A stretch of DNA of 45,379 nucleotides from a virus. The stretch lies in IMG/VR virus record IMGVR_UViG_3300020215_000016, positions 1 through 45,379 of that record. The stretch is one strand, 5' to 3'. The position numbers and the translations under genes are program-made. The notes under the pieces are model-generated. The model worked only from the letters and a program-made list of their open reading frames with translations, was not told where the DNA came from and made no database searches. Positions within the stretch are counted from its first letter, which is position 1. Every line of letters begins with the position of its first letter. Positions 1 to 45,379 of this stretch are shown in pieces.

Positions 1-127
1 AAGCACCCGCGGCGGTCGTCTTTGGGCGGCGAGTGACCGGACCTGGGCTATGGGGGCCGTCAGACGCATGGAGACGGCCCTGTGCGAGGCCGAGAGAGTA
101 GACGAACGGGAACGCCTGAACCCGGGC
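1..127. repeat. Terminal direct repeat, left copy (identical to 45253..45379)
   Basis: The first 127 bases are identical to the last 127 bases of the window, which implies a circular or terminally redundant 45,252-bp unit. Confidence 0.95.
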
Positions 128-138
128 GGGGAGTCCTA

Positions 139-2166
139 ATGTACCTGAGATTGGAACCGCCGCCCCAAGTCCTCGCCGATGCCCAGAAGGAAGTCCGCGA
201 GGTCGAGCAGTATTTCAAAGCCCGCAAGCTCGGCATTGGTAAGGGGAAGCGGGACAAGCTCGACAAGTGGATCAACCGCATGGTTGAGGCGTGGGAGTCT
301 GGCACTCCCGGGCTCCGAAAGGACCTGAAGGAACTCAACGACCTGCTAGAGGGCTTCGGGGAGAATGTTGACTTCCCGTTCGGATCGGGACAGTCCTCAA
401 GCATCGACATCCGCTATGCCGCTGCCAAGGCCCGCACTCTCAGGGCCTCGTTCGTTCAGGCGGTCTTCGCCGACCCAGGTCTCTTGGTTGCTGAGACCCT
501 GCCTGGCGCCCGCCGCGGGCCGCAGGACAACCTTGCCGAAGCCGCCGTCAACTGGACGGCCAGCAAGGAAACCAATGGTATCGAGACGCTGAAGGATACC
601 CCGGTTCCTGCCTTCCGGGACGGCACAGCGTTGGTCTATGGCGAGTGGGAACGCCGGATTGAGCGTGGCGTGGACTACCGCACTTATGAGAGCGTCGAGC
701 AGTTCACGGCCGACTATCCCACCGCGAAGGCCGCGGGCCTGACCAAAGAGAAATACAACGATGTCCTAGACGAGCTCGCCCAGCCTGACGAAGAACTCCA
801 CGTCGAGTTCAGCATGGACTTTGTGGCTCAGAACGGTCCCGCCTACACCATCTTCCCGCTGGCTAAGTTTATCTGGGGACCTCTGTCTGCCAAGGACCTG
901 CGCCTTTCGGCTGAAATCTACGGTTACTACTACACCCAGACAGCTCCGTCATTCGACGCTGCGGTGGCCTACAACTTCTACGACAAAGAGCAGGTCGAGC
1001 AGACCAAGAAGCGGTCAAGCTCTGACGTAGACGAGTGGGAACGTGGGCGGGACACGGTCGAGGGAATCACCAGCGACGAGCAGGACCGCGCCACCTACAA
1101 GATTGCCCGGCTTGTCGTCTCCTACGACTTAGACGACGACGATATCCCCGAGCGGTACATGGTCTACTGGGACATGGAGGGCAAGCGGTCTCTCCGGGTC
1201 GAGCAGTACGGGCTTTGGCGCAACACGCCCTGTATCGTTCCATTCCGACTGCTAAAGCGCGATGACCGCTTCCTTGGCGTCTCTCTTCTGCGCGACGGCC
1301 GGGACTTGTTCAGGGAACTGAATGCGTTACACCGACATCGGTCTAATACCAGGCGGTTGACCGATTCAGTCACCCTCATCATCCCTAAGGCGCTCAAAGA
1401 GGACGTTGACCTCGGAGCTGAGTACGCTGAGTTCAAGCCTGGCATGACGCTTTGGGTTCCCAACGACCTACACCCGGATAAGTACCCCAAGCAGCTACAG
1501 ATATACAACCTCTCGCGTTCGGGCGACAGCGTGGATGAAGAGGGGATGATTGTCCGCTACATCGACGGCCTCATTGGGGTCTCTGAGGGCCAGTCTGGAC
1601 GGGAATCGACAGGGGACCCGAACGCCCCAGCCTCTAAGACTCGGATGCTCCTGGCCCGCGCGGATCTCCGCGTAGAAGACTTGGTCGAGGAGTGGAAGCG
1701 GTCTATCCCTGACTTCGCCGATCTCCATGTGGCCCTCTATCTCGCCAACGCCAAGGCCAAGCTCAAGTTTATGGCCATGCACGGAGGAGAGTTGCGGGAG
1801 AGCGAGGTGGCGACTCAGGTCCTTGCTGACCCTCGCCGACGGTTTGGCCTCAAGGTCAGCCGCAACGTCTCCGCGCCTGAGATGGAGATGAACAAGCTCA
1901 TGGCCTTGGTCGCCGCGGCGTTCCAGCTGAGGTTCCCGGTCATGGCCAAGCCTCAGATGATAATCGAAATCTGGAACGACTACGTCACCGCCTCGCGCAT
2001 CGATCAGCCCGAGCGGTTCATGATCGAGGCCGGCGAGAACGGCCAGGCCACCATGGGCGGTCAGCCGGTTCAGGTGGATCAACTAGGACAACAACTACAG
2101 CAGATGGTCGCGCAGATGGAGATGCAGAAGCGCGGCGTCACATCATCGGGAGGGGCAACTAAGTGA
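139..2166 (+). CDS. Putative portal protein
   Basis: 676 aa. ATG at 139 overlaps the TAA of the junction-spanning ORF (TAATG). It is the large ORF between the terL cluster and the scaffold gene. The call rests on size and position, with no motif confirmed. Confidence 0.6.
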   Translation: MYLRLEPPPQVLADAQKEVREVEQYFKARKLGIGKGKRDKLDKWINRMVEAWESGTPGLRKDLKELNDLLEGFGENVDFPFGSGQSSSIDIRYAAAKARTLRASFVQAVFADPGLLVAETLPGARRGPQDNLAEAAVNWTASKETNGIETLKDTPVPAFRDGTALVYGEWERRIERGVDYRTYESVEQFTADYPTAKAAGLTKEKYNDVLDELAQPDEELHVEFSMDFVAQNGPAYTIFPLAKFIWGPLSAKDLRLSAEIYGYYYTQTAPSFDAAVAYNFYDKEQVEQTKKRSSSDVDEWERGRDTVEGITSDEQDRATYKIARLVVSYDLDDDDIPERYMVYWDMEGKRSLRVEQYGLWRNTPCIVPFRLLKRDDRFLGVSLLRDGRDLFRELNALHRHRSNTRRLTDSVTLIIPKALKEDVDLGAEYAEFKPGMTLWVPNDLHPDKYPKQLQIYNLSRSGDSVDEEGMIVRYIDGLIGVSEGQSGRESTGDPNAPASKTRMLLARADLRVEDLVEEWKRSIPDFADLHVALYLANAKAKLKFMAMHGGELRESEVATQVLADPRRRFGLKVSRNVSAPEMEMNKLMALVAAAFQLRFPVMAKPQMIIEIWNDYVTASRIDQPERFMIEAGENGQATMGGQPVQVDQLGQQLQQMVAQMEMQKRGVTSSGGATK

Positions 2167-2546
2167 TCACAGAGCAGAACGCGATGGATGTCAGAGACGC
2201 ACGGGCCGCTATTAAGGCGCACAAGGAGCGCATCAAGCGCCTTAGGTCTTTGGACGCTGGCGCGGGCGGGGAGTTCTGGGACGCCTTGAAGGGTGAGCTT
2301 GAAGCCAGCATTAAGACGTTGGACTTCAATAAAGAAGAACTTGAGATGCAGACGGTTGAAAATAGGGACGCTGAATTCATCAAGATCAAGACTTTGGCCG
2401 CCGAGAAGAAGGCCATGCGCGGCATCATCTACAACGTCACCGACGCAAGGCAGAAGATCGACGCTTTGAATCACAAAATCGGGATGCTCACAAAGCAGAT
2501 CGAGGACATTGAGTCGGGGAAGGCAACTAAGGGGGGTATCGTATGA
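2163..2546 (+). CDS. Hypothetical coiled-coil head-module protein
   Basis: GTGA overlap with the portal stop. 127 aa, charged and heptad-like sequence. Confidence 0.6.
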   Translation: MITEQNAMDVRDARAAIKAHKERIKRLRSLDAGAGGEFWDALKGELEASIKTLDFNKEELEMQTVENRDAEFIKIKTLAAEKKAMRGIIYNVTDARQKIDALNHKIGMLTKQIEDIESGKATKGGIV

Positions 2547-3325
2547 CACTCAAGCTCAAGCCGCAGGAAGACGGGAAGGAAGCTGAGGCCGCGGAGGAAG
2601 TCGAGACTGGCAAAGAGGGAGAGGCCAAGCCTGAGGCAGTCGTCGATACCGAAAAGGAGACTCTGAAGGCCGAGAAGGAGCGGCTAGAGCGCGAGAACGA
2701 GGAACTGCGGACCCGCAGCACGGCCCAGCCCCGCATCACCGCCGCCCAGCTTAAGGCCATGTCTGAGGCGGAGCGCGAGCAGGTCGAGAAGACGACGGGT
2801 CTGCCCTTCGATCAGGTCGTCTCCCGCGTCGAGGCGCAGGAGATCGGCGAGTCCCAAAAGCGCGAGATTTCCCGCAACGCCCGCGAGAACGTCCGGGATG
2901 CCATCGAGGACGCCACGGAGCGGGACCCGCAAATCGGCAAGCTCAAGTCCGGGATCAAGGAGTACCTTGAGGACATCAGCGACGAAGTGAAGTCCGACCC
3001 CAAGCGGCTCAAGGCTGTCATGGCCAAGGCCATCACCTACGCCCGCGGCAAGGTGGGGCCGACCCGCGAACCCGCCCGCGAGCCGAGCGGCCGAGTCCGG
3101 ATTCCCAAGCCCAACGATGAGGCCCCGTACTTTGAGGACACCGACGAGGACAATCCGAAGGCGGGGAAGATTAAGCCCGGCACCTACCGCCTCAACGACG
3201 ACTTCAAGGTGGAGATTCAAGACTTGATCCCGAAAGAGAAGCGGGACAAGTTCAAGCACCCCGAGCATCCGACCGGCGTCCGGGTGGCCCAGGACTTTGA
3301 CGAAGCCCCCAAGTTCCGGCGATGA
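2543..3325 (+). CDS. Putative scaffolding protein
   Basis: ATGA overlap. 260 aa, very Glu/Lys-rich helical protein located between portal and capsid genes. Confidence 0.6.
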   Translation: MTLKLKPQEDGKEAEAAEEVETGKEGEAKPEAVVDTEKETLKAEKERLERENEELRTRSTAQPRITAAQLKAMSEAEREQVEKTTGLPFDQVVSRVEAQEIGESQKREISRNARENVRDAIEDATERDPQIGKLKSGIKEYLEDISDEVKSDPKRLKAVMAKAITYARGKVGPTREPAREPSGRVRIPKPNDEAPYFEDTDEDNPKAGKIKPGTYRLNDDFKVEIQDLIPKEKRDKFKHPEHPTGVRVAQDFDEAPKFRR

Positions 3326-3840
3326 TCAACAGGCAGGGCGTACTACTCTCGTGCGCCCTGCCTTTGCTTTCCGGCTGTGCGACCCAGCGAGACTTCCTTC
3401 GGCACAAGGAAATTGACGAGCGCGTCGTTGAGGTCACAAGCCAGGCCATGGTGGCGCTTCAGAATCAAATCACCAGGGGCGAGAAGAACCTGAAGGAACT
3501 GGCCGACCGCGTCACGCGCCTTGAATACATTAAACGCGAGAGCGATGCCGACGGGATGGAGGATTTAAGTGCTGAGTCGCAGCAGAGCGTGGACGCTGCC
3601 TTATGCAGGTCGGGTTATTCTCTGGCCTGCGAGAGCGCGAATGGAAAGACCAACAGATACGCCGCCGCGGGCAAGCGAGCAGCCGCCAAGACCAGCGCCG
3701 AATTCTCCAAGAAGATGGCCGATGACGCTGAGTTCGACAGACTTCTCGACGAGGTTCAGCGGGATCTAGACAAGAAGCTAAAGCCGAGAGTCAAAGCCCA
3801 GGCCCATTGCGATAAGAGCGGGCCAGGATGTCACCCATGA
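3322..3840 (+). CDS. Lipoprotein, function unknown
   Basis: ATGA overlap. The N-terminus MINRQGVLLSCALPLLSGCATQ has a canonical lipobox (LSGC). Confidence 0.65.
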   Translation: MINRQGVLLSCALPLLSGCATQRDFLRHKEIDERVVEVTSQAMVALQNQITRGEKNLKELADRVTRLEYIKRESDADGMEDLSAESQQSVDAALCRSGYSLACESANGKTNRYAAAGKRAAAKTSAEFSKKMADDAEFDRLLDEVQRDLDKKLKPRVKAQAHCDKSGPGCHP

Positions 3841-3904
3841 AAACCGGGCCAAACTGGCCGTACTTTCAGCGTGACGATTTTTCTGCGGCTGGTAAACTCT
3901 AATC

Positions 3905-4276
3905 ATGTTCCGACCCTGGTTCCCGACCGCGACCGCAGGTAGCGGCCGCATTCGTGCGAACAGCGCCAATGACGGTGCGGGCCAGGGACGCGGTGGCCGC
4001 AAGCGGATTGGCTCTTGCCAGCACTGCGGCATGAGGCAGGACTTCCGCGCCATCGACCTGTCTGGCGGCGACCTGACTGGAAACGGAAGCCGCGGCGCGA
4101 TCACCAAGACTACCGTCACTGGCACGACTTCGGCCGGTGCCTCGATTTCGGATACGTTCGGCAACGCGATCAATCGCAGGGGCGCAGGTTGTGCCCTTTG
4201 TGGATCGAAGAACGCCGCCAGGCAAAAGTCGTACTTGGGTCGCCTCGGTTCTTCAAACCGCGGCCCCGGCATCTAG
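3905..4276 (+). CDS. Hypothetical Gly-rich protein with two CxxCG pairs
   Basis: 123-aa ORF with fairly high third-position GC. It contains CQHCG and CALCG. No obvious RBS. Confidence 0.4.
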   Translation: MFRPWFPTATAGSGRIRANSANDGAGQGRGGRKRIGSCQHCGMRQDFRAIDLSGGDLTGNGSRGAITKTTVTGTTSAGASISDTFGNAINRRGAGCALCGSKNAARQKSYLGRLGSSNRGPGI

Positions 4277-4370
4277 CTCCGTAGTACACGCCTAAGGTTA
4301 CTCACCTCGGCCAGGGGTAAGCCCCTCGGTCAGCGGATCATACCGCCGATAACCTTGCAGGAGGCGTACT

Positions 4371-5108
4371 ATGGAAATCATCCGCAACCGCCCTTCCCGG
4401 GCGCAGGCTCTTCCCATCGACGGCGCGGGCTCCGACATCCAGGCCGGCGCCGTGATCATGCCCGGCGTCACGGACGAGACCGATCGCTCCGTTTTTATCA
4501 AGGCCACGAGTGCGGGTGCCGATTCCTTCGGCCTCTTGGCTGAGCTCCACGACACCAGCGTTTCGGGCGATGCCGACCCCGAGGCCGGCACGATCTACCC
4601 GCTGCGCCAGATCGTTCCCTTCCTGCCTGGCTGCGAAGTCGCGGCTGAGATGGCAATCGACACCAGCAATGACGTGGATGTCGCCTCTGCCACGTCCACG
4701 GTCATCACGGTCACGTCCTTAGAGGACGACATCGAGGGCTCGTGGATTTACGTTTCTTCCGGCACTGGAGTCGGCCAGGTCGGCTACATCAAGGCGTCGG
4801 CCTCTGGCAGCTTCACGCTCAAGAGCGCCATGACGACGACCTTGGACAACACGTCCAAGCTGATCATCATGCGCCCGCTGTGCTGGCAGCTCGTCGAGCT
4901 GGACAGCACGGCCACCAAGATCAAGTCCACCGCCGCCGCAGGCAATCTCCCGTGGCGCGTCCTGGCCAACGAGATCAAGATCCCCGGTTCTGAGCTTTGG
5001 GTGCCGCTCGACCCGACGAAGCACCACAACCTGCAACTGGGCTCTGCGGTCCCTGGACTGCGGCAGATCCTCGTGCCGGCCAACACCTTCCACAACCCGC
5101 TCGACTAA
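4371..5108 (+). CDS. Hypothetical head-associated protein
   Basis: RBS gcaggagg lies upstream of the ATG. 245 aa, immediately upstream of the capsid gene. Confidence 0.7.
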   Translation: MEIIRNRPSRAQALPIDGAGSDIQAGAVIMPGVTDETDRSVFIKATSAGADSFGLLAELHDTSVSGDADPEAGTIYPLRQIVPFLPGCEVAAEMAIDTSNDVDVASATSTVITVTSLEDDIEGSWIYVSSGTGVGQVGYIKASASGSFTLKSAMTTTLDNTSKLIIMRPLCWQLVELDSTATKIKSTAAAGNLPWRVLANEIKIPGSELWVPLDPTKHHNLQLGSAVPGLRQILVPANTFHNPLD

Positions 5109-5142
5109 GCGAACGCACCGAGAGAACGATTAAGGAGACCCT

Positions 5143-6042
5143 ATGCCCAACCCGATGAACCAGGCGAACTTCAGCTACTTCGTCCAGAAAGACCTCTCGG
5201 AGCATTTCGCCCAGGAGTACGGGGATTTTACGTCCATGATCCCGGCTCTGGCCGACATGAAGAAGCCTGACCAGGCCATCGTGTACCTGGCCCTGGTCTC
5301 AGACCTCGGCAGCGTCGGCGTCTTCGACGGCGAGGTGGCCTACGACGATGCGAAGCAGAGCTATCGCAAGTCGGTCGAAGAGGTCGAGTACGCGATGGGC
5401 CTCAAGACCACGAAGAAGCTACGCCGCAACGACCTCTACGGCATCGTTCAGGAGCAGGTGCGCTTGATGGCCCAGCGGTTCCGCTCCGCCCGCGAGGGCC
5501 TGGCGGCTGGCGTCCTCAACGGCGCCTTCTCGACGACGACCACGGCTGACGGCTTGAGCCTCTGCAACACGGCTCACACGTCCGACCAGGGCGGTTCGAA
5601 CCAGGGCAACAGCGGCACCACGGCCTTCTCGCCGGCCGCTGTCGAGGCCACGCGCCGGCTCATGATCAAGTTCAAGACGAACCGGGACAACATCCAGGCG
5701 GCCACGTTCCCGGACACGCTGATCCTGCCGACGGAGCTGGAGGAGAAGGGCTACGAGCTAATCAAGTCCAAGGGCAAGGTGGACACGGCGCTCAACAATC
5801 CCAACTTCCACGAGGGCAAGTACAAGATGGCCGTTTGGCACAACTGGCTGTCCGACGCGGACAACTGGTTCATGGCCAACTCCAAGCAACTCAAGCGGTT
5901 CTGGCGCTGGTACGACTGGAACCCGGTTGAGTTCTTCTTCGCGGGCGAGGTGGACACCATGGTCACCAAGCACGTCGGCTACATGTCCGTGAACACCGCC
6001 GTCGTCGATTGGCGCGGCATCTACGGACACTCGGTCTCCTAA
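5143..6042 (+). CDS. Putative major capsid protein
   Basis: Strong RBS taaggag. 299 aa with very high GC3. Position and size are typical of an HK97-fold capsid protein. Confidence 0.65.
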   Translation: MPNPMNQANFSYFVQKDLSEHFAQEYGDFTSMIPALADMKKPDQAIVYLALVSDLGSVGVFDGEVAYDDAKQSYRKSVEEVEYAMGLKTTKKLRRNDLYGIVQEQVRLMAQRFRSAREGLAAGVLNGAFSTTTTADGLSLCNTAHTSDQGGSNQGNSGTTAFSPAAVEATRRLMIKFKTNRDNIQAATFPDTLILPTELEEKGYELIKSKGKVDTALNNPNFHEGKYKMAVWHNWLSDADNWFMANSKQLKRFWRWYDWNPVEFFFAGEVDTMVTKHVGYMSVNTAVVDWRGIYGHSVS

Positions 6043-6082
6043 GGGAGACCGCACATCAATAGGTCAATCAAGGGGGGCCGCA

Positions 6083-6649
6083 ATGCCTAGGTTAAAGACG
6101 CCTGTACGCAAGCTGCCGTTGCTGTCGGTGAGGGAAGTCGAGGACCTGAATAAGCAGATCGGACAAGACCAGGCATACCTCGACCAACTCAACGGGACGC
6201 CGAAGGACGCGGAGGGAGCGGCTGCTGAAGCCCACCTCGCCGCGGCTGAGGTGGCCGATGTCAGCACCGACTCCGTAGAGAAGCGCATCGAGAGAAGCAA
6301 GCGGGCTCTACGGGCGATGGACCCGGCGAATCAGAAGATCACCGGGGCCGAGAGACAGCGAGCGGAGAAGCGGTACTTCGACCTGAAGGAGCGGCTGGTG
6401 CCGAGGATGCTGACGAAGGAACAGCAGAACTTCTTTCCGTCAGCGACGGACGCCTTGAAAGACCAAGCGTACCAGAAGGCGGTAGAGCGGGCGCAGTCGA
6501 AGGATGGCGAGTTCAGCGACGACTTCATATCGATGGCGCATGAGTTTAAGCGGCTGGCAAGGCTGCTTTGGCCGGAAGACCCGCAGAAGTGCAACTTGGA
6601 ATTCATCCGGCCGAGCGGCGAAGGCTCGGGCCGGCACTTTAAGAAGTAG
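6083..6649 (+). CDS. Hypothetical virion-module protein
   Basis: RBS aagggggg. 188-aa helical, charged protein. Confidence 0.65.
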   Translation: MPRLKTPVRKLPLLSVREVEDLNKQIGQDQAYLDQLNGTPKDAEGAAAEAHLAAAEVADVSTDSVEKRIERSKRALRAMDPANQKITGAERQRAEKRYFDLKERLVPRMLTKEQQNFFPSATDALKDQAYQKAVERAQSKDGEFSDDFISMAHEFKRLARLLWPEDPQKCNLEFIRPSGEGSGRHFKK

Positions 6650-6658
6650 GGGGAGAGC

Positions 6659-7102
6659 ATGACGAAGTTCCTGAAGAAGTTGGGTGCGCTGACCGCGGCC
6701 CTCTTGATCGTGTGCGTTGCCCTGAATCCTGCCACGGCTCGCGTCACTGGGGCCAGCGCCACGGATGCGGACGTCTTCTGCTCCGGGAACGGGGCCAACG
6801 AGGTCTGCATCGACAAGGACGGCAACTTGGTCCCCACCACGGCCTCGGGCGGCGACCTGGGCACCTCGGCTCTGCCGTTCGGCACGGTCTACACGGGAGC
6901 CCTATCGGCCACCGGCACTCTGACCCTGGCTTCCGGCGCCATCGACACGGCCAAGATCGGTTTTCAGGCAGTGGACACGCGGAAGATGCTGATCCGCGGG
7001 AACATCGACACGGTGAAGATCCTCTGCGTCGATAGCCACGCCAACTCGATCGGCTTCTACAGCATCGTGACTGGGGCCTGCTCGGCGACGGCGGTTCCTT
7101 AA
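6659..7102 (+). CDS. Small fibre-like protein with an N-terminal signal peptide
   Basis: MTKFLKKLGALTAALLIVCVALNPATA is followed by the fibre-like string DLGTSALPFGTVYTGAL. RBS gggggag. Confidence 0.65.
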   Translation: MTKFLKKLGALTAALLIVCVALNPATARVTGASATDADVFCSGNGANEVCIDKDGNLVPTTASGGDLGTSALPFGTVYTGALSATGTLTLASGAIDTAKIGFQAVDTRKMLIRGNIDTVKILCVDSHANSIGFYSIVTGACSATAVP

Positions 7103-7109
7103 ATCGAGC

Positions 7110-7484
7110 ATGAGACTGCTCTACGCGGTCTTGCTTCTGGCGAGCCTGGCCGGAAAGGTCCAGGCGCAGCAGCACGTCTATGAGACGGCGCTCGGTGATG
7201 GGTCTGTGACCAACTTCCTGGTCACGACCTCGACCGTCAATGTGGACTCCAGCACCCGCACTCTTAACTCGCGGTTCACGATGGAGATTTACAACGACGA
7301 CTCCGCGAATCCGGCGTGGTGCGCCTTCACCCTGAACGTCTCGACGATCCCAGGTAACGCGAACTACGGCCGGAAAATTCCGGCTGGCACGCCTTGGGTT
7401 CTTGCGATCCCTGACGCCGTGAAAGTCTGGTGCCGCTCCGCAGTCGCCGCGGGCGTGAGACTCGTGCTGACTCAGCTTCGGTAG
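7110..7484 (+). CDS. Small secreted protein
   Basis: MRLLYAVLLLASLAGKVQA-QQ looks like a Sec signal. 124 aa. Confidence 0.6.
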   Translation: MRLLYAVLLLASLAGKVQAQQHVYETALGDGSVTNFLVTTSTVNVDSSTRTLNSRFTMEIYNDDSANPAWCAFTLNVSTIPGNANYGRKIPAGTPWVLAIPDAVKVWCRSAVAAGVRLVLTQLR

Positions 7485-7492
7485 GAGGCCTC

Positions 7493-8011
7493 GTGTATCG
7501 ACTCGCCGCCCTGATCCTCCTGACCAGCAGCAACGCCTTTGCCCTGGGCGGTGGGGCTATCGACTCAGAGGGATTGATTGGCGCTCTCTCTGTCGGCACC
7601 TCTCAAATAGCAGCGGGATCAATCGACTCAACGAAGCTCGGCAATGGCGTCAACCCGCCCGGTGGACTCTCTGGCCCGCTGACGATTAACGGAGAGGTTA
7701 CGTTCTCAAGCGGCACGGCCAAGAGCGTGTTTGGGCACGTCGTCCTCCCCAGCCAATCGACTTTCACTCTGACCGGCGTCGGGAGCGCGGGGCTTTTCAC
7801 GTTCACCTCGGGGTCGGACGGTTGCGCCTGCGGCTTCTCTATCGAGGGCTCGGCCAATACGAGCCGCGAGCTGTACGACGGCGGCGGGCGCTGCACGACC
7901 GCAAGCACAAACGGGAGCTGCAACGTCATCTCCCTGGGCGGCGGTGCCTATGGCCTTTTTAGCGGCCGTGCCGGGACCATCACCTACACCTATCAGTTCT
8001 TGGGGTTCTGA
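7493..8011 (+). CDS. Small fibre-like protein with an N-terminal signal peptide
   Basis: GTG at 7493 lies 5 nt after taggagg. VYRLAALILLTSSNAFA-LGG is signal-like. It also carries IAAGSIDSTKLGNGV-type fibre repeats. The track start at 7430 overlaps the upstream gene. Confidence 0.6.
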   Translation: MYRLAALILLTSSNAFALGGGAIDSEGLIGALSVGTSQIAAGSIDSTKLGNGVNPPGGLSGPLTINGEVTFSSGTAKSVFGHVVLPSQSTFTLTGVGSAGLFTFTSGSDGCACGFSIEGSANTSRELYDGGGRCTTASTNGSCNVISLGGGAYGLFSGRAGTITYTYQFLGF

Positions 8012-8133
8012 TGCGGACAGCAAAAGGCCGCCTTGTCGGGGTAGCAATCGTCGGCCTAGGCCTGCTGACCCTCTCTGTCTCCTGCTCGGAAAACACTGTC
8101 ACATCCGAGCAGTCTGAGGAATTGGTGCCGTGA
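8011..8133 (+). CDS. 40-aa lipoprotein-like peptide
   Basis: TGATG overlap upstream and GTGA overlap downstream. Sequence MRTAKGRLVGVAIVGLGLLTLSVSCSEN... It is below the track length cut-off. Confidence 0.4.
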   Translation: MRTAKGRLVGVAIVGLGLLTLSVSCSENTVTSEQSEELVP

Positions 8134-8585
8134 GCATCTTTCGCGTGATCTTTGGCGGCGGATTCGCCGATGGCGCCCGGCGTCTCAGCTCCAAAGAGGT
8201 GGAGGCAATGATTCGGGCCAAGGTTCCCACCGACCTGGACACCAAGCTTAACCTTGCCGACGAGTCTTACCTTGCCCTAGAGGAAGGCCGTCTCTCCGAT
8301 TTGATCGCTAAGACCGTCCGGACACCGAGCATTCGCTATCACCGCGAATTCCCGGACTGCGACGACTTCGCCGAGATCGCCAAGGCTCAGGTGCTTTTGG
8401 GGGCCATCAACGCCCGGCTTGATCTCGCTCCCTGCTTCTTCGTGGTCGTTTACGAGTGCCAAACCGGGAAGCTGCATGCGGCAAATATCACTCTGGACGC
8501 ATCCGGGGATGTCTGTCTGTACGAGCCGCAGGCTGGAGAGTTCAAGCCGCTGTCGGACATCGAGTACGTCGTGCGGGTCGGATGA
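8130..8585 (+). CDS. Hypothetical protein with a possible transglutaminase/papain-like Cys-His fold
   Basis: 151 aa. The strings PDCDDFAEIA ... KLHAANI ... LYEPQAG resemble a Cys-His-acid triad arrangement. Confidence 0.55.
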   Translation: MSIFRVIFGGGFADGARRLSSKEVEAMIRAKVPTDLDTKLNLADESYLALEEGRLSDLIAKTVRTPSIRYHREFPDCDDFAEIAKAQVLLGAINARLDLAPCFFVVVYECQTGKLHAANITLDASGDVCLYEPQAGEFKPLSDIEYVVRVG

Positions 8586-8605
8586 GCAGGGGGAGGTAAT
8601 GAACG

Positions 8606-9325
8606 GTGGGGGATTTCTCGCGCAAACTTAGACTTGCCTTCCTGTTTTCCATCGGGCTCCTCTGCCATTCCCAGGCGGGAGCCCTCACTCTTTCCGAGGT
8701 ACGCACCGAAGCCCGCCAGCTCGATCTAGATACCGGAACGTCACGCCGCCGGTTCTCTGACGCCAGGATAAATGCGTGGATCAACGAAGCCCACCGCCTA
8801 GCGATTCTGGAGGCGCGGCCCATCGTCAGGTCTGGGGAGATCCAGCTTGCCATAGGCACGACCTACTACAACCTCCCGTCCGACTTCTTGTCGATGAGCC
8901 GGGTCAGCCTAGACTACGACCAGCTCTACGAGATCACCCCGGAAGCCCTGGACAAGGAGTCCCGCTGGCCTACGGTGGGCGCTCTGCCGACTCATTACCT
9001 GATCGACTTCGCCTCGCGGACGAAGGTCGGCGTGTATCCATACCCCAGCGACTCCTCTAGCACCGGGACCCTGAGGTACCAGTATTTCGCCCAGGCCACG
9101 GACCTCTCCGCTGACTCGGACGTTCCGTTCAACAATCTAACGGAACTCAAGCCCTATCACTACCGCCTGGCCTACTACGCCGCGGCACAAATGGCGGCCA
9201 TCGACGGCAAAGGCGCTCTGGCGATGTTCTACTTCTCGCAGTTCCGTTCGATGGTGGAACAGCTAAAGACGATGGCGAAGGACCGCCCTTCTTACCGGCC
9301 TGCGGCCATCGGGAGGCGGGAGTGA
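8606..9325 (+). CDS. Putative head-tail adaptor / tail tubular A-like protein with a signal-like N-terminus
   Basis: 239 aa directly upstream of, and GTGA-coupled to, the 919-aa ORF. This mirrors the gp11/gp12-like order of podoviruses. N-terminus: MGDFSRKLRLAFLFSIGLLCHSQA. Confidence 0.5.
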   Translation: MGDFSRKLRLAFLFSIGLLCHSQAGALTLSEVRTEARQLDLDTGTSRRRFSDARINAWINEAHRLAILEARPIVRSGEIQLAIGTTYYNLPSDFLSMSRVSLDYDQLYEITPEALDKESRWPTVGALPTHYLIDFASRTKVGVYPYPSDSSSTGTLRYQYFAQATDLSADSDVPFNNLTELKPYHYRLAYYAAAQMAAIDGKGALAMFYFSQFRSMVEQLKTMAKDRPSYRPAAIGRRE

Positions 9326-12081
9326 TTGGGTTACTACTCCTTCTACTCGCCGCGCCGCTCCGCGCCCAGGAAATAGCCCCACCCACGTTCCCGGAGGAGG
9401 CTTACGACCTTCCATTCCCCGGCGACTGCGGGCTTGTCACGCGTTACGCGGGGAACCGGATCAACCCAGCCTGTCTCCAAGAATCCCAGAACATCGTTTT
9501 TGACGAGGACCTGACCTGGAGCCGGCGCAACGGTCAGGCGAAGTACAACGCCACGCCCTGCACGGATTCCAAGTCAATTCGCGGGCTGTGGCCGTTCTAC
9601 GACACCGACAACACCAAATACCTCATCATCCTGTCTTCCGAGACTATGTTCCAGAGCAATGGGAACGGGTCTTGCACGGCCATTCCAGGGCTTTCCGGAC
9701 TGTCTTCCACCGCCGAGATGTCCTGTGTTCAGGGGCTTGGCCGGCTCTGGTGCAACAACGCCGTCAACACCCCGTTCTACATCGGCTCCGGTCTCTCCAC
9801 ATCCACCGTCCCTGGCATGCCCAGCGGGGACAAGATGGGGTTTTTCCGCAATCGCGTGGTGGTGGCCAACGTCTCCGGAGCCCTGACGAGAATCCGTCTA
9901 TCGGGGGAAGGCGACGGCACGGACTGGACGCTTCAGATACCCGGAAGGTCTACCACCCCTGCCAGCATTGACATCGCAGGCACCAATGACGGAAAGCGGG
10001 TGACGTGCCTGATCGGTGAGTATCAGAACGCCTACTACATTGGACGAGAGTATGAGACCTACGGCCTCTACGGCAACGACCGCAGGGACTTCACGCTTCG
10101 ACAGATTTCCTCCGAGGTCGGGTGCATCGAGCAAAAGAGTGTCCAGGAGAAGAACAACACCAAGCTTTGGCTATCCCGCCGCGGTGTTGAGAGGTTGAGC
10201 GGCACCACCATCAACCGCGCCTCTGATCCTATCCGCCCTGACATCGACCAGATCATCCGGGCCACCGGTAACACGCAGAGCCGCACCCTCACGACGCAGG
10301 CCGATTTCGAAGGAGGTTCGGCGAACGCGAGGGCTTCCGGCGCTGGGGCACCCATGTCTACCACCATCAGCCCGGGGAACGTGGTTCCGAGTACATGGAG
10401 CGTCGTCGATACGAGCAGCGCCCAGTTTGCTGCCGGGACTCTCGTCAACGTCAGCACCAACGTAGTCGGTTCGGTCTCGCTCGTCCAGGCGGGAAGTGCC
10501 ACGTTTACCAACGCTGGGGCCGAGTCCAACTCGACGACCATCAACATCAGCTCCAACAATTTCAGCATCGCCGCCGATTCCATGTACGGGACGAAGGCCT
10601 GGTCTACGTCTGGCCGGGGGTCTCTCTCTGAGGCGGCCAATATCACTTTTGCCATTCAGAATGAGAGCTTTCAGGTCCTCGCCAGCACCACTCTCACGGT
10701 AAACGAAGGCCAGCACACCGAAGCGGCGTACTCGATCTACACCGCCACCCTACCGGCCTCGATGATCATTCTTCGGGTGGACACGGAAAACGGGACCTTC
10801 TGGCAGTCCGTCCCGTTCATCCGGCCTCAGTCCATCAAGATCAAGCTGCGGGATTCCGACTCCTCAGACGACAACGCGATTAGCTGGGACACCGATGAAT
10901 CTGGGCCGTTCACGTTGTCAGGCAGCTTCACGCAGGCCCTCTACGACACCGGATTCTCTACGCCTATCTGGGGAACCTTCGCCACGGACATCTCCTCCAC
11001 TGCGACCGGGACTTTGACGTTTGAGGTTCAGTCCTCCACGGCCATCGACGGTGGGGGTTTCCAGAGCCTTGTCGCTCAGGCTGCTGACGTTAAGATCGCC
11101 GCGGCCTCGCGCCGGGCAATCCGCTACAAGGGCAGCTTTGCCGTCAACACCAGCACCGACACATCCCCATTGCTGCGAAGCGTCAGCCTGTCCGCGGCTA
11201 CGACCGGCTACTACATCACCGACTGCGTCAACACGGCGGGAATGAGCGCGTGGGTTCTGTTCAGGGCCAACGACGTGCCCAATGACGGGGCGGTCTCTTA
11301 CGCCCTTAGCACCGGGGCCTCCTGCAATCAGGTGACTCGCGCGACGGCGACCTGGACGACTCAGGTCAAGAACTCCGCGATTTCCCTGGCGACCGCTTCT
11401 TTCGTTGCGGCGCGAGTGGCTTTTGATTTGGACATCGCCTCGGAGGTCCCGACCTTCAACGATGCGACTTTCGAATGGCTGGCTGGAGCCTCTAGGCCCC
11501 CCGTGGCCTCTGCCGTCCATCGGGATCGCTATCACCTGTTCTACACCACAAGCACCGCATCCGGGGCCAAGAACGACCACGACGCAGTCTTAGACCAGAA
11601 CGACAAGTGGACGATCTTTGACGGGATCAACGCCTACTCGGCCACGGTCTATAACAACCAACTCTATACCGGGGACTCCAACGCCTCTGGGCTTATCCAT
11701 CAGCAGGACATTGGAAACGACGACGCTGGCTCCAATTTCAAGATGCGGTTTAGGACGGCTGACCTGGACCTGGGAAACCCCTCCCAGCTCAAGTCCTTCA
11801 AGAATCTGTACGTCACGTTGAAGTCGGAGGCTGATCCGTCTCAGAGCATCCCGCTCTCTTTCGGGTATCGCCTGGACGGCTCGACGAAGACCTACAGCCT
11901 CGGCTCTTGCGACCTCGGAGAATCAGCTGAGCCAGGGTATTTCGTCTGCAAGCTCCCTTTCCCGACAGATGATGCTGTGGACGGCCATTGGATCTCCCTA
12001 GAAGGCGAGTACAGCGGCAGCCAGGGCCCCGTAAAGATTTACAGCTTGCGGCTGACCTACGGACGCAAGGAGCAGGACTAG
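9322..12081 (+). CDS. Putative tail nozzle / tubular B-like protein with an N-terminal signal peptide
   Basis: 919 aa. MIGLLLLLLAAPLRA-QE is signal-like. It is the largest structural ORF. The function is inferred from size and gene order only. Confidence 0.55.
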   Translation: MIGLLLLLLAAPLRAQEIAPPTFPEEAYDLPFPGDCGLVTRYAGNRINPACLQESQNIVFDEDLTWSRRNGQAKYNATPCTDSKSIRGLWPFYDTDNTKYLIILSSETMFQSNGNGSCTAIPGLSGLSSTAEMSCVQGLGRLWCNNAVNTPFYIGSGLSTSTVPGMPSGDKMGFFRNRVVVANVSGALTRIRLSGEGDGTDWTLQIPGRSTTPASIDIAGTNDGKRVTCLIGEYQNAYYIGREYETYGLYGNDRRDFTLRQISSEVGCIEQKSVQEKNNTKLWLSRRGVERLSGTTINRASDPIRPDIDQIIRATGNTQSRTLTTQADFEGGSANARASGAGAPMSTTISPGNVVPSTWSVVDTSSAQFAAGTLVNVSTNVVGSVSLVQAGSATFTNAGAESNSTTINISSNNFSIAADSMYGTKAWSTSGRGSLSEAANITFAIQNESFQVLASTTLTVNEGQHTEAAYSIYTATLPASMIILRVDTENGTFWQSVPFIRPQSIKIKLRDSDSSDDNAISWDTDESGPFTLSGSFTQALYDTGFSTPIWGTFATDISSTATGTLTFEVQSSTAIDGGGFQSLVAQAADVKIAAASRRAIRYKGSFAVNTSTDTSPLLRSVSLSAATTGYYITDCVNTAGMSAWVLFRANDVPNDGAVSYALSTGASCNQVTRATATWTTQVKNSAISLATASFVAARVAFDLDIASEVPTFNDATFEWLAGASRPPVASAVHRDRYHLFYTTSTASGAKNDHDAVLDQNDKWTIFDGINAYSATVYNNQLYTGDSNASGLIHQQDIGNDDAGSNFKMRFRTADLDLGNPSQLKSFKNLYVTLKSEADPSQSIPLSFGYRLDGSTKTYSLGSCDLGESAEPGYFVCKLPFPTDDAVDGHWISLEGEYSGSQGPVKIYSLRLTYGRKEQD

Positions 12082-12088
12082 GAGGCTT

Positions 12089-12703
12089 ATGCCCAGCGAG
12101 TTCTTCATCCCCGATCTTCCCAGGCTCGACATGCCAAACAATCCATCGCAGCATGCGGATTGGGGCTTTGGCGCGGTCACGGACATGCTTAAGGGCATCG
12201 GCAACCTTCCCAAGCTCACGGATACCTTGGTTCCTCGGGTTGAGGGCATTCTGGGCCAGCAGAGCCAGTTCCTATTGCCCCAGATTGCCGGGCTGCGGGA
12301 ATTGACGGCTGGGAACGTCGCCAACGCCCAGTCCGACGCCACGGCGCGAGGTATGCGGGGCTCTGATATCGAGGCAGCCGGCATGCTCGGAGCTCGCCTT
12401 GGTGGCCAGCAGGCCGAGAGTCAGATGCGCGGGCAGTTTGGCATCGCTTCCTCCCAGACCCTTGTCGATGTTCTGACGCGAGCTATGTCCGGGGATATCC
12501 AGGCCGCAACGAACCTCCGTCAGATGCTCGCCGAAGCCATGGGCCAGCAGATCGCAGGGGAGCGGGACCTTTACCTGAACCGCGAGGCGATGTCGAACGC
12601 CAACGCTCAGGCTGAGAGAAACCGAATGTTTGCCCTGATCGGCGCTGGCATGGGGGCTGCTGGCAGCGTTGCCGGTGGCGGATTGGCAGGCAGAGGAAAA
12701 TAG
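12089..12703 (+). CDS. Putative internal virion protein
   Basis: RBS aggagg. 204 aa with a Gly/Ala-rich hydrophobic C-terminus (IGAGMGAAGSVAGGGLAG). Confidence 0.6.
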   Translation: MPSEFFIPDLPRLDMPNNPSQHADWGFGAVTDMLKGIGNLPKLTDTLVPRVEGILGQQSQFLLPQIAGLRELTAGNVANAQSDATARGMRGSDIEAAGMLGARLGGQQAESQMRGQFGIASSQTLVDVLTRAMSGDIQAATNLRQMLAEAMGQQIAGERDLYLNREAMSNANAQAERNRMFALIGAGMGAAGSVAGGGLAGRGK

Positions 12704-12712
12704 GAGAAGAAC

Positions 12713-13870
12713 ATGCCCGATTGGATACCGAGACCGCGTCTGCCGGAAAACTTGCAGTCCCAGACGGTCAACATGCAGGAGCATCAGCTTGACCCCATCG
12801 TTATGGGCGTCCAGAGCCTTGCCCAAACCCTTGGCGCGGCACTGCAACAGCGGGCACTCGCGCAGCGGGCTCCCGAAACCGACCTGCGCCGCTTGATCGC
12901 GGATTCGATGGTGCATGGGAACTTTGACCAGAGCGTCGGCCCGATGCAGCCGGGACAGTCCCGTGGCGTGGACGCAGCGTCCCTTTGGGCAGCCATGGGC
13001 GGGCGCGGGGCGATGCCTTCTGGTGTTCCGATCGGCAGAGTGAGGCCAGCCGAGGCTAAGGGCATGATGACCCTCACTGAGGAGATGCTGAAGGGCAATC
13101 CCAAGATCGCGGCTCTGGGCTACGGCGCAAACCACCAGATTCCGGTCTCCGTATTCAACACTCTGACGAAGGTCGATGATCCAACGAAGGGCGGGACTTT
13201 GGTTCAGGTCACGGCTGAGATGAAGAAGAAGAACCCCGACCTTGTTCTGGGGACCTATATCCCTGCGATGGCACCGGCCAGCCTTGCCGATAAGGACCAG
13301 GCTGCCGCTGATCGAAAGGTCGAACTGGCTGAGAAAAAGGCCGAAAAGGCTGCCGAAAAAGCGGCCGGGAAAATCACTCAGGTCAACCTGGCTGCCCGCG
13401 GCTTCGCAGATCGAGCCGAACTAGCTGAGGAGGAGCTGGCCGACATAGTGAAAGGCGGGTATGACCTCTCGTCTGTCGTCACGACGCGCGGAGAGATGGT
13501 TCCGAACGCGGTTAAATCGGATAAGACGCAGCGCGTCGAGCAGTCCATGCGGAACTTCATCAGCGCCGTCCTTCGCAAGGAATCCGGCGCTGCAATCCCT
13601 GACTCGGAGCTTGCCGCTGAGACAAAGAAGTATTTTCCAATGCCAGGCGACAAGCCTGGCGTGATTGCGCAGAAGGCGCGGGCGCGGGCGCAGGCCATCA
13701 AGAACCTTGTCGCGGAGGCTGGGGTGGCCCCGTCTACTAGAAAGAAGTCAGATGCCGTGGTCAGCCCTGATACTGCCAGCGGTCAGGCCGACATCGCCCT
13801 CCAAGGCGATAAAGCCGCTCGTTTGGCGGAACTTCGCGCCAAGGCTCAGGCTGGGAGCCTGAAAAAGTAA
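12713..13870 (+). CDS. Putative internal virion / ejection protein
   Basis: RBS aggag. 385 aa with an Ala/Lys/Glu-rich helical centre. Confidence 0.6.
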   Translation: MPDWIPRPRLPENLQSQTVNMQEHQLDPIVMGVQSLAQTLGAALQQRALAQRAPETDLRRLIADSMVHGNFDQSVGPMQPGQSRGVDAASLWAAMGGRGAMPSGVPIGRVRPAEAKGMMTLTEEMLKGNPKIAALGYGANHQIPVSVFNTLTKVDDPTKGGTLVQVTAEMKKKNPDLVLGTYIPAMAPASLADKDQAAADRKVELAEKKAEKAAEKAAGKITQVNLAARGFADRAELAEEELADIVKGGYDLSSVVTTRGEMVPNAVKSDKTQRVEQSMRNFISAVLRKESGAAIPDSELAAETKKYFPMPGDKPGVIAQKARARAQAIKNLVAEAGVAPSTRKKSDAVVSPDTASGQADIALQGDKAARLAELRAKAQAGSLKK

Positions 13871-15999
13871 TGGCCCTCAGCGAAGCGGAGGAGCTCGAGC
13901 TTCTTGAGCTAGAAAATGAGAACGCTGCGAAAGCGGCGCAATCTGGCGTTCAGTGGGAAGAGCAAGCCGTTCACGCCGAAAGCCCGCTGAACATGGCGGC
14001 CACTGTGGGGCAGGGGCTTGAGGATGCGGCTGGTTTTGTCGCGGAGCAGGGTGGGAAATTTGGCGAGAGACTGAATCAGTCTGGCCACCCTATTGCGGGA
14101 GCGGTAGTCAAAACGGCGGGGGTAATCCCTGCCGCCGGAATCTCGCTCGGTGGCGACATGGTCGGCCACACGCCCGGCGAAGTCGCCCTGAACCTCCTCA
14201 CGATGGGCGGAGCCAGCGCGATCAAGGCTGGTGCTAAAGGGCTTGGGCAGGGGGCGGCAGCCGTCGGAAACAAGCTCGCACCCGAGATGATGGAGGCGAT
14301 TCAAGCTGCGGCGAATATGGGCATTGATTTGACCCCCGCCGAGTTGACCGGCAAGAACATCCACGCCGCCGTCGAGGCTTTACTGGCCAGGACCCCGTTT
14401 TCTTCCGGTATCATGCAGCGTTTCATGGACGCCCGCATGACAAAGCTCAACGCGGCCAAGGTGGCATTGCTTGATCGCTTCGGGGCAAAGAAAGAAGTCG
14501 AGAGCATGGGCGAGGCAGCCGTAGCCAAGGCTCAGGGGATGCTTGACGCTGCCGCCACCAAGAGGGCCACCGCTACCGCCTCTGCTGAGGGCAAGATCAT
14601 ATCCGGGCGAAAGGCCCTCCTCGACAAAACCGGGGAGGCGGCGCAGCGCACGGAGTTGGGCCTGAGGATGCAGGCTGGCGCCATGAAGCGAATGGAGGCC
14701 GAGAAGGCTAAGGCCACCAAGCTTTATCAGGCCGTGCGCGATGAGATACCGCCAGAGTTGGACCTGACGCCTGCCGACAACCTGCGCGAGACTGCCCGCA
14801 AACTGCTGGAGACCAAAGGCGCGGCCCCCAGCACTCTCGGAGCTCGGGAGCGCGAGGCGCTTCAAGGCATCGTCGACGCCCCGCAGGGCCTAACCTGGGA
14901 CAAGCTCCACGAATTGCAGTCAGCCTACGGTGATGATGCTTTCAGCCTGAGCCAGTCGGACCGGAAGGCTGCGGCCATCTACGTCAGGCTGAAGCAGGCC
15001 GCCCGTGACGACATGAAGGCGATGGCTGAGCGATTGGGCGGAAGGGCCCAAGAGAAGTACGAAGCTGCGACGGCGTTCTACAAGACCTTCAGGACGGTCC
15101 ACGACAATAAGACCCTGCGCCAGTTCTTGGCCAAGAAGCCCGAGGAAGCCTTCGACATGATCGTGAAGAAGGGCGGCGTGACGGATATCCGCCGCTTGAA
15201 GGAGGCCATTGGGGAGCCCGCTTTCAATCGGACGATGCGCCGAACCTTCATGGAAAAGATGGTCGGGGCCGTGGACGGTGAGATTCCCAAGGCCGAGGAC
15301 ATCATGGCCCGCATGGCCGACTTCGACAAGGAGACCCTAAAAGAGGTCCTGTCTCCGACTCAGATCACGCAACTGGAGAAGTTCGCCAAGAGCGCCACTG
15401 TCCCCCAGTTCGTCGAGTCCGAGATCGAAGGCCGGCTGCGGAAGATGGTGGCCAAGGACCCGTCAGCGGTGGCTCGCTCCGTCATGACTGGCGACCCGAC
15501 GACGGCCCGCCTGGTCAAGAAAATCGTCGGTGCAAAAGGCTGGGAGCCATATCGCCGGCAGATGTTGGAGAAGATCATCGGCGAGTCTGGGGAGGACGTC
15601 TTCTCTTCAAACAAGATATCGAACGCGCTCAAGAGCATCCCTCCCGAGAAGCGCCGACTGTTCTTCTCTGACGCCGAGGTCAAGGAGATCGAGCAGATGG
15701 CGGGGGTGAAGAGGCTCACCGAAACCGTTGAGAAGAAGTGGGGCAACCCTTCGGGGACCGCGCGAAACCTAATCACCGGTGGCCAAGGGGCGCTCCTCAT
15801 CACCAATCCTATCACGGGTATCAAGACGGCGGTCTCGGCTGCTGTGGCGGCTAAGCTCTACACGACCACGGAAGGGCGGCGTCTGCTTAGCCAGGGCCTC
15901 AACGCTAACGAGCGCAACGCCGCCGCGGTCTTCACGCGACTGATCGGAGCTGCGAACGCCGCCAAGAAGGGCCTCGGTCAGGAGCAAGCAGGACAATGA
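13870..15999 (+). CDS. Large alpha-helical virion protein (internal/ejection or tape-measure-like)
   Basis: TAATG overlap. 709 aa, Ala/Lys/Glu-rich. Sits just before the fibre gene. Confidence 0.6.
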   Translation: MALSEAEELELLELENENAAKAAQSGVQWEEQAVHAESPLNMAATVGQGLEDAAGFVAEQGGKFGERLNQSGHPIAGAVVKTAGVIPAAGISLGGDMVGHTPGEVALNLLTMGGASAIKAGAKGLGQGAAAVGNKLAPEMMEAIQAAANMGIDLTPAELTGKNIHAAVEALLARTPFSSGIMQRFMDARMTKLNAAKVALLDRFGAKKEVESMGEAAVAKAQGMLDAAATKRATATASAEGKIISGRKALLDKTGEAAQRTELGLRMQAGAMKRMEAEKAKATKLYQAVRDEIPPELDLTPADNLRETARKLLETKGAAPSTLGAREREALQGIVDAPQGLTWDKLHELQSAYGDDAFSLSQSDRKAAAIYVRLKQAARDDMKAMAERLGGRAQEKYEAATAFYKTFRTVHDNKTLRQFLAKKPEEAFDMIVKKGGVTDIRRLKEAIGEPAFNRTMRRTFMEKMVGAVDGEIPKAEDIMARMADFDKETLKEVLSPTQITQLEKFAKSATVPQFVESEIEGRLRKMVAKDPSAVARSVMTGDPTTARLVKKIVGAKGWEPYRRQMLEKIIGESGEDVFSSNKISNALKSIPPEKRRLFFSDAEVKEIEQMAGVKRLTETVEKKWGNPSGTARNLITGGQGALLITNPITGIKTAVSAAVAAKLYTTTEGRRLLSQGLNANERNAAAVFTRLIGAANAAKKGLGQEQAGQ

Positions 16000-16688
16000 G
16001 GTTCCTAGTCCTTCTGCTGGCGACGGGGGCATGGGGCCAAGATACCCCGTTCTTCCCTCGCGCCACCGACAAGGACCAGGACATGGGCTCGATCAATCAG
16101 AACTTCCGGGACCTGGCTGACCGGAAGCGAGACGAGGTGGGCGGGGCCGCGACTCCTGGGGATACCTGCTTCGACAATCCCACGCTCTGCATCGACGCGA
16201 CCAATCACCGCGTCAACGTGGGGGCGGGGGGGATTCAGTTTAGCGACGGCTCAACTCAAACAACGGCCATTTCGACAGCATCGGCGATGGTCTCGTCCTC
16301 CTCCTATGTCACGGTGACGAACACGAACCTGACGCTCTCCGTCATGGGACCCTGCGTCACGGGCTCGACCGTCACACTTAATTGCACGTCCGGAAAGTAC
16401 CGCGTCTGCTACACCGGCACCGCTGAGAGCCAGTCGGCGGTTGAGCTTGTGCTTGGCTACCTGAGAAACGGGGGATTCGGACCGGCGCAGTCTGCCACCG
16501 TCGGGATAGCCGCCGAGTTGGTTCCAGCCGACTCCCCCGCGAACTTCTCCTTCTGCGACCCCATAGACGTCTCGGGCCAGCAAACCTTCTGCCTAACCGG
16601 CGCCCAGTCGTCCGGGTCAACGATGGAGGTCCCAGGAGACAACGGGACCTTTGACGTGCCGGGGAAATTCGGAGTGGAGTGCCGGTAA
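15996..16688 (+). CDS. Tail fibre-like protein with an N-terminal signal peptide
   Basis: ATGA overlap. MRFLVLLLATGAWG-QD is signal-like. INQNFRDLADRK and GIQFSDGSTQTTA are typical fibre strings. Confidence 0.65.
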   Translation: MRFLVLLLATGAWGQDTPFFPRATDKDQDMGSINQNFRDLADRKRDEVGGAATPGDTCFDNPTLCIDATNHRVNVGAGGIQFSDGSTQTTAISTASAMVSSSSYVTVTNTNLTLSVMGPCVTGSTVTLNCTSGKYRVCYTGTAESQSAVELVLGYLRNGGFGPAQSATVGIAAELVPADSPANFSFCDPIDVSGQQTFCLTGAQSSGSTMEVPGDNGTFDVPGKFGVECR

Positions 16689-16963
16689 TGGACATTGATC
16701 CAACGAAGCTCAAGCACCGCGAGCTGCTGCTACTCCTCTATGAGAGAGTAGACGGCATGGATAGGAAGGCTGATGAGCGGGCGGCGGCGCAGGAGAAGAA
16801 GGACGCCAGCCAAGACACGGCCATTGACGGGATAAGCTCCCGCGTCCGCTCGCTTGAGAATTACCGCCTGTTCGTCGGCGCGGCCTCCGCTACTGTCGGG
16901 GCCGTCGTCGGGCTCATTTACAAGGCTTGGCCCGCCATTTCATCTGTTATGGTGGCCCACTAA
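16688..16963 (+). CDS. Membrane protein with a C-terminal TM helix (holin or lysis-accessory candidate)
   Basis: TAATG overlap. 91 aa with a coiled N-terminal part and the TM segment LFVGAASATVGAVVGLIY. Confidence 0.5.
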   Translation: MDIDPTKLKHRELLLLLYERVDGMDRKADERAAAQEKKDASQDTAIDGISSRVRSLENYRLFVGAASATVGAVVGLIYKAWPAISSVMVAH

Positions 16964-17442
16964 TGGCCTGGGACGGTGAGGAGATCCAGCGCGTTTGTGA
17001 ACTCGCGCTCAAGATGAAGGACAGGCCCTACCAGTTTGGGGCGAAGTGGCCGCTGACGGACACGAATCCTCAGGCCCCGGTCGATTGTTCGGGTTTCTCT
17101 CGCTGGATCATCGGGCAGGGCCGGGACGCTCACGGACGGCAGATAGTCCTTCCTCACGGCTGCATCAACCAGATCAAAGTGTGCAAACCGCTGGCCTTAG
17201 AGCGTCCGCTTGTCCTGGACCTCGGATTTGCGGATCTCATCGGACAGGACGGGGCGCCTGATCACGTCGTCGTCCGCATCAGCGAAAGCTTGGTCATCGA
17301 GGCTCGCGGCTGCAAGACTCACCTGGGCCACAAGCCGGAACTCTGCCCGTATAAGAAGGTCGTCCTGCGCCCTGCGGCGGTCTGGGACGCCCAGAAAGGC
17401 TTTATGGGGTGGTGGCGGGTTCCTGGTTTGAGGGATGGATGA
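16963..17442 (+). CDS. NlpC/P60-family cell-wall peptidase (endolysin)
   Basis: TAATG overlap. The catalytic-Cys motif PVDCSGFSRWI is followed by APDHVVV. Confidence 0.75.
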   Translation: MAWDGEEIQRVCELALKMKDRPYQFGAKWPLTDTNPQAPVDCSGFSRWIIGQGRDAHGRQIVLPHGCINQIKVCKPLALERPLVLDLGFADLIGQDGAPDHVVVRISESLVIEARGCKTHLGHKPELCPYKKVVLRPAAVWDAQKGFMGWWRVPGLRDG

Positions 17443-17606
17443 GGTGGCTCTTTCGCTGGATTCGACTTCAACGACAGGGAGACTTCAGCATTCCAATCTC
17501 GATCACGGGCGCAGAGTTGGACCCGTGCCAGTTCCCGGGATGCGGGATTCGGCGGCAGGATCACAGCTTTAAGACGCAAAAACATCACTTCGCGGAGGCA
17601 TCATGA
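17439..17606 (+). CDS. Small hypothetical lysis-module protein
   Basis: ATGA overlaps at both ends. 55 aa. Confidence 0.35.
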   Translation: MRWLFRWIRLQRQGDFSIPISITGAELDPCQFPGCGIRRQDHSFKTQKHHFAEAS

Positions 17607-18082
17607 ACGGAAAGGCTAAGTTGAGCGTGTTGGACTACCTGAAACTTCTCTGGGGCGGTCGGCCTGTTTTGGAAGAGGCCATCGAGCAAGGCAAGGTCGT
17701 CTCCGTTGCCGCGCACACCTCTGGCGTCAAGACTCTGGCCTTCTGGGCCACTGCTTTGGCCTCCGTCTCCGCTGTCGCCGCCCAGGTCGGTGGACTTGTC
17801 CCGCCGCCTTATGGTGCCATCGTTCTGGCGACCTCCCCACTCCTCTATGCCATCAGCAGGGGCCTGGTGAAGCGAGACGACCCCTTGGGGGGAGCCAAGC
17901 CAGCCCTGGCTCGTTCCGAGGTCTTGGCGAACATCCTGGCGGCTGCGGGACAGGTCGCCTTGGCCGCTGGCCACGCCACTTCCCCGGAGACGGCGGTGAT
18001 TCTGACCACGGTCCACGCCGCCGCCATCGCCGCGGCCGATGCTTTGGCCAAGAGTGGGGCGCAGCCGGTCCTGGAAAAATAG
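17603..18082 (+). CDS. Multi-pass membrane protein (holin candidate)
   Basis: 159 aa with 3-4 Ala/Val/Leu-rich hydrophobic segments. It is the last gene of the late operon. Confidence 0.55.
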   Translation: MNGKAKLSVLDYLKLLWGGRPVLEEAIEQGKVVSVAAHTSGVKTLAFWATALASVSAVAAQVGGLVPPPYGAIVLATSPLLYAISRGLVKRDDPLGGAKPALARSEVLANILAAAGQVALAAGHATSPETAVILTTVHAAAIAAADALAKSGAQPVLEK

Positions 18083-18182
18083 GGGCCAGATAGGGGCGAA
18101 ACCGCCACATTCGGCACCAATAAGCCACCACTGTGCTACCATTCTCAGACGGTGGCGGCGTACTCTCGACGGAGAAAAGCAT

Positions 18183-18233
18183 TTTGAGGGGCGTATGCCG
18201 AAAGGCGTGTGGGTTCAAGTCCCACCCCGCGCA
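18183..18233 (+). other. attP core candidate: 3' part of a class II (Leu-like) tRNA
   Basis: The sequence ttGAGgg gcgta t gcc-gaaa-ggc gt gtggg-ttcaagt-cccac cccgcgc a contains an anticodon-loop-like segment, long variable arm, T arm and 3' acceptor strand. No matching 5' acceptor or D arm lies upstream. It is 28 nt from the integrase stop. Confidence 0.6.
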
Positions 18234-18260
18234 TTCTTAAAACGTCGTCGAGAAAAGTAG

Positions 18261-19406
18261 TTAAGCAGGGCCGTCGGCCGAAGCACCTGGCCGGCGGCCT
18301 TGTGCATTTAGGGGCCAATTAGGGGCCGGAACGGGGAACTGGGAGGCAGAAAAGCGCCTATAAAGCACCTGATGGCTGGGCCTGACGTAGCGGAGCAGGC
18401 TTCGCGGGTCCTCCCAAATATGGGTCTTTAGCAGGTCCTCCATGTGCCCGCCGTCGGGTCCCTCTTGACCCAGATAGCGGTCCGCTGCGGTATGCCTGAA
18501 GCAGTGGAAGGTGATGTCATCCGGCAGCCCACCCTTCTTCCGCGCCGCCGTCATTTGATGCTGAATCGTTGGGATTGACCAGGGGAACACGCGGCCGGAA
18601 GCCTTGCGCGGGCCCATCATCTCCCTGGCCGCGGCGTTGATCGGGAAGACGCAGTCATAAACCGTCTTAGCCCTTGTCTTCCTGAGCTCCGCAGGGATAC
18701 GGCCCATCGTCCCAGATCCAATGATCTTCCCTGCTGCGTCACGGATATCAATATCCCAGACCCAGCGCCAGTCTAAAATGCAAATCTCGTTGATTCGCAG
18801 GAAGGTGTTTAGGGAGAAGGTGCCTGTTCGGTAGAGCCCTTCATATGCGTTTGCAAATAGTCTTTCGATCTCGGAGTCGAGCAGCGGGCGTCCACCACCG
18901 CCGCCGCTCAGCGGCTTCTTGACTGACTTCGCTGGGCTCTTTGTGATGTCACCGGAGCGGACGGCGGCGTTGAAGAAGGCGCACACCTGCCGGAAGTACA
19001 TCAGTGGGGCATCGCCGCTGTAGTTGTCCTCAAGCCAGTGCTTGTAGTCTTGGATGTTGTCTTCCGTGATCGCGGCCAAAGCTATTGCCCCGTGCTTTTC
19101 AACGAAGGGGGATAGGGCCGGCGTGTCGAAGCGCCGGAAGGTCTCGGGGTTGTCGCGGCTTTTGGTTTTGGAGTAAAGGTTCCAACGCTCCAGAACCGTA
19201 ATGGCTGTGTTCAGACGCTCGGCGGGGGGGAGACCGACATCCATCCGCTCAAAGTCGCGGCGCTTTTCTTTAGCGAATTCCAGGGCGTCGTCCCGACGGA
19301 CGAACACCTCCTGACTCGTCCCAAACTTCCCAGACCACCGGCAGCGCCAATTCTCGCCGCCGCGCTCTACCCAGACCTTCCAGCCTCTAGCCTTTCGTGG
19401 GCTCAT
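18261..19406 (-). CDS. int: Tyrosine integrase
   Basis: Contains LRINEICIL (Arg), FHCFRHTAA (HxxR) and LLRYVRP (Tyr). The start is taken as MSPRKARGWKVW. The 476-aa track ORF extends into the upstream gene. Confidence 0.85.
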   Translation of the reverse strand: MSPRKARGWKVWVERGGENWRCRWSGKFGTSQEVFVRRDDALEFAKEKRRDFERMDVGLPPAERLNTAITVLERWNLYSKTKSRDNPETFRRFDTPALSPFVEKHGAIALAAITEDNIQDYKHWLEDNYSGDAPLMYFRQVCAFFNAAVRSGDITKSPAKSVKKPLSGGGGGRPLLDSEIERLFANAYEGLYRTGTFSLNTFLRINEICILDWRWVWDIDIRDAAGKIIGSGTMGRIPAELRKTRAKTVYDCVFPINAAAREMMGPRKASGRVFPWSIPTIQHQMTAARKKGGLPDDITFHCFRHTAADRYLGQEGPDGGHMEDLLKTHIWEDPRSLLRYVRPSHQVLYRRFSASQFPVPAPNWPLNAQGRRPGASADGPA

Positions 19407-19767
19407 TCTCCGCCTTGGCCTGGGCATTCTCGATCCGCTCCCGTTCCAGCCCATAGAGGACGTAGAGGATAAAGAGTGCTGCCATAAGTCCAGCCTTCGG
19501 CGCCGCGCCGCGCAGGTAGTCGGCCCAAGCGTTGAATTTAGTGTCGCCGAGGACCAGGTAATAGACCCCGCAGACGATACAGAGGGCCAGAACGTACAAG
19601 AAAAAGTTTCGGATGCCGCGCACCACGCGGGGCAGCTTCGCCGCGTCGGCTTTCCCAGCGAGGCATAGAACCCAATGAATCGTAGAGGCAATGTATCCCG
19701 CCCACATCGCCGCCGCCAGCGAGAGGAGCGCGACGTCGGACCACAGGTTGGCGGGCTTCACCGCCAC
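19387..19767 (-). CDS. Integral membrane protein
   Basis: 126 aa with 3-4 TM segments. GGAGG lies just upstream of the GTG starts. The ORF overlaps the int start. Confidence 0.6.
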   Translation of the reverse strand: MAVKPANLWSDVALLSLAAAMWAGYIASTIHWVLCLAGKADAAKLPRVVRGIRNFFLYVLALCIVCGVYYLVLGDTKFNAWADYLRGAAPKAGLMAALFILYVLYGLERERIENAQAKAENEPTKG

Positions 19768-19786
19768 GCCTCCACGCCAGTAATGC

Positions 19787-19804
19787 GTTTACAGCCTTGT
19801 AAAC
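19787..19804. repeat. Perfect hairpin GTTTACA-gcct-TGTAAAC, with a third TGTAAAC at 19833-19839
   Basis: 7-bp inverted repeat with a 4-nt loop in an AT-rich intergenic gap. Confidence 0.8.
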
Positions 19805-19855
19805 AGATAAATATCGACGACAAATTGTATTTTGTAAACGGTTTTACGTAGACCG

Positions 19856-20131
19856 TCACGGCCTCGGCTCCCGCGTCCCTTCCTTCCCAGTATAGGGGTT
19901 GTAGTTGCCCTTGGTTCCGTAGTTGTTCATCTTTGAGGCGTCAGGCGCGGTTCGGCGGTGCGGCTCGACCAGGGCACCCGACCGCCGGTTGTGCCTTTCG
20001 ACACGTACCGGAGGGGAGTAGCTTGGCGCTGGCGCGGAGTAGGACTTGGGCGGGCGGCTGCGTGGGCTGCGCCTCGGCGCGGCGAAGGACGGCGCGGCCA
20101 CGGTGAGAAGGACTAGGGCTATGGTTTTCAT
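19856..20131 (-). CDS. Small secreted protein with a C-terminal GNYNPYTGKEGT motif
   Basis: The start MKTIALVLLTVAAPSFA is a signal peptide and has an ATGA overlap with the upstream gene. The tail RRSGALVEPHRRTAPD...NNYGTKGNYNPYTGKEGT resembles a widespread uncharacterised bacterial family (from memory). Confidence 0.6.
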   Translation of the reverse strand: MKTIALVLLTVAAPSFAAPRRSPRSRPPKSYSAPAPSYSPPVRVERHNRRSGALVEPHRRTAPDASKMNNYGTKGNYNPYTGKEGTREPRP

Positions 20132-20346
20132 AGTGGGACACTGGGCGGAGCGTCGGGGTCGGAGGTTGGGCTTAGCTGATTCACAACCCAATCCCTGCTC
20201 CGCATTACCTGCCACTCAATGTCGGCCAACTCTTTTTGACGTTGATTAAGCTCTCCTATCCATAGGGCGAAAGCAATCAGATACCAGGCCCAAGCGTGGG
20301 TCAGCCCAAATCCATGGATAAGGATGCAGGCGATAAATAAAGTCAT
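20128..20346 (-). CDS. Small membrane protein
   Basis: 72 aa with two hydrophobic helices. ATGA overlaps on both sides. Confidence 0.55.
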   Translation of the reverse strand: MTLFIACILIHGFGLTHAWAWYLIAFALWIGELNQRQKELADIEWQVMRSRDWVVNQLSPTSDPDAPPSVPL

Positions 20347-20699
20347 CGCTCGGGGTCCTTGAAGTGCATCTTTACCTGAGACACCGTGAGGGAGATTCCA
20401 AGGCTCATGGCGGCCTCACCCTCCTCTGTGACAGGGACCATGCCCCATTCCCACGGCTGGTAGCCGTCTCCAAAGCCAACAGCGAACAGGGCCCCAACCC
20501 TGGCGATAACGCAGAACACCGAGAAGAGCGCCCCGCTTCCGAGGATGAGCCACGCTGCCGACCACGCATCTCCCGAAAATAGGGCGGGAAGTTTCCAGCA
20601 AATCAGGACTAACTCCAAGATGGTGCAGGAGGCCAATGAAGCGAACACTGCGACATACGCAGGAGTGGCCAGTCTGAAGATAAATTTCTTTGAGAACAT
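20343..20699 (-). CDS. Integral membrane protein
   Basis: 118 aa with three predicted TM segments. It is the first gene of the leftward cluster. Confidence 0.6.
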   Translation of the reverse strand: MFSKKFIFRLATPAYVAVFASLASCTILELVLICWKLPALFSGDAWSAAWLILGSGALFSVFCVIARVGALFAVGFGDGYQPWEWGMVPVTEEGEAAMSLGISLTVSQVKMHFKDPER

Positions 20700-20928
20700 G
20701 GTCAGGCCATGACGACCGCGTAACCAAAATATGACGTTCTCATGTTATGCCTTTCCATGCCCTGCCCCTCTCTTTTGCGCTGCGATACGATCAGCTACGT
20801 CGTTCTAGACGGCTCCCGCGTTACCGTCGGCCTTCAACATAAGGAGCCCGACGTGTTCGTGATCATCTGCTTGCGTGATGCGGCCGGGTGCCAGCACATT
20901 ACGACGAAAACGGATGGCGCTCTCGCTC

Positions 20929-21165
20929 TCATGGAGCGCCTTGCCCGGGTGATGCGGGATGGGGTCGCTTGATGTTGCCTTCCCCAGGGTCCGATGCCGC
21001 CTGAATCTGGGCAATAGCCCACTCGATCAGGTCAACGCAAAAACCAGCGCGGCTGCGCTTCTTCTTTTTAGCGTAATCCTCGACAACGATAAGCAGCGGT
21101 CGCGGCAACTCGATACTGAATCGGACGGTTTCCTCGTCGGAGGCAGGCCCTCTAAATCTTTTCAT
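20929..21165 (-). CDS. Ribbon-helix-helix (Arc/CopG-like) DNA-binding protein
   Basis: VRFSIELPRPLLIVVEDYAKKKKRSRAGFCVDLIEWAI fits a beta-strand plus two-helix RHH pattern. The gene is divergent from the consensus promoter. Confidence 0.65.
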   Translation of the reverse strand: MKRFRGPASDEETVRFSIELPRPLLIVVEDYAKKKKRSRAGFCVDLIEWAIAQIQAASDPGEGNIKRPHPASPGQGAP

Positions 21166-21185
21166 GCAAAGCGGTAATTTTCTTC

Positions 21186-21214
21186 TTGACTTATGATTGT
21201 TAGTGGTTTATAAT
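21186..21214 (+). promoter_or_regulatory. Near-consensus sigma70 promoter (TTGACT-17 nt-TATAAT) embedded in a palindrome
   Basis: ttgact at 21186-21191 and tataat at 21209-21214. It is flanked by GACTTATGATT and AATCATAGTC, an imperfect inverted repeat. Confidence 0.75.
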
Positions 21215-21230
21215 AAATCATAGTCAGATC

Positions 21231-21428
21231 ATGACCACGCCAATGAACCCCGAGACCCCGAAGCGACGGCCGAGCAGGGAAGATTTTCTGGACGCGATGA
21301 GCGCGGTCGGTGGCTTGCATAGCACCCCGGGAATAAATGCAGCGGCCGAGAAGGTCATCGTTGCTTACCTTGCTGGCTGCTGCGAAGTTCACCCAGAACC
21401 CGGTAATAAGTCAGAACGGCCCCTTTGA
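21231..21428 (+). CDS. Hypothetical early protein (alternative start 21243)
   Basis: First ORF downstream of the consensus promoter. Its 3' end conflicts with the leftward ORF 21355..21633. Confidence 0.35.
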   Translation: MTTPMNPETPKRRPSREDFLDAMSAVGGLHSTPGINAAAEKVIVAYLAGCCEVHPEPGNKSERPL

Positions 21429-21633
21429 TGTCGCCAATGCTCGTGCTGCCCTTGACGATCAGCGCCGCCGCAAGCTGCGCCGCAACGATTTGATGATGAG
21501 GTTGATCGTTATCCATAGACGCTCCTAACAACAGAGATAAACCACGCCAATGGAAAAGAACCCCTGCCCCAAATTTAAGGGAGCGGAGAGTCGCAAGGGA
21601 ACGAAAGTTCATGGAGCCTCCCGGCTTCACCAT
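21355..21633 (-). CDS. Hypothetical protein (alternative start 21516, preceded by aggag)
   Basis: The ATG at 21633 is the end of the inverted CCACGCCAATG copy. An internal ATG at 21516 has a good RBS. Coding status is uncertain. Confidence 0.3.
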   Translation of the reverse strand: MVKPGGSMNFRSLATLRSLKFGAGVLFHWRGLSLLLGASMDNDQPHHQIVAAQLAAALIVKGSTSIGDIKGAVLTYYRVLGELRSSQQGKQR

Positions 21634-21768
21634 TGGCGTGGCCTTGTCTCTCCGTCTCCCGATTTTAACATAACCCGGTCGGAGCAATCCGACCTCCATT
21701 TAAGGATGGCCCAATGGTCGAAGCCTGTAAACCCCCACGCGTGTTTAGCTGCCGCGGGTGCCAAATGA
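21550..21768 (+). CDS. Hypothetical protein
   Basis: The ATG is the end of the second CCACGCCAATG copy. The stop overlaps the HTH gene start (ATGA). The amino-acid composition is unconvincing. Confidence 0.3.
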   Translation: MEKNPCPKFKGAESRKGTKVHGASRLHHWRGLVSPSPDFNITRSEQSDLHLRMAQWSKPVNPHACLAAAGAK

Positions 21769-21986
21769 AACACCTCAAGAATGGGGGGCGCATAGACCTC
21801 ATCCGTCAGAACCAACACCTCACGATCAGCGCCTATGCTGCCAAGTGTGGGGTCCCCGAGAAGACGATGGAGCGGATACTCCTGGGGTCCAACGAGCCGA
21901 ATGGGACTACGCTTTTGAAGATCATCAAGCGCGGCGGCGTCTCCCCAGACATCTTGGAAATCGACGGCTGGGAGGAATACGAGTGA
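21765..21986 (+). CDS. Cro/CI-type (XRE) helix-turn-helix regulator
   Basis: LTISAYAAKCGVPEKTMERILLG is a classical HTH. 73 aa from the internal ATG. Confidence 0.65.
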   Translation: MKHLKNGGRIDLIRQNQHLTISAYAAKCGVPEKTMERILLGSNEPNGTTLLKIIKRGGVSPDILEIDGWEEYE

Positions 21987-22216
21987 ACAGGGAACGGGTG
22001 CCCCTCCTGATGCAGGTCGGCAAAGTCGCCGCATGGCTCGGCCTCTCCAGGTGGACTGTCGCTGAGCTTTGTCGTAGCGGGGACTTTAAGTATGTTCCGT
22101 TCGGTCGGCGCAAGAGGCGCATTCGCACGGACTCGGTTCTGGCCTGGATCGACCGGAACACGGTTCACACCGCTGAGGACCTGCGCCGTCTGGTGGATGG
22201 TCGGAGGAAGTCATGA
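21983..22216 (+). CDS. Excisionase/MerR-type HTH DNA-binding protein
   Basis: GTGA overlap. MQVGKVAAWLGLSRWTVAELCRSGDFKYVPFG matches the Xis-family pattern. Confidence 0.6.
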   Translation: MNRERVPLLMQVGKVAAWLGLSRWTVAELCRSGDFKYVPFGRRKRRIRTDSVLAWIDRNTVHTAEDLRRLVDGRRKS

Positions 22217-22350
22217 TGCTTCTCTCGCTGCTTCTTAGAGATGGCCGGGAGCGAAGCGGCACCTACGACATATGGGAGGCTTTTGCCCAACTCGCCGCCG
22301 CCCGCGACTCGGGACAGCTCGTCGCCTTCTCTGTCACGGAGGTCAAGTGA
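22213..22350 (+). CDS. Hypothetical 45-aa protein
   Basis: ATGA overlap upstream and GTGA overlap downstream. Confidence 0.35.
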   Translation: MMLLSLLLRDGRERSGTYDIWEAFAQLAAARDSGQLVAFSVTEVK

Positions 22351-22442
22351 ACCGCGTCCTGTCCCGCATTCCGGCCTGGGCGGTGTTCCTTCCGGTCATC
22401 GGCAGGCTTCTCCTTCTCTCGATCACCCGGAGGAGCGCGTAA
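22347..22442 (+). CDS. Hypothetical 31-aa hydrophobic peptide
   Basis: GTGA and TAATG overlaps. Sequence VNRVLSRIPAWAVFLPVIGRLLLLSI... Confidence 0.3.
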   Translation: MNRVLSRIPAWAVFLPVIGRLLLLSITRRSA

Positions 22443-22660
22443 TGTGTAAGCACGGCTACACCACCGAGCCCATGCGTTACGGGGCCATCGTCTGCGGGGA
22501 CTGCGCTCTCTCGCGCTACAGCTTCATCGCCCGCATCAATCGCCTTTGGGACCGCATTGAGGAACTAAGCGAGCCCATCGGAAACGCGCTTATTGCTGTC
22601 GGCCTCGCTATCGCCGCCGCAGGCCTTATCTGGATCGCCGCACACGCCGGTCTCAACTAA
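22442..22660 (+). CDS. Small protein with a CxxC-type motif and a C-terminal TM helix
   Basis: 72 aa from the internal ATG. It contains CGDC and ALIAVGLAIAAAGLIWIAA. Confidence 0.5.
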   Translation: MCKHGYTTEPMRYGAIVCGDCALSRYSFIARINRLWDRIEELSEPIGNALIAVGLAIAAAGLIWIAAHAGLN

Positions 22661-22676
22661 GCCAGGAGGACACATC

Positions 22677-23603
22677 ATGGAAAACGTAATCGTAGAGCGC
22701 CCGACGCTGACGGCGCCCGAAGTCAAGGCCGGGATCGACCTTATTCTACAGGTCATGAAGTCCGTCATGAAGAACGGCGTGGACTACGGCGTGGTCCCTG
22801 GCTGCGGCGACAAGCCGACGCTCCTCAAGCCTGGCTCCGAGAAGATCCTGGCCACGTTCAAGATCGGCGTAGACCCCGAGGTCGAGGACCTGTCTACCGA
22901 GGACGAGGCCCGCTTCCGCGTGAAGACCCGCCTTTTCCATGAAGTGACGGGCATCGAGCTTGGGAAGGGCGTCGGCGAGGCCAGCTCGCACGAGGAGAAG
23001 TACAAGTGGCGCAAGGCCGTCTGCGATGAGGAATTCGCGGAGACCGCAGAGGACCGCAAGCGCCTCGCCTGGAAACCCGAGTGGAAGGGCGGTAGCAGGA
23101 CCGGCAAGTACATCCAGGTCAAGCAGGTCCGCACAAGCAAAGCCGACGTCTCCAACACCGTCTTGAAGATGGCCAAGAAGCGGTCACAGATCGACGGGAC
23201 GCTAACGGCAACCGCCGCCAGCGCCATCTTCAATCAGGACTTGGAGGACATGGAGGAGGAGATCCGGGACGCTGTGATCGGTGACGCGCCTCCTACCAAA
23301 GAGCCTATCAAGGAGCCCGAGGCCAAGCCCACGCAGCAGTCTCCGGTGACTAGCCAGGCCCAGTCGGAAGGCCTCCAGATCAAGAGCGTCCGTAAGCTCA
23401 AGAGCGGAACGTCTGACAAAGGCGAATGGAACCTCTGGCTCATCACCGACGCTGCGGGGACCGAGTACAAGACGTTCGACGACAGCAGCGCCGCTCTCGC
23501 CAAGACCGCCCACGAGCAGAAGAAGGGCGTCAAGATCGAGTCTGCCGCTGGACCAAAGGGCAACGACCTCAAGAGCATCGTGATGGTGGGGGAGTCGGCA
23601 TAA
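22677..23603 (+). CDS. Single-strand annealing protein (ERF/Rad52-superfamily-like)
   Basis: RBS aggagga. GDKPTLLKPGSEKILATF and SNTVLKMAKKRSQIDGTLTATAASAIFNQD resemble SSAP signatures (from memory). An exonuclease gene lies nearby. Confidence 0.55.
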   Translation: MENVIVERPTLTAPEVKAGIDLILQVMKSVMKNGVDYGVVPGCGDKPTLLKPGSEKILATFKIGVDPEVEDLSTEDEARFRVKTRLFHEVTGIELGKGVGEASSHEEKYKWRKAVCDEEFAETAEDRKRLAWKPEWKGGSRTGKYIQVKQVRTSKADVSNTVLKMAKKRSQIDGTLTATAASAIFNQDLEDMEEEIRDAVIGDAPPTKEPIKEPEAKPTQQSPVTSQAQSEGLQIKSVRKLKSGTSDKGEWNLWLITDAAGTEYKTFDDSSAALAKTAHEQKKGVKIESAAGPKGNDLKSIVMVGESA

Positions 23604-24347
23604 ATGAATCTGACACCGAACGGTGTCTCGCGCCTGTTACCCCGGCGCATCGTAGTCGAGAGTGAGCCCACAGAGGCGAACTCTGCCTGCTGCTATGGCG
23701 AAGGCAGACCCGTAGACGGCCTCTCGACGAACCGCCGCCTGATTCTCTCCATCAGAGCGGCCAATTTGAGTATGGCGGCGCGGCGAATGCCAGCACGACG
23801 GAATGCTGGGGCCACCGGGGCCGCAGGACACACGCGCACCTCTAAGCTGGAGGGGGTGGGATACCAGACGCTAGCTTGCCAATGGAATTCCTACCTGTCG
23901 GGGCAGCACCGACCCATACTCTTAAATTCCTGTAGCCACTCCCACCCGGAGCAGGCGAACGAAACGGGAGGGGTGCCTTGTCTTCATCGACGCGCCCTCC
24001 CACCCAGCGCGTCCATGCAGGCGTCCACCCTGCGGCAGGATTTGGCGACGGCCTGCCTGCCCGCGTTGGCTCACTTTTGCGACACGGAGCGGCTTGGCGC
24101 TGTTAGGCAAGGCTCGTCACGGCTGGGCCGGGCTCGGCTCGGCATGGCTCGGAAAGGCACGTCGCGTCATGGCAGGGCATGGATTCGTTTTTGTGGGAAT
24201 GACTGGTGACGAAATTTGCTGGCACTTGTCAGGGGGTCTGGCCTGTGGCCGACCCAGCATTGTCACAAAGCACATCCGCGGGCACGATGGTCAAATTGGG
24301 CTCATATCGCTCTGCATGAGCCACAAAGACGCATACAAGGAGGCGGA
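23604..24347 (+). other. Hairpin-dense region of doubtful coding status (candidate structured RNA or protein-binding repeat region)
   Basis: The only ORF (23604..24209) is Arg/Cys/Ser-rich with weaker GC3 than its neighbours. There are several perfect 6-8-bp stems, TCCCACCC twice plus its complement, and GGCAnGGC repeats at 24094-24182. Confidence 0.4.
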
Positions 24348-24902
24348 ATGCAGCAGGTAATTGACGTGGAGATAACGGGAATCTCAGCCCTTCTCCAAAA
24401 CAACTGGCAGGGCAGCGAAGAGCAAATGATCAGCAAGGGGAAGCGCAAGACTTCGGGTACTGCAAACAACGCCGATGAGTGGCGCGGCAAGCTATACCCG
24501 ATCCAGGGCGGACTTGGTCATCCAACAGCTGCCGTTGAGAACGCGATCATCAAGGCAGCCAGAGACTTCAAGGCCGACAAGCGCCGGACCATGGCGGAGA
24601 CAGTGAAAGCGACGGTGTTCTGTAACGAACCTTACGCGGTTCTTGTGGGGAAACTAGAGCCCGACCTGATCGACCGATCATCGATAGTCAATCCAAACAC
24701 TAAAGGCCGCGGCTTTCGCTATCGCCCTCTTTTCAATCCCGGTTGGAAGGCTCGATTTAGCGTCACCCTGGCAGACACGGAACTCGTCGAGGTTGATCGC
24801 CTTAAAGAGATGATCGACCACGCCGGGGCCCGCATTGGCATCGGCGACTGGCGGCCAAAGTTTGGGCGATTCTACGTTTCAGAGTTTAAGGTGAGAGGTT
24901 GA
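24348..24902 (+). CDS. Hypothetical protein (cassette inside the recombination module)
   Basis: Strong RBS caaggagg. 184 aa. The upstream part of track ORF 24216 looks non-coding. Confidence 0.7.
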   Translation: MQQVIDVEITGISALLQNNWQGSEEQMISKGKRKTSGTANNADEWRGKLYPIQGGLGHPTAAVENAIIKAARDFKADKRRTMAETVKATVFCNEPYAVLVGKLEPDLIDRSSIVNPNTKGRGFRYRPLFNPGWKARFSVTLADTELVEVDRLKEMIDHAGARIGIGDWRPKFGRFYVSEFKVRG

Positions 24903-24975
24903 TTTTCAGAAGGACGATTCTTGGCCAGGCTGGACTAGGCAGGGCCTGGCACGGCGCGGCCTGGTAGGGCATGGC

Positions 24976-25569
24976 ATGGATACTTTAACCGAACTAACAC
25001 AGCGCGGCGAGGAGTTTTTCCAGCAAGGCGTGAAGATGCCCCGCCTCACTGAGATCATGCAGGACCTTGGGATTGTTGACTACAGCAAGATACCGAAGGA
25101 TACCCGCAATTGGGCTATGGACCGTGGTAGCAAGGTGCATAAAACGTGCGAGCTTTGGGATCTCGGCACCCTGCGCGTCGAAACGCTGGACGAGCGCCTG
25201 GTGCCATACCTTGATGGCTGGCAGCGGGCCGTCGAGGACCTGCGGCTGACCTTTACCCACATCGAGGTCCGCATGGTCAACGAGACCTATTGGTACTGCT
25301 GCAAGCCTGACCGGGTGGGCGCGGCTGACGGGGAGCCTGCCGTCATCGAGATCAAGACCGGCGAGGTTCCTTGGTGGGTCGGCATGCAGCTTTCAGCCCA
25401 GGCCGCCTGCATGCCCGATGGACACACCTATCGCCGCATCGCCATCGGTCTTCCTGGGGATGGAACGTATAAGCCGGTCTACCCGGACAAACTCCCAGAC
25501 GGCAGAAACGACCGCGCGATGATCCTGACTGGGATTTCACTCTACAACCGCAAGCAGAACAATAAATAG
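24976..25569 (+). CDS. PD-(D/E)XK (RecB/Cas4-like) exonuclease
   Basis: GSKVHK ... CKPDRVG ... AVIEIKTG gives the D...ExK nuclease core. It is the partner of the annealing protein. Confidence 0.65.
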   Translation: MDTLTELTQRGEEFFQQGVKMPRLTEIMQDLGIVDYSKIPKDTRNWAMDRGSKVHKTCELWDLGTLRVETLDERLVPYLDGWQRAVEDLRLTFTHIEVRMVNETYWYCCKPDRVGAADGEPAVIEIKTGEVPWWVGMQLSAQAACMPDGHTYRRIAIGLPGDGTYKPVYPDKLPDGRNDRAMILTGISLYNRKQNNK

Positions 25570-25578
25570 GAGATCGCC

Positions 25579-26310
25579 ATGACCACAACCGAGATCACCA
25601 CGACCGAGAGTCAGTACCAGACCGACGGCGAGAGGATGTTGACCGAGGCCCAGGCCTTTGTGGTCACGGATGCCGACTCCTACGCCGAGGCCTGCCGCCG
25701 ATTCAAAACCTGCAAGGAGTTCGAGAAGCGTGTCACGGCGTTCTTCTACGACGGCCCCAACGGCGAGACCAAGCAAGGCATGATCCCCAAGGCGAAGGCT
25801 GCTTGGGATGCCGCCTGCGCTTCCTTCAAGAAGCTGGCCGCACCTGCCCAGGACTCCGCCAGCCTCTACGAGCAGAAGGGCGGCGCCTGGAAGAAGGCCG
25901 AGGACGCCCGCCTGGAGCGAGAGCGTTTGGAGCGCGAAGCCGCCGCCCGCAAGCAAGCTGAGGACGACGCCATAGCCCAAGCCCACGCCGCCGAGAAGGC
26001 GGGGGATCACCAGATGGCCGAGGAGATCATCACGGGAGAGGTCTTCGTGCCCCCGGTCGCGCCCATCAAGGCCGCGCCGAAGGTGGCGGGGGTGGCGCAG
26101 CAGAAATACTACGGGGCAACGGTGACGAGCCTGGAAGCCCTCATTTTGGCGGCGGCCGATTCCATCAAGAACAAAGACGGCAAGGTCCCCGTCAAGGCAC
26201 TGTGCGCCGATATGGTGTACCTGAATGGCCAGGCTCGGCTTAATAAGAAGGAAGGTCAACTCTACCCCGGCGTCGTCGTGGTCTCGCGGGAAGGAATGGC
26301 CTCACGCTAG
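25579..26310 (+). CDS. Hypothetical protein with a central coiled coil
   Basis: RBS taggag. 243 aa with an ERERLEREAAARKQAEDDA segment. Confidence 0.65.
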   Translation: MTTTEITTTESQYQTDGERMLTEAQAFVVTDADSYAEACRRFKTCKEFEKRVTAFFYDGPNGETKQGMIPKAKAAWDAACASFKKLAAPAQDSASLYEQKGGAWKKAEDARLERERLEREAAARKQAEDDAIAQAHAAEKAGDHQMAEEIITGEVFVPPVAPIKAAPKVAGVAQQKYYGATVTSLEALILAAADSIKNKDGKVPVKALCADMVYLNGQARLNKKEGQLYPGVVVVSREGMASR

Positions 26311-26699
26311 TGGTCCAGACCCCTCTGGATCAAGGCTTGAACCTGTCGGACTGGTTGATTTCCACCCAAGAGAAGCGCGACGAGCTGGACGCCTACGGCA
26401 AGTCCCCGCTCCCGCTGGATGCGGGGGAGCGTCACGTCGAGATCGAGCGGGCCATCCAGAACGCCGACGACTCCGGGCGGCTCTTGGCTGACGCTGAGTC
26501 CTTCCTGAGCCAAGCCAAGGCCCAGGCAGTCCTCGCCATGATCGACAAGTACCCGGACCTCTCATCGAAGGAGCGGGAAATCATGGTCAAGGACGCCGTG
26601 CGCGGGGTCCAGCGGCTAGTGGACGGTATCAGCGTCACCAATCGGACGATCAACCACAGGATATTCGTAATTCAAAACGCCAACAGGGCGCGGCTGTGA
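26310..26699 (+). CDS. Hypothetical protein
   Basis: TAGTG overlap. 129 aa. Confidence 0.6.
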   Translation: MVQTPLDQGLNLSDWLISTQEKRDELDAYGKSPLPLDAGERHVEIERAIQNADDSGRLLADAESFLSQAKAQAVLAMIDKYPDLSSKEREIMVKDAVRGVQRLVDGISVTNRTINHRIFVIQNANRARL

Positions 26700-27082
26700 C
26701 CTGTCCTTACTGTGGCTCTGCGGTGAACATTGTGGATTCCATCGTGATCTACAGGACGCGGAGCTACGGCAAGGCTTGGGTTTGCGCGGCATACCCGAAA
26801 TGTGACGCCTACGTCGGTTGCCATAAGGGAACGGACAAGCCGCTGGGCCGGCTGGCCGACAAGAGCCTGCGCCAGGCCAAATCCAAGGCGCATAAGCTCT
26901 TTGACGCGCTCTGGCGCGAGAAGATCAAGCGGGAGAAGTGCCCCAGGAAGGTCGCCCGCTCCGCTGCCTATCAGTGGCTTGCTGGGCAGCTGGGGATTCA
27001 TGCCGAGGCCTGCCACATCGGAATGTTCGACACGCCGACCTGCGAGAAGGTCGCCTCTCTTTGCGCGAGGTACTTCCGGTGA
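26696..27082 (+). CDS. Zinc-ribbon protein (DUF3268-like)
   Basis: GTGA overlap. Contains CPYCG ... CAAYPKCDAYVGCH. Confidence 0.55.
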   Translation: MTCPYCGSAVNIVDSIVIYRTRSYGKAWVCAAYPKCDAYVGCHKGTDKPLGRLADKSLRQAKSKAHKLFDALWREKIKREKCPRKVARSAAYQWLAGQLGIHAEACHIGMFDTPTCEKVASLCARYFR

Positions 27083-27615
27083 TCCGCAAGGACATGACGC
27101 TCAAGGAGTACATGGCCCGCGCCAAGGCCAAGAAGGCCAACCGGAAGGCCCGCGGCAAGCTGATTTGGTCAGCCAAGCCAAAGCCCAGCCGCAGCGCCGT
27201 GGTCAAGAAGCTGGACGCGGTGTTTAGCCTCTACATCCGCGCTCGTGACAAGCGGGTCGCCAACGGCCTCTGCGTCCTCTGCCGCAAGCGGCCCATTGAG
27301 GTCTGCTTCCACTGGATCTCCCGCGGCGCCTTCGCTACTCGGTGGGATGAAGCCAACTGCGTCGGCTCCTGTTCCGGGTGCAACTACGAGGAGACCTTCC
27401 GCAAGCAGAAGTACCGGGACATGCACATCCAGCTTGTCGGGGTCGAGGTCCGGGAGGCTATGGAGGCTAAGGCGCGGGAGGCGGTCCACATCCCGACCGC
27501 CGAGCTTGAGGCCAAGATCAGGCATTTCAAGGGCTTGCTTGAGTCGGGCCGCCTTTTTTTTAAGGACGGTGTTGCCGATTTGTTACGGCCGGGCGACGAG
27601 GCGGTGACGAAGTGA
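27079..27615 (+). CDS. ninG: NinG/Rap-like recombination protein (alternative start 27094)
   Basis: KKLDAVFSLYIRARDK, CVLCRK, FHWISRG and CSGCN match the lambda NinG family pattern. Confidence 0.7.
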   Translation: MIRKDMTLKEYMARAKAKKANRKARGKLIWSAKPKPSRSAVVKKLDAVFSLYIRARDKRVANGLCVLCRKRPIEVCFHWISRGAFATRWDEANCVGSCSGCNYEETFRKQKYRDMHIQLVGVEVREAMEAKAREAVHIPTAELEAKIRHFKGLLESGRLFFKDGVADLLRPGDEAVTK

Positions 27616-27707
27616 TCCGTTGCTGCCGCCGGGCATTGGAATGGATCGGATTTCATATCTACCGCTGCGTTAGCTGCGGCCAACTCTACGCCAGGAGAAA
27701 GGCGTGA
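27612..27707 (+). CDS. 31-aa Cys-rich peptide
   Basis: GTGA overlaps at both ends. Sequence VIRCCRRALEWIGFHIYRCVSCGQLY... Confidence 0.3.
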   Translation: MIRCCRRALEWIGFHIYRCVSCGQLYARRKA

Positions 27708-28519
27708 GCAAGCCAAAGGAACTCGCGCAGGGAAGGCGCGGGCTGATGGCCCTGCTGCGCGAGGCCGCGCACGGGCACACGCTCTACGACGTCTTCCGCG
27801 ACTTCTGCGAGATGTCGGCCATCGCCGTGAGCAACTCCGTTGACCTGATCCACCGCGCGGAGCGCGAGGTCCGCTACCAGGAGACCGCGAAGCGGTACAA
27901 GCCCGACGTGCTGGCTCTCCTCCCCAAGATGCTCGGATGTCTGGTCGAAGAGCTTGAGATCGGCATGGCTGACGTCCTCGGGCAAGCCTACATGGAGCTG
28001 GAGATTTCGAACAAGAACACCGGTCAATTCTTCACGCCCTATTCGCTATGCAAGATGGTCGCTGAGATGCAGATCGACGACAGCCTGCGCGAGAAGGTGA
28101 AGTCGCAGGGCTTTGTGACGGTGAACGAGCCCGCCTGCGGCGGCGGGGCAATGGTGATCGCTATGGCCGAGGCGATGAGGAATGCGGGTATCGAGCCGCA
28201 GCGCCACATGCACGTCGTAGCCCAGGACGTGGACCCGCGCAGCGTCCACATGACCTACCTCCAGCTTTCGCTCCTACACATCCCGGCCGTCGTCCAGTGC
28301 GGGAACACGCTGACGATGGAGGTCTCCTCAGTCTGGCGGACCCCAGCGCACATCTTCGGGGGGTGGGACTGGAAGCTCCGACGACGCGCAGCAGCGTCCG
28401 CCGACGCCACGGTCCAGATATCCAGCGATCCGGTGCCGCCGGCCGATATCGTCAAGGTGCCCGACGTCGTACTGCCGCCCGCTGGCGAGCAAATCTTCTT
28501 GTTTTCTGAGGCCGCATGA
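27704..28519 (+). CDS. HsdM/N6-adenine-methylase-like protein lacking the catalytic NPPF/Y motif
   Basis: It has NTGQFFTP, the AdoMet motif NEPACGGG, AQDVDP and CGNTL. Where NPPF is expected it reads PAHIFGGWDWKL. Confidence 0.65.
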   Translation: MSKPKELAQGRRGLMALLREAAHGHTLYDVFRDFCEMSAIAVSNSVDLIHRAEREVRYQETAKRYKPDVLALLPKMLGCLVEELEIGMADVLGQAYMELEISNKNTGQFFTPYSLCKMVAEMQIDDSLREKVKSQGFVTVNEPACGGGAMVIAMAEAMRNAGIEPQRHMHVVAQDVDPRSVHMTYLQLSLLHIPAVVQCGNTLTMEVSSVWRTPAHIFGGWDWKLRRRAAASADATVQISSDPVPPADIVKVPDVVLPPAGEQIFLFSEAA

Positions 28520-28665
28520 AATCCCAAAAGGTCTTGAAGCACCAAAATGAACGCTGGCCCGTCTTCGAGCTTGGCAAACCGCGCCGCATCGTCACGCGAT
28601 GCCGGGCTTGCGGCGCCGACCGCGAGAAGCATGGCCCGGCGTGCTTGGGGAGGGAGACTAGGTGA
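28516..28665 (+). CDS. 49-aa protein with a CxxC motif
   Basis: ATGA and GTGA overlaps. Contains TRCRACGADREKHGPAC. Confidence 0.35.
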   Translation: MKSQKVLKHQNERWPVFELGKPRRIVTRCRACGADREKHGPACLGRETR

Positions 28666-29183
28666 GCGACGAGATAGACCACATGATTGAACGAATCGAC
28701 CGGGGCGAGGACTTCAAGGTCAATTCGGCTCTAGCCTTCGCCATTGTGGGCCGAAGACTACAGATGTCCAATGGCGAGCTATCCAAGGTTCGGGTGGCGA
28801 TGGGGGAGATCAAAAGGATAGCCGACGCGATCATGCGCCGCGACCCGAAGTACCTGCGCCCAGGGCTTGAAGACACCGACATGAATGGAGCGTGGGGAGG
28901 TGTCAGGTACTACGCCGAATCCGCCCTCCCCGCCGCGGATGCGGGCAACATCGACGGGCAATCAAGCGGACCTTGGGACTGGTTGCGCGGAAAGCTCTCC
29001 GCAGAAGACTTCCAGCGGCTTTCATATCAAGTTGGATGCGTTGCTATCCGCAATCGTGCCGAGGGACGAGATGAGGTCAAGCCCGAGGATCGCGTCTACG
29101 ACAAGCCCTGCTACTGCCGCGAGAACAAGGGCCAGGAAGGCGGGCACATCCACGCATCGCAGCCAGCATCGGAGGCACCTTAA
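28662..29183 (+). CDS. Hypothetical protein
   Basis: 173 aa, coupled at both ends. Confidence 0.6.
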   Translation: MSDEIDHMIERIDRGEDFKVNSALAFAIVGRRLQMSNGELSKVRVAMGEIKRIADAIMRRDPKYLRPGLEDTDMNGAWGGVRYYAESALPAADAGNIDGQSSGPWDWLRGKLSAEDFQRLSYQVGCVAIRNRAEGRDEVKPEDRVYDKPCYCRENKGQEGGHIHASQPASEAP

Positions 29184-29350
29184 TGGCCTACGCGAGCAAG
29201 GTAGTCCGCGCCGTTGCTAAGGCTATCGTCGAGGTTCAGACGTCACGGGATCATGAGGCTTGCCGAGTTCCTGCTTTCTGCGAAGCCCGGGCGGCGATCC
29301 GCGCCTACCTCAAGGCGTCGAAGCCCAAGCCCGATACGGAGGGAGCGTGA
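29183..29350 (+). CDS. 55-aa hypothetical protein ending KPKPDTEGA
   Basis: TAATG and GTGA overlaps. Its 3' end is the 30-nt junction repeat. Confidence 0.4.
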   Translation: MAYASKVVRAVAKAIVEVQTSRDHEACRVPAFCEARAAIRAYLKASKPKPDTEGA

Positions 29351-29634
29351 GAGCGGAAATCAAACGTATTCGGGAGCGCGCCTTTAGAGCGTATGTGGTT
29401 ATTGATACGCCATCGTCGCGGCAGGGATTCAAGGACGAAGCCGTTAATTGCGTATTCGTGTTGCTTTCGGAAATCGAAGAACTTGAAGGCAGGCTGGCGA
29501 AGATGAACAAGGAGAAGCCGCAGCAAGACTACGGCGAGGCCCCAAAATCGTGCTACTGCGCGGCAACAAAAGCCCCGTGCGGATGGTGCGAGTCGCAGCC
29601 CTCCCCCGCCGAGGGCAAGGAAGCCAAGCCGTGA
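29347..29634 (+). CDS. Hypothetical protein with a C-terminal CxC...CxxC
   Basis: GTG start inside the junction repeat (ggaggga RBS). 95 aa. Confidence 0.5.
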   Translation: MRAEIKRIRERAFRAYVVIDTPSSRQGFKDEAVNCVFVLLSEIEELEGRLAKMNKEKPQQDYGEAPKSCYCAATKAPCGWCESQPSPAEGKEAKP

Positions 29635-29648
29635 ACACTTGCCCCGGC

Positions 29649-29813
29649 CTACAAGTCCAACAGATCGGTGTACGCCTCTCGCAGGCGTTGCCGAAGGACT
29701 GCGGGGCCGTGAACGGTGCGGTTCCAGCCGCCCAGGATCTCGCCGACCGCCTTCTTCAGGGCCGTGATGACCTTGGCGCGTTGTCCGTCAGGGTCGCAAT
29801 GCTGGCAGGTCAT
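29649..29813 (-). CDS. 54-aa leftward protein (MTCQHCDPDGQRAKVITALKKAVGEILGG...)
   Basis: High-GC3 ORF below the track cut-off. TATACT lies 6 nt upstream of the ATG and there is no SD, so the mRNA may be leaderless. Confidence 0.45.
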   Translation of the reverse strand: MTCQHCDPDGQRAKVITALKKAVGEILGGWNRTVHGPAVLRQRLREAYTDLLDL

Positions 29814-29902
29814 GCCGAGAGTATATCGAACAGGAAGGAGTGCCGCTCATGAAACTCACCGCCGCCGCCATCCTCACATATGGGGTTCAGGGATAGCGTG
29901 AC

Positions 29903-31033
29903 GTGGGTACACCTACCGCCATCAGCCTGTTCTCGGGAGCCGGGGGCCTCGATCTTGCCGCCCGATGGGCTGGCATCCGCACCGTGTGCTATGTCGAGCG
30001 AGAGTCCTACGCCCAAGCCGTCCTCATGTCCAACTTCCGGCGCGGCTGGCTCGATGAGGCCCCTATCTGGGATGACGTCTGCACCTTTAAAGGCAAGCCC
30101 TGGCGAGGAGTTGACGTTGTTTTCGGCGGGTTTCCATGCCAGGACGTCAGCTATGCCGGGAGAGGGCGTGGGCTCAGGAAGGGAACAAGATCAGGCCTCT
30201 GGATTCAATACGCCCGAATCATTCGCGAGGTACGACCGCGCGTCGTCATCGTGGAGAATGTTCCCGGCCTTATGCGACGTGGCCTTGCCCGAGTCCTCGG
30301 AGATTTGGCCGCGGCGGGGTACGATGCGCGATGGGAAGTTGTATCGGCTGCCAGCGTTGGAGCCCCCCACAAGCGAGAGCGGATCTTCATCGTGGCCCAC
30401 GCCCGACACGCAGAATCATCGGGACGGCTCGTGTCGGCGAGCCGAGACGAAGGGCAAGCACAATCTGAGCCTGCATCATGCGGCAGCGATGTGGCCGACG
30501 TGGCAGACGCCCAAGGCCTCGGACGGCTCAAAACCGAGCGGCGGCGGGCGCTCCGACAGCAGCCTACCCCAGCAGGTAAAGAACTGGCCGACTCCCCGAG
30601 CGAACGACGCCGAGAAGCGCGGGGAGATCAGCAACGATCCCAGGAACGGACTCCCAGCAGCGGCGAAGAACTGGCCCAGTCCTACTGCCCGCGATGCCAA
30701 AGGCGCGGATGCTCCGGGCCGGCGAGGAGCGCCGAGCTTGAGTCAGACAACCGAATTTGGCCCGCCCGCCCCGGAGAAGAACAGTTTTGCTGGGAGCCGT
30801 CGCGGCTTACTCAACCCAGCGTGGGTCGAGGCTCTAATGGGCTGGCCGATCGGCTTCACGGAACTGGACGACCAAGCGGAGAAGTGGTGGATGATTCAGC
30901 GAGCGGGGGCAAGGCGGTTGCTGCGGAAGCGCAAGTCCGCTGGCGCGTCCACCGGCTCAAAGCGACGGGCAACGGCGTCAGCCCGCAGCAGGCGCTCAAA
31001 ATCTTCCGTGAAGCCCGCGAGGCCCTAGGATGA
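29903..31033 (+). CDS. DNA (cytosine-5)-methyltransferase, with conserved motifs split between two overlapping open frames
   Basis: Frame A carries LFSGAGGLD, GGFPCQDVS, IVENVPGL, APHKRERIFIVA and the C-terminal RLKATGNGVSPQ. The target-recognition-like WPTP repeats and LNPAWVEALMGWPIGFT lie in frame B (29880..31028). Confidence 0.7.
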   Translation: MGTPTAISLFSGAGGLDLAARWAGIRTVCYVERESYAQAVLMSNFRRGWLDEAPIWDDVCTFKGKPWRGVDVVFGGFPCQDVSYAGRGRGLRKGTRSGLWIQYARIIREVRPRVVIVENVPGLMRRGLARVLGDLAAAGYDARWEVVSAASVGAPHKRERIFIVAHARHAESSGRLVSASRDEGQAQSEPASCGSDVADVADAQGLGRLKTERRRALRQQPTPAGKELADSPSERRREARGDQQRSQERTPSSGEELAQSYCPRCQRRGCSGPARSAELESDNRIWPARPGEEQFCWEPSRLTQPSVGRGSNGLADRLHGTGRPSGEVVDDSASGGKAVAAEAQVRWRVHRLKATGNGVSPQQALKIFREAREALG

Positions 31034-31035
31034 CC

Positions 31036-31248
31036 CTATTTCTTAGCCCGCTGCTTCTTCCCCGCCCGATGCTTTGCGGAGTCCTTCCTGTTTTGTGCGC
31101 GGGCGGCGTCCGGGTGACTCTTACGCCACTTCCTGACGTAGTCGCGGGTGCGGCACTTGGCCGAGAAGTATTTGGGCGCGGGAATAGTGGCTGGCTTTCC
31201 GCAGCCGCAAGCGCAGAGCATGGCGTAAGTATAGCCCGAGTCTTTCAC
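31036..31248 (-). CDS. Small basic Cys-rich protein (likely start 31221, possibly leaderless)
   Basis: Sequence MLCACGCGKPATIPAPKYFSAKCRTRDY... with a Lys/Arg-rich tail. The ATG at 31221 lies 6 nt after a TATACT -10 element. Confidence 0.55.
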   Translation of the reverse strand: MKDSGYTYAMLCACGCGKPATIPAPKYFSAKCRTRDYVRKWRKSHPDAARAQNRKDSAKHRAGKKQRAKK

Positions 31249-31256
31249 GGCGTCAA
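31228..31256 (-). promoter_or_regulatory. Leftward promoter TTGACG-17 nt-TATACT
   Basis: Reverse complement of cgtcaa (31251-31256) and agtata (31228-31233). It shares the 12-mer GCTATACTTACG with the rightward promoter. Confidence 0.55.
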
Positions 31257-31277
31257 TGTCGAGGGCAAGAGCAGGTC

Positions 31278-31305
31278 TTGACGTAAGTAAGATATATGCT
31301 ATACT
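31278..31305 (+). promoter_or_regulatory. Rightward promoter TTGACG-16 nt-TATACT overlapped by a palindrome
   Basis: ttgacg at 31278-31283 and tatact at 31300-31305. ACGTAAGTA (31281-31289) and TACTTACGT (31302-31310) form a 9-bp inverted repeat. Confidence 0.6.
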
Positions 31306-31405
31306 TACGTTGCGAGGGAGGTAAAGGTTTCAGGCCGCTGGCAAAAACTCCCTCGCAGGATGGATGCCAGCGGCCTCTTATTTAGACGGGAATGCGAGGG
31401 AGAAA

Positions 31406-31558
31406 ATGAAAAACAAGCAGAGCAGCAAGCCCGCCGTCACTAAGGAAGCGCCCGCCGCGATCGTCCTGTACGACGGCTGCTATTCCGACGGGAGCAACTG
31501 CGAGACGTTCCCGGCTTGCAATCACGAGGCGAAGAAGCCGCCGCAGGGAGGGCGCTGA
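31406..31558 (+). CDS. 50-aa hypothetical protein
   Basis: RBS gagggag. It is the first ORF after the rightward promoter. Confidence 0.45.
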   Translation: MKNKQSSKPAVTKEAPAAIVLYDGCYSDGSNCETFPACNHEAKKPPQGGR

Positions 31559-31559
31559 C

Positions 31560-31763
31560 ATGGCGAACAAGCTGACCCCGAGCGAAGCAAAGGCCCTGGA
31601 CCTTGTAAAGGATGGGGCCGACGTCTACGACTACGGCATCGCCCTGACCCTTCGGGCTCTTGAGAAGCGAGGCCTCGTCACAATCACCAGGGCCATGAGC
31701 CGACCGGATGGCCGCAAGCAGCAGCCGTACTTCGGGGCCATTGTTCGCAAGGAGCCCCGCTGA
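31560..31763 (+). CDS. Small winged-helix-like protein
   Basis: 67 aa. Contains LTLRALEKRGLVTI. Confidence 0.5.
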   Translation: MANKLTPSEAKALDLVKDGADVYDYGIALTLRALEKRGLVTITRAMSRPDGRKQQPYFGAIVRKEPR

Positions 31764-31764
31764 G

Positions 31765-31884
31765 ATGCCCCGCCTAGTCCTGAGCGCCGGCATGTGGGAC
31801 GCCGTAATTCGCGCCTGGGGAGTCAGCGAAGACTTCATGCGCGGGCATTTCTTGAAGGCCGATCCGGTACAGGAGCAACGCTAA
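31765..31884 (+). CDS. 39-aa hypothetical protein
   Basis: Starts 2 nt after the previous stop. TAATG overlap downstream. Confidence 0.3.
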   Translation: MPRLVLSAGMWDAVIRAWGVSEDFMRGHFLKADPVQEQR

Positions 31885-32243
31885 TGGCCCGCAAAGACTG
31901 GGTCTGGATGGGACGCCCCGCGCACTTCATCTGTGCCGAGCGCTGTCACTTTCGGCTTGCGACCTACATCCCGGCAAGCCGCGTGATCGTCTCGACTGTT
32001 GGTGACTACGAGCCGCCAGCCATGCTGGGCATGAAACGACCTGCTGAAATCGGATATGGGCGCACCTACGAGACTTTTGTTTTCAAGGCCATACGCGTTA
32101 AAGACTGCGACGGCTGCGAGTACCACATAATTCCGTCCGAGATAGACACGCTGCCCGCGAACACGGCAAACAAAGCGACCAAGAACCATTACGCGCTCTG
32201 TGGAAAGTGGGACCGCAAGAGAAACGTCAAGGAGCCCCTCTGA
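31884..32243 (+). CDS. Hypothetical protein
   Basis: 119 aa from MARKDWVWMG, coupled at both ends. Confidence 0.55.
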   Translation: MARKDWVWMGRPAHFICAERCHFRLATYIPASRVIVSTVGDYEPPAMLGMKRPAEIGYGRTYETFVFKAIRVKDCDGCEYHIIPSEIDTLPANTANKATKNHYALCGKWDRKRNVKEPL

Positions 32244-32413
32244 TGCCTGCCAAGAAGAAGTCCCGTGCCGCCTCACGCTTGGTTCTCAAGAGCGAGATTT
32301 GCAAGGCGCTGATGAGCAAGCGGTCTCGGTGGGTGTTTGTCCGCAATGAGCTAGAGGAGATGGCTGGGTTTGTGGCGGCGCATTTGAGCAGGAAGATGGC
32401 GGCGGGAGCATGA
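32243..32413 (+). CDS. 56-aa hypothetical protein
   Basis: TGATG overlap upstream and ATGA overlap downstream. Confidence 0.4.
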   Translation: MPAKKKSRAASRLVLKSEICKALMSKRSRWVFVRNELEEMAGFVAAHLSRKMAAGA

Positions 32414-32811
32414 AGCACTCACCTGAGCCGTGGGATGACGACGAGAAGCACCCGGACCCGACGTGCGTGAATATCGGCTACCTGAACGACGCCAACGGCA
32501 GCAGTGTCGGCACCTTCTACTTGGACAATGGGCGAGAGAACGCCGCGCGGGTGAAAGCCTGCGTAAACGCTCTGGCGGGCGTTGAGGACCCGGCTGATTG
32601 GGTAGACAGCATGAAGGCGATGCTCGGATCAACCAAGAGAGAGCAGGGCGAGTGGGTCTGCGAACTCGTCGAGGCGGCGAAGGCTGTATTCGATGAAGAC
32701 GTCAGGGCCGGGATCGCTGACAACTCAAAAGGCGTTATGGCCCGCGTCGATAAGCTGCGTCCTCTTGCCGCCGCCATCAAGAAGTTCGACCCGGAATGGA
32801 GGGGATCATGA
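32410..32811 (+). CDS. Hypothetical protein
   Basis: 133 aa with ATGA overlaps. Confidence 0.6.
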   Translation: MKHSPEPWDDDEKHPDPTCVNIGYLNDANGSSVGTFYLDNGRENAARVKACVNALAGVEDPADWVDSMKAMLGSTKREQGEWVCELVEAAKAVFDEDVRAGIADNSKGVMARVDKLRPLAAAIKKFDPEWRGS

Positions 32812-32963
32812 ACGAACACACCTACTTCGACCGCATCCTAGATGCCTGCGAGGAGGCTGAGGAGAAGCTGCTACGAGCGGAATACATGGCCTTCCTCGGT
32901 GACGCCATCGTGGAGCTTGAGAGCCGGCTGGCCGTAGCGAAGGCGAAGAAGGAGACTACATGA
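32808..32963 (+). CDS. 51-aa hypothetical protein
   Basis: ATGA overlaps at both ends. Confidence 0.4.
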   Translation: MNEHTYFDRILDACEEAEEKLLRAEYMAFLGDAIVELESRLAVAKAKKETT

Positions 32964-33148
32964 AACCCCTCACCGACTGGACCCCCGAAGAAGTCCTAGC
33001 CGATCCGACGGCCTCTGACTGGCTCAAGAACGCGCTGAGGTCGGCTATCGAGCGCGACCCCGTGGACGCCGCAGACGATGCCGAGGCTTTGGCTCAACTC
33101 CTGCGCGGGCACATGATGAGGGCGGCGCGAGAGGCGAGGAACGTCTAA
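32960..33148 (+). CDS. Hypothetical protein
   Basis: 62 aa, coupled to its neighbours. Confidence 0.5.
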   Translation: MKPLTDWTPEEVLADPTASDWLKNALRSAIERDPVDAADDAEALAQLLRGHMMRAAREARNV

Positions 33149-33396
33149 TGCCGACCAAGGACGACGACGGGCCTGCGTTCGGTCATGGTGATCCGACGCA
33201 TGGCGGCGCCCACGGTATATCCCTGCGCGAATACTTCGCGGCAAACGCTGACGTGCCGTGGAACTCGGTCATGGAAACCCTAAGAATCAACGGGAACGCA
33301 TCCCCGACGATCCAAGAAGTTGTCGACTTCCGAGCAAGAATCAAGTTCCGCGAGGCCGACGCCATGCTGAAGGCTCGCAAAATGGACCATCCTTGA
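33148..33396 (+). CDS. Hypothetical protein
   Basis: TAATG overlap. 82 aa. Confidence 0.55.
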   Translation: MPTKDDDGPAFGHGDPTHGGAHGISLREYFAANADVPWNSVMETLRINGNASPTIQEVVDFRARIKFREADAMLKARKMDHP

Positions 33397-33581
33397 CCCT
33401 CAAGCGCCACCGCATCATCGAGTCCGCGCCGCTGCCTTACCCATCGTGCGGCTGCTGCCATTCGAAGGTGGACGTGGTGAAGATGGAAGTTACTTGGCGG
33501 TGTCGCTGTCATGATAATGAATGGAGATGTATTGCCTGCTGCCGGTGCAGCCTCCATTGCTGTCGGAATAAAAATGGATAA
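33393..33581 (+). CDS. Extremely Cys-rich 62-aa ORF (start codon uncertain)
   Basis: TTGA overlap. Contains SCGCCHSK...WRCRCHDNEWRCIACCRCSLHCC (13 Cys). Lies in a low-GC stretch. Confidence 0.3.
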   Translation: MTLKRHRIIESAPLPYPSCGCCHSKVDVVKMEVTWRCRCHDNEWRCIACCRCSLHCCRNKNG

Positions 33582-34122
33582 AACAAAAGATCGCGACACG
33601 TTCATCTGCGCCTACTGCAAAGGTGTTTTTCCTGTTCTTCGGAATCCAAGAATAACATGCAGCATGAGGTGCAAAATGGCCGACCTAGCAAAGAATCGAC
33701 CGTCCCGTTATGGCGTTGCGCTGAAAACATTTTGGGAGCGGGTTAGGAAAACAGATTCTTGCTGGATTTGGACTGGCGGGAGGGATGGCCGCGGATACGG
33801 GCGCATTGGGCCGGTAGGTGCATTAAAAGAGGACTATGCCCATCGGCATTCTTATCGAATTCATAAGGGTGAGATACCACACGGCTTGGCCATCGACCAT
33901 CTTTGTCAGAACAAATGGTGCGTAAACCCAAACCATCTTGAGGCCGTAACTCAGACTGAAAACACTAGGCGGTGGCGAGTCACCGTATCGGCCTGCAAGC
34001 GCGGGCATCAGAGAACGAAAGAGAACACATATACACGCCCTTCTAATGGCTCGACATCATGTATCCCGTGCATTAAGTTGAGGCGGCTCTGCTACTCCGT
34101 CGGCGCGAGGCTGCAACCTTGA
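33574..34122 (+). CDS. HNH homing-type endonuclease
   Basis: CWIWTGG ... YAHRHSY ... IDHLCQNKWCVNPNHLEAVTQTENTRR is an HNH_3-like pattern. Local G+C is clearly lower than in the flanks. Confidence 0.75.
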   Translation: MDKTKDRDTFICAYCKGVFPVLRNPRITCSMRCKMADLAKNRPSRYGVALKTFWERVRKTDSCWIWTGGRDGRGYGRIGPVGALKEDYAHRHSYRIHKGEIPHGLAIDHLCQNKWCVNPNHLEAVTQTENTRRWRVTVSACKRGHQRTKENTYTRPSNGSTSCIPCIKLRRLCYSVGARLQP

Positions 34123-34955
34123 GAGGATCGTTCTACTTCCAGCACGACTACAACGCTAGGCGTGACGGGAAGATCGCCAACATGATCAGAACTCACGGAC
34201 TCCTCGGCTATGGCCTTTATTGGGCGTTAGTCGAGGACCTGTATGAAGCCGGTGGCCGGATTGATCGGGACTACGACAGACTTGCATACGACCTTCGCGT
34301 GGATAAGGCCATGGTCCAGTCCGTAATTGAGGACTTTGACCTCTTCTACTCGGAGGATGGGGGCAAGCAGTTCGGGTCCCGGTCCATCGACCGCCGACTC
34401 CAGGAACGCCGGGAGAAGATCAGGCAGGCGCAAGAGGCGGGGCGTTTAGGTGGCTTAAAACGCTCCGATCAAGCGACCGCTAAGCGACCGCTAAGCGACC
34501 GCTTAACGACCGCTAAGCTAGGAGAGGAAAGGAAAGGAGAGGAGAGGAAAGAAATAACGGATAGAGGGCTTGGCTTTCCTTGGCCTCCCGGATTCCTGTC
34601 GTTTTGGGACCTCTACCCCAAGAAACTCAACCAGCACGCCGCCGCCGAGGCATGGAACCTTCTCGCGCCTCAAGAGCCACTACTGTCGATCATCATGGCC
34701 GCCGTCGTCGCGCAGTCGGCCCACTGGCGCGACCATAAGACGCCGTTTGAGTACATCCCCGGCCCGGCCAGGTGGCTCAATGAGCATCGCTGGACCGACG
34801 TCCTGGACATCCAGCTGCCATCCACCCCCAAGCCCCCGCAATGCCCCCGCTGCCGGATCTCGGGCCCAGACGCGAGGCCTACCGCCAGGCTGAGAGACGG
34901 TAGCCCAGCCTGCCAACGCTGCGCCGATGAGGAGGCGGTCCTAAGTGGAGACTGA
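34119..34955 (+). CDS. Replication organiser (DUF4373/DnaD-like)
   Basis: FYFQHDYNARRDGKIANMIRTHGLLGYGLYWALVEDLY matches the Lin1244/DUF4373 N-terminal pattern. The gene contains the iterons. Confidence 0.65.
   Translation: MRGSFYFQHDYNARRDGKIANMIRTHGLLGYGLYWALVEDLYEAGGRIDRDYDRLAYDLRVDKAMVQSVIEDFDLFYSEDGGKQFGSRSIDRRLQERREKIRQAQEAGRLGGLKRSDQATAKRPLSDRLTTAKLGEERKGEERKEITDRGLGFPWPPGFLSFWDLYPKKLNQHAAAEAWNLLAPQEPLLSIIMAAVVAQSAHWRDHKTPFEYIPGPARWLNEHRWTDVLDIQLPSTPKPPQCPRCRISGPDARPTARLRDGSPACQRCADEEAVLSGD
34473..34516. repeat. Four tandem 11-bp iterons (GCGACCGCTAA), candidate origin
   Basis: The copies read gcgaccgctaa, gcgaccgctaa, gcgaccgctta, acgaccgctaa. A 40-nt purine tract follows at 34521-34560. 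Confidence 0.85.
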
Positions 34956-34971
34956 GAAAGGGGCGCCGGTC

Positions 34972-35274
34972 ATGTCCGGGTGCTGTGGGGCCGTGCGCTT
35001 CCTGGCCGACGTTTGGCTGTGGAAACCTGGGCGCAAGAAGATCGGGGAAGTCGTCATGTGCGCCAAGTGCCTGCGCCCGCTTGGCACCCTCAAGATGGAG
35101 CCTGACGCGCCGCCAGAGTTCACCGGCGACGTCTGGCGCGAGATGCAGAAGAAAACGGGCGGGGACAAGTTCTACTGCGAGTTCCAGGGCGGTCAGCTTG
35201 TCCCGATCGGTGGGAAGGTGAGAGCAAAGCCGACGACGACCTATGCCGCGATGTCAGCCCAGGACAATGACTAA
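34972..35274 (+). CDS. Hypothetical Cys-containing protein
   Basis: 100 aa from MSGCCGAV. Contains CAKC. Confidence 0.5.
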   Translation: MSGCCGAVRFLADVWLWKPGRKKIGEVVMCAKCLRPLGTLKMEPDAPPEFTGDVWREMQKKTGGDKFYCEFQGGQLVPIGGKVRAKPTTTYAAMSAQDND

Positions 35275-35392
35275 GTGCCTCTGCGGCCACGCCTTCGAGT
35301 GGCACACCTTCGACTCCGAGGGTGCGTGTTGTGAGTTTCGGGAAGACGGTAAGAAGTTTTGCGAATGCCAGAAGTATCAGGAGCCTAAGTGA
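35267..35392 (+). CDS. 41-aa Cys/His-rich peptide
   Basis: Sequence MTKCLCGHAFEWHTFDSEGACCEFREDGKKFCECQKYQEPK. It overlaps both neighbouring genes. Confidence 0.35.
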   Translation: MTKCLCGHAFEWHTFDSEGACCEFREDGKKFCECQKYQEPK

Positions 35393-35700
35393 AAAAGCCC
35401 TTCAACCGCCGCGACGTCTCGCACTGGATGCAGATTGTAGCCGCGTTCCAGTGTGGCCTATCCGTCGGCTGCATCACGTTCCCGTCGCCAGAAGCAACCA
35501 TGGTCAACGCTGTGTTTGGCGTCGTGTTCGTAATCCTGTTCTGTAACCACATGTCCTATATGGCCGGCCAGTGGCGCGGCTGGCGCGAGGGCGCCGAAAA
35601 CATGCACCGTTTCTACACCCGCCTCCTGCTGACGCGGGAACACCAAATCGGCGGCATCACCGTTATGGTCAACGACAGGCTAGAGGAGCCGAAGCGATGA
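35389..35700 (+). CDS. Membrane protein
   Basis: 103 aa with two hydrophobic helices. Confidence 0.55.
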   Translation: MKKPFNRRDVSHWMQIVAAFQCGLSVGCITFPSPEATMVNAVFGVVFVILFCNHMSYMAGQWRGWREGAENMHRFYTRLLLTREHQIGGITVMVNDRLEEPKR

Positions 35701-35912
35701 CCGAAGCTGAGAAGGAAGCCCTAGAGGTGGCGGACAAGTGCCGCGCGCTGACGAAGCCCGAGAGCGCGTTGGACTACGGCGCCTCGCTGAGCTTTAAGAT
35801 TGACCTGATGCCGCACCTAGCCACGCTGGCGGAGAGCTTGCAGAAAGCCTGGGCAAGAATCGAGGAGCTTGAGTTTAAGCTTAAAGACTTGGAGCGAGGA
35901 TGGCGGCGATGA
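35697..35912 (+). CDS. Hypothetical protein
   Basis: ATGA overlap. 71 aa. Confidence 0.5.
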   Translation: MTEAEKEALEVADKCRALTKPESALDYGASLSFKIDLMPHLATLAESLQKAWARIEELEFKLKDLERGWRR

Positions 35913-36382
35913 CCTACACCTGCCACACCTGCAAAGTAGCCCACAGCGAGGACAACATGGTGGCGCACTGCGCTGTCTGCTACGACAAGATGAGAGGCAA
36001 GCAGTGCAAGCACCTCACTACCAACAAGCCAGACCCCGACGCGACTCTGCTTAAGGAGATGCTGGCTGAGTCCCAAGCCGCCCTGTCCTCCTGCGCCGAG
36101 GCGTTGAAGGCGGGCCTATCCGTGATCCAGGCTTGGCGGGAGACTCACAAGGACAACGGATGGTCAGAGAACGCGGAGGCGATGGTCCTTCTCGCCATGA
36201 GTCAGCCCGCCATCGCCAGGGTCAGCGCCAGGTGGAATTGGCTTGAGCAGGTGGCCAAGGCGGCGCGAACGGGAAGCTGGCATTGCAACGTTTACCGACG
36301 GGCTAACACCACTGGCCCGTGCGGTGGATGCTTGGACTGCCTTCTGGCCGCCGAGCCTGACGCTGTGGAGGGGAAGCCGTGA
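35909..36382 (+). CDS. Hypothetical protein with N- and C-terminal Cys clusters
   Basis: ATGA overlap. Contains CHTC..CAVC and CGGCLDC. Confidence 0.55.
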   Translation: MTYTCHTCKVAHSEDNMVAHCAVCYDKMRGKQCKHLTTNKPDPDATLLKEMLAESQAALSSCAEALKAGLSVIQAWRETHKDNGWSENAEAMVLLAMSQPAIARVSARWNWLEQVAKAARTGSWHCNVYRRANTTGPCGGCLDCLLAAEPDAVEGKP

Positions 36383-36513
36383 ATGATATCTGGATGGAGA
36401 GGATGACCGGATTCTTTGTCGGGTTCATCGTTGGCAACGCCCATGCCATCTGGAGGAATCTGGATGACATCATGGCCGGGGAGAAGGCGAGGAGGAAGCC
36501 CGATGGCCGATAG
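36379..36513 (+). CDS. 44-aa membrane peptide
   Basis: GTGA overlap. Contains MTGFFVGFIVGNAHAIW. Confidence 0.3.
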   Translation: MNDIWMERMTGFFVGFIVGNAHAIWRNLDDIMAGEKARRKPDGR

Positions 36514-36673
36514 ACTGCTGCCGTGCCCTCACTGCGGAACAGCGGCGGTGGTAACAAGCTGCCCAATGAATGGCGAGGTCGCTGTCGAGTGCGCGGACAG
36601 GTGTCTTATTGCTCTGGATAAACCAGAGGCCATCAGAAGGTGGAACCGCCGCCACGGCGAGGAGACCCCATGA
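36503..36673 (+). CDS. lar: Lar-family restriction-alleviation-like protein
   Basis: LLPCPHCGTAAVV ... VECADRC ... EAIRRWNRR matches the Lar family pattern (CPxCG ... AIxxWNxR). Confidence 0.6.
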   Translation: MADRLLPCPHCGTAAVVTSCPMNGEVAVECADRCLIALDKPEAIRRWNRRHGEETP

Positions 36674-36885
36674 CGATTGATGAGGCGTTGGAGAACTTTG
36701 AGGCGTGCAAGAGCAGGCTCTGTGCTAACCCCGATTGCAGGGCTGGGAAATTCCTCGCCAAAGAGGTCCGCAGGCTGAGACGAGATGCCGTGCGGCTGGA
36801 CTGGTTGATGGACGATCTTCTGGACAGGAATAGTCTCGATAAGGCCATGTCCGCCGAGAAGTCCAGGCGCAGGGAGAAGCAATGA
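36670..36885 (+). CDS. Hypothetical protein
   Basis: ATGA overlap. 71 aa ending SRRREKQ. Confidence 0.5.
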   Translation: MTIDEALENFEACKSRLCANPDCRAGKFLAKEVRRLRRDAVRLDWLMDDLLDRNSLDKAMSAEKSRRREKQ

Positions 36886-36998
36886 GCCGTGGGATGTTGG
36901 CGACATACACCGTCGAGGTTTGGGAGTTCCTGAACGACCCAAAGAACGCGGAGAAGATCAAAGCCTTTCTGTCCAGGCGCAGGGAGAAATGTAGATGA
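36882..36998 (+). CDS. 38-aa hypothetical protein
   Basis: ATGA overlaps at both ends. It ends SRRREKCR, within the second copy of the 18-nt junction repeat. Confidence 0.35.
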   Translation: MSRGMLATYTVEVWEFLNDPKNAEKIKAFLSRRREKCR

Positions 36999-37681
36999 GC
37001 GAAGGACTAGAACTGCTAAGCGACGAAGACGCCGCTAAGTATTGGTGGCGCAAGTGCGGCGAGTTGGAGAAGGAGCTAGAGGCAGTCAAGAAGGAGTTGG
37101 CTCAGCGAGAGAGGTTCGTAGAGGCTGGCCGAGAACTGAACGCGGAGCTTGATGATGAGCTTCAGCGGGTCAAGCGGGAGCGGGACGCCTGGCAGGAACG
37201 AGAGAAGCGCATCTGCGTGTTCGGGCACATCGCCGCGCCGGGCAAGACCAAAGAGAACTGCGACGAGTGCCGCGTCATCCAAGAGGTGAACGCCAAGCTG
37301 AAAGCCGCCGAGTCCTCTTTGGCCGCCGCGCGGAAGGCGATGGGGGAGAAGGACGAGGTGATCCGTAGCGCCGCCATCGAACTCCACTGCGCCCCGGACT
37401 GGAATAAGGTCCAGGCTGCCGTGCGCCGTCTTGTCGCCGCCCTCCCCGCCGTGGACGCGGGCAAGCCCGCCTGCAAGCACGGCGTCATCCGCGTCGGTCA
37501 CACGATCGGCGGTGCTGACACCTGCGGTGAGTGTGGAGCGGTTTTGAAGGACGCGGGCACGACGGAGCCGAAGCCTTATGGGTGCGGGAAGAAGTTTGCC
37601 TTCACCGGCGGCATCTGTGGCACGGAATATCTTTGCAGGGATTGTGTCTTCAAGCCCAAGCCCGATACGGAGGGAGCGTGA
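36995..37681 (+). CDS. Coiled-coil protein with a Cys-rich C-terminal half
   Basis: 228 aa ending KPKPDTEGA, within the 30-nt junction repeat. Confidence 0.6.
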   Translation: MSEGLELLSDEDAAKYWWRKCGELEKELEAVKKELAQRERFVEAGRELNAELDDELQRVKRERDAWQEREKRICVFGHIAAPGKTKENCDECRVIQEVNAKLKAAESSLAAARKAMGEKDEVIRSAAIELHCAPDWNKVQAAVRRLVAALPAVDAGKPACKHGVIRVGHTIGGADTCGECGAVLKDAGTTEPKPYGCGKKFAFTGGICGTEYLCRDCVFKPKPDTEGA

Positions 37682-37896
37682 AGGTAGATCGAACGTGCGA
37701 GAACAACCGATGCGGACAAATCTTCCAAGCAAAGACCGCCGACGTGCGCCGAGGCTGGGCGCGGTTTTGTTCGAGGTCGTGCAAGGCCACGGTCCAGAGC
37801 TACGGGCGCGGCACGAAGCCGGGGAACTTTGAACAGCGCCGCGAGCGACTAGGCCCCGGCGAATTCTTCGCTCATGGGTCTCAGGATGGAGCATGA
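37678..37896 (+). CDS. Small Cys-containing protein
   Basis: GTG start inside the junction repeat. Sequence VKVDRTCENNRCGQ...FCSRSCKA. Confidence 0.45.
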   Translation: MKVDRTCENNRCGQIFQAKTADVRRGWARFCSRSCKATVQSYGRGTKPGNFEQRRERLGPGEFFAHGSQDGA

Positions 37897-38174
37897 TTAT
37901 CCGTCTGCTGGTTGGATTGATGCACGAAGACTACCCCGAGCAATTCGCTCCCGAGGTCTTGATGGCCGTGGACGAGTTTACGCACGAAGCCAACGAGGAT
38001 CATTGGGAAGCCGAGAAGAAGCGCGTCCTGGCTGACGGATACGACAAGAACTTCCACACGATAGGCGAAGTTCATTTGCGCGTGGACGGCAATGCTCTGC
38101 GCCGCGCCATCCTTCCGCAAACAGTCGCCGCCGCAGTCGAGCCCTCCCCCGCCGACACCAAGGAGAAATTGTGA
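37893..38174 (+). CDS. Hypothetical protein
   Basis: ATGA overlap. 93 aa. Confidence 0.55.
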   Translation: MIIRLLVGLMHEDYPEQFAPEVLMAVDEFTHEANEDHWEAEKKRVLADGYDKNFHTIGEVHLRVDGNALRRAILPQTVAAAVEPSPADTKEKL

Positions 38175-38707
38175 GCGATTGGAACGAAGCGTACAAGCGC
38201 GCCGTGCATTGCGCTGTCGGCGAGCATGACGGACACCCAGAAGGTGTGGTCCAGAAGGACTCGGCGTGGCAGGCTTTCGAGGACCGATGCGCCCTCGCTG
38301 TCCACATCCGCTCTCAGTCTGCCGACATCAAGCGCCTGCGGGGCGAACTGGAAGCGGAGCGCAAGAAGCGTCAGGAATTGGCCGACAAAAATGTCGAGAT
38401 GGCCTACCTGATTGACGACGAGTTGAAGCCTGCCGTCGAGAAGCTGCGCCAGGAGAGGGACGCCTTCAAGTCAGGCATGGACAAGTGGGCGGCTGACTGC
38501 GCCGACGAGTCGGACAGAGCAGACAAGGCCGAGGCCCGCGCGGCGGCGCTGCGGCAAGCCGTGGACTTAGCCATCGGGTTCTGCGTCAATGCCCGCGAGA
38601 CTTGGCCCGACTGGCAGGATCATCAGGAGATCGGAGTCCTATTCGCTAGGTTGACTGCTACTAAGCAAGCAGCCCCTCCCCCATCGCCCCGGAGCGAGTC
38701 CAAATGA
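38171..38707 (+). CDS. Hypothetical coiled-coil protein
   Basis: GTGA overlap. 178 aa. Confidence 0.6.
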   Translation: MSDWNEAYKRAVHCAVGEHDGHPEGVVQKDSAWQAFEDRCALAVHIRSQSADIKRLRGELEAERKKRQELADKNVEMAYLIDDELKPAVEKLRQERDAFKSGMDKWAADCADESDRADKAEARAAALRQAVDLAIGFCVNARETWPDWQDHQEIGVLFARLTATKQAAPPPSPRSESK

Positions 38708-39357
38708 AAATCTGCGGAAAATGCAGTGCCCCGATAGAAAGCCAGAGAGAGATCCACGAAAACCGTTGCAGGAGATGCATCAGCGGCAGCAAGCGGGAAT
38801 ACAAAACGAAAAACCCCTGGGTCGTTATGCTTTCGAGAGCGCGGCAACGTTGTGAATACCCGAAAAGCCACGGTTATTCCAGGTATGGCGGCAGAGGCAT
38901 CCGGTGTGTGCTGACGATCCCTGAGGTAAAGATGCTGTGGGAACGGGACGGGGCGGCCAACATGAAGAAGCCCAGCCTAGACCGAATCAACAAAGACGGC
39001 AATTACGTTTTGGAGAACTGCCGGATCATTGAGCATTCGGAAAATGCAAAGCAGGCATCCCAGGGCATCCCGTGGCGGCAGAGATGCAGGAAGCTTAGCC
39101 CCGAGCAGCTTCAGGAGATAAGAGATAGGCCGGATATTGCGGCTCCTGTGTTGGCCAAGAAATTTGGTGTTAGCCCGCAGGCTGTGCGTAGGATCAGGGG
39201 GCTCAGGGCAGTTCTGCTTGAAAAGCTTGTGGAATCGGTTGGCCGCGCCCTTAAGTCCAAGGTTCTGCTGGATGGGTTCGCCAACTACTCCGAGGCTATC
39301 GCTGACCTGCGCGAGTCATACGCCGCCCTGCGCTCTGGATCGGAGGGGAAATCGTGA
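38704..39357 (+). CDS. HNH-type homing endonuclease with a C-terminal HTH
   Basis: YSRYGGRGIRCV ... PSLDRINKDGNYVLENCRIIEHSEN, followed by LAKKFGVSPQAVRRI. The first ~150 nt are lower in GC. Confidence 0.65.
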   Translation: MKICGKCSAPIESQREIHENRCRRCISGSKREYKTKNPWVVMLSRARQRCEYPKSHGYSRYGGRGIRCVLTIPEVKMLWERDGAANMKKPSLDRINKDGNYVLENCRIIEHSENAKQASQGIPWRQRCRKLSPEQLQEIRDRPDIAAPVLAKKFGVSPQAVRRIRGLRAVLLEKLVESVGRALKSKVLLDGFANYSEAIADLRESYAALRSGSEGKS

Positions 39358-39518
39358 GGGTTAAGGTCCACTATCAGCCGCCATTCTGTGACTATACGGG
39401 CGAGGGGAACCACGAGCCTCTTGCCTGCGGGATGAATGGCGTCTGGAAGGTTAGCAACTGTTGGAGTATGGTGGACTGCAAGCTGTGCCTACGCCGCAAG
39501 CCCAGGAGGAAGAAGTGA
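39354..39518 (+). CDS. 54-aa Cys-rich protein
   Basis: GTGA and TGATG overlaps. Confidence 0.35.
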   Translation: MRVKVHYQPPFCDYTGEGNHEPLACGMNGVWKVSNCWSMVDCKLCLRRKPRRKK

Positions 39519-39766
39519 TGGACTACGAAGCTAAGGCGAGGGAAATTGACGCCAATATTGAAACCTGCGGGAGCCTTGAGGAGCATCGGAGGTTCATCGC
39601 CAACGCCCTCCGCGAGGCTGTTGCGGAGGCGTATGAGGACGCGGCCCGCGACGTCCAATGCTTCGATTGGGAGAAGGGGAGCCAGTCTTGCGAGCCCTGC
39701 GATGACTGCGTACAGGCCGCTAGGTTGCGGGGGAAGGCCGCAGCCATCCGGGAGAAGAAGCCATGA
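39518..39766 (+). CDS. Hypothetical protein
   Basis: 82 aa from MDYEAKAREI. Contains CEPCDDC. Confidence 0.5.
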   Translation: MDYEAKAREIDANIETCGSLEEHRRFIANALREAVAEAYEDAARDVQCFDWEKGSQSCEPCDDCVQAARLRGKAAAIREKKP

Positions 39767-39999
39767 AGCGCCCGCCCATTGAGGAGATCCGCAGTAGGCG
39801 AGAGCCAGATTTTGACGGCTGGACCTATGATGATGTTTGGGACTCGGCAAGGCGGGACATCCCCGCCCTCCTCGCCTACATCGACTCCCTAGAGCGGGTG
39901 GTGGAAGCTACCAGAAAGGCGTGCGACTGCCGGGTGTTCGTCAAGAACCCGTGCCCGCCTTGCCGCGAGATAGCCCGCCACGATGCGGAGGGCGAATGA
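39763..39999 (+). CDS. Hypothetical protein
   Basis: ATGA overlap. 78 aa. Contains CDC...CPPC. Confidence 0.5.
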   Translation: MKRPPIEEIRSRREPDFDGWTYDDVWDSARRDIPALLAYIDSLERVVEATRKACDCRVFVKNPCPPCREIARHDAEGE

Positions 40000-40223
40000 G
40001 GATCACGGAAAGGCAGCGTCTAGCCATGGCTCTTGAGATGATCGAGGAGATATCCGCTGACGCTCAATCCGTCAGCCCCAGGCGCGAGTGGAAGGAGAGT
40101 CAGGATGCTGTCTGCTTGATCTATGAACTGGTCCATTCGATCAGGTCTCCCGGATGCAGGAAGAACCATCCTGAGTGGGCAAAGAAGATTGATGACGCTA
40201 TCAAGGCCAGGAGAAAGGCGTGA
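39996..40223 (+). CDS. Hypothetical protein
   Basis: ATGA overlap. 75 aa. Confidence 0.5.
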   Translation: MRITERQRLAMALEMIEEISADAQSVSPRREWKESQDAVCLIYELVHSIRSPGCRKNHPEWAKKIDDAIKARRKA

Positions 40224-40372
40224 CCTACATCCCACCCCTCAAAGGCCGCAAGACCCACCGCACAGAGCAGGCTAGACCCGCCAAGCCCTGCCAAGCCTGC
40301 AAGACCGGGCACCATGAGAGGTGCCAGAGCATTTACTGTGCGTGTAAGCCGTGTCGGGAGGTGCAGGCGTGA
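40220..40372 (+). CDS. 50-aa Cys/His-rich protein
   Basis: GTGA overlaps. Contains CQACKTGHHERCQSIYCACKPC. Confidence 0.35.
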   Translation: MTYIPPLKGRKTHRTEQARPAKPCQACKTGHHERCQSIYCACKPCREVQA

Positions 40373-40671
40373 AGGATTCTGACTGGTCTTTCGTTCTGCA
40401 TCAGGCGAGGGGGACCGGAAAAACCACAGCTATGATCGAGGCAGCGAAAAAGATAGGCGCTGTGCTGGTTGTCCGCAATGAGGGCGAGGCCTTGAGAGTG
40501 CGGGAGCAGCATGGCGTTGAAGCGATGTCCATGCACTCGGCAACAAAGTTCAGGGGCATTAACCGGCCGGTTCTGTTTGATCCTGACGCGGTGGCGCTGA
40601 TGCTGTTTGAGAAAGATCGGGAGATGGAGAAATCGAAGAAGGCCGAGAAGTACCGAGGCGACTTGGAATGA
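40369..40671 (+). CDS. Miniature P-loop protein
   Basis: 100 aa with the Walker A motif ARGTGKTT and a possible Walker B motif VLFDPD. Confidence 0.5.
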   Translation: MKDSDWSFVLHQARGTGKTTAMIEAAKKIGAVLVVRNEGEALRVREQHGVEAMSMHSATKFRGINRPVLFDPDAVALMLFEKDREMEKSKKAEKYRGDLE

Positions 40672-40814
40672 CCCGCTGCCGCGCCCCCGTTCCCGCCTCT
40701 ACCTACCGCAAGGCCGGTAGATGCTCCAAGAGGGCTAAGCGGGGTGGGTTGTGTACGCATCATGAGGAGGCACCTAAGATAAACCAGCGCCTAATGGCGA
40801 GGAGGGGTACATGA
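40668..40814 (+). CDS. 48-aa basic Cys/His protein
   Basis: ATGA overlap. Contains RCSKRAKRGGLCTHH. Confidence 0.35.
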   Translation: MTRCRAPVPASTYRKAGRCSKRAKRGGLCTHHEEAPKINQRLMARRGT

Positions 40815-40827
40815 GGGCGATGTCCTG

Positions 40828-40986
40828 ATGTCAGAACTCGTGAGGCTGCGAATCGGAAGGGAGTACCTAGTCCAGTTGGGTAAGCTGAAGTCCCGGAAGA
40901 AGGCCTTGCTGAAGATCAAGCAGAAGTACGGAACCTCGCGGCGTTCTGTGGACCGCTACGTCGCGGAGGTGAGAGCGCGGTTCTAA
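40828..40986 (+). CDS. 52-aa HTH-like protein, last early gene
   Basis: YGTSRRSVDRYVAEV resembles a resolvase-type HTH. It lies directly upstream of the leader and terminator in front of terS. Confidence 0.4.
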   Translation: MSELVRLRIGREYLVQLGKLKSRKKALLKIKQKYGTSRRSVDRYVAEVRARF

Positions 40987-41048
40987 ATGCGGTCAGATTG
41001 GCCGTAGTTTTCGTCATCAAATAACTAGACGCCTGATACACTGGTAGC

Positions 41049-41120
41049 GGTCGAGGCGAGCCCAGGTCTAACGACATGGGTTCGCTTCTGCTTTCCGATT
41101 TCCTGCGTCTCGCCTCGACC
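41049..41120. repeat. 12-bp perfect inverted repeat GGTCGAGGCGAG / CTCGCCTCGACC with a 48-nt spacer
   Basis: Arms at 41049-41060 and 41109-41120. The repeat lies between the last early gene and terS. Confidence 0.9.
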
Positions 41121-41140
41121 AAGCGCGAACGCCCGCACCA

Positions 41141-41176
41141 CTCCCCGGAGGTGATCTCCGCGGGAGTTTTATTTTG
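41141..41176 (+). terminator. Intrinsic terminator
   Basis: The stem ctccc-cggag gtgat ctccg-(c)-gggag has 10 bp with one bulge. It is followed by TTTTATTTTG. Confidence 0.7.
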
Positions 41177-41257
41177 TCTTGCCGTGCCAGCCGCCCGACT
41201 GGCTTGCGATGCGCCTTGGATGCTGGGCGCTGCGGCTCCGCTGCTGATCGTTCTGAG

Positions 41258-41722
41258 ATGGATGGTGCGCTAGTGGCGGCCAAGCTCGGAAAGGATGGGC
41301 TGACGGTGAAGCAAAGGCTTTTGGTCAAGAGTCTAGCTGAAGGAAAGACGATGACCATGGCTGGGAAAGAGGCTGGCTATGGGAAGACCACGGACTCAGC
41401 CAGGGTCCAGGCGCACAAAGAACTTCAAAAACCTACGGTGGCCGCTGCTCTTGAGGCGGCCCTAGATCGTGCCGGGGCCAGTCTGGATGCCTCCGCAAAG
41501 GTTATAGCCGAGGCCCACGAAGCCACCAAGCTTCAGTCTGTCGGCTTCAAGACGCATACCGTAGTCGATCACAAGACGCGCCTGTCGGCCGCGGAGTTGA
41601 ACCTGAGAGCCCGCAAGGCCGTCGGACCTGCCGCTGAGGCGGGCGCTGCGCCGTCGGTCAACCTCATCGCCCTGGTGCAGATGGTGAAGCAGTCGGCCGA
41701 GGAGCGGGGGTTGCCGCTGTGA
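41258..41722 (+). CDS. terS: Terminase small subunit
   Basis: LTVKQRLLVKSLAEGKTMTMAGKEAGYGKTTDSARVQAHKELQKPTV fits the Terminase_2 N-terminal HTH pattern. The gene lies upstream of terL. Confidence 0.7.
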   Translation: MDGALVAAKLGKDGLTVKQRLLVKSLAEGKTMTMAGKEAGYGKTTDSARVQAHKELQKPTVAAALEAALDRAGASLDASAKVIAEAHEATKLQSVGFKTHTVVDHKTRLSAAELNLRARKAVGPAAEAGAAPSVNLIALVQMVKQSAEERGLPL

Positions 41723-41871
41723 TTACCATCACCGGGCCTATCGCCCTAAGGTTTGGAAGCCTCCAGGAATTTCAAGCATACGTTGTTGGTGGCGGGAAGA
41801 TTTACGTCGAGATATTCAATCCAGTCCTTCACAAGGACCCCGCTTTGCTTGTGTTGGGGAGGGCTGAGTGA
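41719..41871 (+). CDS. 50-aa hypothetical protein
   Basis: GTGA overlaps at both ends. Confidence 0.35.
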   Translation: MITITGPIALRFGSLQEFQAYVVGGGKIYVEIFNPVLHKDPALLVLGRAE

Positions 41872-42149
41872 TCACTGTTCGGGACGTTCGCTTCAACGGC
41901 CAGCCCAAGGGAAACTTTCTGACCTACGTCAGCGCGGTCGTCAATGACTGCCTGGTTCTCTCCCAGATGCGCCTGGTGGTGTCGAGGCAAGACGCCCTGC
42001 GGCCCATCCTCGCCATGCCATGCCGTCAGAATGCGGACGGCGCGTGGGTTGAGATATATCACCCGATCACAAAAGAGGCCCGCCAAGTCCTAGAGGCCGA
42101 GGTCTTCCGGCAGTACGAGACACACCTAAAGCTCAAGGTGAAGCCGTGA
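41868..42149 (+). CDS. spoVG: SpoVG-like nucleic-acid-binding protein
   Basis: ITVRDVRF...FLTYVSAVVNDCLVLSQMRLV...ILAMPCRQNADGAWVEIYHPITKEARQVLEAEVFRQY aligns by eye with the SpoVG pattern. Confidence 0.65.
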   Translation: MITVRDVRFNGQPKGNFLTYVSAVVNDCLVLSQMRLVVSRQDALRPILAMPCRQNADGAWVEIYHPITKEARQVLEAEVFRQYETHLKLKVKP

Positions 42150-43726
42150 CCGACGCCGAGATAGCCCAGAAGCTATTGGAGCCGCGGTACTTCATCGAGC
42201 GCAGCTTCTCAATCGTAGACCAGTCGAGCCGCGAAGTGCCGTTCCTGCTCAACCCGCTTCAGTCGGACTACCACGCCAACCGCACCGAGAAGGACATCAT
42301 CCTTAAGCCCCGCAAGGCCGGCTTCTCCTCTTTCATCCTGGCCGAATTTCTGCACGCCTGCATGACGCGGATGAACACTCGTGCCGTGGTCCTCTCGCAT
42401 GAGGAGGGCGCCACCAAGCGTCTATTCCGGCGCGTGAAGGCTTACCTGGATAGCGCCCGGCTCAAGGTCCGCGTCAGCAAGGAGTCGGAGTCCGAGTACC
42501 AGTTCCCAGACACTAAGTCCTGGTTTTACATCGGCACGGCCGGTAGCAAGTCTTTTGGCCGCGGGGATGACATCACTCACGGCCACCTGTCCGAGTCCGC
42601 CCACTACGACAATCGCGACGTGGTGACGAACATCCAAGAGGCCTTGATCAAGGGCGCGCCGACCCGACTGATTCAAGAGTCCACGGCCAAGGGCGCTGGC
42701 ACCAAGTTCCATGAAGCCTGGCTCAAGGCCATCAACGGGACGTCCAACTGGCGGCCCCACTTCTACGGCTGGCACCAAGACCCAATGAACCGCATTCCCG
42801 GATCTAAGCCGTTCCTGCTGACGGATGAAGAGCGCGGCTTGCGTGACGCTCTGACGCTGGACTGGGACCAGCTGGCTTGGCGGCGGGACAAGATCGCCAA
42901 CATGGAAGACCCCTCACTCTTCCCCCAGGAGTACCCGGCGACGTGGGAGGAGGCGTTCCTTGCGGCTGGCGGGATGGTCTTTGACTGGACCGCCATCAAG
43001 CGCCACGATGACGACCGCCGCGAGGCGAAGTGGACCGGGCACATCTTGGATAAGGGCGGCAGCATCGCCATTGAACCGGACAAGAGGGGGCCGCTCACGG
43101 TCTATCTGACGCCGTCCCCCAAGGCCCGCTATCTCCTCGTCGCCGACTCCTCCCAGGGCATCCAGGGCAAGGACTACAGCGTGGCCGACGTCTACGACAT
43201 TAAGACCTGGGAGCAGGTGGCCCAGTGGCGCGGGTACGCCGATCCGCTGGCCTTCTCGGGCATTTGTATGCGCCTGGGAGCGTATTACGGCTGGGCTCTG
43301 ATTGCGGGAGAGAACAACTACCCCGGAAACGCCGTCCTCCAAGCCATCGCCGAGGCTGGCTACCCAAACATCTGGGACGAGCCCGAGGAATCCGGAGATG
43401 AGCTCGGCTGGAAGACCACGGAGAAGTCCAAGAGCCAGTTTATCGCCGATGGCCGGGAGTGCCTGCGGGACGGTTCGGCGAAGGTCAACAGCGTGGCGAC
43501 CTTAAACGAGATGCGGACCTTTGTCCTTCACGACAACGGGAAGATGGCCGCTCAACAGGGCTGCCATGACGACACGATCATAACTTACAGCAAAGCGACC
43601 AATCTCCTCAAGCGCCTGCATATCGAGCCTGAGACCCGCCGGGAGTCATTCCGCGAGATCATGGGCTTTAGGAAGGTCGGGCGTGGTGGGGCGGCGGGTG
43701 GAGTCTACAGCACGGGGGTAGTCTAA
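42146..43726 (+). CDS. terL: Terminase large subunit
   Basis: 526 aa. ILKPRKAGFSSFILAEF matches the (KARQxGxS-type) ATPase motif. A nuclease-domain-sized C-terminal half follows. Confidence 0.85.
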   Translation: MTDAEIAQKLLEPRYFIERSFSIVDQSSREVPFLLNPLQSDYHANRTEKDIILKPRKAGFSSFILAEFLHACMTRMNTRAVVLSHEEGATKRLFRRVKAYLDSARLKVRVSKESESEYQFPDTKSWFYIGTAGSKSFGRGDDITHGHLSESAHYDNRDVVTNIQEALIKGAPTRLIQESTAKGAGTKFHEAWLKAINGTSNWRPHFYGWHQDPMNRIPGSKPFLLTDEERGLRDALTLDWDQLAWRRDKIANMEDPSLFPQEYPATWEEAFLAAGGMVFDWTAIKRHDDDRREAKWTGHILDKGGSIAIEPDKRGPLTVYLTPSPKARYLLVADSSQGIQGKDYSVADVYDIKTWEQVAQWRGYADPLAFSGICMRLGAYYGWALIAGENNYPGNAVLQAIAEAGYPNIWDEPEESGDELGWKTTEKSKSQFIADGRECLRDGSAKVNSVATLNEMRTFVLHDNGKMAAQQGCHDDTIITYSKATNLLKRLHIEPETRRESFREIMGFRKVGRGGAAGGVYSTGVV

Positions 43727-44046
43727 TGCGACAAAGCACGGCGCGGGTACAGAACCCGGCCAACATCGAGCCTAAGAAGGGTTACGTCGTCGTCGAGCGA
43801 AAGCCCGAGCCCGCAACCAAGAGCGGCATCATCATGCCAGACGGCTACAGCCGCAGGAAGGTCAAGGAGGGCGTTCTGTTCTCCTCCGGTGGCGGCGTCC
43901 CGGACCTGCAAGACAGCCACATCGGCTGCGAGGTCATGCTCCACGGCCACGCTCAGCCGCTTTACACATGCGAGTGGGAAGGCAGGCAATACGATTTGTT
44001 CCACGGCGAGGACATCATGGCCGTTGCGGAGGCCCATGGAGCCTGA
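43726..44046 (+). CDS. groES: GroES/Cpn10-like co-chaperonin
   Basis: IEPKKGYVVVERKPEPATKSGIIMPDG ... KEGVLFSSGGG ... GEDIMAVAEA aligns by eye along the whole length of GroES. Confidence 0.7.
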   Translation: MRQSTARVQNPANIEPKKGYVVVERKPEPATKSGIIMPDGYSRRKVKEGVLFSSGGGVPDLQDSHIGCEVMLHGHAQPLYTCEWEGRQYDLFHGEDIMAVAEAHGA

Positions 44047-44284
44047 CCAGAAGGAGAAGGCCCCCGAACCTGCGTATCGTTTTGACTGCCGCGAGGGCAT
44101 CGTCTCCATCGTTATGGACCTGTCGCGCCTAAGCCCCGCTTCGGCCGTAGGCCATTTGGACATGGCCAAAGACACGATCAAGGGGCTGTATCAGCAGGCG
44201 ATGGCCAAGCAGCAGGCCCAGAAGATCGTTATGCCCGGCGACAGCATCTTCAACAAGATGCGGAATTTCGTGAATTCAAAGTAG
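44036..44284 (+). CDS. Hypothetical protein
   Basis: 82 aa from MEPDQKEKAP. It overlaps the previous stop by 11 nt. Confidence 0.45.
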   Translation: MEPDQKEKAPEPAYRFDCREGIVSIVMDLSRLSPASAVGHLDMAKDTIKGLYQQAMAKQQAQKIVMPGDSIFNKMRNFVNSK

Positions 44285-44292
44285 GAGGACAA

Positions 44293-44517
44293 ATGGCTAA
44301 GAAGATCAAGGCTCCCGAGGCGCTGGCCGCGCCCGTGCTGCCCAAGAAGGTCCTGCCCAAGGCGTCGGACGCCGACCGCCTGGCCCGCCTGGAAGACCGC
44401 GTGAGCGAGTTGGAGATGGACAGCCTTCGCATGGCCGAGCTGTGCGGGAAGGTCTGGGGCGAGCCACTGGCCTCTGAGGCCATGAAGATCGTCAGCAAGA
44501 GGCAGAACCGTGGGTAA
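44293..44517 (+). CDS. Hypothetical protein
   Basis: RBS aggagg. 74 aa. Confidence 0.55.
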   Translation: MAKKIKAPEALAAPVLPKKVLPKASDADRLARLEDRVSELEMDSLRMAELCGKVWGEPLASEAMKIVSKRQNRG

Positions 44518-44668
44518 GAAGCCCGCCCTGTCTCTCGACGACTCGCTGCGCGTGGCCGCTGAAGCCCGCGCCCTGCTGTCCGCGCCCATCGGGCCGGTCG
44601 ATCAGGAGAAGGTCAAGGCCATTCTGGCCTCTGCCCTCGACTGCCTCAAGACGCTGGTCTGCGAATAG
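44510..44668 (+). CDS. 52-aa hypothetical protein
   Basis: GTG start that overlaps the previous gene by 8 nt. High GC3. Confidence 0.35.
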   Translation: MGKKPALSLDDSLRVAAEARALLSAPIGPVDQEKVKAILASALDCLKTLVCE

Positions 44669-44675
44669 GAGCCAT

Positions 44676-44801
44676 ATGGACCCCAAAGAGAAAGCCTTGC
44701 CGTACAAGGACCCCGCCGCCGTGATCGGTGCGACCCCGGACAACATGCCTGAGGGCGGTCTGAACCCGGGCAAAGAGATTCCGTCTCGGAAGTCGCCGTG
44801 A
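44676..44801 (+). CDS. 41-aa hypothetical protein
   Basis: RBS taggag. TGATG overlap downstream. Confidence 0.35.
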   Translation: MDPKEKALPYKDPAAVIGATPDNMPEGGLNPGKEIPSRKSP

Positions 44802-44944
44802 TGAAGAAAGGCGGTCGGTACGTCGCCCCTGAGGAAGGCGCTCCCGTTAAGGGTAGCGTCAACGCCCCCGGCGTGGCCTCTGAGTCGCCCCGGAAGGCTC
44901 TGCTGAAGCGAAAGGCGAAGAAGGTCAAGGCGGCCAAGAAGTGA
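44801..44944 (+). CDS. 47-aa very basic protein (MKKGGRYVAPEEGAP...KRKAKKVKAAKK)
   Basis: Coupled at both ends. Its N-terminus is paralogous to that of the next ORF. Confidence 0.4.
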   Translation: MKKGGRYVAPEEGAPVKGSVNAPGVASESPRKALLKRKAKKVKAAKK

Positions 44945-45174
44945 AGAAAGGCCGCTTCGTCGCCCTCGATGAGGAAGCCCCTGAGATGGCCATGCCATCG
45001 AAAGAGCCCTACTACCCGACCGCCCACTTGCCCAAGTCCATCCCTGGGCTTGAGAAGGTAGGCCAGACCGCTGTCGTTAAGATGCGGGTGCGGGTCTCTT
45101 CCATCGAGAAGCGAAAGGGACGCAACACCACCGGCCTAGAACTCCTCGGCATCGCCTGCGAGGACAATGGCTGA
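44941..45174 (+). CDS. Hypothetical protein (MKKGRFVALDEEAPE...)
   Basis: GTGA overlap. 77 aa. Confidence 0.55.
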   Translation: MKKGRFVALDEEAPEMAMPSKEPYYPTAHLPKSIPGLEKVGQTAVVKMRVRVSSIEKRKGRNTTGLELLGIACEDNG

Positions 45175-45379
45175 GGACCGCGACGTGGTGCGCTTCGACA
45201 AGCTCAGGGCCAATATCGGTGAACACTTCGCTGATTACGTCCTGGTCGTTCGAAGCACCCGCGGCGGTCGTCTTTGGGCGGCGAGTGACCGGACCTGGGC
45301 TATGGGGGCCGTCAGACGCATGGAGACGGCCCTGTGCGAGGCCGAGAGAGTAGACGAACGGGAACGCCTGAACCCGGGC
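45167..45379 (+). CDS. Hypothetical protein spanning the circular junction (continues to the TAA at 137-139)
   Basis: ATG at 45167 (ATGGCTGA overlap). The frame continues through the repeat and stops at 137-139, giving TAATG coupling to the portal gene. 74 aa in total. Confidence 0.5.
   Translation, partial: MAEDRDVVRFDKLRANIGEHFADYVLVVRSTRGGRLWAASDRTWAMGAVRRMETALCEAERVDERERLNPG
45253..45379. repeat. Terminal direct repeat, right copy (identical to 1..127)
   Basis: Exact 127-nt identity with the window start. Confidence 0.95.

Follow-up and report, generated by a model that had tools for sequence, protein, structure and literature searches.

Predicted cleavable secretion signals on the tail proteins, but not the head proteins, of a short-tailed phage and its uncultured relatives suggest tail manufacture outside the cytoplasm

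In the window, by which we mean the whole 45,379-nucleotide stretch of viral DNA analysed here, the head genes include those for the portal protein (139..2166; PF23899 SU10_portal, phrog_1216), which has no signal peptide here or in relatives, and the major capsid protein (5143..6042; PF25209, phrog_371), which also has none (all features are on the plus strand unless stated otherwise). Three post-nozzle proteins of 204, 385 and 709 residues (12089..15999) likewise contain no signal peptide, and no cysteine; the counterpart of the first in relative L007 has a Peptidase_S74 domain, and by analogy of gene order with T7 gp14-16 and SU10 gp18 we infer that the three may be needle or ejection proteins. 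The lysis region (16688..18082) encodes a 91-residue protein with a C-terminal transmembrane segment, a putative 159-residue endolysin (16963-17442) with an NlpC/P60-like DCSGF motif, and a 159-residue multi-transmembrane protein. No cleavable signal peptide and no Pfam match was found for the lysis-region proteins, whose functions are inferred from their sequences.

A preliminary description of this DNA had listed eight virion-module proteins with Sec or lipoprotein signal peptides. Translation located all eight ORFs, each with a signal-like N-terminus, but only six are conserved virion genes, those at 3322 and 8011 being window-specific, lipoprotein-like accessories. With a slash marking the proposed cleavage, the leaders are MINRQGVLLSCALPLLSG/C (3322), ...NPATA/RV (6659), ...KVQA/QQ (7110), MYRLAALILLTSSNAFA/LG (7493), ...LTLSVS/C (8011, only 40 residues in all), ...HSQAGA/LTLSE (8606), MIGLLLLLLAAPLRA/QE (9322) and MRFLVLLLATGAWG/QD (15996), the ORFs at 7493, 8606 and 9322 having GTG starts. 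Against the lipobox pattern [LVI][ASTVI][GAS]C, the 3322 leader has the canonical L-S-G-C with Cys19 as the lipobox cysteine, the 8011 leader has S-V-S-C, which is non-canonical at -3, and no lipobox was found in the remaining six, for which the (-3,-1) sites read ATA/R, VQA/Q, AFA/L, AGA/L, LRA/Q and AWG/Q. Positively charged n-region residues were K3, K6 and K7 in 6659, R2 in 7110, R3 in 7493, R6, K7 and R9 in 8606, and R2 in 15996, while in the nozzle (MIGLLL...) the N-terminal amino group is the only positive charge. Several leaders are unusually short (14-15 residues). All signal-peptide calls were made with explicit rules and comparative evidence rather than with a dedicated predictor.

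The preliminary description had also raised the possibility that the true starts lie downstream, in which case the hydrophobic stretches would be untranslated or chance features, and GTG starts in three of the eight ORFs and the shortness of some leaders could be taken in its favor. However, a Shine-Dalgarno motif or a stop/start overlap lies upstream of the starts of the leader-bearing ORFs, an independent gene caller assigned the same starts, and neither the adaptor nor the nozzle ORF offers another in-frame ATG, GTG or TTG within its first 70 codons, which together make the starts credible. As the leader is moreover kept in more than 200 homologues with GC contents from 38% to 60%, we regard an annotation artefact as effectively refuted.

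The 239-residue protein encoded at 8606..9325 is, on the strength of its Pfam match and modeled fold, a true head-to-tail adaptor. It matched PF24175 (SU10_adaptor) with 89.1 bits (cutoff 27), and its AF2 model (pLDDT 92) had as best Foldseek matches the adaptors of GP4, A4, SU10, Pa223, KHP30 and N4 (TM up to 0.63/0.71, probability 1.0). Position 2 of the Pfam model corresponds to adaptor residue 28, leaving the 26-residue signal peptide (nt 8606-8683; predicted cleavage AGA/LTLSE) upstream of the model start. The precursor thus does not have the leaderless start at the helix-bundle domain seen in SU10-type adaptors, and we treat it as a variant of that type, not as a non-member. In the adaptor family the N-terminal extension has a median of 24 residues, with an n-region net charge of +1 to +5 in 75/79 homologues, a hydrophobic 8-mer of median Kyte-Doolittle (KD) hydrophobicity 3.1 and an uncharged run of median 17 residues. 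Position -1 is A, S, C, G or T and position -3 is A, S, V, G, C, L, I or T in all 79 homologues, position -2 varies, with bulky or charged residues common there, and proline, absent from +1, is enriched at -4/-5. In all 79 this signal-peptidase-I site directly abuts the conserved mature N-terminus LTLSE, the boundary at which the solved GP4 adaptor chain begins. Because the site falls precisely where the mature domain starts, we take the processed adaptor to be the functional form. N-terminal propeptides, one of the explanations offered in the preliminary description, hold insofar as the leader is a cleaved one. Cysteines are few in the mature adaptor, and oxidative folding is therefore not the reason for its export.

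Other classes of N-terminal signal were considered and rejected. A SAR domain (weakly hydrophobic, rich in Gly, Ala and Ser, without a peptidase site) was ruled out by the Leu-rich cores (median KD 3.1) and the invariant (-3,-1) site; the Tat motif (S/T-R-R-x-F-L-K) was absent from all eight window leaders; and the type IV prepilin motif (a leader ending in G, followed by F/M-x-x-x-E) was present in none. An RR pair was seen only in a few nozzle homologues (e.g., MTRRALF in P0007).

The adjacent gene (9322..12081) has a GTG start that overlaps the adaptor stop and encodes the 919-residue protein that had been presumed to be the nozzle, an assignment that its fold bears out. Its AF2 model had a pLDDT of 88.6, and the 29 best Foldseek matches in the PDB were all podovirus nozzle or tail-tube proteins, including those of Pa223, LME-1, VP1, Carin-1, SU10, T7 and P22 (E-values down to 6e-19). 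On this model the protein is a true podovirus nozzle with a beta-propeller-based fold, encoded directly after the adaptor. It has a 15-residue signal peptide (nt 9322-9366; predicted cleavage LRA/QE), and plausible signal-peptidase sites were present in 60/64 nozzle homologues. The mature nozzle N-terminus is poor in K and R, with 16 K/R versus 61 D/E at positions +1 to +6, a feature to be expected of Sec substrates.

These features bear on whether the hydrophobic N-termini might be transient or uncleaved inner-membrane anchors, serving as an assembly platform or timing device for virions finished on the cytoplasmic side. T4 proheads begin on the inner membrane, which provides a precedent, and AF2 gives the leader as a single helix. 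Yet the combination of a positive n-region with an acidic beginning of the mature part would orient the protein N-in/C-out, placing its body in the periplasm; an anchor has no need of an invariant (-3,-1) site or of proline at -4/-5; and the cores are Leu-rich, not SAR-like. We consider such tethering unlikely, and the membrane-anchored assembly put forward in the preliminary description is disfavored by the invariant signal-peptidase-I site in particular.

Mature cysteines occur in even numbers in the signal-bearing proteins (4, 2, 4, 12, 8 and 4), the 12 being those of the nozzle. Nozzle homologues have 6-22 cysteines, an even number in 49 of the 64, and in their alignment eight pairs of cysteine columns are present or absent together almost perfectly; C135 and C144 lie in register on adjacent hairpin strands of the AF2 model. 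Judged from the alignment, the nozzle cysteines appear to be gained and lost jointly in pairs, as disulfides would be. The co-occurrence could partly reflect common ancestry, and disulfides could also arise after release.

The remaining signal-bearing proteins are smaller. Upstream of the adaptor, small tail-module protein A (6659..7102; 147 residues, four mature cysteines) has a 27-residue signal peptide (nt 6659-6739; predicted cleavage ATA/RV), and its orthologues in two relatives (L001:8188-8805 and L007:6844-7473) keep both a signal peptide and the mature motif R-[VL]-T...C-x8-C. Protein B (7110..7484; 124 residues, two mature cysteines) has a 19-residue signal peptide (nt 7110-7166; predicted cleavage VQA/QQ), and its orthologues in L001, L006, L007 and L008 all have signal peptides. 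Fibre-like protein C (7493..8011; 172 residues, four mature cysteines) has a 17-residue signal peptide (nt 7493-7543; predicted cleavage AFA/LG), and its GTG start, to which the independent gene call agrees, lies 6 nt downstream of an AGGAGG motif. A third small signal-peptide protein was present in L007 (DUF5907, weak) and absent from L001, L006 and L008, and by this comparison the ORFs at 7493, 8011 and 8130 resemble an insertion confined to the window. In the tail-fibre position, a 230-residue protein (15996..16688; eight mature cysteines) has a 14-residue signal peptide (nt 15996-16037; predicted cleavage AWG/QD). In its orthologues (L001 and L005-L008) the signal peptide is followed directly by a conserved D-x-P-[FY]-[FY]...IN-x-NFR module; neither a family match nor a PDB match was found for this protein, and the fibre assignment is an inference from where the gene lies and from the variability of the C-terminus. 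Of the two accessories, the 172-residue lipoprotein (3322..3840; LLSG/C, four mature cysteines after Cys19) had no orthologue at the equivalent position in L001, L006, L007 or L008. The ORF at 8011..8133 was called by the collection's gene caller without demonstrated conservation, and its status as an accessory gene is doubtful.

The presence of such accessories in the same module is one argument for a dual fate, whereby part of each tail protein would be sent to the envelope for a non-virion task (masking of receptors against superinfection or re-adsorption to debris, or help with lysis), the virion copies remaining cytoplasmic once Sec is saturated late in infection. Phages are known to export proteins encoded near their tail genes (lambda Lom and Bor, T5 Llp, Cor), and under this scheme head-tail joining could stay in the cytoplasm. 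Receptor masking, however, leaves the signals of the adaptor and nozzle unexplained, as neither binds receptors; the placement of the cleavage site exactly at the mature adaptor start in 79/79 implies that the processed form is functional; and the paired cysteines suggest that the structural proteins themselves fold oxidatively. We think a dual fate unlikely. The related proposal in the preliminary description, that these are exported non-virion proteins, is excluded for the adaptor and nozzle and survives only for 3322 and 8011.

Conservation of the hydrophobic N-termini among homologues, the comparison that the preliminary description had called for, was evident under one fixed rule, by which 60/64 nozzle and 76/82 adaptor homologues but 0/120 major-capsid homologues were signal-peptide-like. 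The nozzle and adaptor exceptions were truncated or over-extended gene calls. An exhaustive search found a hydrophobic core in 128 of 131 full-length adaptor representatives versus 1 of 120 capsid proteins. The same division recurred in five diverged relatives (GC 38-57%), in which the small tail proteins, adaptor, nozzle and fibres have signals and the portal, capsid and post-nozzle proteins and lysins do not. In Alcaligenes phage QDWS535, the closest cultured relative by capsid protein, the count of leaders was 0/20. At the level of sequence comparison the leader pattern is far beyond chance, and across hundreds of homologues the predicted signals are conserved in kind, not in sequence. We therefore consider it confirmed from sequence that the tail proteins (adaptor, nozzle and fibres) of this 45-kb short-tailed phage, and of a large clade of uncultured relatives, have N-terminal cleavable secretion signals and that the head proteins do not. 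That classic export signals on virion tail components are unexpected in a tailed phage, as first remarked in the preliminary description, stands on the fold and Pfam identities together with this conservation.

It is very improbable that the leaders are instead retained on virion proteins and act during infection, for instance by entering the host envelope. Membrane insertion is indeed known from podovirus ejection proteins, and the leaders are strongly hydrophobic, but the feature is shared by five to seven different tail proteins, one of them the adaptor, which sits at the portal interface; the cleavage grammar is conserved; and the proteins in the ejection-protein position have no such segments.

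A candidate attP core consisting of the 51-nt 3' half of a tRNA-Leu(GAG) (18183..18233) adjoins an integrase gene (18261-19427, minus strand; PF00589, PF13102), in keeping with the tRNA hint to the host given earlier. By the match to this core, Elusimicrobiota are the best lead for the host, although the tRNA core is also found in Omnitrophota. Both are ultra-small diderms with undescribed infection biology. Such an uncultured host leaves room for the unusual cell biology proposed in the preliminary description, with virion maturation in a Sec-accessible compartment, or with heads reaching the periplasm long before lysis, so that export would not separate the head and tail partners. We found no evidence for such a compartment, these phages have ordinary lysis genes (amidase, M15, NlpC/P60-like), and their terminase, portal and capsid proteins have no signals, all of which make this quite improbable.

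The tail-only export signals suggest that the tail is manufactured outside the cytoplasm. On balance we lean, with modest confidence, toward the N-termini being genuine cleavable Sec-type signal peptides on external tail components of an SU10-like podovirus, so that tails would be exported, and joined to heads once the inner membrane has been breached; as best read, the components concerned are the adaptor, the nozzle, the fibre-like proteins and the small tail-module proteins. What has been observed is the grammar and conservation of the signal peptides, which proteins make up the tail, how signals are divided between head and tail, and a cysteine pattern of the disulfide type. Actual translocation through SecYEG and cleavage are inferred, with indirect support from the paired cysteines. 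There are no experimental data behind the export reading, only sequence and predicted structure.

The pathway would run as follows. Late in infection, unfolded tail proteins would be translocated via SecYEG, cleaved by signal peptidase I at the conserved small-x-small site, and folded with disulfide formation in the oxidising periplasm, while the signal-less portal, scaffold, capsid and post-nozzle proteins would build and fill heads in the cytoplasm. Because the signal-bearing tail parts would be periplasmic and the heads cytoplasmic, contact between the two would have to await a breach of the inner membrane, by holin lesions and then breakdown of the wall. They might come together within an outer membrane that still holds the cell contents, or soon after lysis. 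Pre-assembly in the periplasm is inferred, and so is when and where joining occurs. Such a two-compartment virion, with cytoplasmic DNA-filled heads, a Sec-exported, signal-peptidase-processed, disulfide-bonded periplasmic tail (adaptor, nozzle and fibres) and joining deferred to inner-membrane breach at lysis, is a possibility that we advance only tentatively; if true, it would be an assembly pathway undescribed for any member of the Caudoviricetes. Several objections can be raised. Solved podovirus structures show the C-terminal loop of the adaptor wedged into the portal (PMC9509320). If the adaptor were exported, a membrane would keep it from this partner until lysis, and joining might be inefficient when it takes place in a lysing cell or in lysate. 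Tail-less filled heads of the P22/T7 type tend to leak DNA. In addition, the gene following the nozzle may encode a tail needle, yet has no signal.

We found neither a cultured relative nor a publication, and comparison is made with better-known systems. Canonical podoviruses build their tails on the portal within the cytoplasm. Their adaptors and nozzles (SU10 gp11 and gp17; T7 gp11 and gp12; P22 gp4 and gp10; also GP4, Pa223 and A4) have the same folds as those described here, the gene order (portal, scaffold, capsid, adaptor, nozzle, post-nozzle proteins, fibre) is shared, and the portal and adaptor of this phage belong to SU10 Pfam families. The canonical proteins, however, have no N-terminal signal peptide, whereas here there are leaders on the adaptor, nozzle and fibres and a cysteine-paired nozzle; neither signal peptides nor disulfides come up in the SU10 paper. 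The pIII and pVIII coat proteins of the filamentous Ff phages are virion structural proteins that also have N-terminal signal peptides. Those proteins are cut by signal peptidase I, and they assemble outside the cytoplasm, but Ff particles are extruded through the envelope with no capsid and no lysis, in contrast to this phage, in which a signal-less, DNA-filled icosahedral head would have to be combined with exported tail parts and lysis genes are present. Sec-exported and SAR endolysins and o-spanin lipoproteins are late phage proteins that cross the inner membrane via host Sec before lysis, waiting in the envelope until the holin fires. They are lysis proteins and not virion parts, and SAR domains are weakly hydrophobic and uncleaved, unlike the Leu-rich leaders with AxA-type sites in our phage. 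Prophage morons (again Lom, Bor, Llp and Cor) resemble it in having signal-peptide or lipoprotein genes within a late or tail region, an analogy that may fit 3322 and 8011; morons are non-structural, though, while the adaptor and nozzle are structural by fold and their signals are conserved across the clade. A precedent for completing a virion outside the cytoplasm is the Acidianus two-tailed virus, whose tails develop extracellularly, although that virus is archaeal, lies outside the Caudoviricetes, and grows its tails from material inside the released particle, not from exported subunits.

The window carries an exact direct repeat of 127 nt at its two ends (1-127 and 45253-45379), and is therefore a complete, circularly assembled phage genome of ~45,252 bp (GC 60.6%). 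Annotated genes include a small terminase, the large terminase (42146-43726, phrog_2), an SU10-type portal (139-2166), the major capsid protein (5143-6042, PF25209) and, on the minus strand, an integrase (18261-19427), and the late genes follow the order of a short-tailed phage: portal, scaffold-like protein, capsid, small proteins, adaptor, nozzle, three more proteins, fibre and lysis. The early and middle region encodes an HNH endonuclease, an N6 DNA methylase domain and a NinG-like protein (33511-34122, 27704-28519 and 26938-27615), which is ordinary content for a temperate phage. Directly 3' of the large terminase lies a GroES-like co-chaperonin gene (43726-44046, plus strand; Cpn10, E = 1.4e-6); the distant Alcaligenes phage has a GroES too, its gene following that of the portal. 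An ORF at 3905-4276 (plus strand), flanked by the scaffold-like gene and the capsid region, encodes a 123-aa protein with two CxxC pairs that is conserved in the related phages L001 and L006-L008, and here a public gene caller chose an overlapping minus-strand ORF (3778-4272) instead. Two small hydrophobic proteins (20128-20699, minus strand), one with a lipoprotein-like end (FASLAS|C), adjoin the integrase in the lysogeny region and may be membrane proteins expressed from the prophage.

The preliminary description claimed export-type N-termini for eight late ORFs, starting at 3322, 6659, 7110, 7493, 8011, 8606, 9322 and 15996. We found all eight in the window with N-termini as quoted, each with either a Shine-Dalgarno motif or a stop/start overlap upstream, and in three other assemblies of the same phage an independent gene caller had picked identical starts. 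That description had allowed that the true starts might lie downstream of the hydrophobic segments, in which case the signals would be an annotation artefact. This reading fails, since neither the adaptor nor the nozzle ORF has another in-frame ATG, GTG or TTG within its first 70 codons, and since the next start codon of the fibre ORF would remove its conserved mature N-terminus. Tat, SAR and prepilin leader types were rejected by membership tests.

Two of the signal-bearing proteins could be placed in structural families. The product of 8606-9325 matched the Pfam SU10_adaptor model with 89 bits (cutoff 27), the model beginning only at residue 28, and its AF2 model (pLDDT 92) matched the head-to-tail adaptors of GP4, A4, SU10, Pa223, KHP30, N4 and crAss001. 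The 919-aa protein encoded from 9322, previously presumed to be the nozzle, bore out that assignment: its AF2 model had a pLDDT of 88.6, and its 29 best PDB matches were all podovirus nozzle chains, including those of Pa223, LME-1, VP1, Carin-1, SU10, T7 gp12 and P22 gp10. For 6659, 7110, 7493 and 15996 there was no family or PDB match; 15996 is inferred to be a fibre from its position where podovirus fibres sit, its conserved N-terminal module and its variable C-terminus. Because searches of Pfam, PHROG and PDB sequences returned no matches for the small signal-bearing proteins and the fibre, their roles remain positional. None of the relatives had an orthologue of 3322, and the 40-aa ORF at 8011 is doubtful; the two resemble accessory lipoprotein genes. 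Ahead of the adaptor and after the small signal-bearing proteins, 8130-8585 (plus strand) encodes a 151-aa protein without a signal peptide (Agglutinin_C, E = 7.5e-7, above threshold), and this slot holds no such gene in L001, L006 or L008.

Comparison with homologues, which had been proposed as a check, showed the hydrophobic N-termini to be kept. A tripartite signal, itself not conserved in sequence, begins 60 of 64 nozzle homologues (30-100% identity), the other four having truncated or dubious N-terminal calls (e.g., P0029 is over-extended and P0033 short). The same rule was passed by 76 of 82 adaptor homologues, the six exceptions being fragments or over-extended calls, versus 0 of 120 capsid homologues under the full rule. 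An exhaustive search with a profile, covering 1.84 billion representatives, retrieved 6,754 adaptors (227 at E ≤ 1e-30), and among the best 146 a hydrophobic core was present in 128 of the 131 full-length proteins. The partition between head and tail was identical in L001 and in four (L006-L009) of five more diverged relatives, which span 38-57% GC; in the fifth, L005, the adaptor N-terminus is cut off by the contig end. Signals were borne in L001 and L006-L009 by two or three small proteins, the adaptor, the nozzle and the fibre or fibres, and were absent from the portal, capsid, three post-nozzle proteins and lysins. As a cultured control, Alcaligenes phage QDWS535 had signals in none of its 20 late proteins.

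When adaptors were aligned on their conserved mature start, LTLSE[IV]RT (n = 79), position -1 was A, S, C, G or T and position -3 was A, S, V, G, C, L, I or T in all 79, while position -2 was variable (H, G, F, Q, R, E, W and others) and proline was enriched at -4/-5. Judged from the alignment alone, the adaptor leader ends in signal-peptidase-I grammar, exactly at the domain boundary; actual cleavage is inferred, and a rival reading is that the leaders are retained helices. Nozzle leaders similarly end in a small-x-small motif followed by an acidic, K/R-poor stretch (16 K/R vs 61 D/E over +1 to +6), and fibre leaders are followed directly by a conserved D-x-P-[FY]-[FY]...IN-x-NFR module. The commonest residue at +1 of the nozzles was glutamine (at least 37 of 60), which might form an N-terminal pyroglutamate. 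Glutamine also follows the predicted site in several of the fibres (among 15996 and those of L001 and L008), and the adaptors have leucine there.

The cysteines offer a further hint of export. Leaving out 8011, the six clear signal-peptide proteins have 4, 2, 4, 12, 8 and 4 cysteines in their mature parts, and the three post-nozzle proteins have none. Nozzle homologues have 6-22 cysteines each, an even number in 49 of 64, and eight pairs of cysteine columns could be recognized whose partners are gained or lost together almost perfectly, e.g., C80/C118 (both in 26, neither in 25) and C135/C144 (both in 49, neither in 2), the latter two lying opposite each other on a beta-hairpin of the nozzle model. 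A C-x7-C pair in the fibre is present in four relatives and missing as a pair in two. Structural disulfides form in the periplasm and not in the bacterial cytoplasm, and this pattern, which is theirs, hints at export independently of the leaders; the counts are inflated by shared ancestry and come without model distances.

The simplest reading is that Sec would carry the tail parts across the inner membrane, that signal peptidase I would process them and that they would fold and acquire disulfides in the periplasm, while heads would be built and filled in the cytoplasm. Joining of heads and tails would then be delayed until the holin opens the inner membrane, and might occur while the outer membrane still holds the contents or just after lysis. 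All steps beyond the sequence grammar are inference, and rival readings are that the proteins have a dual fate or that the leader is a membrane tether. Late joining is chemically plausible, since in-vitro joining of heads and tails in lambda and T4, and addition of tailspikes to P22 heads, are long established. The partners must physically meet, since in SU10 the C-terminal loop of the adaptor inserts like a wedge between the subunits of the portal, and the fibre N-termini dock on the adaptor (PMC9509320). The gene directly after the nozzle (12089-12703) lacks a signal peptide, and its product may be a needle or spike and not one of the ejection proteins; if it is a needle, one could speculate that it plugs tail-less heads. 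Its counterpart in L007 (12954-13871) has a C-terminal Peptidase_S74 intramolecular chaperone domain, which by eye is apparently present in L001 (12670-13617) too and is absent from the window copy (204 aa).

A special host topology is a further rival to Sec export with late joining. The earlier suggestion that a tRNA attB might point to the host proved useful: the 51 nt at 18183-18233, which lie after the last of the lysis genes and before the integrase, are identical to the 3' half (anticodon loop to discriminator base) of a tRNA-Leu(GAG) and form a candidate attP. This fragment was spotted by eye; neither ARAGORN nor Rfam detected an RNA gene in the window. Its 25-nt T-arm and acceptor are common to 65 metagenomic tRNA-Leu loci, of which only those on the contigs L030 and L050 match over all 51 nt. 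Housekeeping proteins encoded on L030 (88.9 kb), namely GAPDH, PGK, malic enzyme and GltD, have been deposited under Elusimicrobiota MAG names. The tetranucleotide use of L030 and of three high-GC contigs, two of them (L046 and L026) labelled Elusimicrobiota, is similar to that of the window (r = 0.91-0.93); another locus that shares the 25-mer, low in GC, belongs to Omnitrophota. As no lysogen junction was seen, an Elusimicrobiota host remains a lead and not proof; on this lead the hosts of the clade may be ultra-small diderm bacteria about which little is known. Diderm hosts are consistent with the lipoprotein genes and the Wzy_C gene of the relatives. The Wzy_C gene, which is O-antigen polymerase-like, is located past the lysis cassette in L007 (22522-22898, minus strand) and suggests lysogenic conversion of a diderm host surface. 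The glutamine after many cleavage sites resembles the Bacteroidetes 'Q-rule', and a Bacteroidota host was considered for this reason; it was deemed unlikely, as Shine-Dalgarno motifs precede 55-83% of the genes. Phage-only contigs of the clade (P0031, P0092/P0160 and P0152) are binned in MAGs of Methylomirabilota, Verrucomicrobiota and Bacteroidota, three phyla that disagree, and these names were set aside as unreliable.

The phage has no close cultured relative. Against 50,697 GenBank phages, TBlastN searches with the adaptor and with four variants of the nozzle gave a single match, the distant uncultured MW202497, and the capsid protein matched known phages at no more than 28% identity. GTDB species genomes scanned for related prophages (with a single protein and with a profile) yielded no relative, and an IMG/VR scan returned one. 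Clustered at 50% identity, the adaptors of the clade form at least 130 groups, and the leader provides a simple sequence marker for this widespread uncultured lineage. It also affects annotation, since tools often take signal peptides as evidence against a virion role.

Full-text literature searches on signal peptides and phage tails turned up no account of such leaders in adaptor or nozzle proteins, and a search for the sample accessions was empty. The proteins themselves belong to known structural families; what is new is the leader, the cysteine pattern and the route of assembly that they imply. The solved GP4 adaptor starts at the same boundary as the mature domain of the window adaptor, which has the extra leader, so the leader is an add-on relative to known adaptors. 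In the textbook account tailed-phage morphogenesis is wholly cytoplasmic, and a cleavable export signal across a clade on the adaptor, which must clasp the portal, contradicts that rule and implies either compartmentalised assembly or a new viral use of the Sec pathway. Such a route would open oxidative folding, and hence disulfide-stabilised tails, to phages and would alter the coupling between lysis timing and assembly; compartmentalised assembly, if confirmed, would be categorically new for tailed phages.

What the first reader, a model, noticed from the sequence alone, without database searches (positions are those of the whole stretch)
23604..24347. 745-bp hairpin-dense, poorly coding insert between the annealing protein and the next gene
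The rest of the genome is packed with start-stop overlaps, but this stretch holds only one ORF (23604..24209). Its product is Arg/Cys/Ser-rich, its third-position GC is close to bulk composition (neighbouring genes are clearly higher), and it runs into a repeat tract. The DNA has many perfect short-loop stems: GACACC/GGTGTC (23612-23627), GTCGAGAG/CTCTCGAC (23655-23662 with 23721-23728), CCAGCA/TGCTGG (about 23790-23809), GACGCGC/GCGCGTC (23989-23995 with 24007-24013), a compound hairpin at 24206-24266, and GGCTCAT/ATGAGCC (24299-24322). The octamer TCCCACCC occurs twice (23940-23947, and 23998-24005 exposed in the loop of the GACGCGC stem). Its exact complement GGGTGGGA sits at 23854-23861, which allows alternative or pseudoknot pairing. 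This could be a large structured phage RNA, a protein-binding or recombination site, or an unusual protein.
Basis: partly seen in the sequence, partly recalled or inferred. Interest (0 to 1): 0.7.

Follow-up and report, generated by a model that had tools for sequence, protein, structure and literature searches.

The report
Phage VIPR guide-RNA locus, not a gene
The flagged stretch is the non-coding flank of a VIPR system, a recently described phage RNA-guided DNA-silencing system: its "repeat tract" is a guide RNA of GGCNN units, the next gene is the Vipr protein that reads it, and a small swappable structured RNA of unknown function sits upstream.

Summary
The key feature, though, is the "repeat tract" mentioned only in passing.

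- **Repeat tracts.** Positions 24091-24182 hold 18 in-phase GGYNN pentamers. A second tract of 11 units lies at 24923-24979. Both are on the + strand and flank the "next gene" (24348-24902).
- **The gene.** Its product matches the solved SUSP1 Vipr protein (PDB 36pp; profile E = 6e-30). It models as a Cas7/Csm3-like RAMP, and the G-loop DWR and thumb Arg that contact GGY are conserved.
- **Wider pattern.** A DNA-only scan of IMG/VR for (GGCNN)7GGC gave at least 120 loci. Of these, 84 encode a Vipr homologue, and 377 of 395 nearby arrays share its strand.
- **Conclusion.** This is a VIPR locus (bioRxiv 10.64898/2026.04.26.720920): vrRNA1, vipr, vrRNA2.
- **ORF 23604-24209.** It is most likely spurious.
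- **Extra element.** Inside it, 23764-23922 is a discrete structured RNA cassette with 45 pairs, 14 compensatory and none broken, compared with one unrelated phage contig. A sister phage has swapped the cassette out, and Rfam has no match.
- **Not found.** No natural target, no conserved 3' tail and no vap gene.

Verdict: a new member of a known kind, plus one candidate new RNA.

The parts
23604..23763 (+). Leader segment A. It follows the SSAP stop codon directly and contains the hairpins 23612-27 and 23655-62/23721-28. Function unknown, and specific to this phage lineage.
   Evidence: RNA fold z = -2.90, with 2 of 200 shuffles as good. It is 93.6% identical to sister contig L147. No similarity to any other VIPR locus held or to GenBank phages.
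23764..23922 (+). Discrete structured RNA cassette of about 160 nt. P1 (23768-75 with 23914-21) closes a four-way junction. Not in Rfam; function unknown.
   Evidence: Against L149 4063-4222 there are 45 consensus pairs, 14 with both sides changed, 2 changed on one side (G-C to G-U) and 0 broken. Controls with the 3' partner slid by 1-3 columns give 0-1 compensatory pairs, and 0 of 500 shuffles reach the observed values. The single-sequence MFE matches the consensus structure except for one extra pair in each of two helices, z = -2.46. Substitutions fall 16/17/16 across codon positions. G-U pairs occur only when read on the + strand. In sister phage L147 exactly this block is replaced by unrelated sequence. 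Rfam gives nothing.
23923..24090 (+). Leader segment B. It contains both TCCCACCC copies and the GACGCGC stem. Function unknown; it may hold a promoter or processing signal for vrRNA1.
   Evidence: RNA fold z = -1.79. It lies in the 99.5%-identical block shared with L147. No homologue elsewhere. The consensus scan found no sigma-70-like promoter.
24091..24182 (+). vrRNA1 repeat tract: 18 in-phase pentamers plus a terminal GG. Thirteen units are GGC and five are degenerate (TGT, GTC x3, GGA). The NN code reads TT GC TA AA TC AC TG CG TC TC AT TC AA AC GC AT AG AT.
   Evidence: Tracts of the same kind sit upstream of vipr in L001, L143 and L148.
24183..24347 (+). Spacer between vrRNA1 and vipr. 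It holds the hairpins at about 24217-24256 and 24299-24322, and the vipr Shine-Dalgarno AAGGAGG at 24338-44. It could be a 3' tail of vrRNA1, but that is not shown.
   Evidence: RNA fold z = -1.27, not significant. Not conserved: in L143 and L148 the array ends about 20 nt before the vipr start. No similarity to the sequence after vrRNA2 or to other loci.
24348..24902 (+). vipr gene (184 aa), a RAMP-family protein. By homology it binds one GGY per protomer pair along the vrRNA.
   Evidence: A profile of 28 homologues matches PDB 36pp_D 'SUSP1 Vipr protein' at E = 6e-30 over the full length. The single sequence gives E = 3.7e-8. The AF2 model has pLDDT 88.5. Top Foldseek hits are Csm3/Cas7 chains at E of about 4e-7. 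The GIGDWRPKFGRF G-loop is invariant or nearly so. It also matches phrog_4652.
24923..24979 (+). vrRNA2 repeat tract: 11 in-phase pentamers plus a terminal GG. The NN code reads CA TG TA AG CT AC GC CT AG AT AT. Its last unit overlaps the ATG (24976) of the downstream exonuclease gene.
   Evidence: L001 has a 29-unit tract in the same downstream position. L143 has an 11-unit tract about 70 nt upstream of its exonuclease homologue.
23604..24209 (+). ORF of 201 codons called by gene finders; most likely not a gene. It runs across the leader, the RNA cassette and the whole of vrRNA1.
   Evidence: An exhaustive HMMER search of 1.84 billion representatives found only itself, a repetitive protein, and P0053, which lies over the cassette copy in L149. 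No Pfam, PHROG or NCBIfam family. GC2 is 0.57-0.60 against about 0.42 in neighbouring genes. An open stretch this long occurs in 4.9% of dinucleotide shuffles. Similar ORFs are called over the arrays in L143 and L001.

Best explanation
The 745-bp stretch is the upstream non-coding flank of a phage-encoded VIPR (Viral Interference Programmable Repeat) system. It is not a gene and not a single large RNA.

**Layout of the locus.** Leader with a swappable structured-RNA cassette (23604-24090), vrRNA1 (18 GGYNN units, 24091-24182), spacer with the ribosome-binding site, vipr (24348-24902), vrRNA2 (11 units, 24923-24979). It sits inside the phage recombination operon, between the annealing-protein gene and the exonuclease gene.

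**Proposed mechanism, taken from the characterised SUSP1 and P. fulva systems.**
1. The tracts are transcribed on the + strand.
2. Vipr protomers polymerise along each tract, one per pentamer. They sequester every GGY through the G-loop (D167-W168-R169 here) and the thumb (R126 here).
3. The variable NN dinucleotides are left exposed.
4. The NN dinucleotides pair with double-stranded DNA that carries the same dinucleotides separated by one skipped base (NNxNNx...).
5. The result is an R-loop triplex that blocks transcription of the target, most likely a competing phage or prophage.

**Shown here.** The protein homology and fold, the conserved GGY-contact residues, the repeat architecture with its strand and position, its co-occurrence with Vipr across divergent phages, and the absence of self-targets.

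**Inferred.** Transcription and processing of the tracts, RNP formation, DNA silencing, and the identity of the target.

**ORF and cassette.** The 201-codon ORF is a by-product of stop-poor, GC-rich non-coding sequence. The cassette at 23764-23922 is a separate structured RNA of unknown role.
For: **Protein.**
- The A1 profile matches PDB 36pp 'SUSP1 Vipr protein' at E = 6e-30, residues 4-182 against 2-190.
- The direct alignment puts R126 on SUSP1 R138 and D167/W168/R169 on D177/W178/R179. The cryo-EM paper names these as the G1/G2/Y3 contacts.
- The AF2 model has pLDDT 88.5. All of the top 50 Foldseek matches listed are subunit chains of type III (Csm/Cmr) or type VII CRISPR effector complexes.

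**RNA.**
- There are exactly two in-phase GGYNN tracts in 45 kb, both on the + strand and both flanking vipr. That is 6 pattern matches against 0.00 expected.
- They fit the published definition: YNNGG repeats, at least 4 units and typically 9-16, flanking vipr.

**Association.**
- A scan of IMG/VR for the DNA pattern alone returned at least 120 loci. Of these, 84 encode a Vipr HMM hit.
- 377 of 395 arrays within 1.5 kb lie on the vipr strand. Unit composition is G 0.96, G 0.96, C 0.89 / T 0.09, then near-uniform N N.
- Relatives at 61-73% identity (L001, L143, L144, L148) keep GGC and differ freely in NN.

[quoted passage not shown] The paper also found none.

**Non-coding status of the ORF.**
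Against: - No RNA data exist for this phage, so vrRNA ends and expression are unverified.
- No natural target was found. Exact 11-unit NNx patterns for both guides gave 0 hits in IMG/VR and in 185,579 GTDB species genomes. The search was exact-match only, whereas natural targets are accepted at 80% or more.
- The invariant structured 3' tail described for type II vrRNAs was not found. The sequences after the two tracts are unrelated to each other and to those of relatives.
- vrRNA1 has 18 units, above the 9-16 reported, and five of them lack GGY.
- No vap accessory gene could be identified by synteny.
- No sigma-70-like promoter was detected.
- The 201-codon ORF has a TAAATG junction with a GGAG upstream and stays open in L147 after the block swap. 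A small lineage-specific protein therefore cannot be fully excluded.
Confidence: 0.9

Rival explanations
1. ORF 23604-24209 is a real, fast-evolving phage protein, for example a VIPR accessory protein. The hairpins and repeats would then simply be features of its coding sequence.
For: - The start codon abuts the SSAP stop (TAAATG) and a GGAG lies about 10 nt upstream.
- The frame stays open (204 aa) in L147 although about 165-180 nt were replaced, with a net +9 nt.
- A 201-codon open stretch is reached by only 4.9% of shuffles.
- P0053 in L149 shares 51% amino-acid identity over 55 residues.
Against: - No homologue among 1.84 billion representative proteins beyond itself, one repetitive protein and P0053.
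- No Pfam, PHROG or NCBIfam family.
- Window-versus-L149 substitutions are spread 16/17/16 over codon positions. All 30 differences in paired columns preserve base pairing. That is an RNA signature, not a protein one.
- GC2 is 0.57-0.60 against about 0.42 in real genes.
- The last 40 codons are the vrRNA tract. Gene callers make the same kind of ORF over arrays in L143 and L001.
Confidence: 0.06
2. The whole 745 bp is one large structured non-coding RNA, with long-range or pseudoknot pairing such as GGGTGGGA:TCCCACCC.
For: - 23604-24090 folds better than all 100 shuffles, z = -3.14.
- The three sub-segments each score z between -1.8 and -2.9.
- One sub-segment has strong covariation support.
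Against: - The region is modular. The central 160 nt is exchanged as a unit in L147 while the flanks stay 94-99.5% identical. It also occurs alone in L149 without the flanks.
- GGGTGGGA is already paired within the cassette (P4), with covariation.
- 24091-24347 has no excess structure, z = -0.21.
- The flanks have no homologues, so no covariation test is possible.
- No Rfam family matches.
Confidence: 0.05
3. The GGCNN tracts act at the DNA level, for example as iterons or binding sites for a replication, partition or recombination protein, or as G-rich structure-forming DNA. On this view they are not guide RNAs.
For: - The tracts sit in the recombination module between an annealing protein and an exonuclease.
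- In both the window and L143 a tract lies just upstream of the exonuclease gene.
Against: - The tracts track the Vipr gene, not the SSAP. None of 21 SSAP-homologue loci has an array, while 84 of 120 array loci have Vipr.
- Strand bias is 377 to 18 in favour of the vipr strand, which argues for a transcribed element.
- A 5-bp period is too short for a 20-kDa protein per unit on duplex DNA, but it matches one RAMP protomer per 5 nt of RNA as seen by cryo-EM.
- For the homologous SUSP1 system, the RNAs were sequenced and co-purified with Vipr.
Confidence: 0.03
4. The cassette 23764-23922 is a miniature mobile DNA element (MITE-like, with P1 as its terminal inverted repeat) and has no RNA function. 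Its presence in the VIPR leader would be incidental.
For: - It is precisely bounded. A sister phage has swapped it out.
- It is found in an unrelated intergenic context in L149, without Vipr.
- It is absent from the 89 of the 120 array loci searched with the covariance model (L023-L111) and from the close Vipr relatives.
Against: - Compensatory changes occur in all internal helices that vary, not only in the terminal stem: 14 pairs across 8 of 9 helices.
- G-U pairs are tolerated only on the + strand, which points to selection on a + strand transcript.
- Both copies share the orientation of the surrounding genes.
Confidence: 0.15

Closest known systems
VIPR systems (Vipr + vrRNA), described in bioRxiv 10.64898/2026.04.26.720920 and 10.64898/2026.04.26.720927; the type II SUSP1 and P. 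fulva systems are the characterised examples
   Same: - A single small RAMP protein of about 20 kDa, homologous to SUSP1 Vipr, with the same G-loop DWR and thumb Arg.
- Tandem GGY/NN pentamer tracts on the same strand flanking the gene, one upstream and one downstream.
- It is phage-encoded.
- GGY is conserved and NN is hypervariable among relatives.
- No self-targeting.
   Different: - Only the C-terminal third aligns to SUSP1 Vipr by single-sequence search. It probably belongs to another of the seven types, but the type could not be assigned.
- No shared structured 3' tail or pseudoknot.
- vrRNA1 has 18 units, five of them degenerate.
- vrRNA2 runs into the start codon of the next gene.
- No vap gene was recognised.
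- There is a leader of about 490 nt, containing an unrelated structured RNA cassette, in front of vrRNA1.
Class 1 CRISPR backbone RAMPs (Cas7 / Csm3 / Cmr4) on crRNA
   Same: The fold is the same: RRM core, glycine-rich loop and thumb (Foldseek E of about 4e-7). The principle is also shared: protomers polymerise along a guide RNA and flip out bases periodically.
   Different: - No CRISPR repeat-spacer array, no other cas genes and no second RRM domain.
- The period is 5 nt with 3 bases sequestered, against 6 nt with 1 flipped.
- The guide information is noncontiguous (NN only).
TRAP (trp RNA-binding attenuation protein) bound to 11 (G/U)AG triplets separated by 2-3 nt
   Same: This is a formal resemblance recalled from memory. 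A conserved triplet plus a 2-nt spacer is repeated about 11 times, and each repeat is read by one subunit of a homo-oligomer.
   Different: The fold is unrelated. TRAP is a closed ring and its spacers carry no information. Here the spacers are the information and the oligomer is an open helical filament. This is analogy only; no membership is claimed.
Rfam families, for the cassette 23764-23922
   Same: None. No family reaches even E = 10 over the cassette in either copy.
   Different: The cassette is a four-way-junction RNA of about 160 nt. Its conserved junction strands are GCGAAUG and AGGACACA, and it has a palindromic GCUAGC apical loop. It matches no described family in Rfam 15.

Membership tests
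VIPR system | Encodes a Vipr protein, a RAMP homologue related in sequence to characterised Vipr | tested here: met
   The profile of 28 homologues matches PDB 36pp_D 'SUSP1 Vipr protein' at E = 6e-30 over the full length. The single sequence gives E = 3.7e-8.
VIPR system | RAMP architecture: single RRM core, glycine-rich loop and thumb | tested here: met
   The AF2 model has pLDDT 88.5 and pTM 0.82, with a beta-hairpin at 107-129 (the thumb) and a C-terminal GIGDWRPKFGRF loop. Top Foldseek hits are Csm3/Cas7 chains of type III and type VII complexes.
VIPR system | Residues that read GGY in SUSP1 Vipr are conserved (H17, R138, D177, W178, R179) | tested here: met
   R126 aligns with R138 and D167/W168/R169 with D177/W178/R179. 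R126 and R169 are invariant across the 28 homologues; D167 and W168 are the consensus residues of the GIGDWRPK motif. H17 aligns with N18 here and with H in relatives P0017, P0023 and P0024.
VIPR system | Tandem YNNGG (GGY/NN) pentamer tracts of at least 4 units (typically 9-16), next to vipr on the same strand | tested here: met
   An 18-unit tract lies at 24091-24182 and an 11-unit tract at 24923-24979. Both are on the + strand and they are the only such tracts in the window. The criteria are quoted.
VIPR system | GGY conserved while NN is hypervariable across related loci | tested here: met
   Over arrays near 88 Vipr genes the unit composition is G 0.96, G 0.96, C 0.89 / T 0.09, with N4 and N5 each spread across all four bases. 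Positions 1-3 are partly enriched by the detection rule. Relatives at 61-73% protein identity have different NN strings.
VIPR system | Invariant, structured 3' tail (a pseudoknot in the SUSP1 clade) after the repeat tract | tested here: inconclusive
   The sequences after the two tracts are unrelated to each other and to those of relatives. 24179-24347 folds no better than shuffles, z = -1.27. In L143 and L148 the tract ends about 20 nt before vipr. Several tracts in this clade end in ...GGCAT GG, which may replace a tail. The paper describes the tail only for type II.
VIPR system | Associated vap accessory gene (typical, but not universal) | tested here: inconclusive
   SSAP, the exonuclease and the next two genes have no homologues next to vipr in 124 other VIPR loci, apart from an exonuclease homologue 1.4 kb downstream in L143. 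The exonuclease has only a sub-threshold Cas4 match, E = 0.006.
VIPR system | Encoded by a phage or provirus | tested here: met
   The window has a 127-nt terminal direct repeat, so it is a complete contig of 45,252 bp. Neighbouring genes match PHROG families. Related loci come from IMG/VR.
VIPR system | vrRNAs are expressed as RNAs of about 100 nt and co-purify with Vipr | not testable with these tools
   This needs small-RNA sequencing and a pull-down. It has been shown only for SUSP1, P. fulva and some type III/V systems.
VIPR system | The NN code matches natural DNA targets under the 1-nt skip rule, with no self-target at 80% or more | tested here: inconclusive
   No self-target: the best window match is 15 of 22 (0.68). 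No target among 1.3 Mb of held loci. Exact 11-unit patterns gave 0 hits in IMG/VR and GTDB genomes. An approximate (80% or more) search of large collections was not possible.
CRISPR-Cas | Repeat-spacer array and additional cas genes | tested here: not met
   No direct-repeat family of CRISPR type was found in the window. No cas family among the neighbours apart from the sub-threshold Cas4-like signal.
Any Rfam RNA family | Covariance-model match at the gathering score | tested here: not met
   There are 0 matches at gathering score in the whole window. At E up to 10 over 23300-24700 the only hit is a chance lncRNA match. The equivalent regions of L149 and L147 also give nothing meaningful.
Protein-coding gene (ORF 23604-24209) | Protein-like conservation: homologues, and an excess of third-position substitutions | tested here: not met
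   Only one partial 'homologue' was found, and it overlies the same RNA element in L149. Substitutions are spread 16/17/16 by codon position.

The most novel reading that the evidence does not exclude
The 160-nt cassette at 23764-23922 may be a new class of modular, horizontally exchanged phage ncRNA. It is a four-way junction supported by 14 compensatory pairs against a copy in an unrelated phage contig. Its position in the leader of a vrRNA may not be accidental. It could control transcription, processing or stability of vrRNA1, or act as a decoy or counter-measure in inter-phage conflict. A second possibility is that this Vipr clade uses tail-less vrRNAs capped by a conserved terminal ...GGCAT GG unit and embedded directly in mRNA leaders. 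In that case Vipr binding would also regulate translation of the adjacent genes (vipr itself and the exonuclease).
Probability: 0.2. Interest if true: 0.7.

Novelty: new member of a known kind. Interest (0 to 1): 0.5.

Why it matters
VIPR was described only in 2026, as a noncontiguous RNA-guided DNA-recognition system proposed to predate CRISPR. This window adds an unannotated, complete-genome example from an environmental phage with about 61% GC.

- **Architecture.** It differs from the characterised type II systems. The locus is minimal (vipr plus two vrRNAs), has no recognisable vap gene and no conserved tail, and is inserted between the annealing protein and the exonuclease of the recombination operon.
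- **Annotation.** Gene callers routinely place false ORFs over vrRNA tracts, and databases name Vipr only as 'hypothetical protein'.
- **Detection.** A pure DNA pattern, (GGCNN)n, retrieves Vipr loci with about 70% precision (84 of 120). This is a simple way to find such systems.
- **The cassette.** It is a cheap, testable candidate for a new phage RNA.

Tried and rejected
- **Rfam.** Gathering-score scan of the whole window and E up to 10 on the region gave nothing. No tRNA or tmRNA.
- **TRAP-like or iteron ideas.** I considered these for the 5-nt repeats before the PDB hit identified Vipr. I dropped them as membership claims.
- **Target search.**
  - Local scan of the window and 1.3 Mb of held loci with skip 0-3 found nothing above chance. 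Skip 3 only finds the arrays themselves.
  - Exact 11-unit NNx patterns for vrRNA2 and for vrRNA1 units 4-14 gave 0 hits in IMG/VR and in GTDB genomes.
  - The reverse test used 633 guides from other VIPR loci against this phage. Skip 1 was no better than skip 0 or 2.
- **More copies of the cassette.**
  - Two motif patterns in IMG/VR gave 0 hits.
  - The JGI metagenome scan gave four AT-rich chance matches.
  - Covariance model R1 over 98 sources found only the window lineage and L149.
  - BLAST of the region against 50,697 GenBank phages gave no match.
  - The word-indexed protein search with the cassette translation found no candidate.
- **Other checks.**
  - The replacement block in L147 shows no fold signal, z = -0.27, and no Rfam hit.
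  - Flanks and tail have no similarity to any other VIPR locus.
  - The promoter scan found none, and the only terminator-like hairpins are on the - strand.
  - VIPR type I-VII could not be assigned, because no supplementary tables are held.
Full report
**1. The observation**

I read 23000-25000 directly. ORF 23604-24209 (201 aa) is the only long + strand ORF between the annealing-protein gene, which ends at 23603, and the next gene.

'Hairpin-dense' is supported only moderately.
- As RNA, 23604-24090 folds with z = -3.14, and none of 100 shuffles folds as well. Its three sub-segments score -2.90, -2.46 and -1.79.
- I scanned the whole genome in 160-nt windows on both strands. The mean z was -0.08, the sd 1.12 and the 5th percentile -2.11. 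Two windows of the region score -2.8 (rank 23 and 25 of 1132 windows), but other places in the genome score lower.
- The part with the 'compound hairpin', 24179-24347, is not significant (z = -1.27).
- Codon-position GC of the ORF is 0.61/0.60/0.69. The annealing-protein gene has 0.59/0.41/0.85. The odd value is the high GC2, and the next gene itself has a GC3 of only 0.64.

**2. The overlooked feature**

The 'repeat tract' at the end of the ORF is a run of 18 pentamers in perfect 5-nt register (24091-24182). Thirteen of them begin with GGC. A second run of 11 units lies at 24923-24979. Both are on the + strand, and they bracket the next gene, 24348-24902. The pattern GGYNN x5+GG occurs six times in the window, all within these two tracts. 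None is expected in 100 dinucleotide-preserving shuffles.

A related IMG/VR contig, L001, encodes a protein 61% identical to the product of 24348-24902. It has 21- and 29-unit tracts in the same two positions.

I then scanned IMG/VR for the bare DNA pattern (GGCNN)7GGC.
- An HMM of the 24348-24902 protein family finds a homologue in 84 of these loci.
- 377 of 395 arrays within 1.5 kb lie on the same strand as that gene.
- 33 loci have an upstream array, 75 a downstream one and 25 both.
- Unit composition is G 0.96, G 0.96, C 0.89 / T 0.09, followed by two variable bases.
- In contrast, none of 21 loci retrieved through the annealing protein has an array.

The tracts therefore belong with the downstream gene and not with the recombination genes.

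**3. Identity**

The protein has no Pfam or NCBIfam family. Its only library match is PHROG 4652, of unknown function.

A profile of 28 homologues matches one solved structure, PDB 36pp 'SUSP1 Vipr protein', at E = 6e-30 over the full length. The single sequence matches it at E = 3.7e-8. An AlphaFold2 model (pLDDT 88.5) finds Csm3/Cas7 backbone subunits of type III and type VII CRISPR complexes as its best structural neighbours, at E of about 4e-7.

The literature search led to two 2026 preprints that define VIPR systems.
- The system is a phage-encoded RAMP protein, Vipr, together with vrRNAs made of 9-16 YNNGG repeats that flank the vipr gene.
- One Vipr protomer binds per repeat and sequesters GGY.
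- The variable NN dinucleotides pair with double-stranded DNA while skipping every third base. This silences transcription of competing phages.

The residues reported to read GGY in SUSP1 Vipr align with residues here. R138 aligns with R126, and D177/W178/R179 align with D167/W168/R169, within the conserved GIGDWRPKFGRF motif of the family. H17 aligns with N18, which is H in some relatives.

Close relatives at 61-73% identity keep GGC and differ freely in NN. [quoted passage not shown] The authors also found no self-targets.

I therefore file the locus as a VIPR system: vrRNA1 at 24091-24182, vipr at 24348-24902 and vrRNA2 at 24923-24979.

**4. How this locus differs from the characterised systems**

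- The sequences following the two tracts are unrelated to each other and to those of relatives. In L143 and L148 the upstream tract ends about 20 nt before the vipr start. No invariant structured tail could be shown. Several tracts in this clade end in ...GGCAT GG instead.
- vrRNA1 has 18 units, five of them degenerate.
- The last unit of vrRNA2 overlaps the ATG (24976) of the exonuclease gene. L143 also has a tract just upstream of its exonuclease homologue.
- No neighbour is conserved next to vipr in other loci, so no vap gene is identified. The exonuclease has only a sub-threshold Cas4-like signal. It is more simply read as the partner of the annealing protein.
- The VIPR type (I-VII) could not be assigned.
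- No natural target was found with exact-match searches. Approximate searches of large collections were not possible.

**5. The rest of the 745 bp**

Three contigs encode the identical Vipr protein. L145 and L146 are identical to the window across the aligned 1.5 kb. L147 is nearly identical except for one block, window ~23768-23931, which is replaced by unrelated sequence.

An exhaustive HMMER search with the first 162 codons of the ORF, against 1.84 billion representative proteins, found only itself, a repetitive protein and an 84-aa ORF, P0053. P0053 lies over an intergenic stretch of a different phage contig, L149, which has no Vipr.

Window 23762-23922 and L149 4063-4222 align without internal gaps.
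- The RNAalifold consensus has 45 pairs in nine helices. Fourteen pairs are changed on both sides, two on one side (G-C to G-U) and none is broken. All 30 differences that fall in paired columns keep the pairing.
- Sliding the 3' partners by 1-3 columns leaves 0-1 compensatory pairs. None of 500 shuffles reaches the observed values.
- The single-sequence MFE fold of the window copy matches this consensus except for one extra pair in each of two helices.
- The 49 differences fall 16/17/16 on the three codon positions of the ORF frame. This is not a protein pattern.
- G-U pairs exist only if the + strand is read.

Positions 23764-23922 are therefore a discrete, exchangeable structured RNA. Rfam 15 has no match in either copy. 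A covariance model built from the two copies finds no further copy in 98 sources, which include 89 array loci (L023-L111) and the close Vipr relatives. Pattern scans of IMG/VR and JGI metagenomes found none.

There are caveats. Only two lineages are known, and the structure was derived from the same two sequences. The two leader pieces on either side (23604-23763 and 23923-24090) have no homologues, so they remain unexplained.

**6. Is the ORF a gene?**

Against:
- It has no homologues.
- Its GC2 is atypical.
- It shows RNA-type rather than protein-type substitutions.
- Its last 40 codons are the vrRNA tract.
- Similar false ORFs are called over arrays in L143 and L001.

For:
- It has a TAAATG junction with a GGAG upstream.
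- The frame stays open in L147.
- An open stretch of 201 codons is reached by only 4.9% of shuffles.

I put about 6% on a real protein.

**7. Verdict**

The finding is real but was misread. It is the upstream flank of a VIPR locus, a kind of system already described in 2026. That makes it a new member of a known kind, with some architectural differences.

The one element that may be new is the 160-nt cassette. Mechanistic steps beyond homology and architecture are inferred from the SUSP1 and P. fulva work, not shown here. These steps are transcription, RNP assembly, DNA silencing and the identity of the target.

Noticed in passing
window 1-127 and 45253-45379: A perfect 127-nt terminal direct repeat. 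The window is a complete, circularly closed or terminally redundant phage genome of 45,252 bp.
   Followed up: no
window 22700-23378 versus L147 584-1188: The sister contig L147 is 94-99.5% identical on both sides. It carries a different N-terminal and central part of the annealing protein (a Pfam RecT, 284 aa) in place of the window's 308-aa phrog_10048 protein. This is a second mosaic swap, next to the cassette swap.
   Followed up: partly
window 24923-24979; L143 4762-4816: In both the window and L143 (73% Vipr identity) a vrRNA-type tract ends at or about 70 nt before the start of the PD-(D/E)XK exonuclease gene, although three extra genes separate vipr from it in L143. In both contigs the VIPR genes and their tracts lie between a RecT-type annealing-protein gene and this exonuclease gene. 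The exonuclease has a weak Cas4-like signal, E = 0.006 and below cutoff.
   Followed up: partly
window 24171-24182, 24970-24979; L143 2949-2963, 4807-4818; L144 about 4623-4672: Tracts of this Vipr clade tend to end in ...GGCAT(GGCAT)GG. The last six units of the two window tracts are also alike: AC GC AT AG AT against AC GC CT AG AT AT. Across 327 arrays from diverse loci, the last unit is GGYAG followed by GC in about 39% of cases, against 7% AG at internal units. This suggests clade-specific conserved 3' ends.
   Followed up: partly
window 34471-34551: Four tandem 11-nt repeats (AAGCGACCGCT) are followed directly by an AGGAG/AGGAA-rich tract, inside ORF 34119-34955. The neighbouring 34241 windows fold unusually well on both strands, z about -4.3. 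This could be an origin or iteron region.
   Followed up: no
window 29321-29350 and 37652-37681: A perfect 30-nt direct repeat, AAGCCCAAGCCCGATACGGAGGGAGCGTGA, occurs 8.3 kb apart. It ends in a Shine-Dalgarno-like GGAGG.
   Followed up: no
window 18161-18320 (+), 21521-21680 (both strands), 31201-31440 (both strands): These are among the most strongly structured 160-nt windows of the genome, with z from -3.0 to -4.9, stronger than anything in the flagged region. 21521 lies in the lower-GC stretch between divergent small ORFs near the HTH genes.
   Followed up: no
window 38803-39045; L149 3588-3830: L149, the only other contig carrying the RNA cassette, has an HNH-type endonuclease gene immediately upstream of the cassette. 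The window encodes a 58%-identical homologue, but 15 kb away from its own cassette.
   Followed up: no
GenBank phages, e.g. Gordonia phage Ecliptus OP820472 10383-10940; Mycobacterium phage Brocalys NC_031262 32930-33463: Vipr homologues at 27-30% identity are present in cultured actinobacteriophages. All but one of the 14 records annotate the gene as 'hypothetical protein'.
   Followed up: no

What the first reader, a model, noticed from the sequence alone, without database searches (positions are those of the whole stretch)
29849..31033. Cytosine-5 methyltransferase locus with two overlapping frames open for 1.15 kb and conserved motifs alternating between them
Frame A (29903..31033) carries the C5-MTase motifs I (LFSGAGGLD), IV (GGFPCQDVS), VI (IVENVPGL) and VIII (APHKRERIFIVA) at its N-terminus, and motif X (RLKATGNGVSPQ) at its extreme C-terminus. 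Its middle ~180 codons are Arg/Ser/Glu-rich with nothing recognisable. Frame B (29880..31028, shifted by +1) is open over the same DNA. Its middle encodes four WPTP-type repeats (WPTPDTQNHRDG, MWPTWQTPKASDG, NWPTPRANDAEKRG, NWPSPTARDAKG) plus LNPAWVEALMGWPIGFT (30807-30863). I recognise these as the target-recognition and motif IX region of a phage C5-MTase family. A canonical enzyme would therefore need an A-to-B shift at or before 30393 and a B-to-A shift between 30864 and 30943. Over 30270-30400 both frames look protein-like at once: frame A reads GYDARWEVVSAASVGAPHKRERIFIVA and frame B reads IWPRRGTMRDGKLYRLPALEPPTSESGSSSWPTP. No other spurious same-strand alternative-frame ORF in the track exceeds about 140 codons, so a 380-codon stop-free second frame is an outlier. 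In addition, an ATG at 29849 with a strong SD (aggaaggag) is in frame A but is cut by a TAG at 29894, two codons before the GTG start. Possible explanations are two assembly indels, a decaying pseudogene, programmed recoding, or genuine dual coding.
Basis: partly seen in the sequence, partly recalled or inferred. Interest (0 to 1): 0.85.

Follow-up and report, generated by a model that had tools for sequence, protein, structure and literature searches.

The report
Two-subunit cytosine methylase from overlapping genes
This phage encodes the two halves of a DNA cytosine methyltransferase on the same 1.1 kb of DNA read in two different frames, an arrangement that recurs in 59 of 75 related viral loci and 70 of 72 bacterial genome loci examined and is maintained by selection, so it is real dual coding rather than a sequencing error.

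Summary
ORF A (29903-31033) and ORF B (+1 frame, open 29880-31028) are both stop-free over 376 shared codons. The next largest same-strand overlap in the window is 155-160 codons.

It is neither an assembly artefact nor a pseudogene. A second assembly record is 100% identical. The nearest relative (56% identity) and about 130 of 147 analysable viral and bacterial loci (GC 46-74%) have the same layout: motifs I-VIII and X in one frame, WPTP repeats and motif IX in the +1 frame.

Synonymous-permutation tests show both frames are kept open. Beta is stop-free over I-VIII in 44/53 and 55/57 loci (4.0 and 6.5 expected). Alpha is stop-free over TRD-IX in 50/53 and 53/57 loci (2.6 expected in each).

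Codon-phase variability switches A to B to A. Alpha synonymous sites are frozen wherever a beta residue is conserved, for example Gly GGG in 56/57 loci.

Start codons for the two frames lie 4-5 nt apart (family 'RTGAATG'; here GTG 29898 and GTG 29903). No slippery sites were found.

Best reading: a heterodimeric C5-methyltransferase like M.EcoHK31I. Alpha is the catalytic domain plus motif X. Beta is the recognition domain plus motif IX. The difference is almost complete gene overlap, as the norm for a very large phage family. I found no paper describing this.

The parts
29903..31033 (+). alpha ORF (376 aa, GTG start, TGA stop overlapping the ATG of the next ORF at 31030). It contains the C5-MTase catalytic/AdoMet domain (motifs I-VIII), a roughly 155-aa predicted-disordered segment, and the motif X helix.
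   Evidence: ORF list. PF00145 E 1e-37 on aa 6-211. TIGR00675. phrog_363 over aa 2-373. AF2 pLDDT is 91-98 for aa 1-170, 33-50 for aa 180-330 and 95-96 for aa 355-376. Foldseek top hits are M.HaeIII and M.HhaI at E 1e-15. The start is assigned by homology with L085 ATG 633.
29898..31028 (+). beta ORF in the +1 frame (376 aa if started at GTG 29898; the frame is open from 29853, and an ATG lies at 29880). It has a predicted-disordered N-terminal part, two conserved hairpins, WPTP-type repeats, motif IX and a basic tail.
   Evidence: ORF list. At least 822 called homologues. phrog_1008 over aa 62-324. 49,708 cluster representatives match the profile. The start is inferred from L085 'ATGACATGGGTA' against the window's 'GTGACGTGGGTA'. 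AF2 result.
29927..29953 (+). alpha motif I (LFSGAGGLD, AdoMet binding)
   Evidence: aligned to M.HhaI motif I
30125..30151 (+). alpha motif IV (GGFPCQDVS, catalytic Cys)
30248..30271 (+). alpha motif VI (IVENVPGL). The same DNA encodes beta SSSWRMF.
30362..30397 (+). alpha motif VIII (APHKRERIFIVA). Selection switches from frame A to frame B just after it.
30228..30347 (+). beta residues 111-150 (SSSWRMF...EIWPRRGTMRDGKLYRL). This segment is doubly constrained, because it also encodes alpha motif VI to the GYDARW region.
   Evidence: Family-wide freezing of alpha synonymous sites: GGG 56/57, GCC 55/57, GTG 55/57, AAC 55/57, CGA 54/57. AF2 predicts hairpins at 111-120 and 141-150 with pLDDT 82-84.
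30393..30704 (+). beta WPTP-type repeats (four copies), the presumed target-recognition region
   Evidence: Differences from L085 concentrate at beta codon position 3, with 72% amino-acid identity.
30807..30860 (+). beta motif IX-like segment (LLNPAWVEALMGWPIGFT)
   Evidence: Invariant or nearly invariant columns. Beta position 3 is the most variable. The motif IX assignment rests on pattern only; HMMs do not reach it.
30953..30988 (+). alpha motif X (RLKATGNGVSPQ)
   Evidence: R351, G356, N357 and V360 are nearly invariant. Alpha position 3 is again the most variable. AF2 predicts helix 361-375 with pLDDT 95.
30428..30892 (+). alpha 'shadow' linker (Arg/Ser/Glu-rich, predicted disordered). 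It is the alpha-frame reading of the beta TRD/IX DNA and is kept free of stops.
   Evidence: AF2. Permutation test P = 0.001 in the window, 50/53 and 53/57 loci stop-free in relatives.
29849..29896 (+). 15-codon mini-ORF with a strong SD (aggaaggag, 29832-29840). It ends at a TAG 2 nt before the beta GTG and 7 nt before the alpha GTG. It may be a coupling or leader ORF (inferred).
   Evidence: In L085 the stop of the upstream gene overlaps the beta ATG (ATGA).

Best explanation
The locus encodes a two-subunit DNA (cytosine-5) methyltransferase from two almost co-extensive genes on the same strand, offset by one nucleotide. Alpha (29903-31033) supplies the catalytic/AdoMet-binding domain. It runs through motifs I-VIII, then a disordered stretch that is simply the alpha-frame reading of the beta gene, then motif X, which folds back onto the catalytic domain. 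Beta (29898-31028, +1 frame) supplies the DNA-recognition small domain: two conserved hairpins, WPTP repeats and motif IX. Ribosomes choose between two start codons 5 nt apart. In most relatives the starts are 4 nt apart behind one Shine-Dalgarno sequence. In this window initiation is probably by re-initiation after the 15-codon upstream mini-ORF. The two polypeptides then assemble into the active enzyme, as shown experimentally for M.EcoHK31I and M.AquI. In the phage the enzyme presumably methylates phage DNA to evade host restriction. What is shown: the layout, its conservation, selection against stops in both frames, the switch of amino-acid-level selection A to B to A, simultaneous constraint on both frames around motifs VI-VIII, and paired start codons. 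What is inferred: actual translation of both products, their assembly, the role of the mini-ORF, and the biological role.
For: (1) Not an artefact. An ENA assembly record is 100% identical over 7131 nt. (2) The nearest relative, L085 (56% alpha identity), has the same two ORFs and the same paired starts. (3) Across 80 viral and 80 genome loci from many phyla (GC 46-74%), motifs I, IV, VI, VIII and X lie in the beta-1 frame relative to motif IX in almost all loci. Both ORFs are open for 270-400 codons while the third frame carries 6-34 stops. (4) Synonymous-permutation tests: the beta frame is stop-free over alpha I-VIII in 44/53 (4.0 expected) and 55/57 (6.5 expected) loci. The alpha frame is stop-free over beta TRD-IX in 50/53 and 53/57 loci (2.6 expected in each). 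(5) Codon-phase entropy: alpha position 3 is the most variable over I-VIII, beta position 3 over TRD and IX, and alpha position 3 again at X. The same switch is seen in the window versus L085. (6) Alpha synonymous sites are frozen exactly where beta residues are conserved, and adjacent Asp codons are fixed as GAT then GAC. Neither codon bias nor stop avoidance explains this. (7) The beta start is conserved. The Asn codon is AAT in 55/55 loci of the main subfamily, which creates the beta ATG 4 nt after the alpha start. Nested beta starts in Goose and Bloom are preceded by SD-like strings. (8) AF2 gives alpha as a confident Rossmann domain plus C-terminal helix with a disordered middle, and gives beta structured only in the hairpins and the IX region. 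(9) Precedent: M.EcoHK31I beta is encoded within alpha in another frame and both chains are required (PMC2836561; PMC3404938). (10) GenBank annotators already call both genes in Paenibacillus and Mycobacterium phages, and PHROGs holds separate alpha and beta families.
Against: No direct evidence of translation or of methylation for this locus or any family member was available. Assignment of motifs IX and X rests on pattern resemblance and conservation. PF00145 and phmmer against PDB do not extend beyond motif VIII, even on an artificially spliced A-B-A protein. For the window alone, openness of the beta frame over the first 150 codons is only marginally unusual (P = 0.073). Both inferred start codons are GTG with a weak SD, so the beta start is uncertain. 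The first 105 or so beta residues are predicted disordered, which makes their translation look wasteful. The locus shows no adjacent restriction endonuclease, unlike EcoHK31I.
Confidence: 0.8

Rival explanations
1. Programmed ribosomal frameshifting. Ribosomes start in frame A, shift +1 near 30393 and shift -1 between 30864 and 30950, giving one canonical single-chain methyltransferase.
For: The order of conserved segments (I-VIII in A, TRD-IX in B, X in A) is what a single chain would need. Selection switches frames at exactly those junctions.
Against: There is no conserved nucleotide string at the A-to-B junction in 57 loci; entropies are 1.3-1.9 bits at all three positions after motif VIII. 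The window has no stop or rare-codon +1 site and no X_XXY_YYZ heptamer. Frameshifting would not require the unused parts of either frame to stay open, yet they do. It would not require a conserved beta-frame ATG next to the alpha start. In Goose-type relatives the alpha stop lies after the first LPTP of beta, so a shift at that stop would skip a conserved beta motif. Two efficient opposite-direction shifts in one gene have no precedent known to me.
Confidence: 0.07
2. Same two-subunit enzyme, but beta is translated only from an internal start (nested gene, as in Paenibacillus phage Bloom, Goose or EcoHK31I). The open beta frame upstream would then be incidental in this window.
For: For the window, P(no stop) in the N-terminal part is only 0.073. 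Beta residues 1-105 are predicted disordered. Internal ATGs exist (beta M at the SGMT position and others). Some subfamilies do use internal starts.
Against: Across relatives the beta frame is open from the alpha start far more often than expected (44/53 and 55/57). The nearest relative keeps ATG at the homologous 5' position. Frozen alpha synonymous sites also occur in the far N-terminal part: GAT/GAC at the beta GMT position and TTT in 55/57 loci.
Confidence: 0.12
3. Two compensating assembly or sequencing indels, or a decaying pseudogene of a single-frame gene.
For: Real single-nucleotide shifts do occur in some family members: L009 before motif IX, P0027 after motif IV, and L008, L032, L053 and L056 after motif I near G-runs.
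Against: A second assembly record has an identical sequence. The same two junctions recur in about 130 independent loci, including finished isolate genomes. Purifying selection continues in both frames. No stops have accumulated.
Confidence: 0.01

Closest known systems
M.EcoHK31I (E. coli HK31; Lee, Kam and Shaw 1995, as described in PMC2836561 and PMC3404938)
   Same: It is a C5-MTase made of two polypeptides encoded on the same DNA in different reading frames. Alpha carries motifs I-VIII and X, beta carries motif IX, and both are needed for activity. The beta N-terminus matters for association with alpha.
   Different: There, beta is a small chain nested inside the alpha variable region, and the TRD is assigned to alpha. 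Here beta is as long as alpha (376 aa), starts next to the alpha start, and carries the repeat region that is under selection between VIII and IX. EcoHK31I belongs to a restriction-modification pair, whereas this is a phage gene with no adjacent nuclease seen. I could not obtain the EcoHK31I sequence, so sequence-level kinship is untested.
M.AquI (Agmenellum quadruplicatum; Karreman and de Waard 1990, as described in PMC3404938)
   Same: It is a natural two-subunit C5-MTase split in the variable region between VIII and IX. Relatives of this locus (Mycobacterium phage Goose gp80/gp79, L005, L021, Paraburkholderia prophages) have this split, with X in the beta frame and alpha ending after VIII.
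   Different: In the window, motif X is back in the alpha frame and the two genes overlap over their whole length, not only at the ends.
Monomeric bacterial C5-MTases (M.HhaI, M.HaeIII; PF00145)
   Same: The alpha N-terminal 170 aa match in sequence and predicted fold, with catalytic PCQ, ENV and RxR motifs.
   Different: Those are a single chain in a single frame. Here the small domain is a separate product read from the +1 frame.
Long same-strand overlapping genes of viruses (for example phiX174 A/B/K, tymovirus replicase/p69; review PMC8227390)
   Same: There are two proteins from one DNA stretch, with depletion of stops in the second frame and asymmetric constraint along the overlap.
   Different: Here both products are parts of one ancient enzyme rather than an old gene plus a de novo accessory protein. 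The overlap is about 1.1 kb in a dsDNA phage, and it is conserved across bacterial phyla.

Membership tests
DNA (cytosine-5) methyltransferase superfamily (PF00145 / TIGR00675) | Motif I FxGxGG AdoMet-binding loop | tested here: met
   LFSGAGG in alpha. PF00145 E 1e-37. Aligned to M.HhaI.
DNA (cytosine-5) methyltransferase superfamily (PF00145 / TIGR00675) | Motif IV PCQ catalytic cysteine, motif VI ENV, motif VIII QxRxR | tested here: met
   GFPCQDVS, VENV and PHKRER in alpha, aligned to the M.HhaI equivalents. Invariant in 48 homologues.
DNA (cytosine-5) methyltransferase superfamily (PF00145 / TIGR00675) | Motifs IX and X recognisable by family models | tested here: inconclusive
   PF00145 and phmmer against PDB stop at motif VIII, even on the spliced A-B-A sequence. 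The pattern LxPxxxxxxMG[WY]P in beta and GNGV in alpha resemble M.HhaI IX and X (my knowledge of the M.HhaI sequence). Both are strongly conserved.
DNA (cytosine-5) methyltransferase superfamily (PF00145 / TIGR00675) | Large-domain Rossmann fold | tested here: met
   AF2 pLDDT above 90 for aa 1-170. Foldseek hits 1dct and 1fjx at E 1e-15, rmsd 1.7-2.6 A.
DNA (cytosine-5) methyltransferase superfamily (PF00145 / TIGR00675) | 5-methylcytosine-forming activity | not testable with these tools
   Needs bisulfite/EM-seq or restriction-protection assays.
EcoHK31I-type heterodimeric C5-MTase encoded by overlapping frames | Two ORFs on the same strand in different frames over the same DNA | tested here: met
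   Alpha is 29903-31033 and beta is 29898/29880-31028, +1 frame. Conserved in relatives.
EcoHK31I-type heterodimeric C5-MTase encoded by overlapping frames | Alpha holds motifs I-VIII and X; beta holds motif IX | tested here: met
   Motif frames (IX and X assigned by pattern).
EcoHK31I-type heterodimeric C5-MTase encoded by overlapping frames | TRD located in alpha; beta a small chain nested in the alpha variable region | tested here: not met
   The segment under amino-acid selection between VIII and IX is in the beta frame. Beta is as long as alpha and starts 5 nt before it.
EcoHK31I-type heterodimeric C5-MTase encoded by overlapping frames | Both polypeptides made and both required for activity | not testable with these tools
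   Only indirect evidence: stop avoidance and purifying selection in both frames.
EcoHK31I-type heterodimeric C5-MTase encoded by overlapping frames | Sequence homology to M.EcoHK31I alpha/beta | not tested
AquI-type split C5-MTase | Alpha ends after motif VIII; beta carries IX and X | tested here: not met
   In the window X is in the alpha frame and alpha runs on to 31033. The feature is met in relatives Goose, L005, L021, L088, L089 and L095.
Programmed ribosomal frameshift genes | Conserved slippery or shift site at the frame junction, with the zero-frame ending soon after | tested here: not met
   No conserved junction nucleotides. No heptamer or stop-associated site. The zero frame stays open for about 210 more codons.

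The most novel reading that the evidence does not exclude
This locus is one member of a very large, cross-phylum family of phage and prophage C5-methyltransferases (about 50,000 clusters at 50% identity match the beta profile). In this family the two subunits are normally encoded by almost completely overlapping genes (270-400 codons, +1 offset) with paired start codons sharing one ribosome-binding site. Both frames are under simultaneous purifying selection around motifs VI-VIII. That would make it one of the longest and most widespread same-strand dual-coding arrangements known in prokaryotic viruses. It would be an ancient enzyme split across frames rather than a de novo overprinted accessory gene. 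Standard pipelines annotate only one of the two genes, or call the locus frameshifted.
Probability: 0.7. Interest if true: 0.85.

Novelty: new variant of a known kind. Interest (0 to 1): 0.8.

Why it matters
If both products are made, several things follow.

- Annotation: gene callers and curated model libraries miss or mislabel half of a common phage enzyme. NCBIfam and Pfam have no beta model. One caller reported only alpha for this contig and another only beta.
- Overlapping-gene evolution: the family offers a large natural data set, with thousands of diverged sequences, for studying how two functional proteins evolve on one stretch of DNA. That includes a segment where both frames are constrained at once.
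- Expression control: it suggests a simple way to fix subunit stoichiometry, by start-codon choice behind a single ribosome-binding site.
- Enzyme engineering: it provides many natural split C5-methyltransferases, the kind of scaffold used for targeted-methylation tools built on M.EcoHK31I.
- Earlier literature: it raises the question of whether the 'TRD in alpha' assignment for EcoHK31I is itself a frame shadow.

Tried and rejected
- Pfam and NCBIfam on frame B gave no hits. A profile of 70 beta homologues against PDB sequences gave nothing meaningful.
- An artificially spliced A-B-A protein was run against Pfam and PDB to see whether family models would then cover motifs IX and X. They did not, so that test of motif identity was uninformative.
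- L009 first looked like a single-frame relative. It is a family member with an extra 1-nt indel before motif IX. P0027 looked like a single chain with PF00145 plus WPTP, but it is a hybrid ORF caused by an indel after motif IV. P0067 looked like a stand-alone beta, but its contig carries the overlapping alpha.
- I first read the conserved strings in the beta N-terminal half as independent motifs. Then I saw that FHARTS, RYDRxSSSWR and WPxxGTMRDG are +1 readings of alpha motifs IV, VI and the GDL..GYD..W region. Only the synonymous-site analysis showed that part of this is real constraint on beta.
- Literature searches for a prior description of the family-wide arrangement found nothing relevant. 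The original EcoHK31I paper is not held.
- AF2 on beta alone gave a low-confidence model (pLDDT 57), so no fold search was run on it.
Full report
**What is in the sequence.** The window carries two same-strand ORFs over almost the same DNA. ORF A is 29903..31033 (GTG, 376 aa). ORF B is 29880..31028 (ATG, 382 aa), and B is the +1 frame of A.

Frame A carries C5-methyltransferase motifs I, IV, VI and VIII in its first 165 residues and a GNGV motif X near its end. Pfam PF00145 matches residues 6-211 only (E 1e-37). Frame B has no Pfam or NCBIfam hit. It does carry four WPTP-type repeats (30393-30704) and LLNPAWVEALMGWPIGFT (30807-30860).

The two frames share 376 stop-free codons. The next largest same-strand double-open stretches in the window are 155 and 160 codons.

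The window is a temperate phage genome. It has an integrase, a large terminase, a head protein, NinG and a second (N6) methyltransferase.

**Not an artefact and not a pseudogene.** An ENA assembly record (L084) is 100% identical to window 26903-34033. On the same sequence one gene caller reported alpha (P0121) and another reported beta (P0001).

The nearest relative found is L085, with 56% alpha identity. It has the same pair of ORFs.

In the window-versus-L085 comparison, the first 150 alpha codons are 69% identical, with differences concentrated at alpha codon position 3. The beta repeat/IX segment is 72% identical, with differences concentrated at beta position 3. Purifying selection has therefore acted on frame A in the N-terminal part and on frame B in the middle, in this lineage.

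**The layout is family-wide.** Distant phages showed it at once.
- Pseudomonas phage VB_PaD_phPA-G has ORFs 1352..2071 and 1356..2084.
- Mycobacterium phage Goose has gp80 and gp79 overlapping by 182 nt.
- Paenibacillus phage Bloom has BLOOM_57 nested in BLOOM_56, both annotated as cytosine methyltransferase.

I then fetched 80 viral loci and 80 genome loci using a beta alignment. The genome loci come from Paraburkholderia, Acinetobacter, Pseudomonas, Paenibacillus, Leptospira, Thiobacillus, Azotobacter, Myxococcota, Dehalococcoidia, Planctomycetota, Verrucomicrobiota, Actinomycetes and others.

In nearly all loci, motifs I, IV, VI and VIII lie in the frame one nucleotide behind motif IX, and motif X is back in that alpha frame. 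Both ORFs are open for 270-400 codons in loci of 46-74% GC, while the third frame carries 6-34 stops.

A minority have X in the beta frame and alpha ending after VIII. These are Goose, L005, L021 and the Paraburkholderia prophages, and this is the M.AquI arrangement.

A profile of 70 beta proteins matches 49,708 representatives of 50%-identity clusters (36,804 at E <= 1e-10). Most are aligned from residue 1. PHROGs already holds separate alpha (phrog_363) and beta (phrog_1008) families, both labelled DNA methyltransferase.

**Selection keeps both frames open.** For each locus I permuted synonymous codons of the frame that is visibly coding in a segment, then counted stops in the other frame (1000 permutations per locus).

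| Segment and frame tested | Viral set: stop-free loci (expected) | Genome set: stop-free loci (expected) |
|---|---|---|
| Beta frame over alpha motifs I-VIII | 44/53 (4.0) | 55/57 (6.5) |
| Alpha frame over beta repeats to IX | 50/53 (2.6) | 53/57 (2.6) |

For the alpha-frame test, the exceptions are the AquI-like loci, plus L098 in the genome set.

For the window itself the probabilities of zero stops are 0.073 (beta over I-VIII) and 0.001 (alpha over TRD-IX). A frameshifting model does not need the unused parts of either frame to stay open. A two-product model does.

**Which frame is constrained where.** I built a codon alignment of 57 loci with less than 85% identity.
- Over motifs I-VIII, the most variable nucleotide position is alpha position 3.
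- Over the repeats and motif IX, it is beta position 3. There alpha position 3 has only 0.17-0.35 bits.
- At motif X, it is alpha position 3 again.

Many conserved strings in the N-terminal half of beta are simply +1 readings of alpha motifs. FHARTS is the shadow of GFPCQDVS, RYDRxSSSWR of REVRPRVVIVEN, and WPxxGTMRDG of LGDLxxxGYDARW.

Not all of it is shadow, however. At alpha residues that are themselves conserved, specific synonymous sites are frozen in exactly the state that conserves a beta residue:
- Gly GGG in 56/57 loci (beta G of WPRWG)
- Ala GCC in 55/57 (beta P)
- Val GTG in 55/57 (beta W of SSW)
- Asn AAC in 55/57 (beta T)
- Arg CGA in 54/57 (beta D)
- two adjacent Asp codons fixed as GAT (50/57) then GAC (50/57), which gives beta G-M-T

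Other four-fold sites in the same alignment reach 1.7-1.9 bits. None of the alternative bases at these frozen sites would create a stop. Neither stop avoidance nor codon bias explains the pattern.

The DNA around alpha motifs VI-VIII (window about 30228-30347) is therefore doubly coding with both proteins under selection.

**Start codons.** In the main subfamily the start region reads RTGAATGAG. The alpha start is ATG, GTG or TTG, followed by AAT GAG. The beta ATG lies 4 nt downstream, immediately after a beta-frame TGA. The Asn codon is AAT in 55/55 loci, never AAC, even at high GC. The same GTGAATG pair occurs in the LDLFSGIGG subfamily.

In the window's subfamily, L085 reads ATGACATGGGTA, with beta ATG and alpha ATG 5 nt apart. 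The window reads GTGACGTGGGTA. I therefore place the beta start at GTG 29898 and the alpha start at GTG 29903, which gives 376 aa for each.

Where beta is nested, as in Goose and Bloom, SD-like strings lie inside alpha just upstream of the beta ATG.

In the window a 15-codon mini-ORF (29849-29896) with a strong SD ends at a TAG 2 nt before the beta GTG. In L085 the upstream gene's TGA overlaps the beta ATG. Termination-reinitiation feeding both starts is my inference. It is not shown.

**Structure.** AF2 with 48 homologues predicts alpha as a confident Rossmann domain (pLDDT 91-98 for aa 1-170). The middle is disordered (33-50 for aa 180-330). A confident C-terminal helix carries motif X (95-96). 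Foldseek puts M.HaeIII and M.HhaI on top (E 1e-15).

Beta alone is mostly low confidence (mean pLDDT 57). The exceptions are two hairpins at residues 111-120 and 141-150 (82-84) and the motif IX region (72-87). Residues 1-105 are predicted disordered. The hairpins coincide with the doubly constrained segment.

This fits a picture in which alpha is the large domain with a loop replacing the small domain, and beta is the small domain that folds on its partner or on DNA. It remains a prediction.

**Frameshifting as a rival.** No conserved nucleotide string marks either junction. The window has no slippery heptamer and no stop or rare-codon +1 site. In Goose the alpha stop lies after the first LPTP of beta, so shifting at that stop would skip a conserved beta motif. 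I give programmed recoding about 7%.

[quoted passage not shown] Alpha holds motifs I-VIII, X and the predicted TRD, beta holds motif IX, and both are required (PMC2836561; PMC3404938). M.AquI is split between VIII and IX, with IX-X in beta.

The present locus works like EcoHK31I in principle but differs in several ways. Beta is as long as alpha. It starts beside the alpha start. It carries the selected repeat region between VIII and IX. The arrangement is the norm for a huge phage-borne family, and no restriction enzyme is adjacent.

I could not test sequence homology to EcoHK31I because the sequence and the original paper were unavailable.

Searches of the held literature found no description of the family-wide arrangement. 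The Paenibacillus phage paper merely lists two methyltransferase genes. Reviews of frameshifting and of overlapping viral genes do not mention it.

**Caveats.**
- There is no expression or methylation data.
- Motifs IX and X are assigned by pattern and conservation, not by a family model.
- The beta start in this window is inferred.
- The loci analysed were selected by a motif IX pattern, so variants lacking it were not sampled.
- The sequences are phylogenetically related. However, at 30-45% identity, and with third-frame stops abundant, shared ancestry cannot explain the absence of stops.

**Verdict.** The locus is a genuine dual-coding, two-subunit cytosine methyltransferase of the EcoHK31I kind, in an extreme and apparently undescribed family-wide form. 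My confidence in the two-product reading is about 0.8.

Noticed in passing
window 29832-29905: A 15-codon mini-ORF (ATG 29849, TAG 29894-29896) sits behind a strong SD (aggaaggag). It ends 2 nt before the inferred beta start GTG 29898 and 7 nt before the alpha start GTG 29903. In the nearest relative, L085, the upstream gene's stop overlaps the beta ATG (ATGA). Both alpha and beta may be initiated by re-initiation.
   Followed up: partly
window 29631-29852 (+) versus 29649-29813 (-): The ENA gene caller places a + strand gene here whose TGA overlaps the mini-ORF ATG. The - strand ORF (54 aa, MTCQHCDPDG...) looks more protein-like. Which one is real decides whether the methyltransferase heads a divergent transcript.
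   Followed up: no
window 31030-31033: The alpha stop TGA overlaps the ATG of the next ORF (31030..31281) as ATGA. The beta stop TAG (31026-31028) lies 1 nt before that ATG. The downstream gene could therefore be translationally coupled to either product.
   Followed up: no
window 27704-28519: There is a second DNA methyltransferase gene in the same phage, of N6 type (PF02384 in the ENA record). It matches phrog_5696 at E 8e-75, two kb upstream of the C5 locus.
   Followed up: no
L008, L032, L053, L056 (about 50 nt after motif I): Four viral loci carry a 1-nt shift just after motif I. In L008 and L032 it lies in a G8/G9 tract where relatives have GGGGGGCAC. The alpha start then reads into the beta body. 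This could be sequencing error, pseudogenes or slippage-prone tracts.
   Followed up: partly
L009 2284-3243; P0027: These family members have a genuine extra indel (before motif IX, and after motif IV) that fuses alpha and beta segments into one ORF. They show what a real frameshift error looks like in this family. They also explain occasional 'single-chain' database entries.
   Followed up: yes
family alignment, motif IX / motif X region (for example L004-L083, about +0 to +80 nt from motif IX): In the compact subfamily the same DNA encodes beta LNPxWVEWLMGWPIGWTDLKPLEM and alpha EPxVGRVAxGVxxRVDRLKxIGNGQVP. The familiar 'RVAxGVPxRVDRLxxLGNAVVPQ' C-terminus of short phage C5-methyltransferases is thus partly the frame shadow of motif IX. 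In the window the two are about 30 codons apart.
   Followed up: partly
L001 (Goose), L005, L021, L088, L089, L095: This is a variant architecture in which alpha stops shortly after motif VIII and motif X lies in the beta frame (M.AquI-like). In L005 and L021 beta is still open from the alpha start.
   Followed up: partly
L125, L145 (MAG contigs labelled Methanoregula and Woesearchaeota): The same two-frame locus occurs on short contigs binned into archaeal MAGs. This could be archaeal viruses or binning contamination.
   Followed up: no
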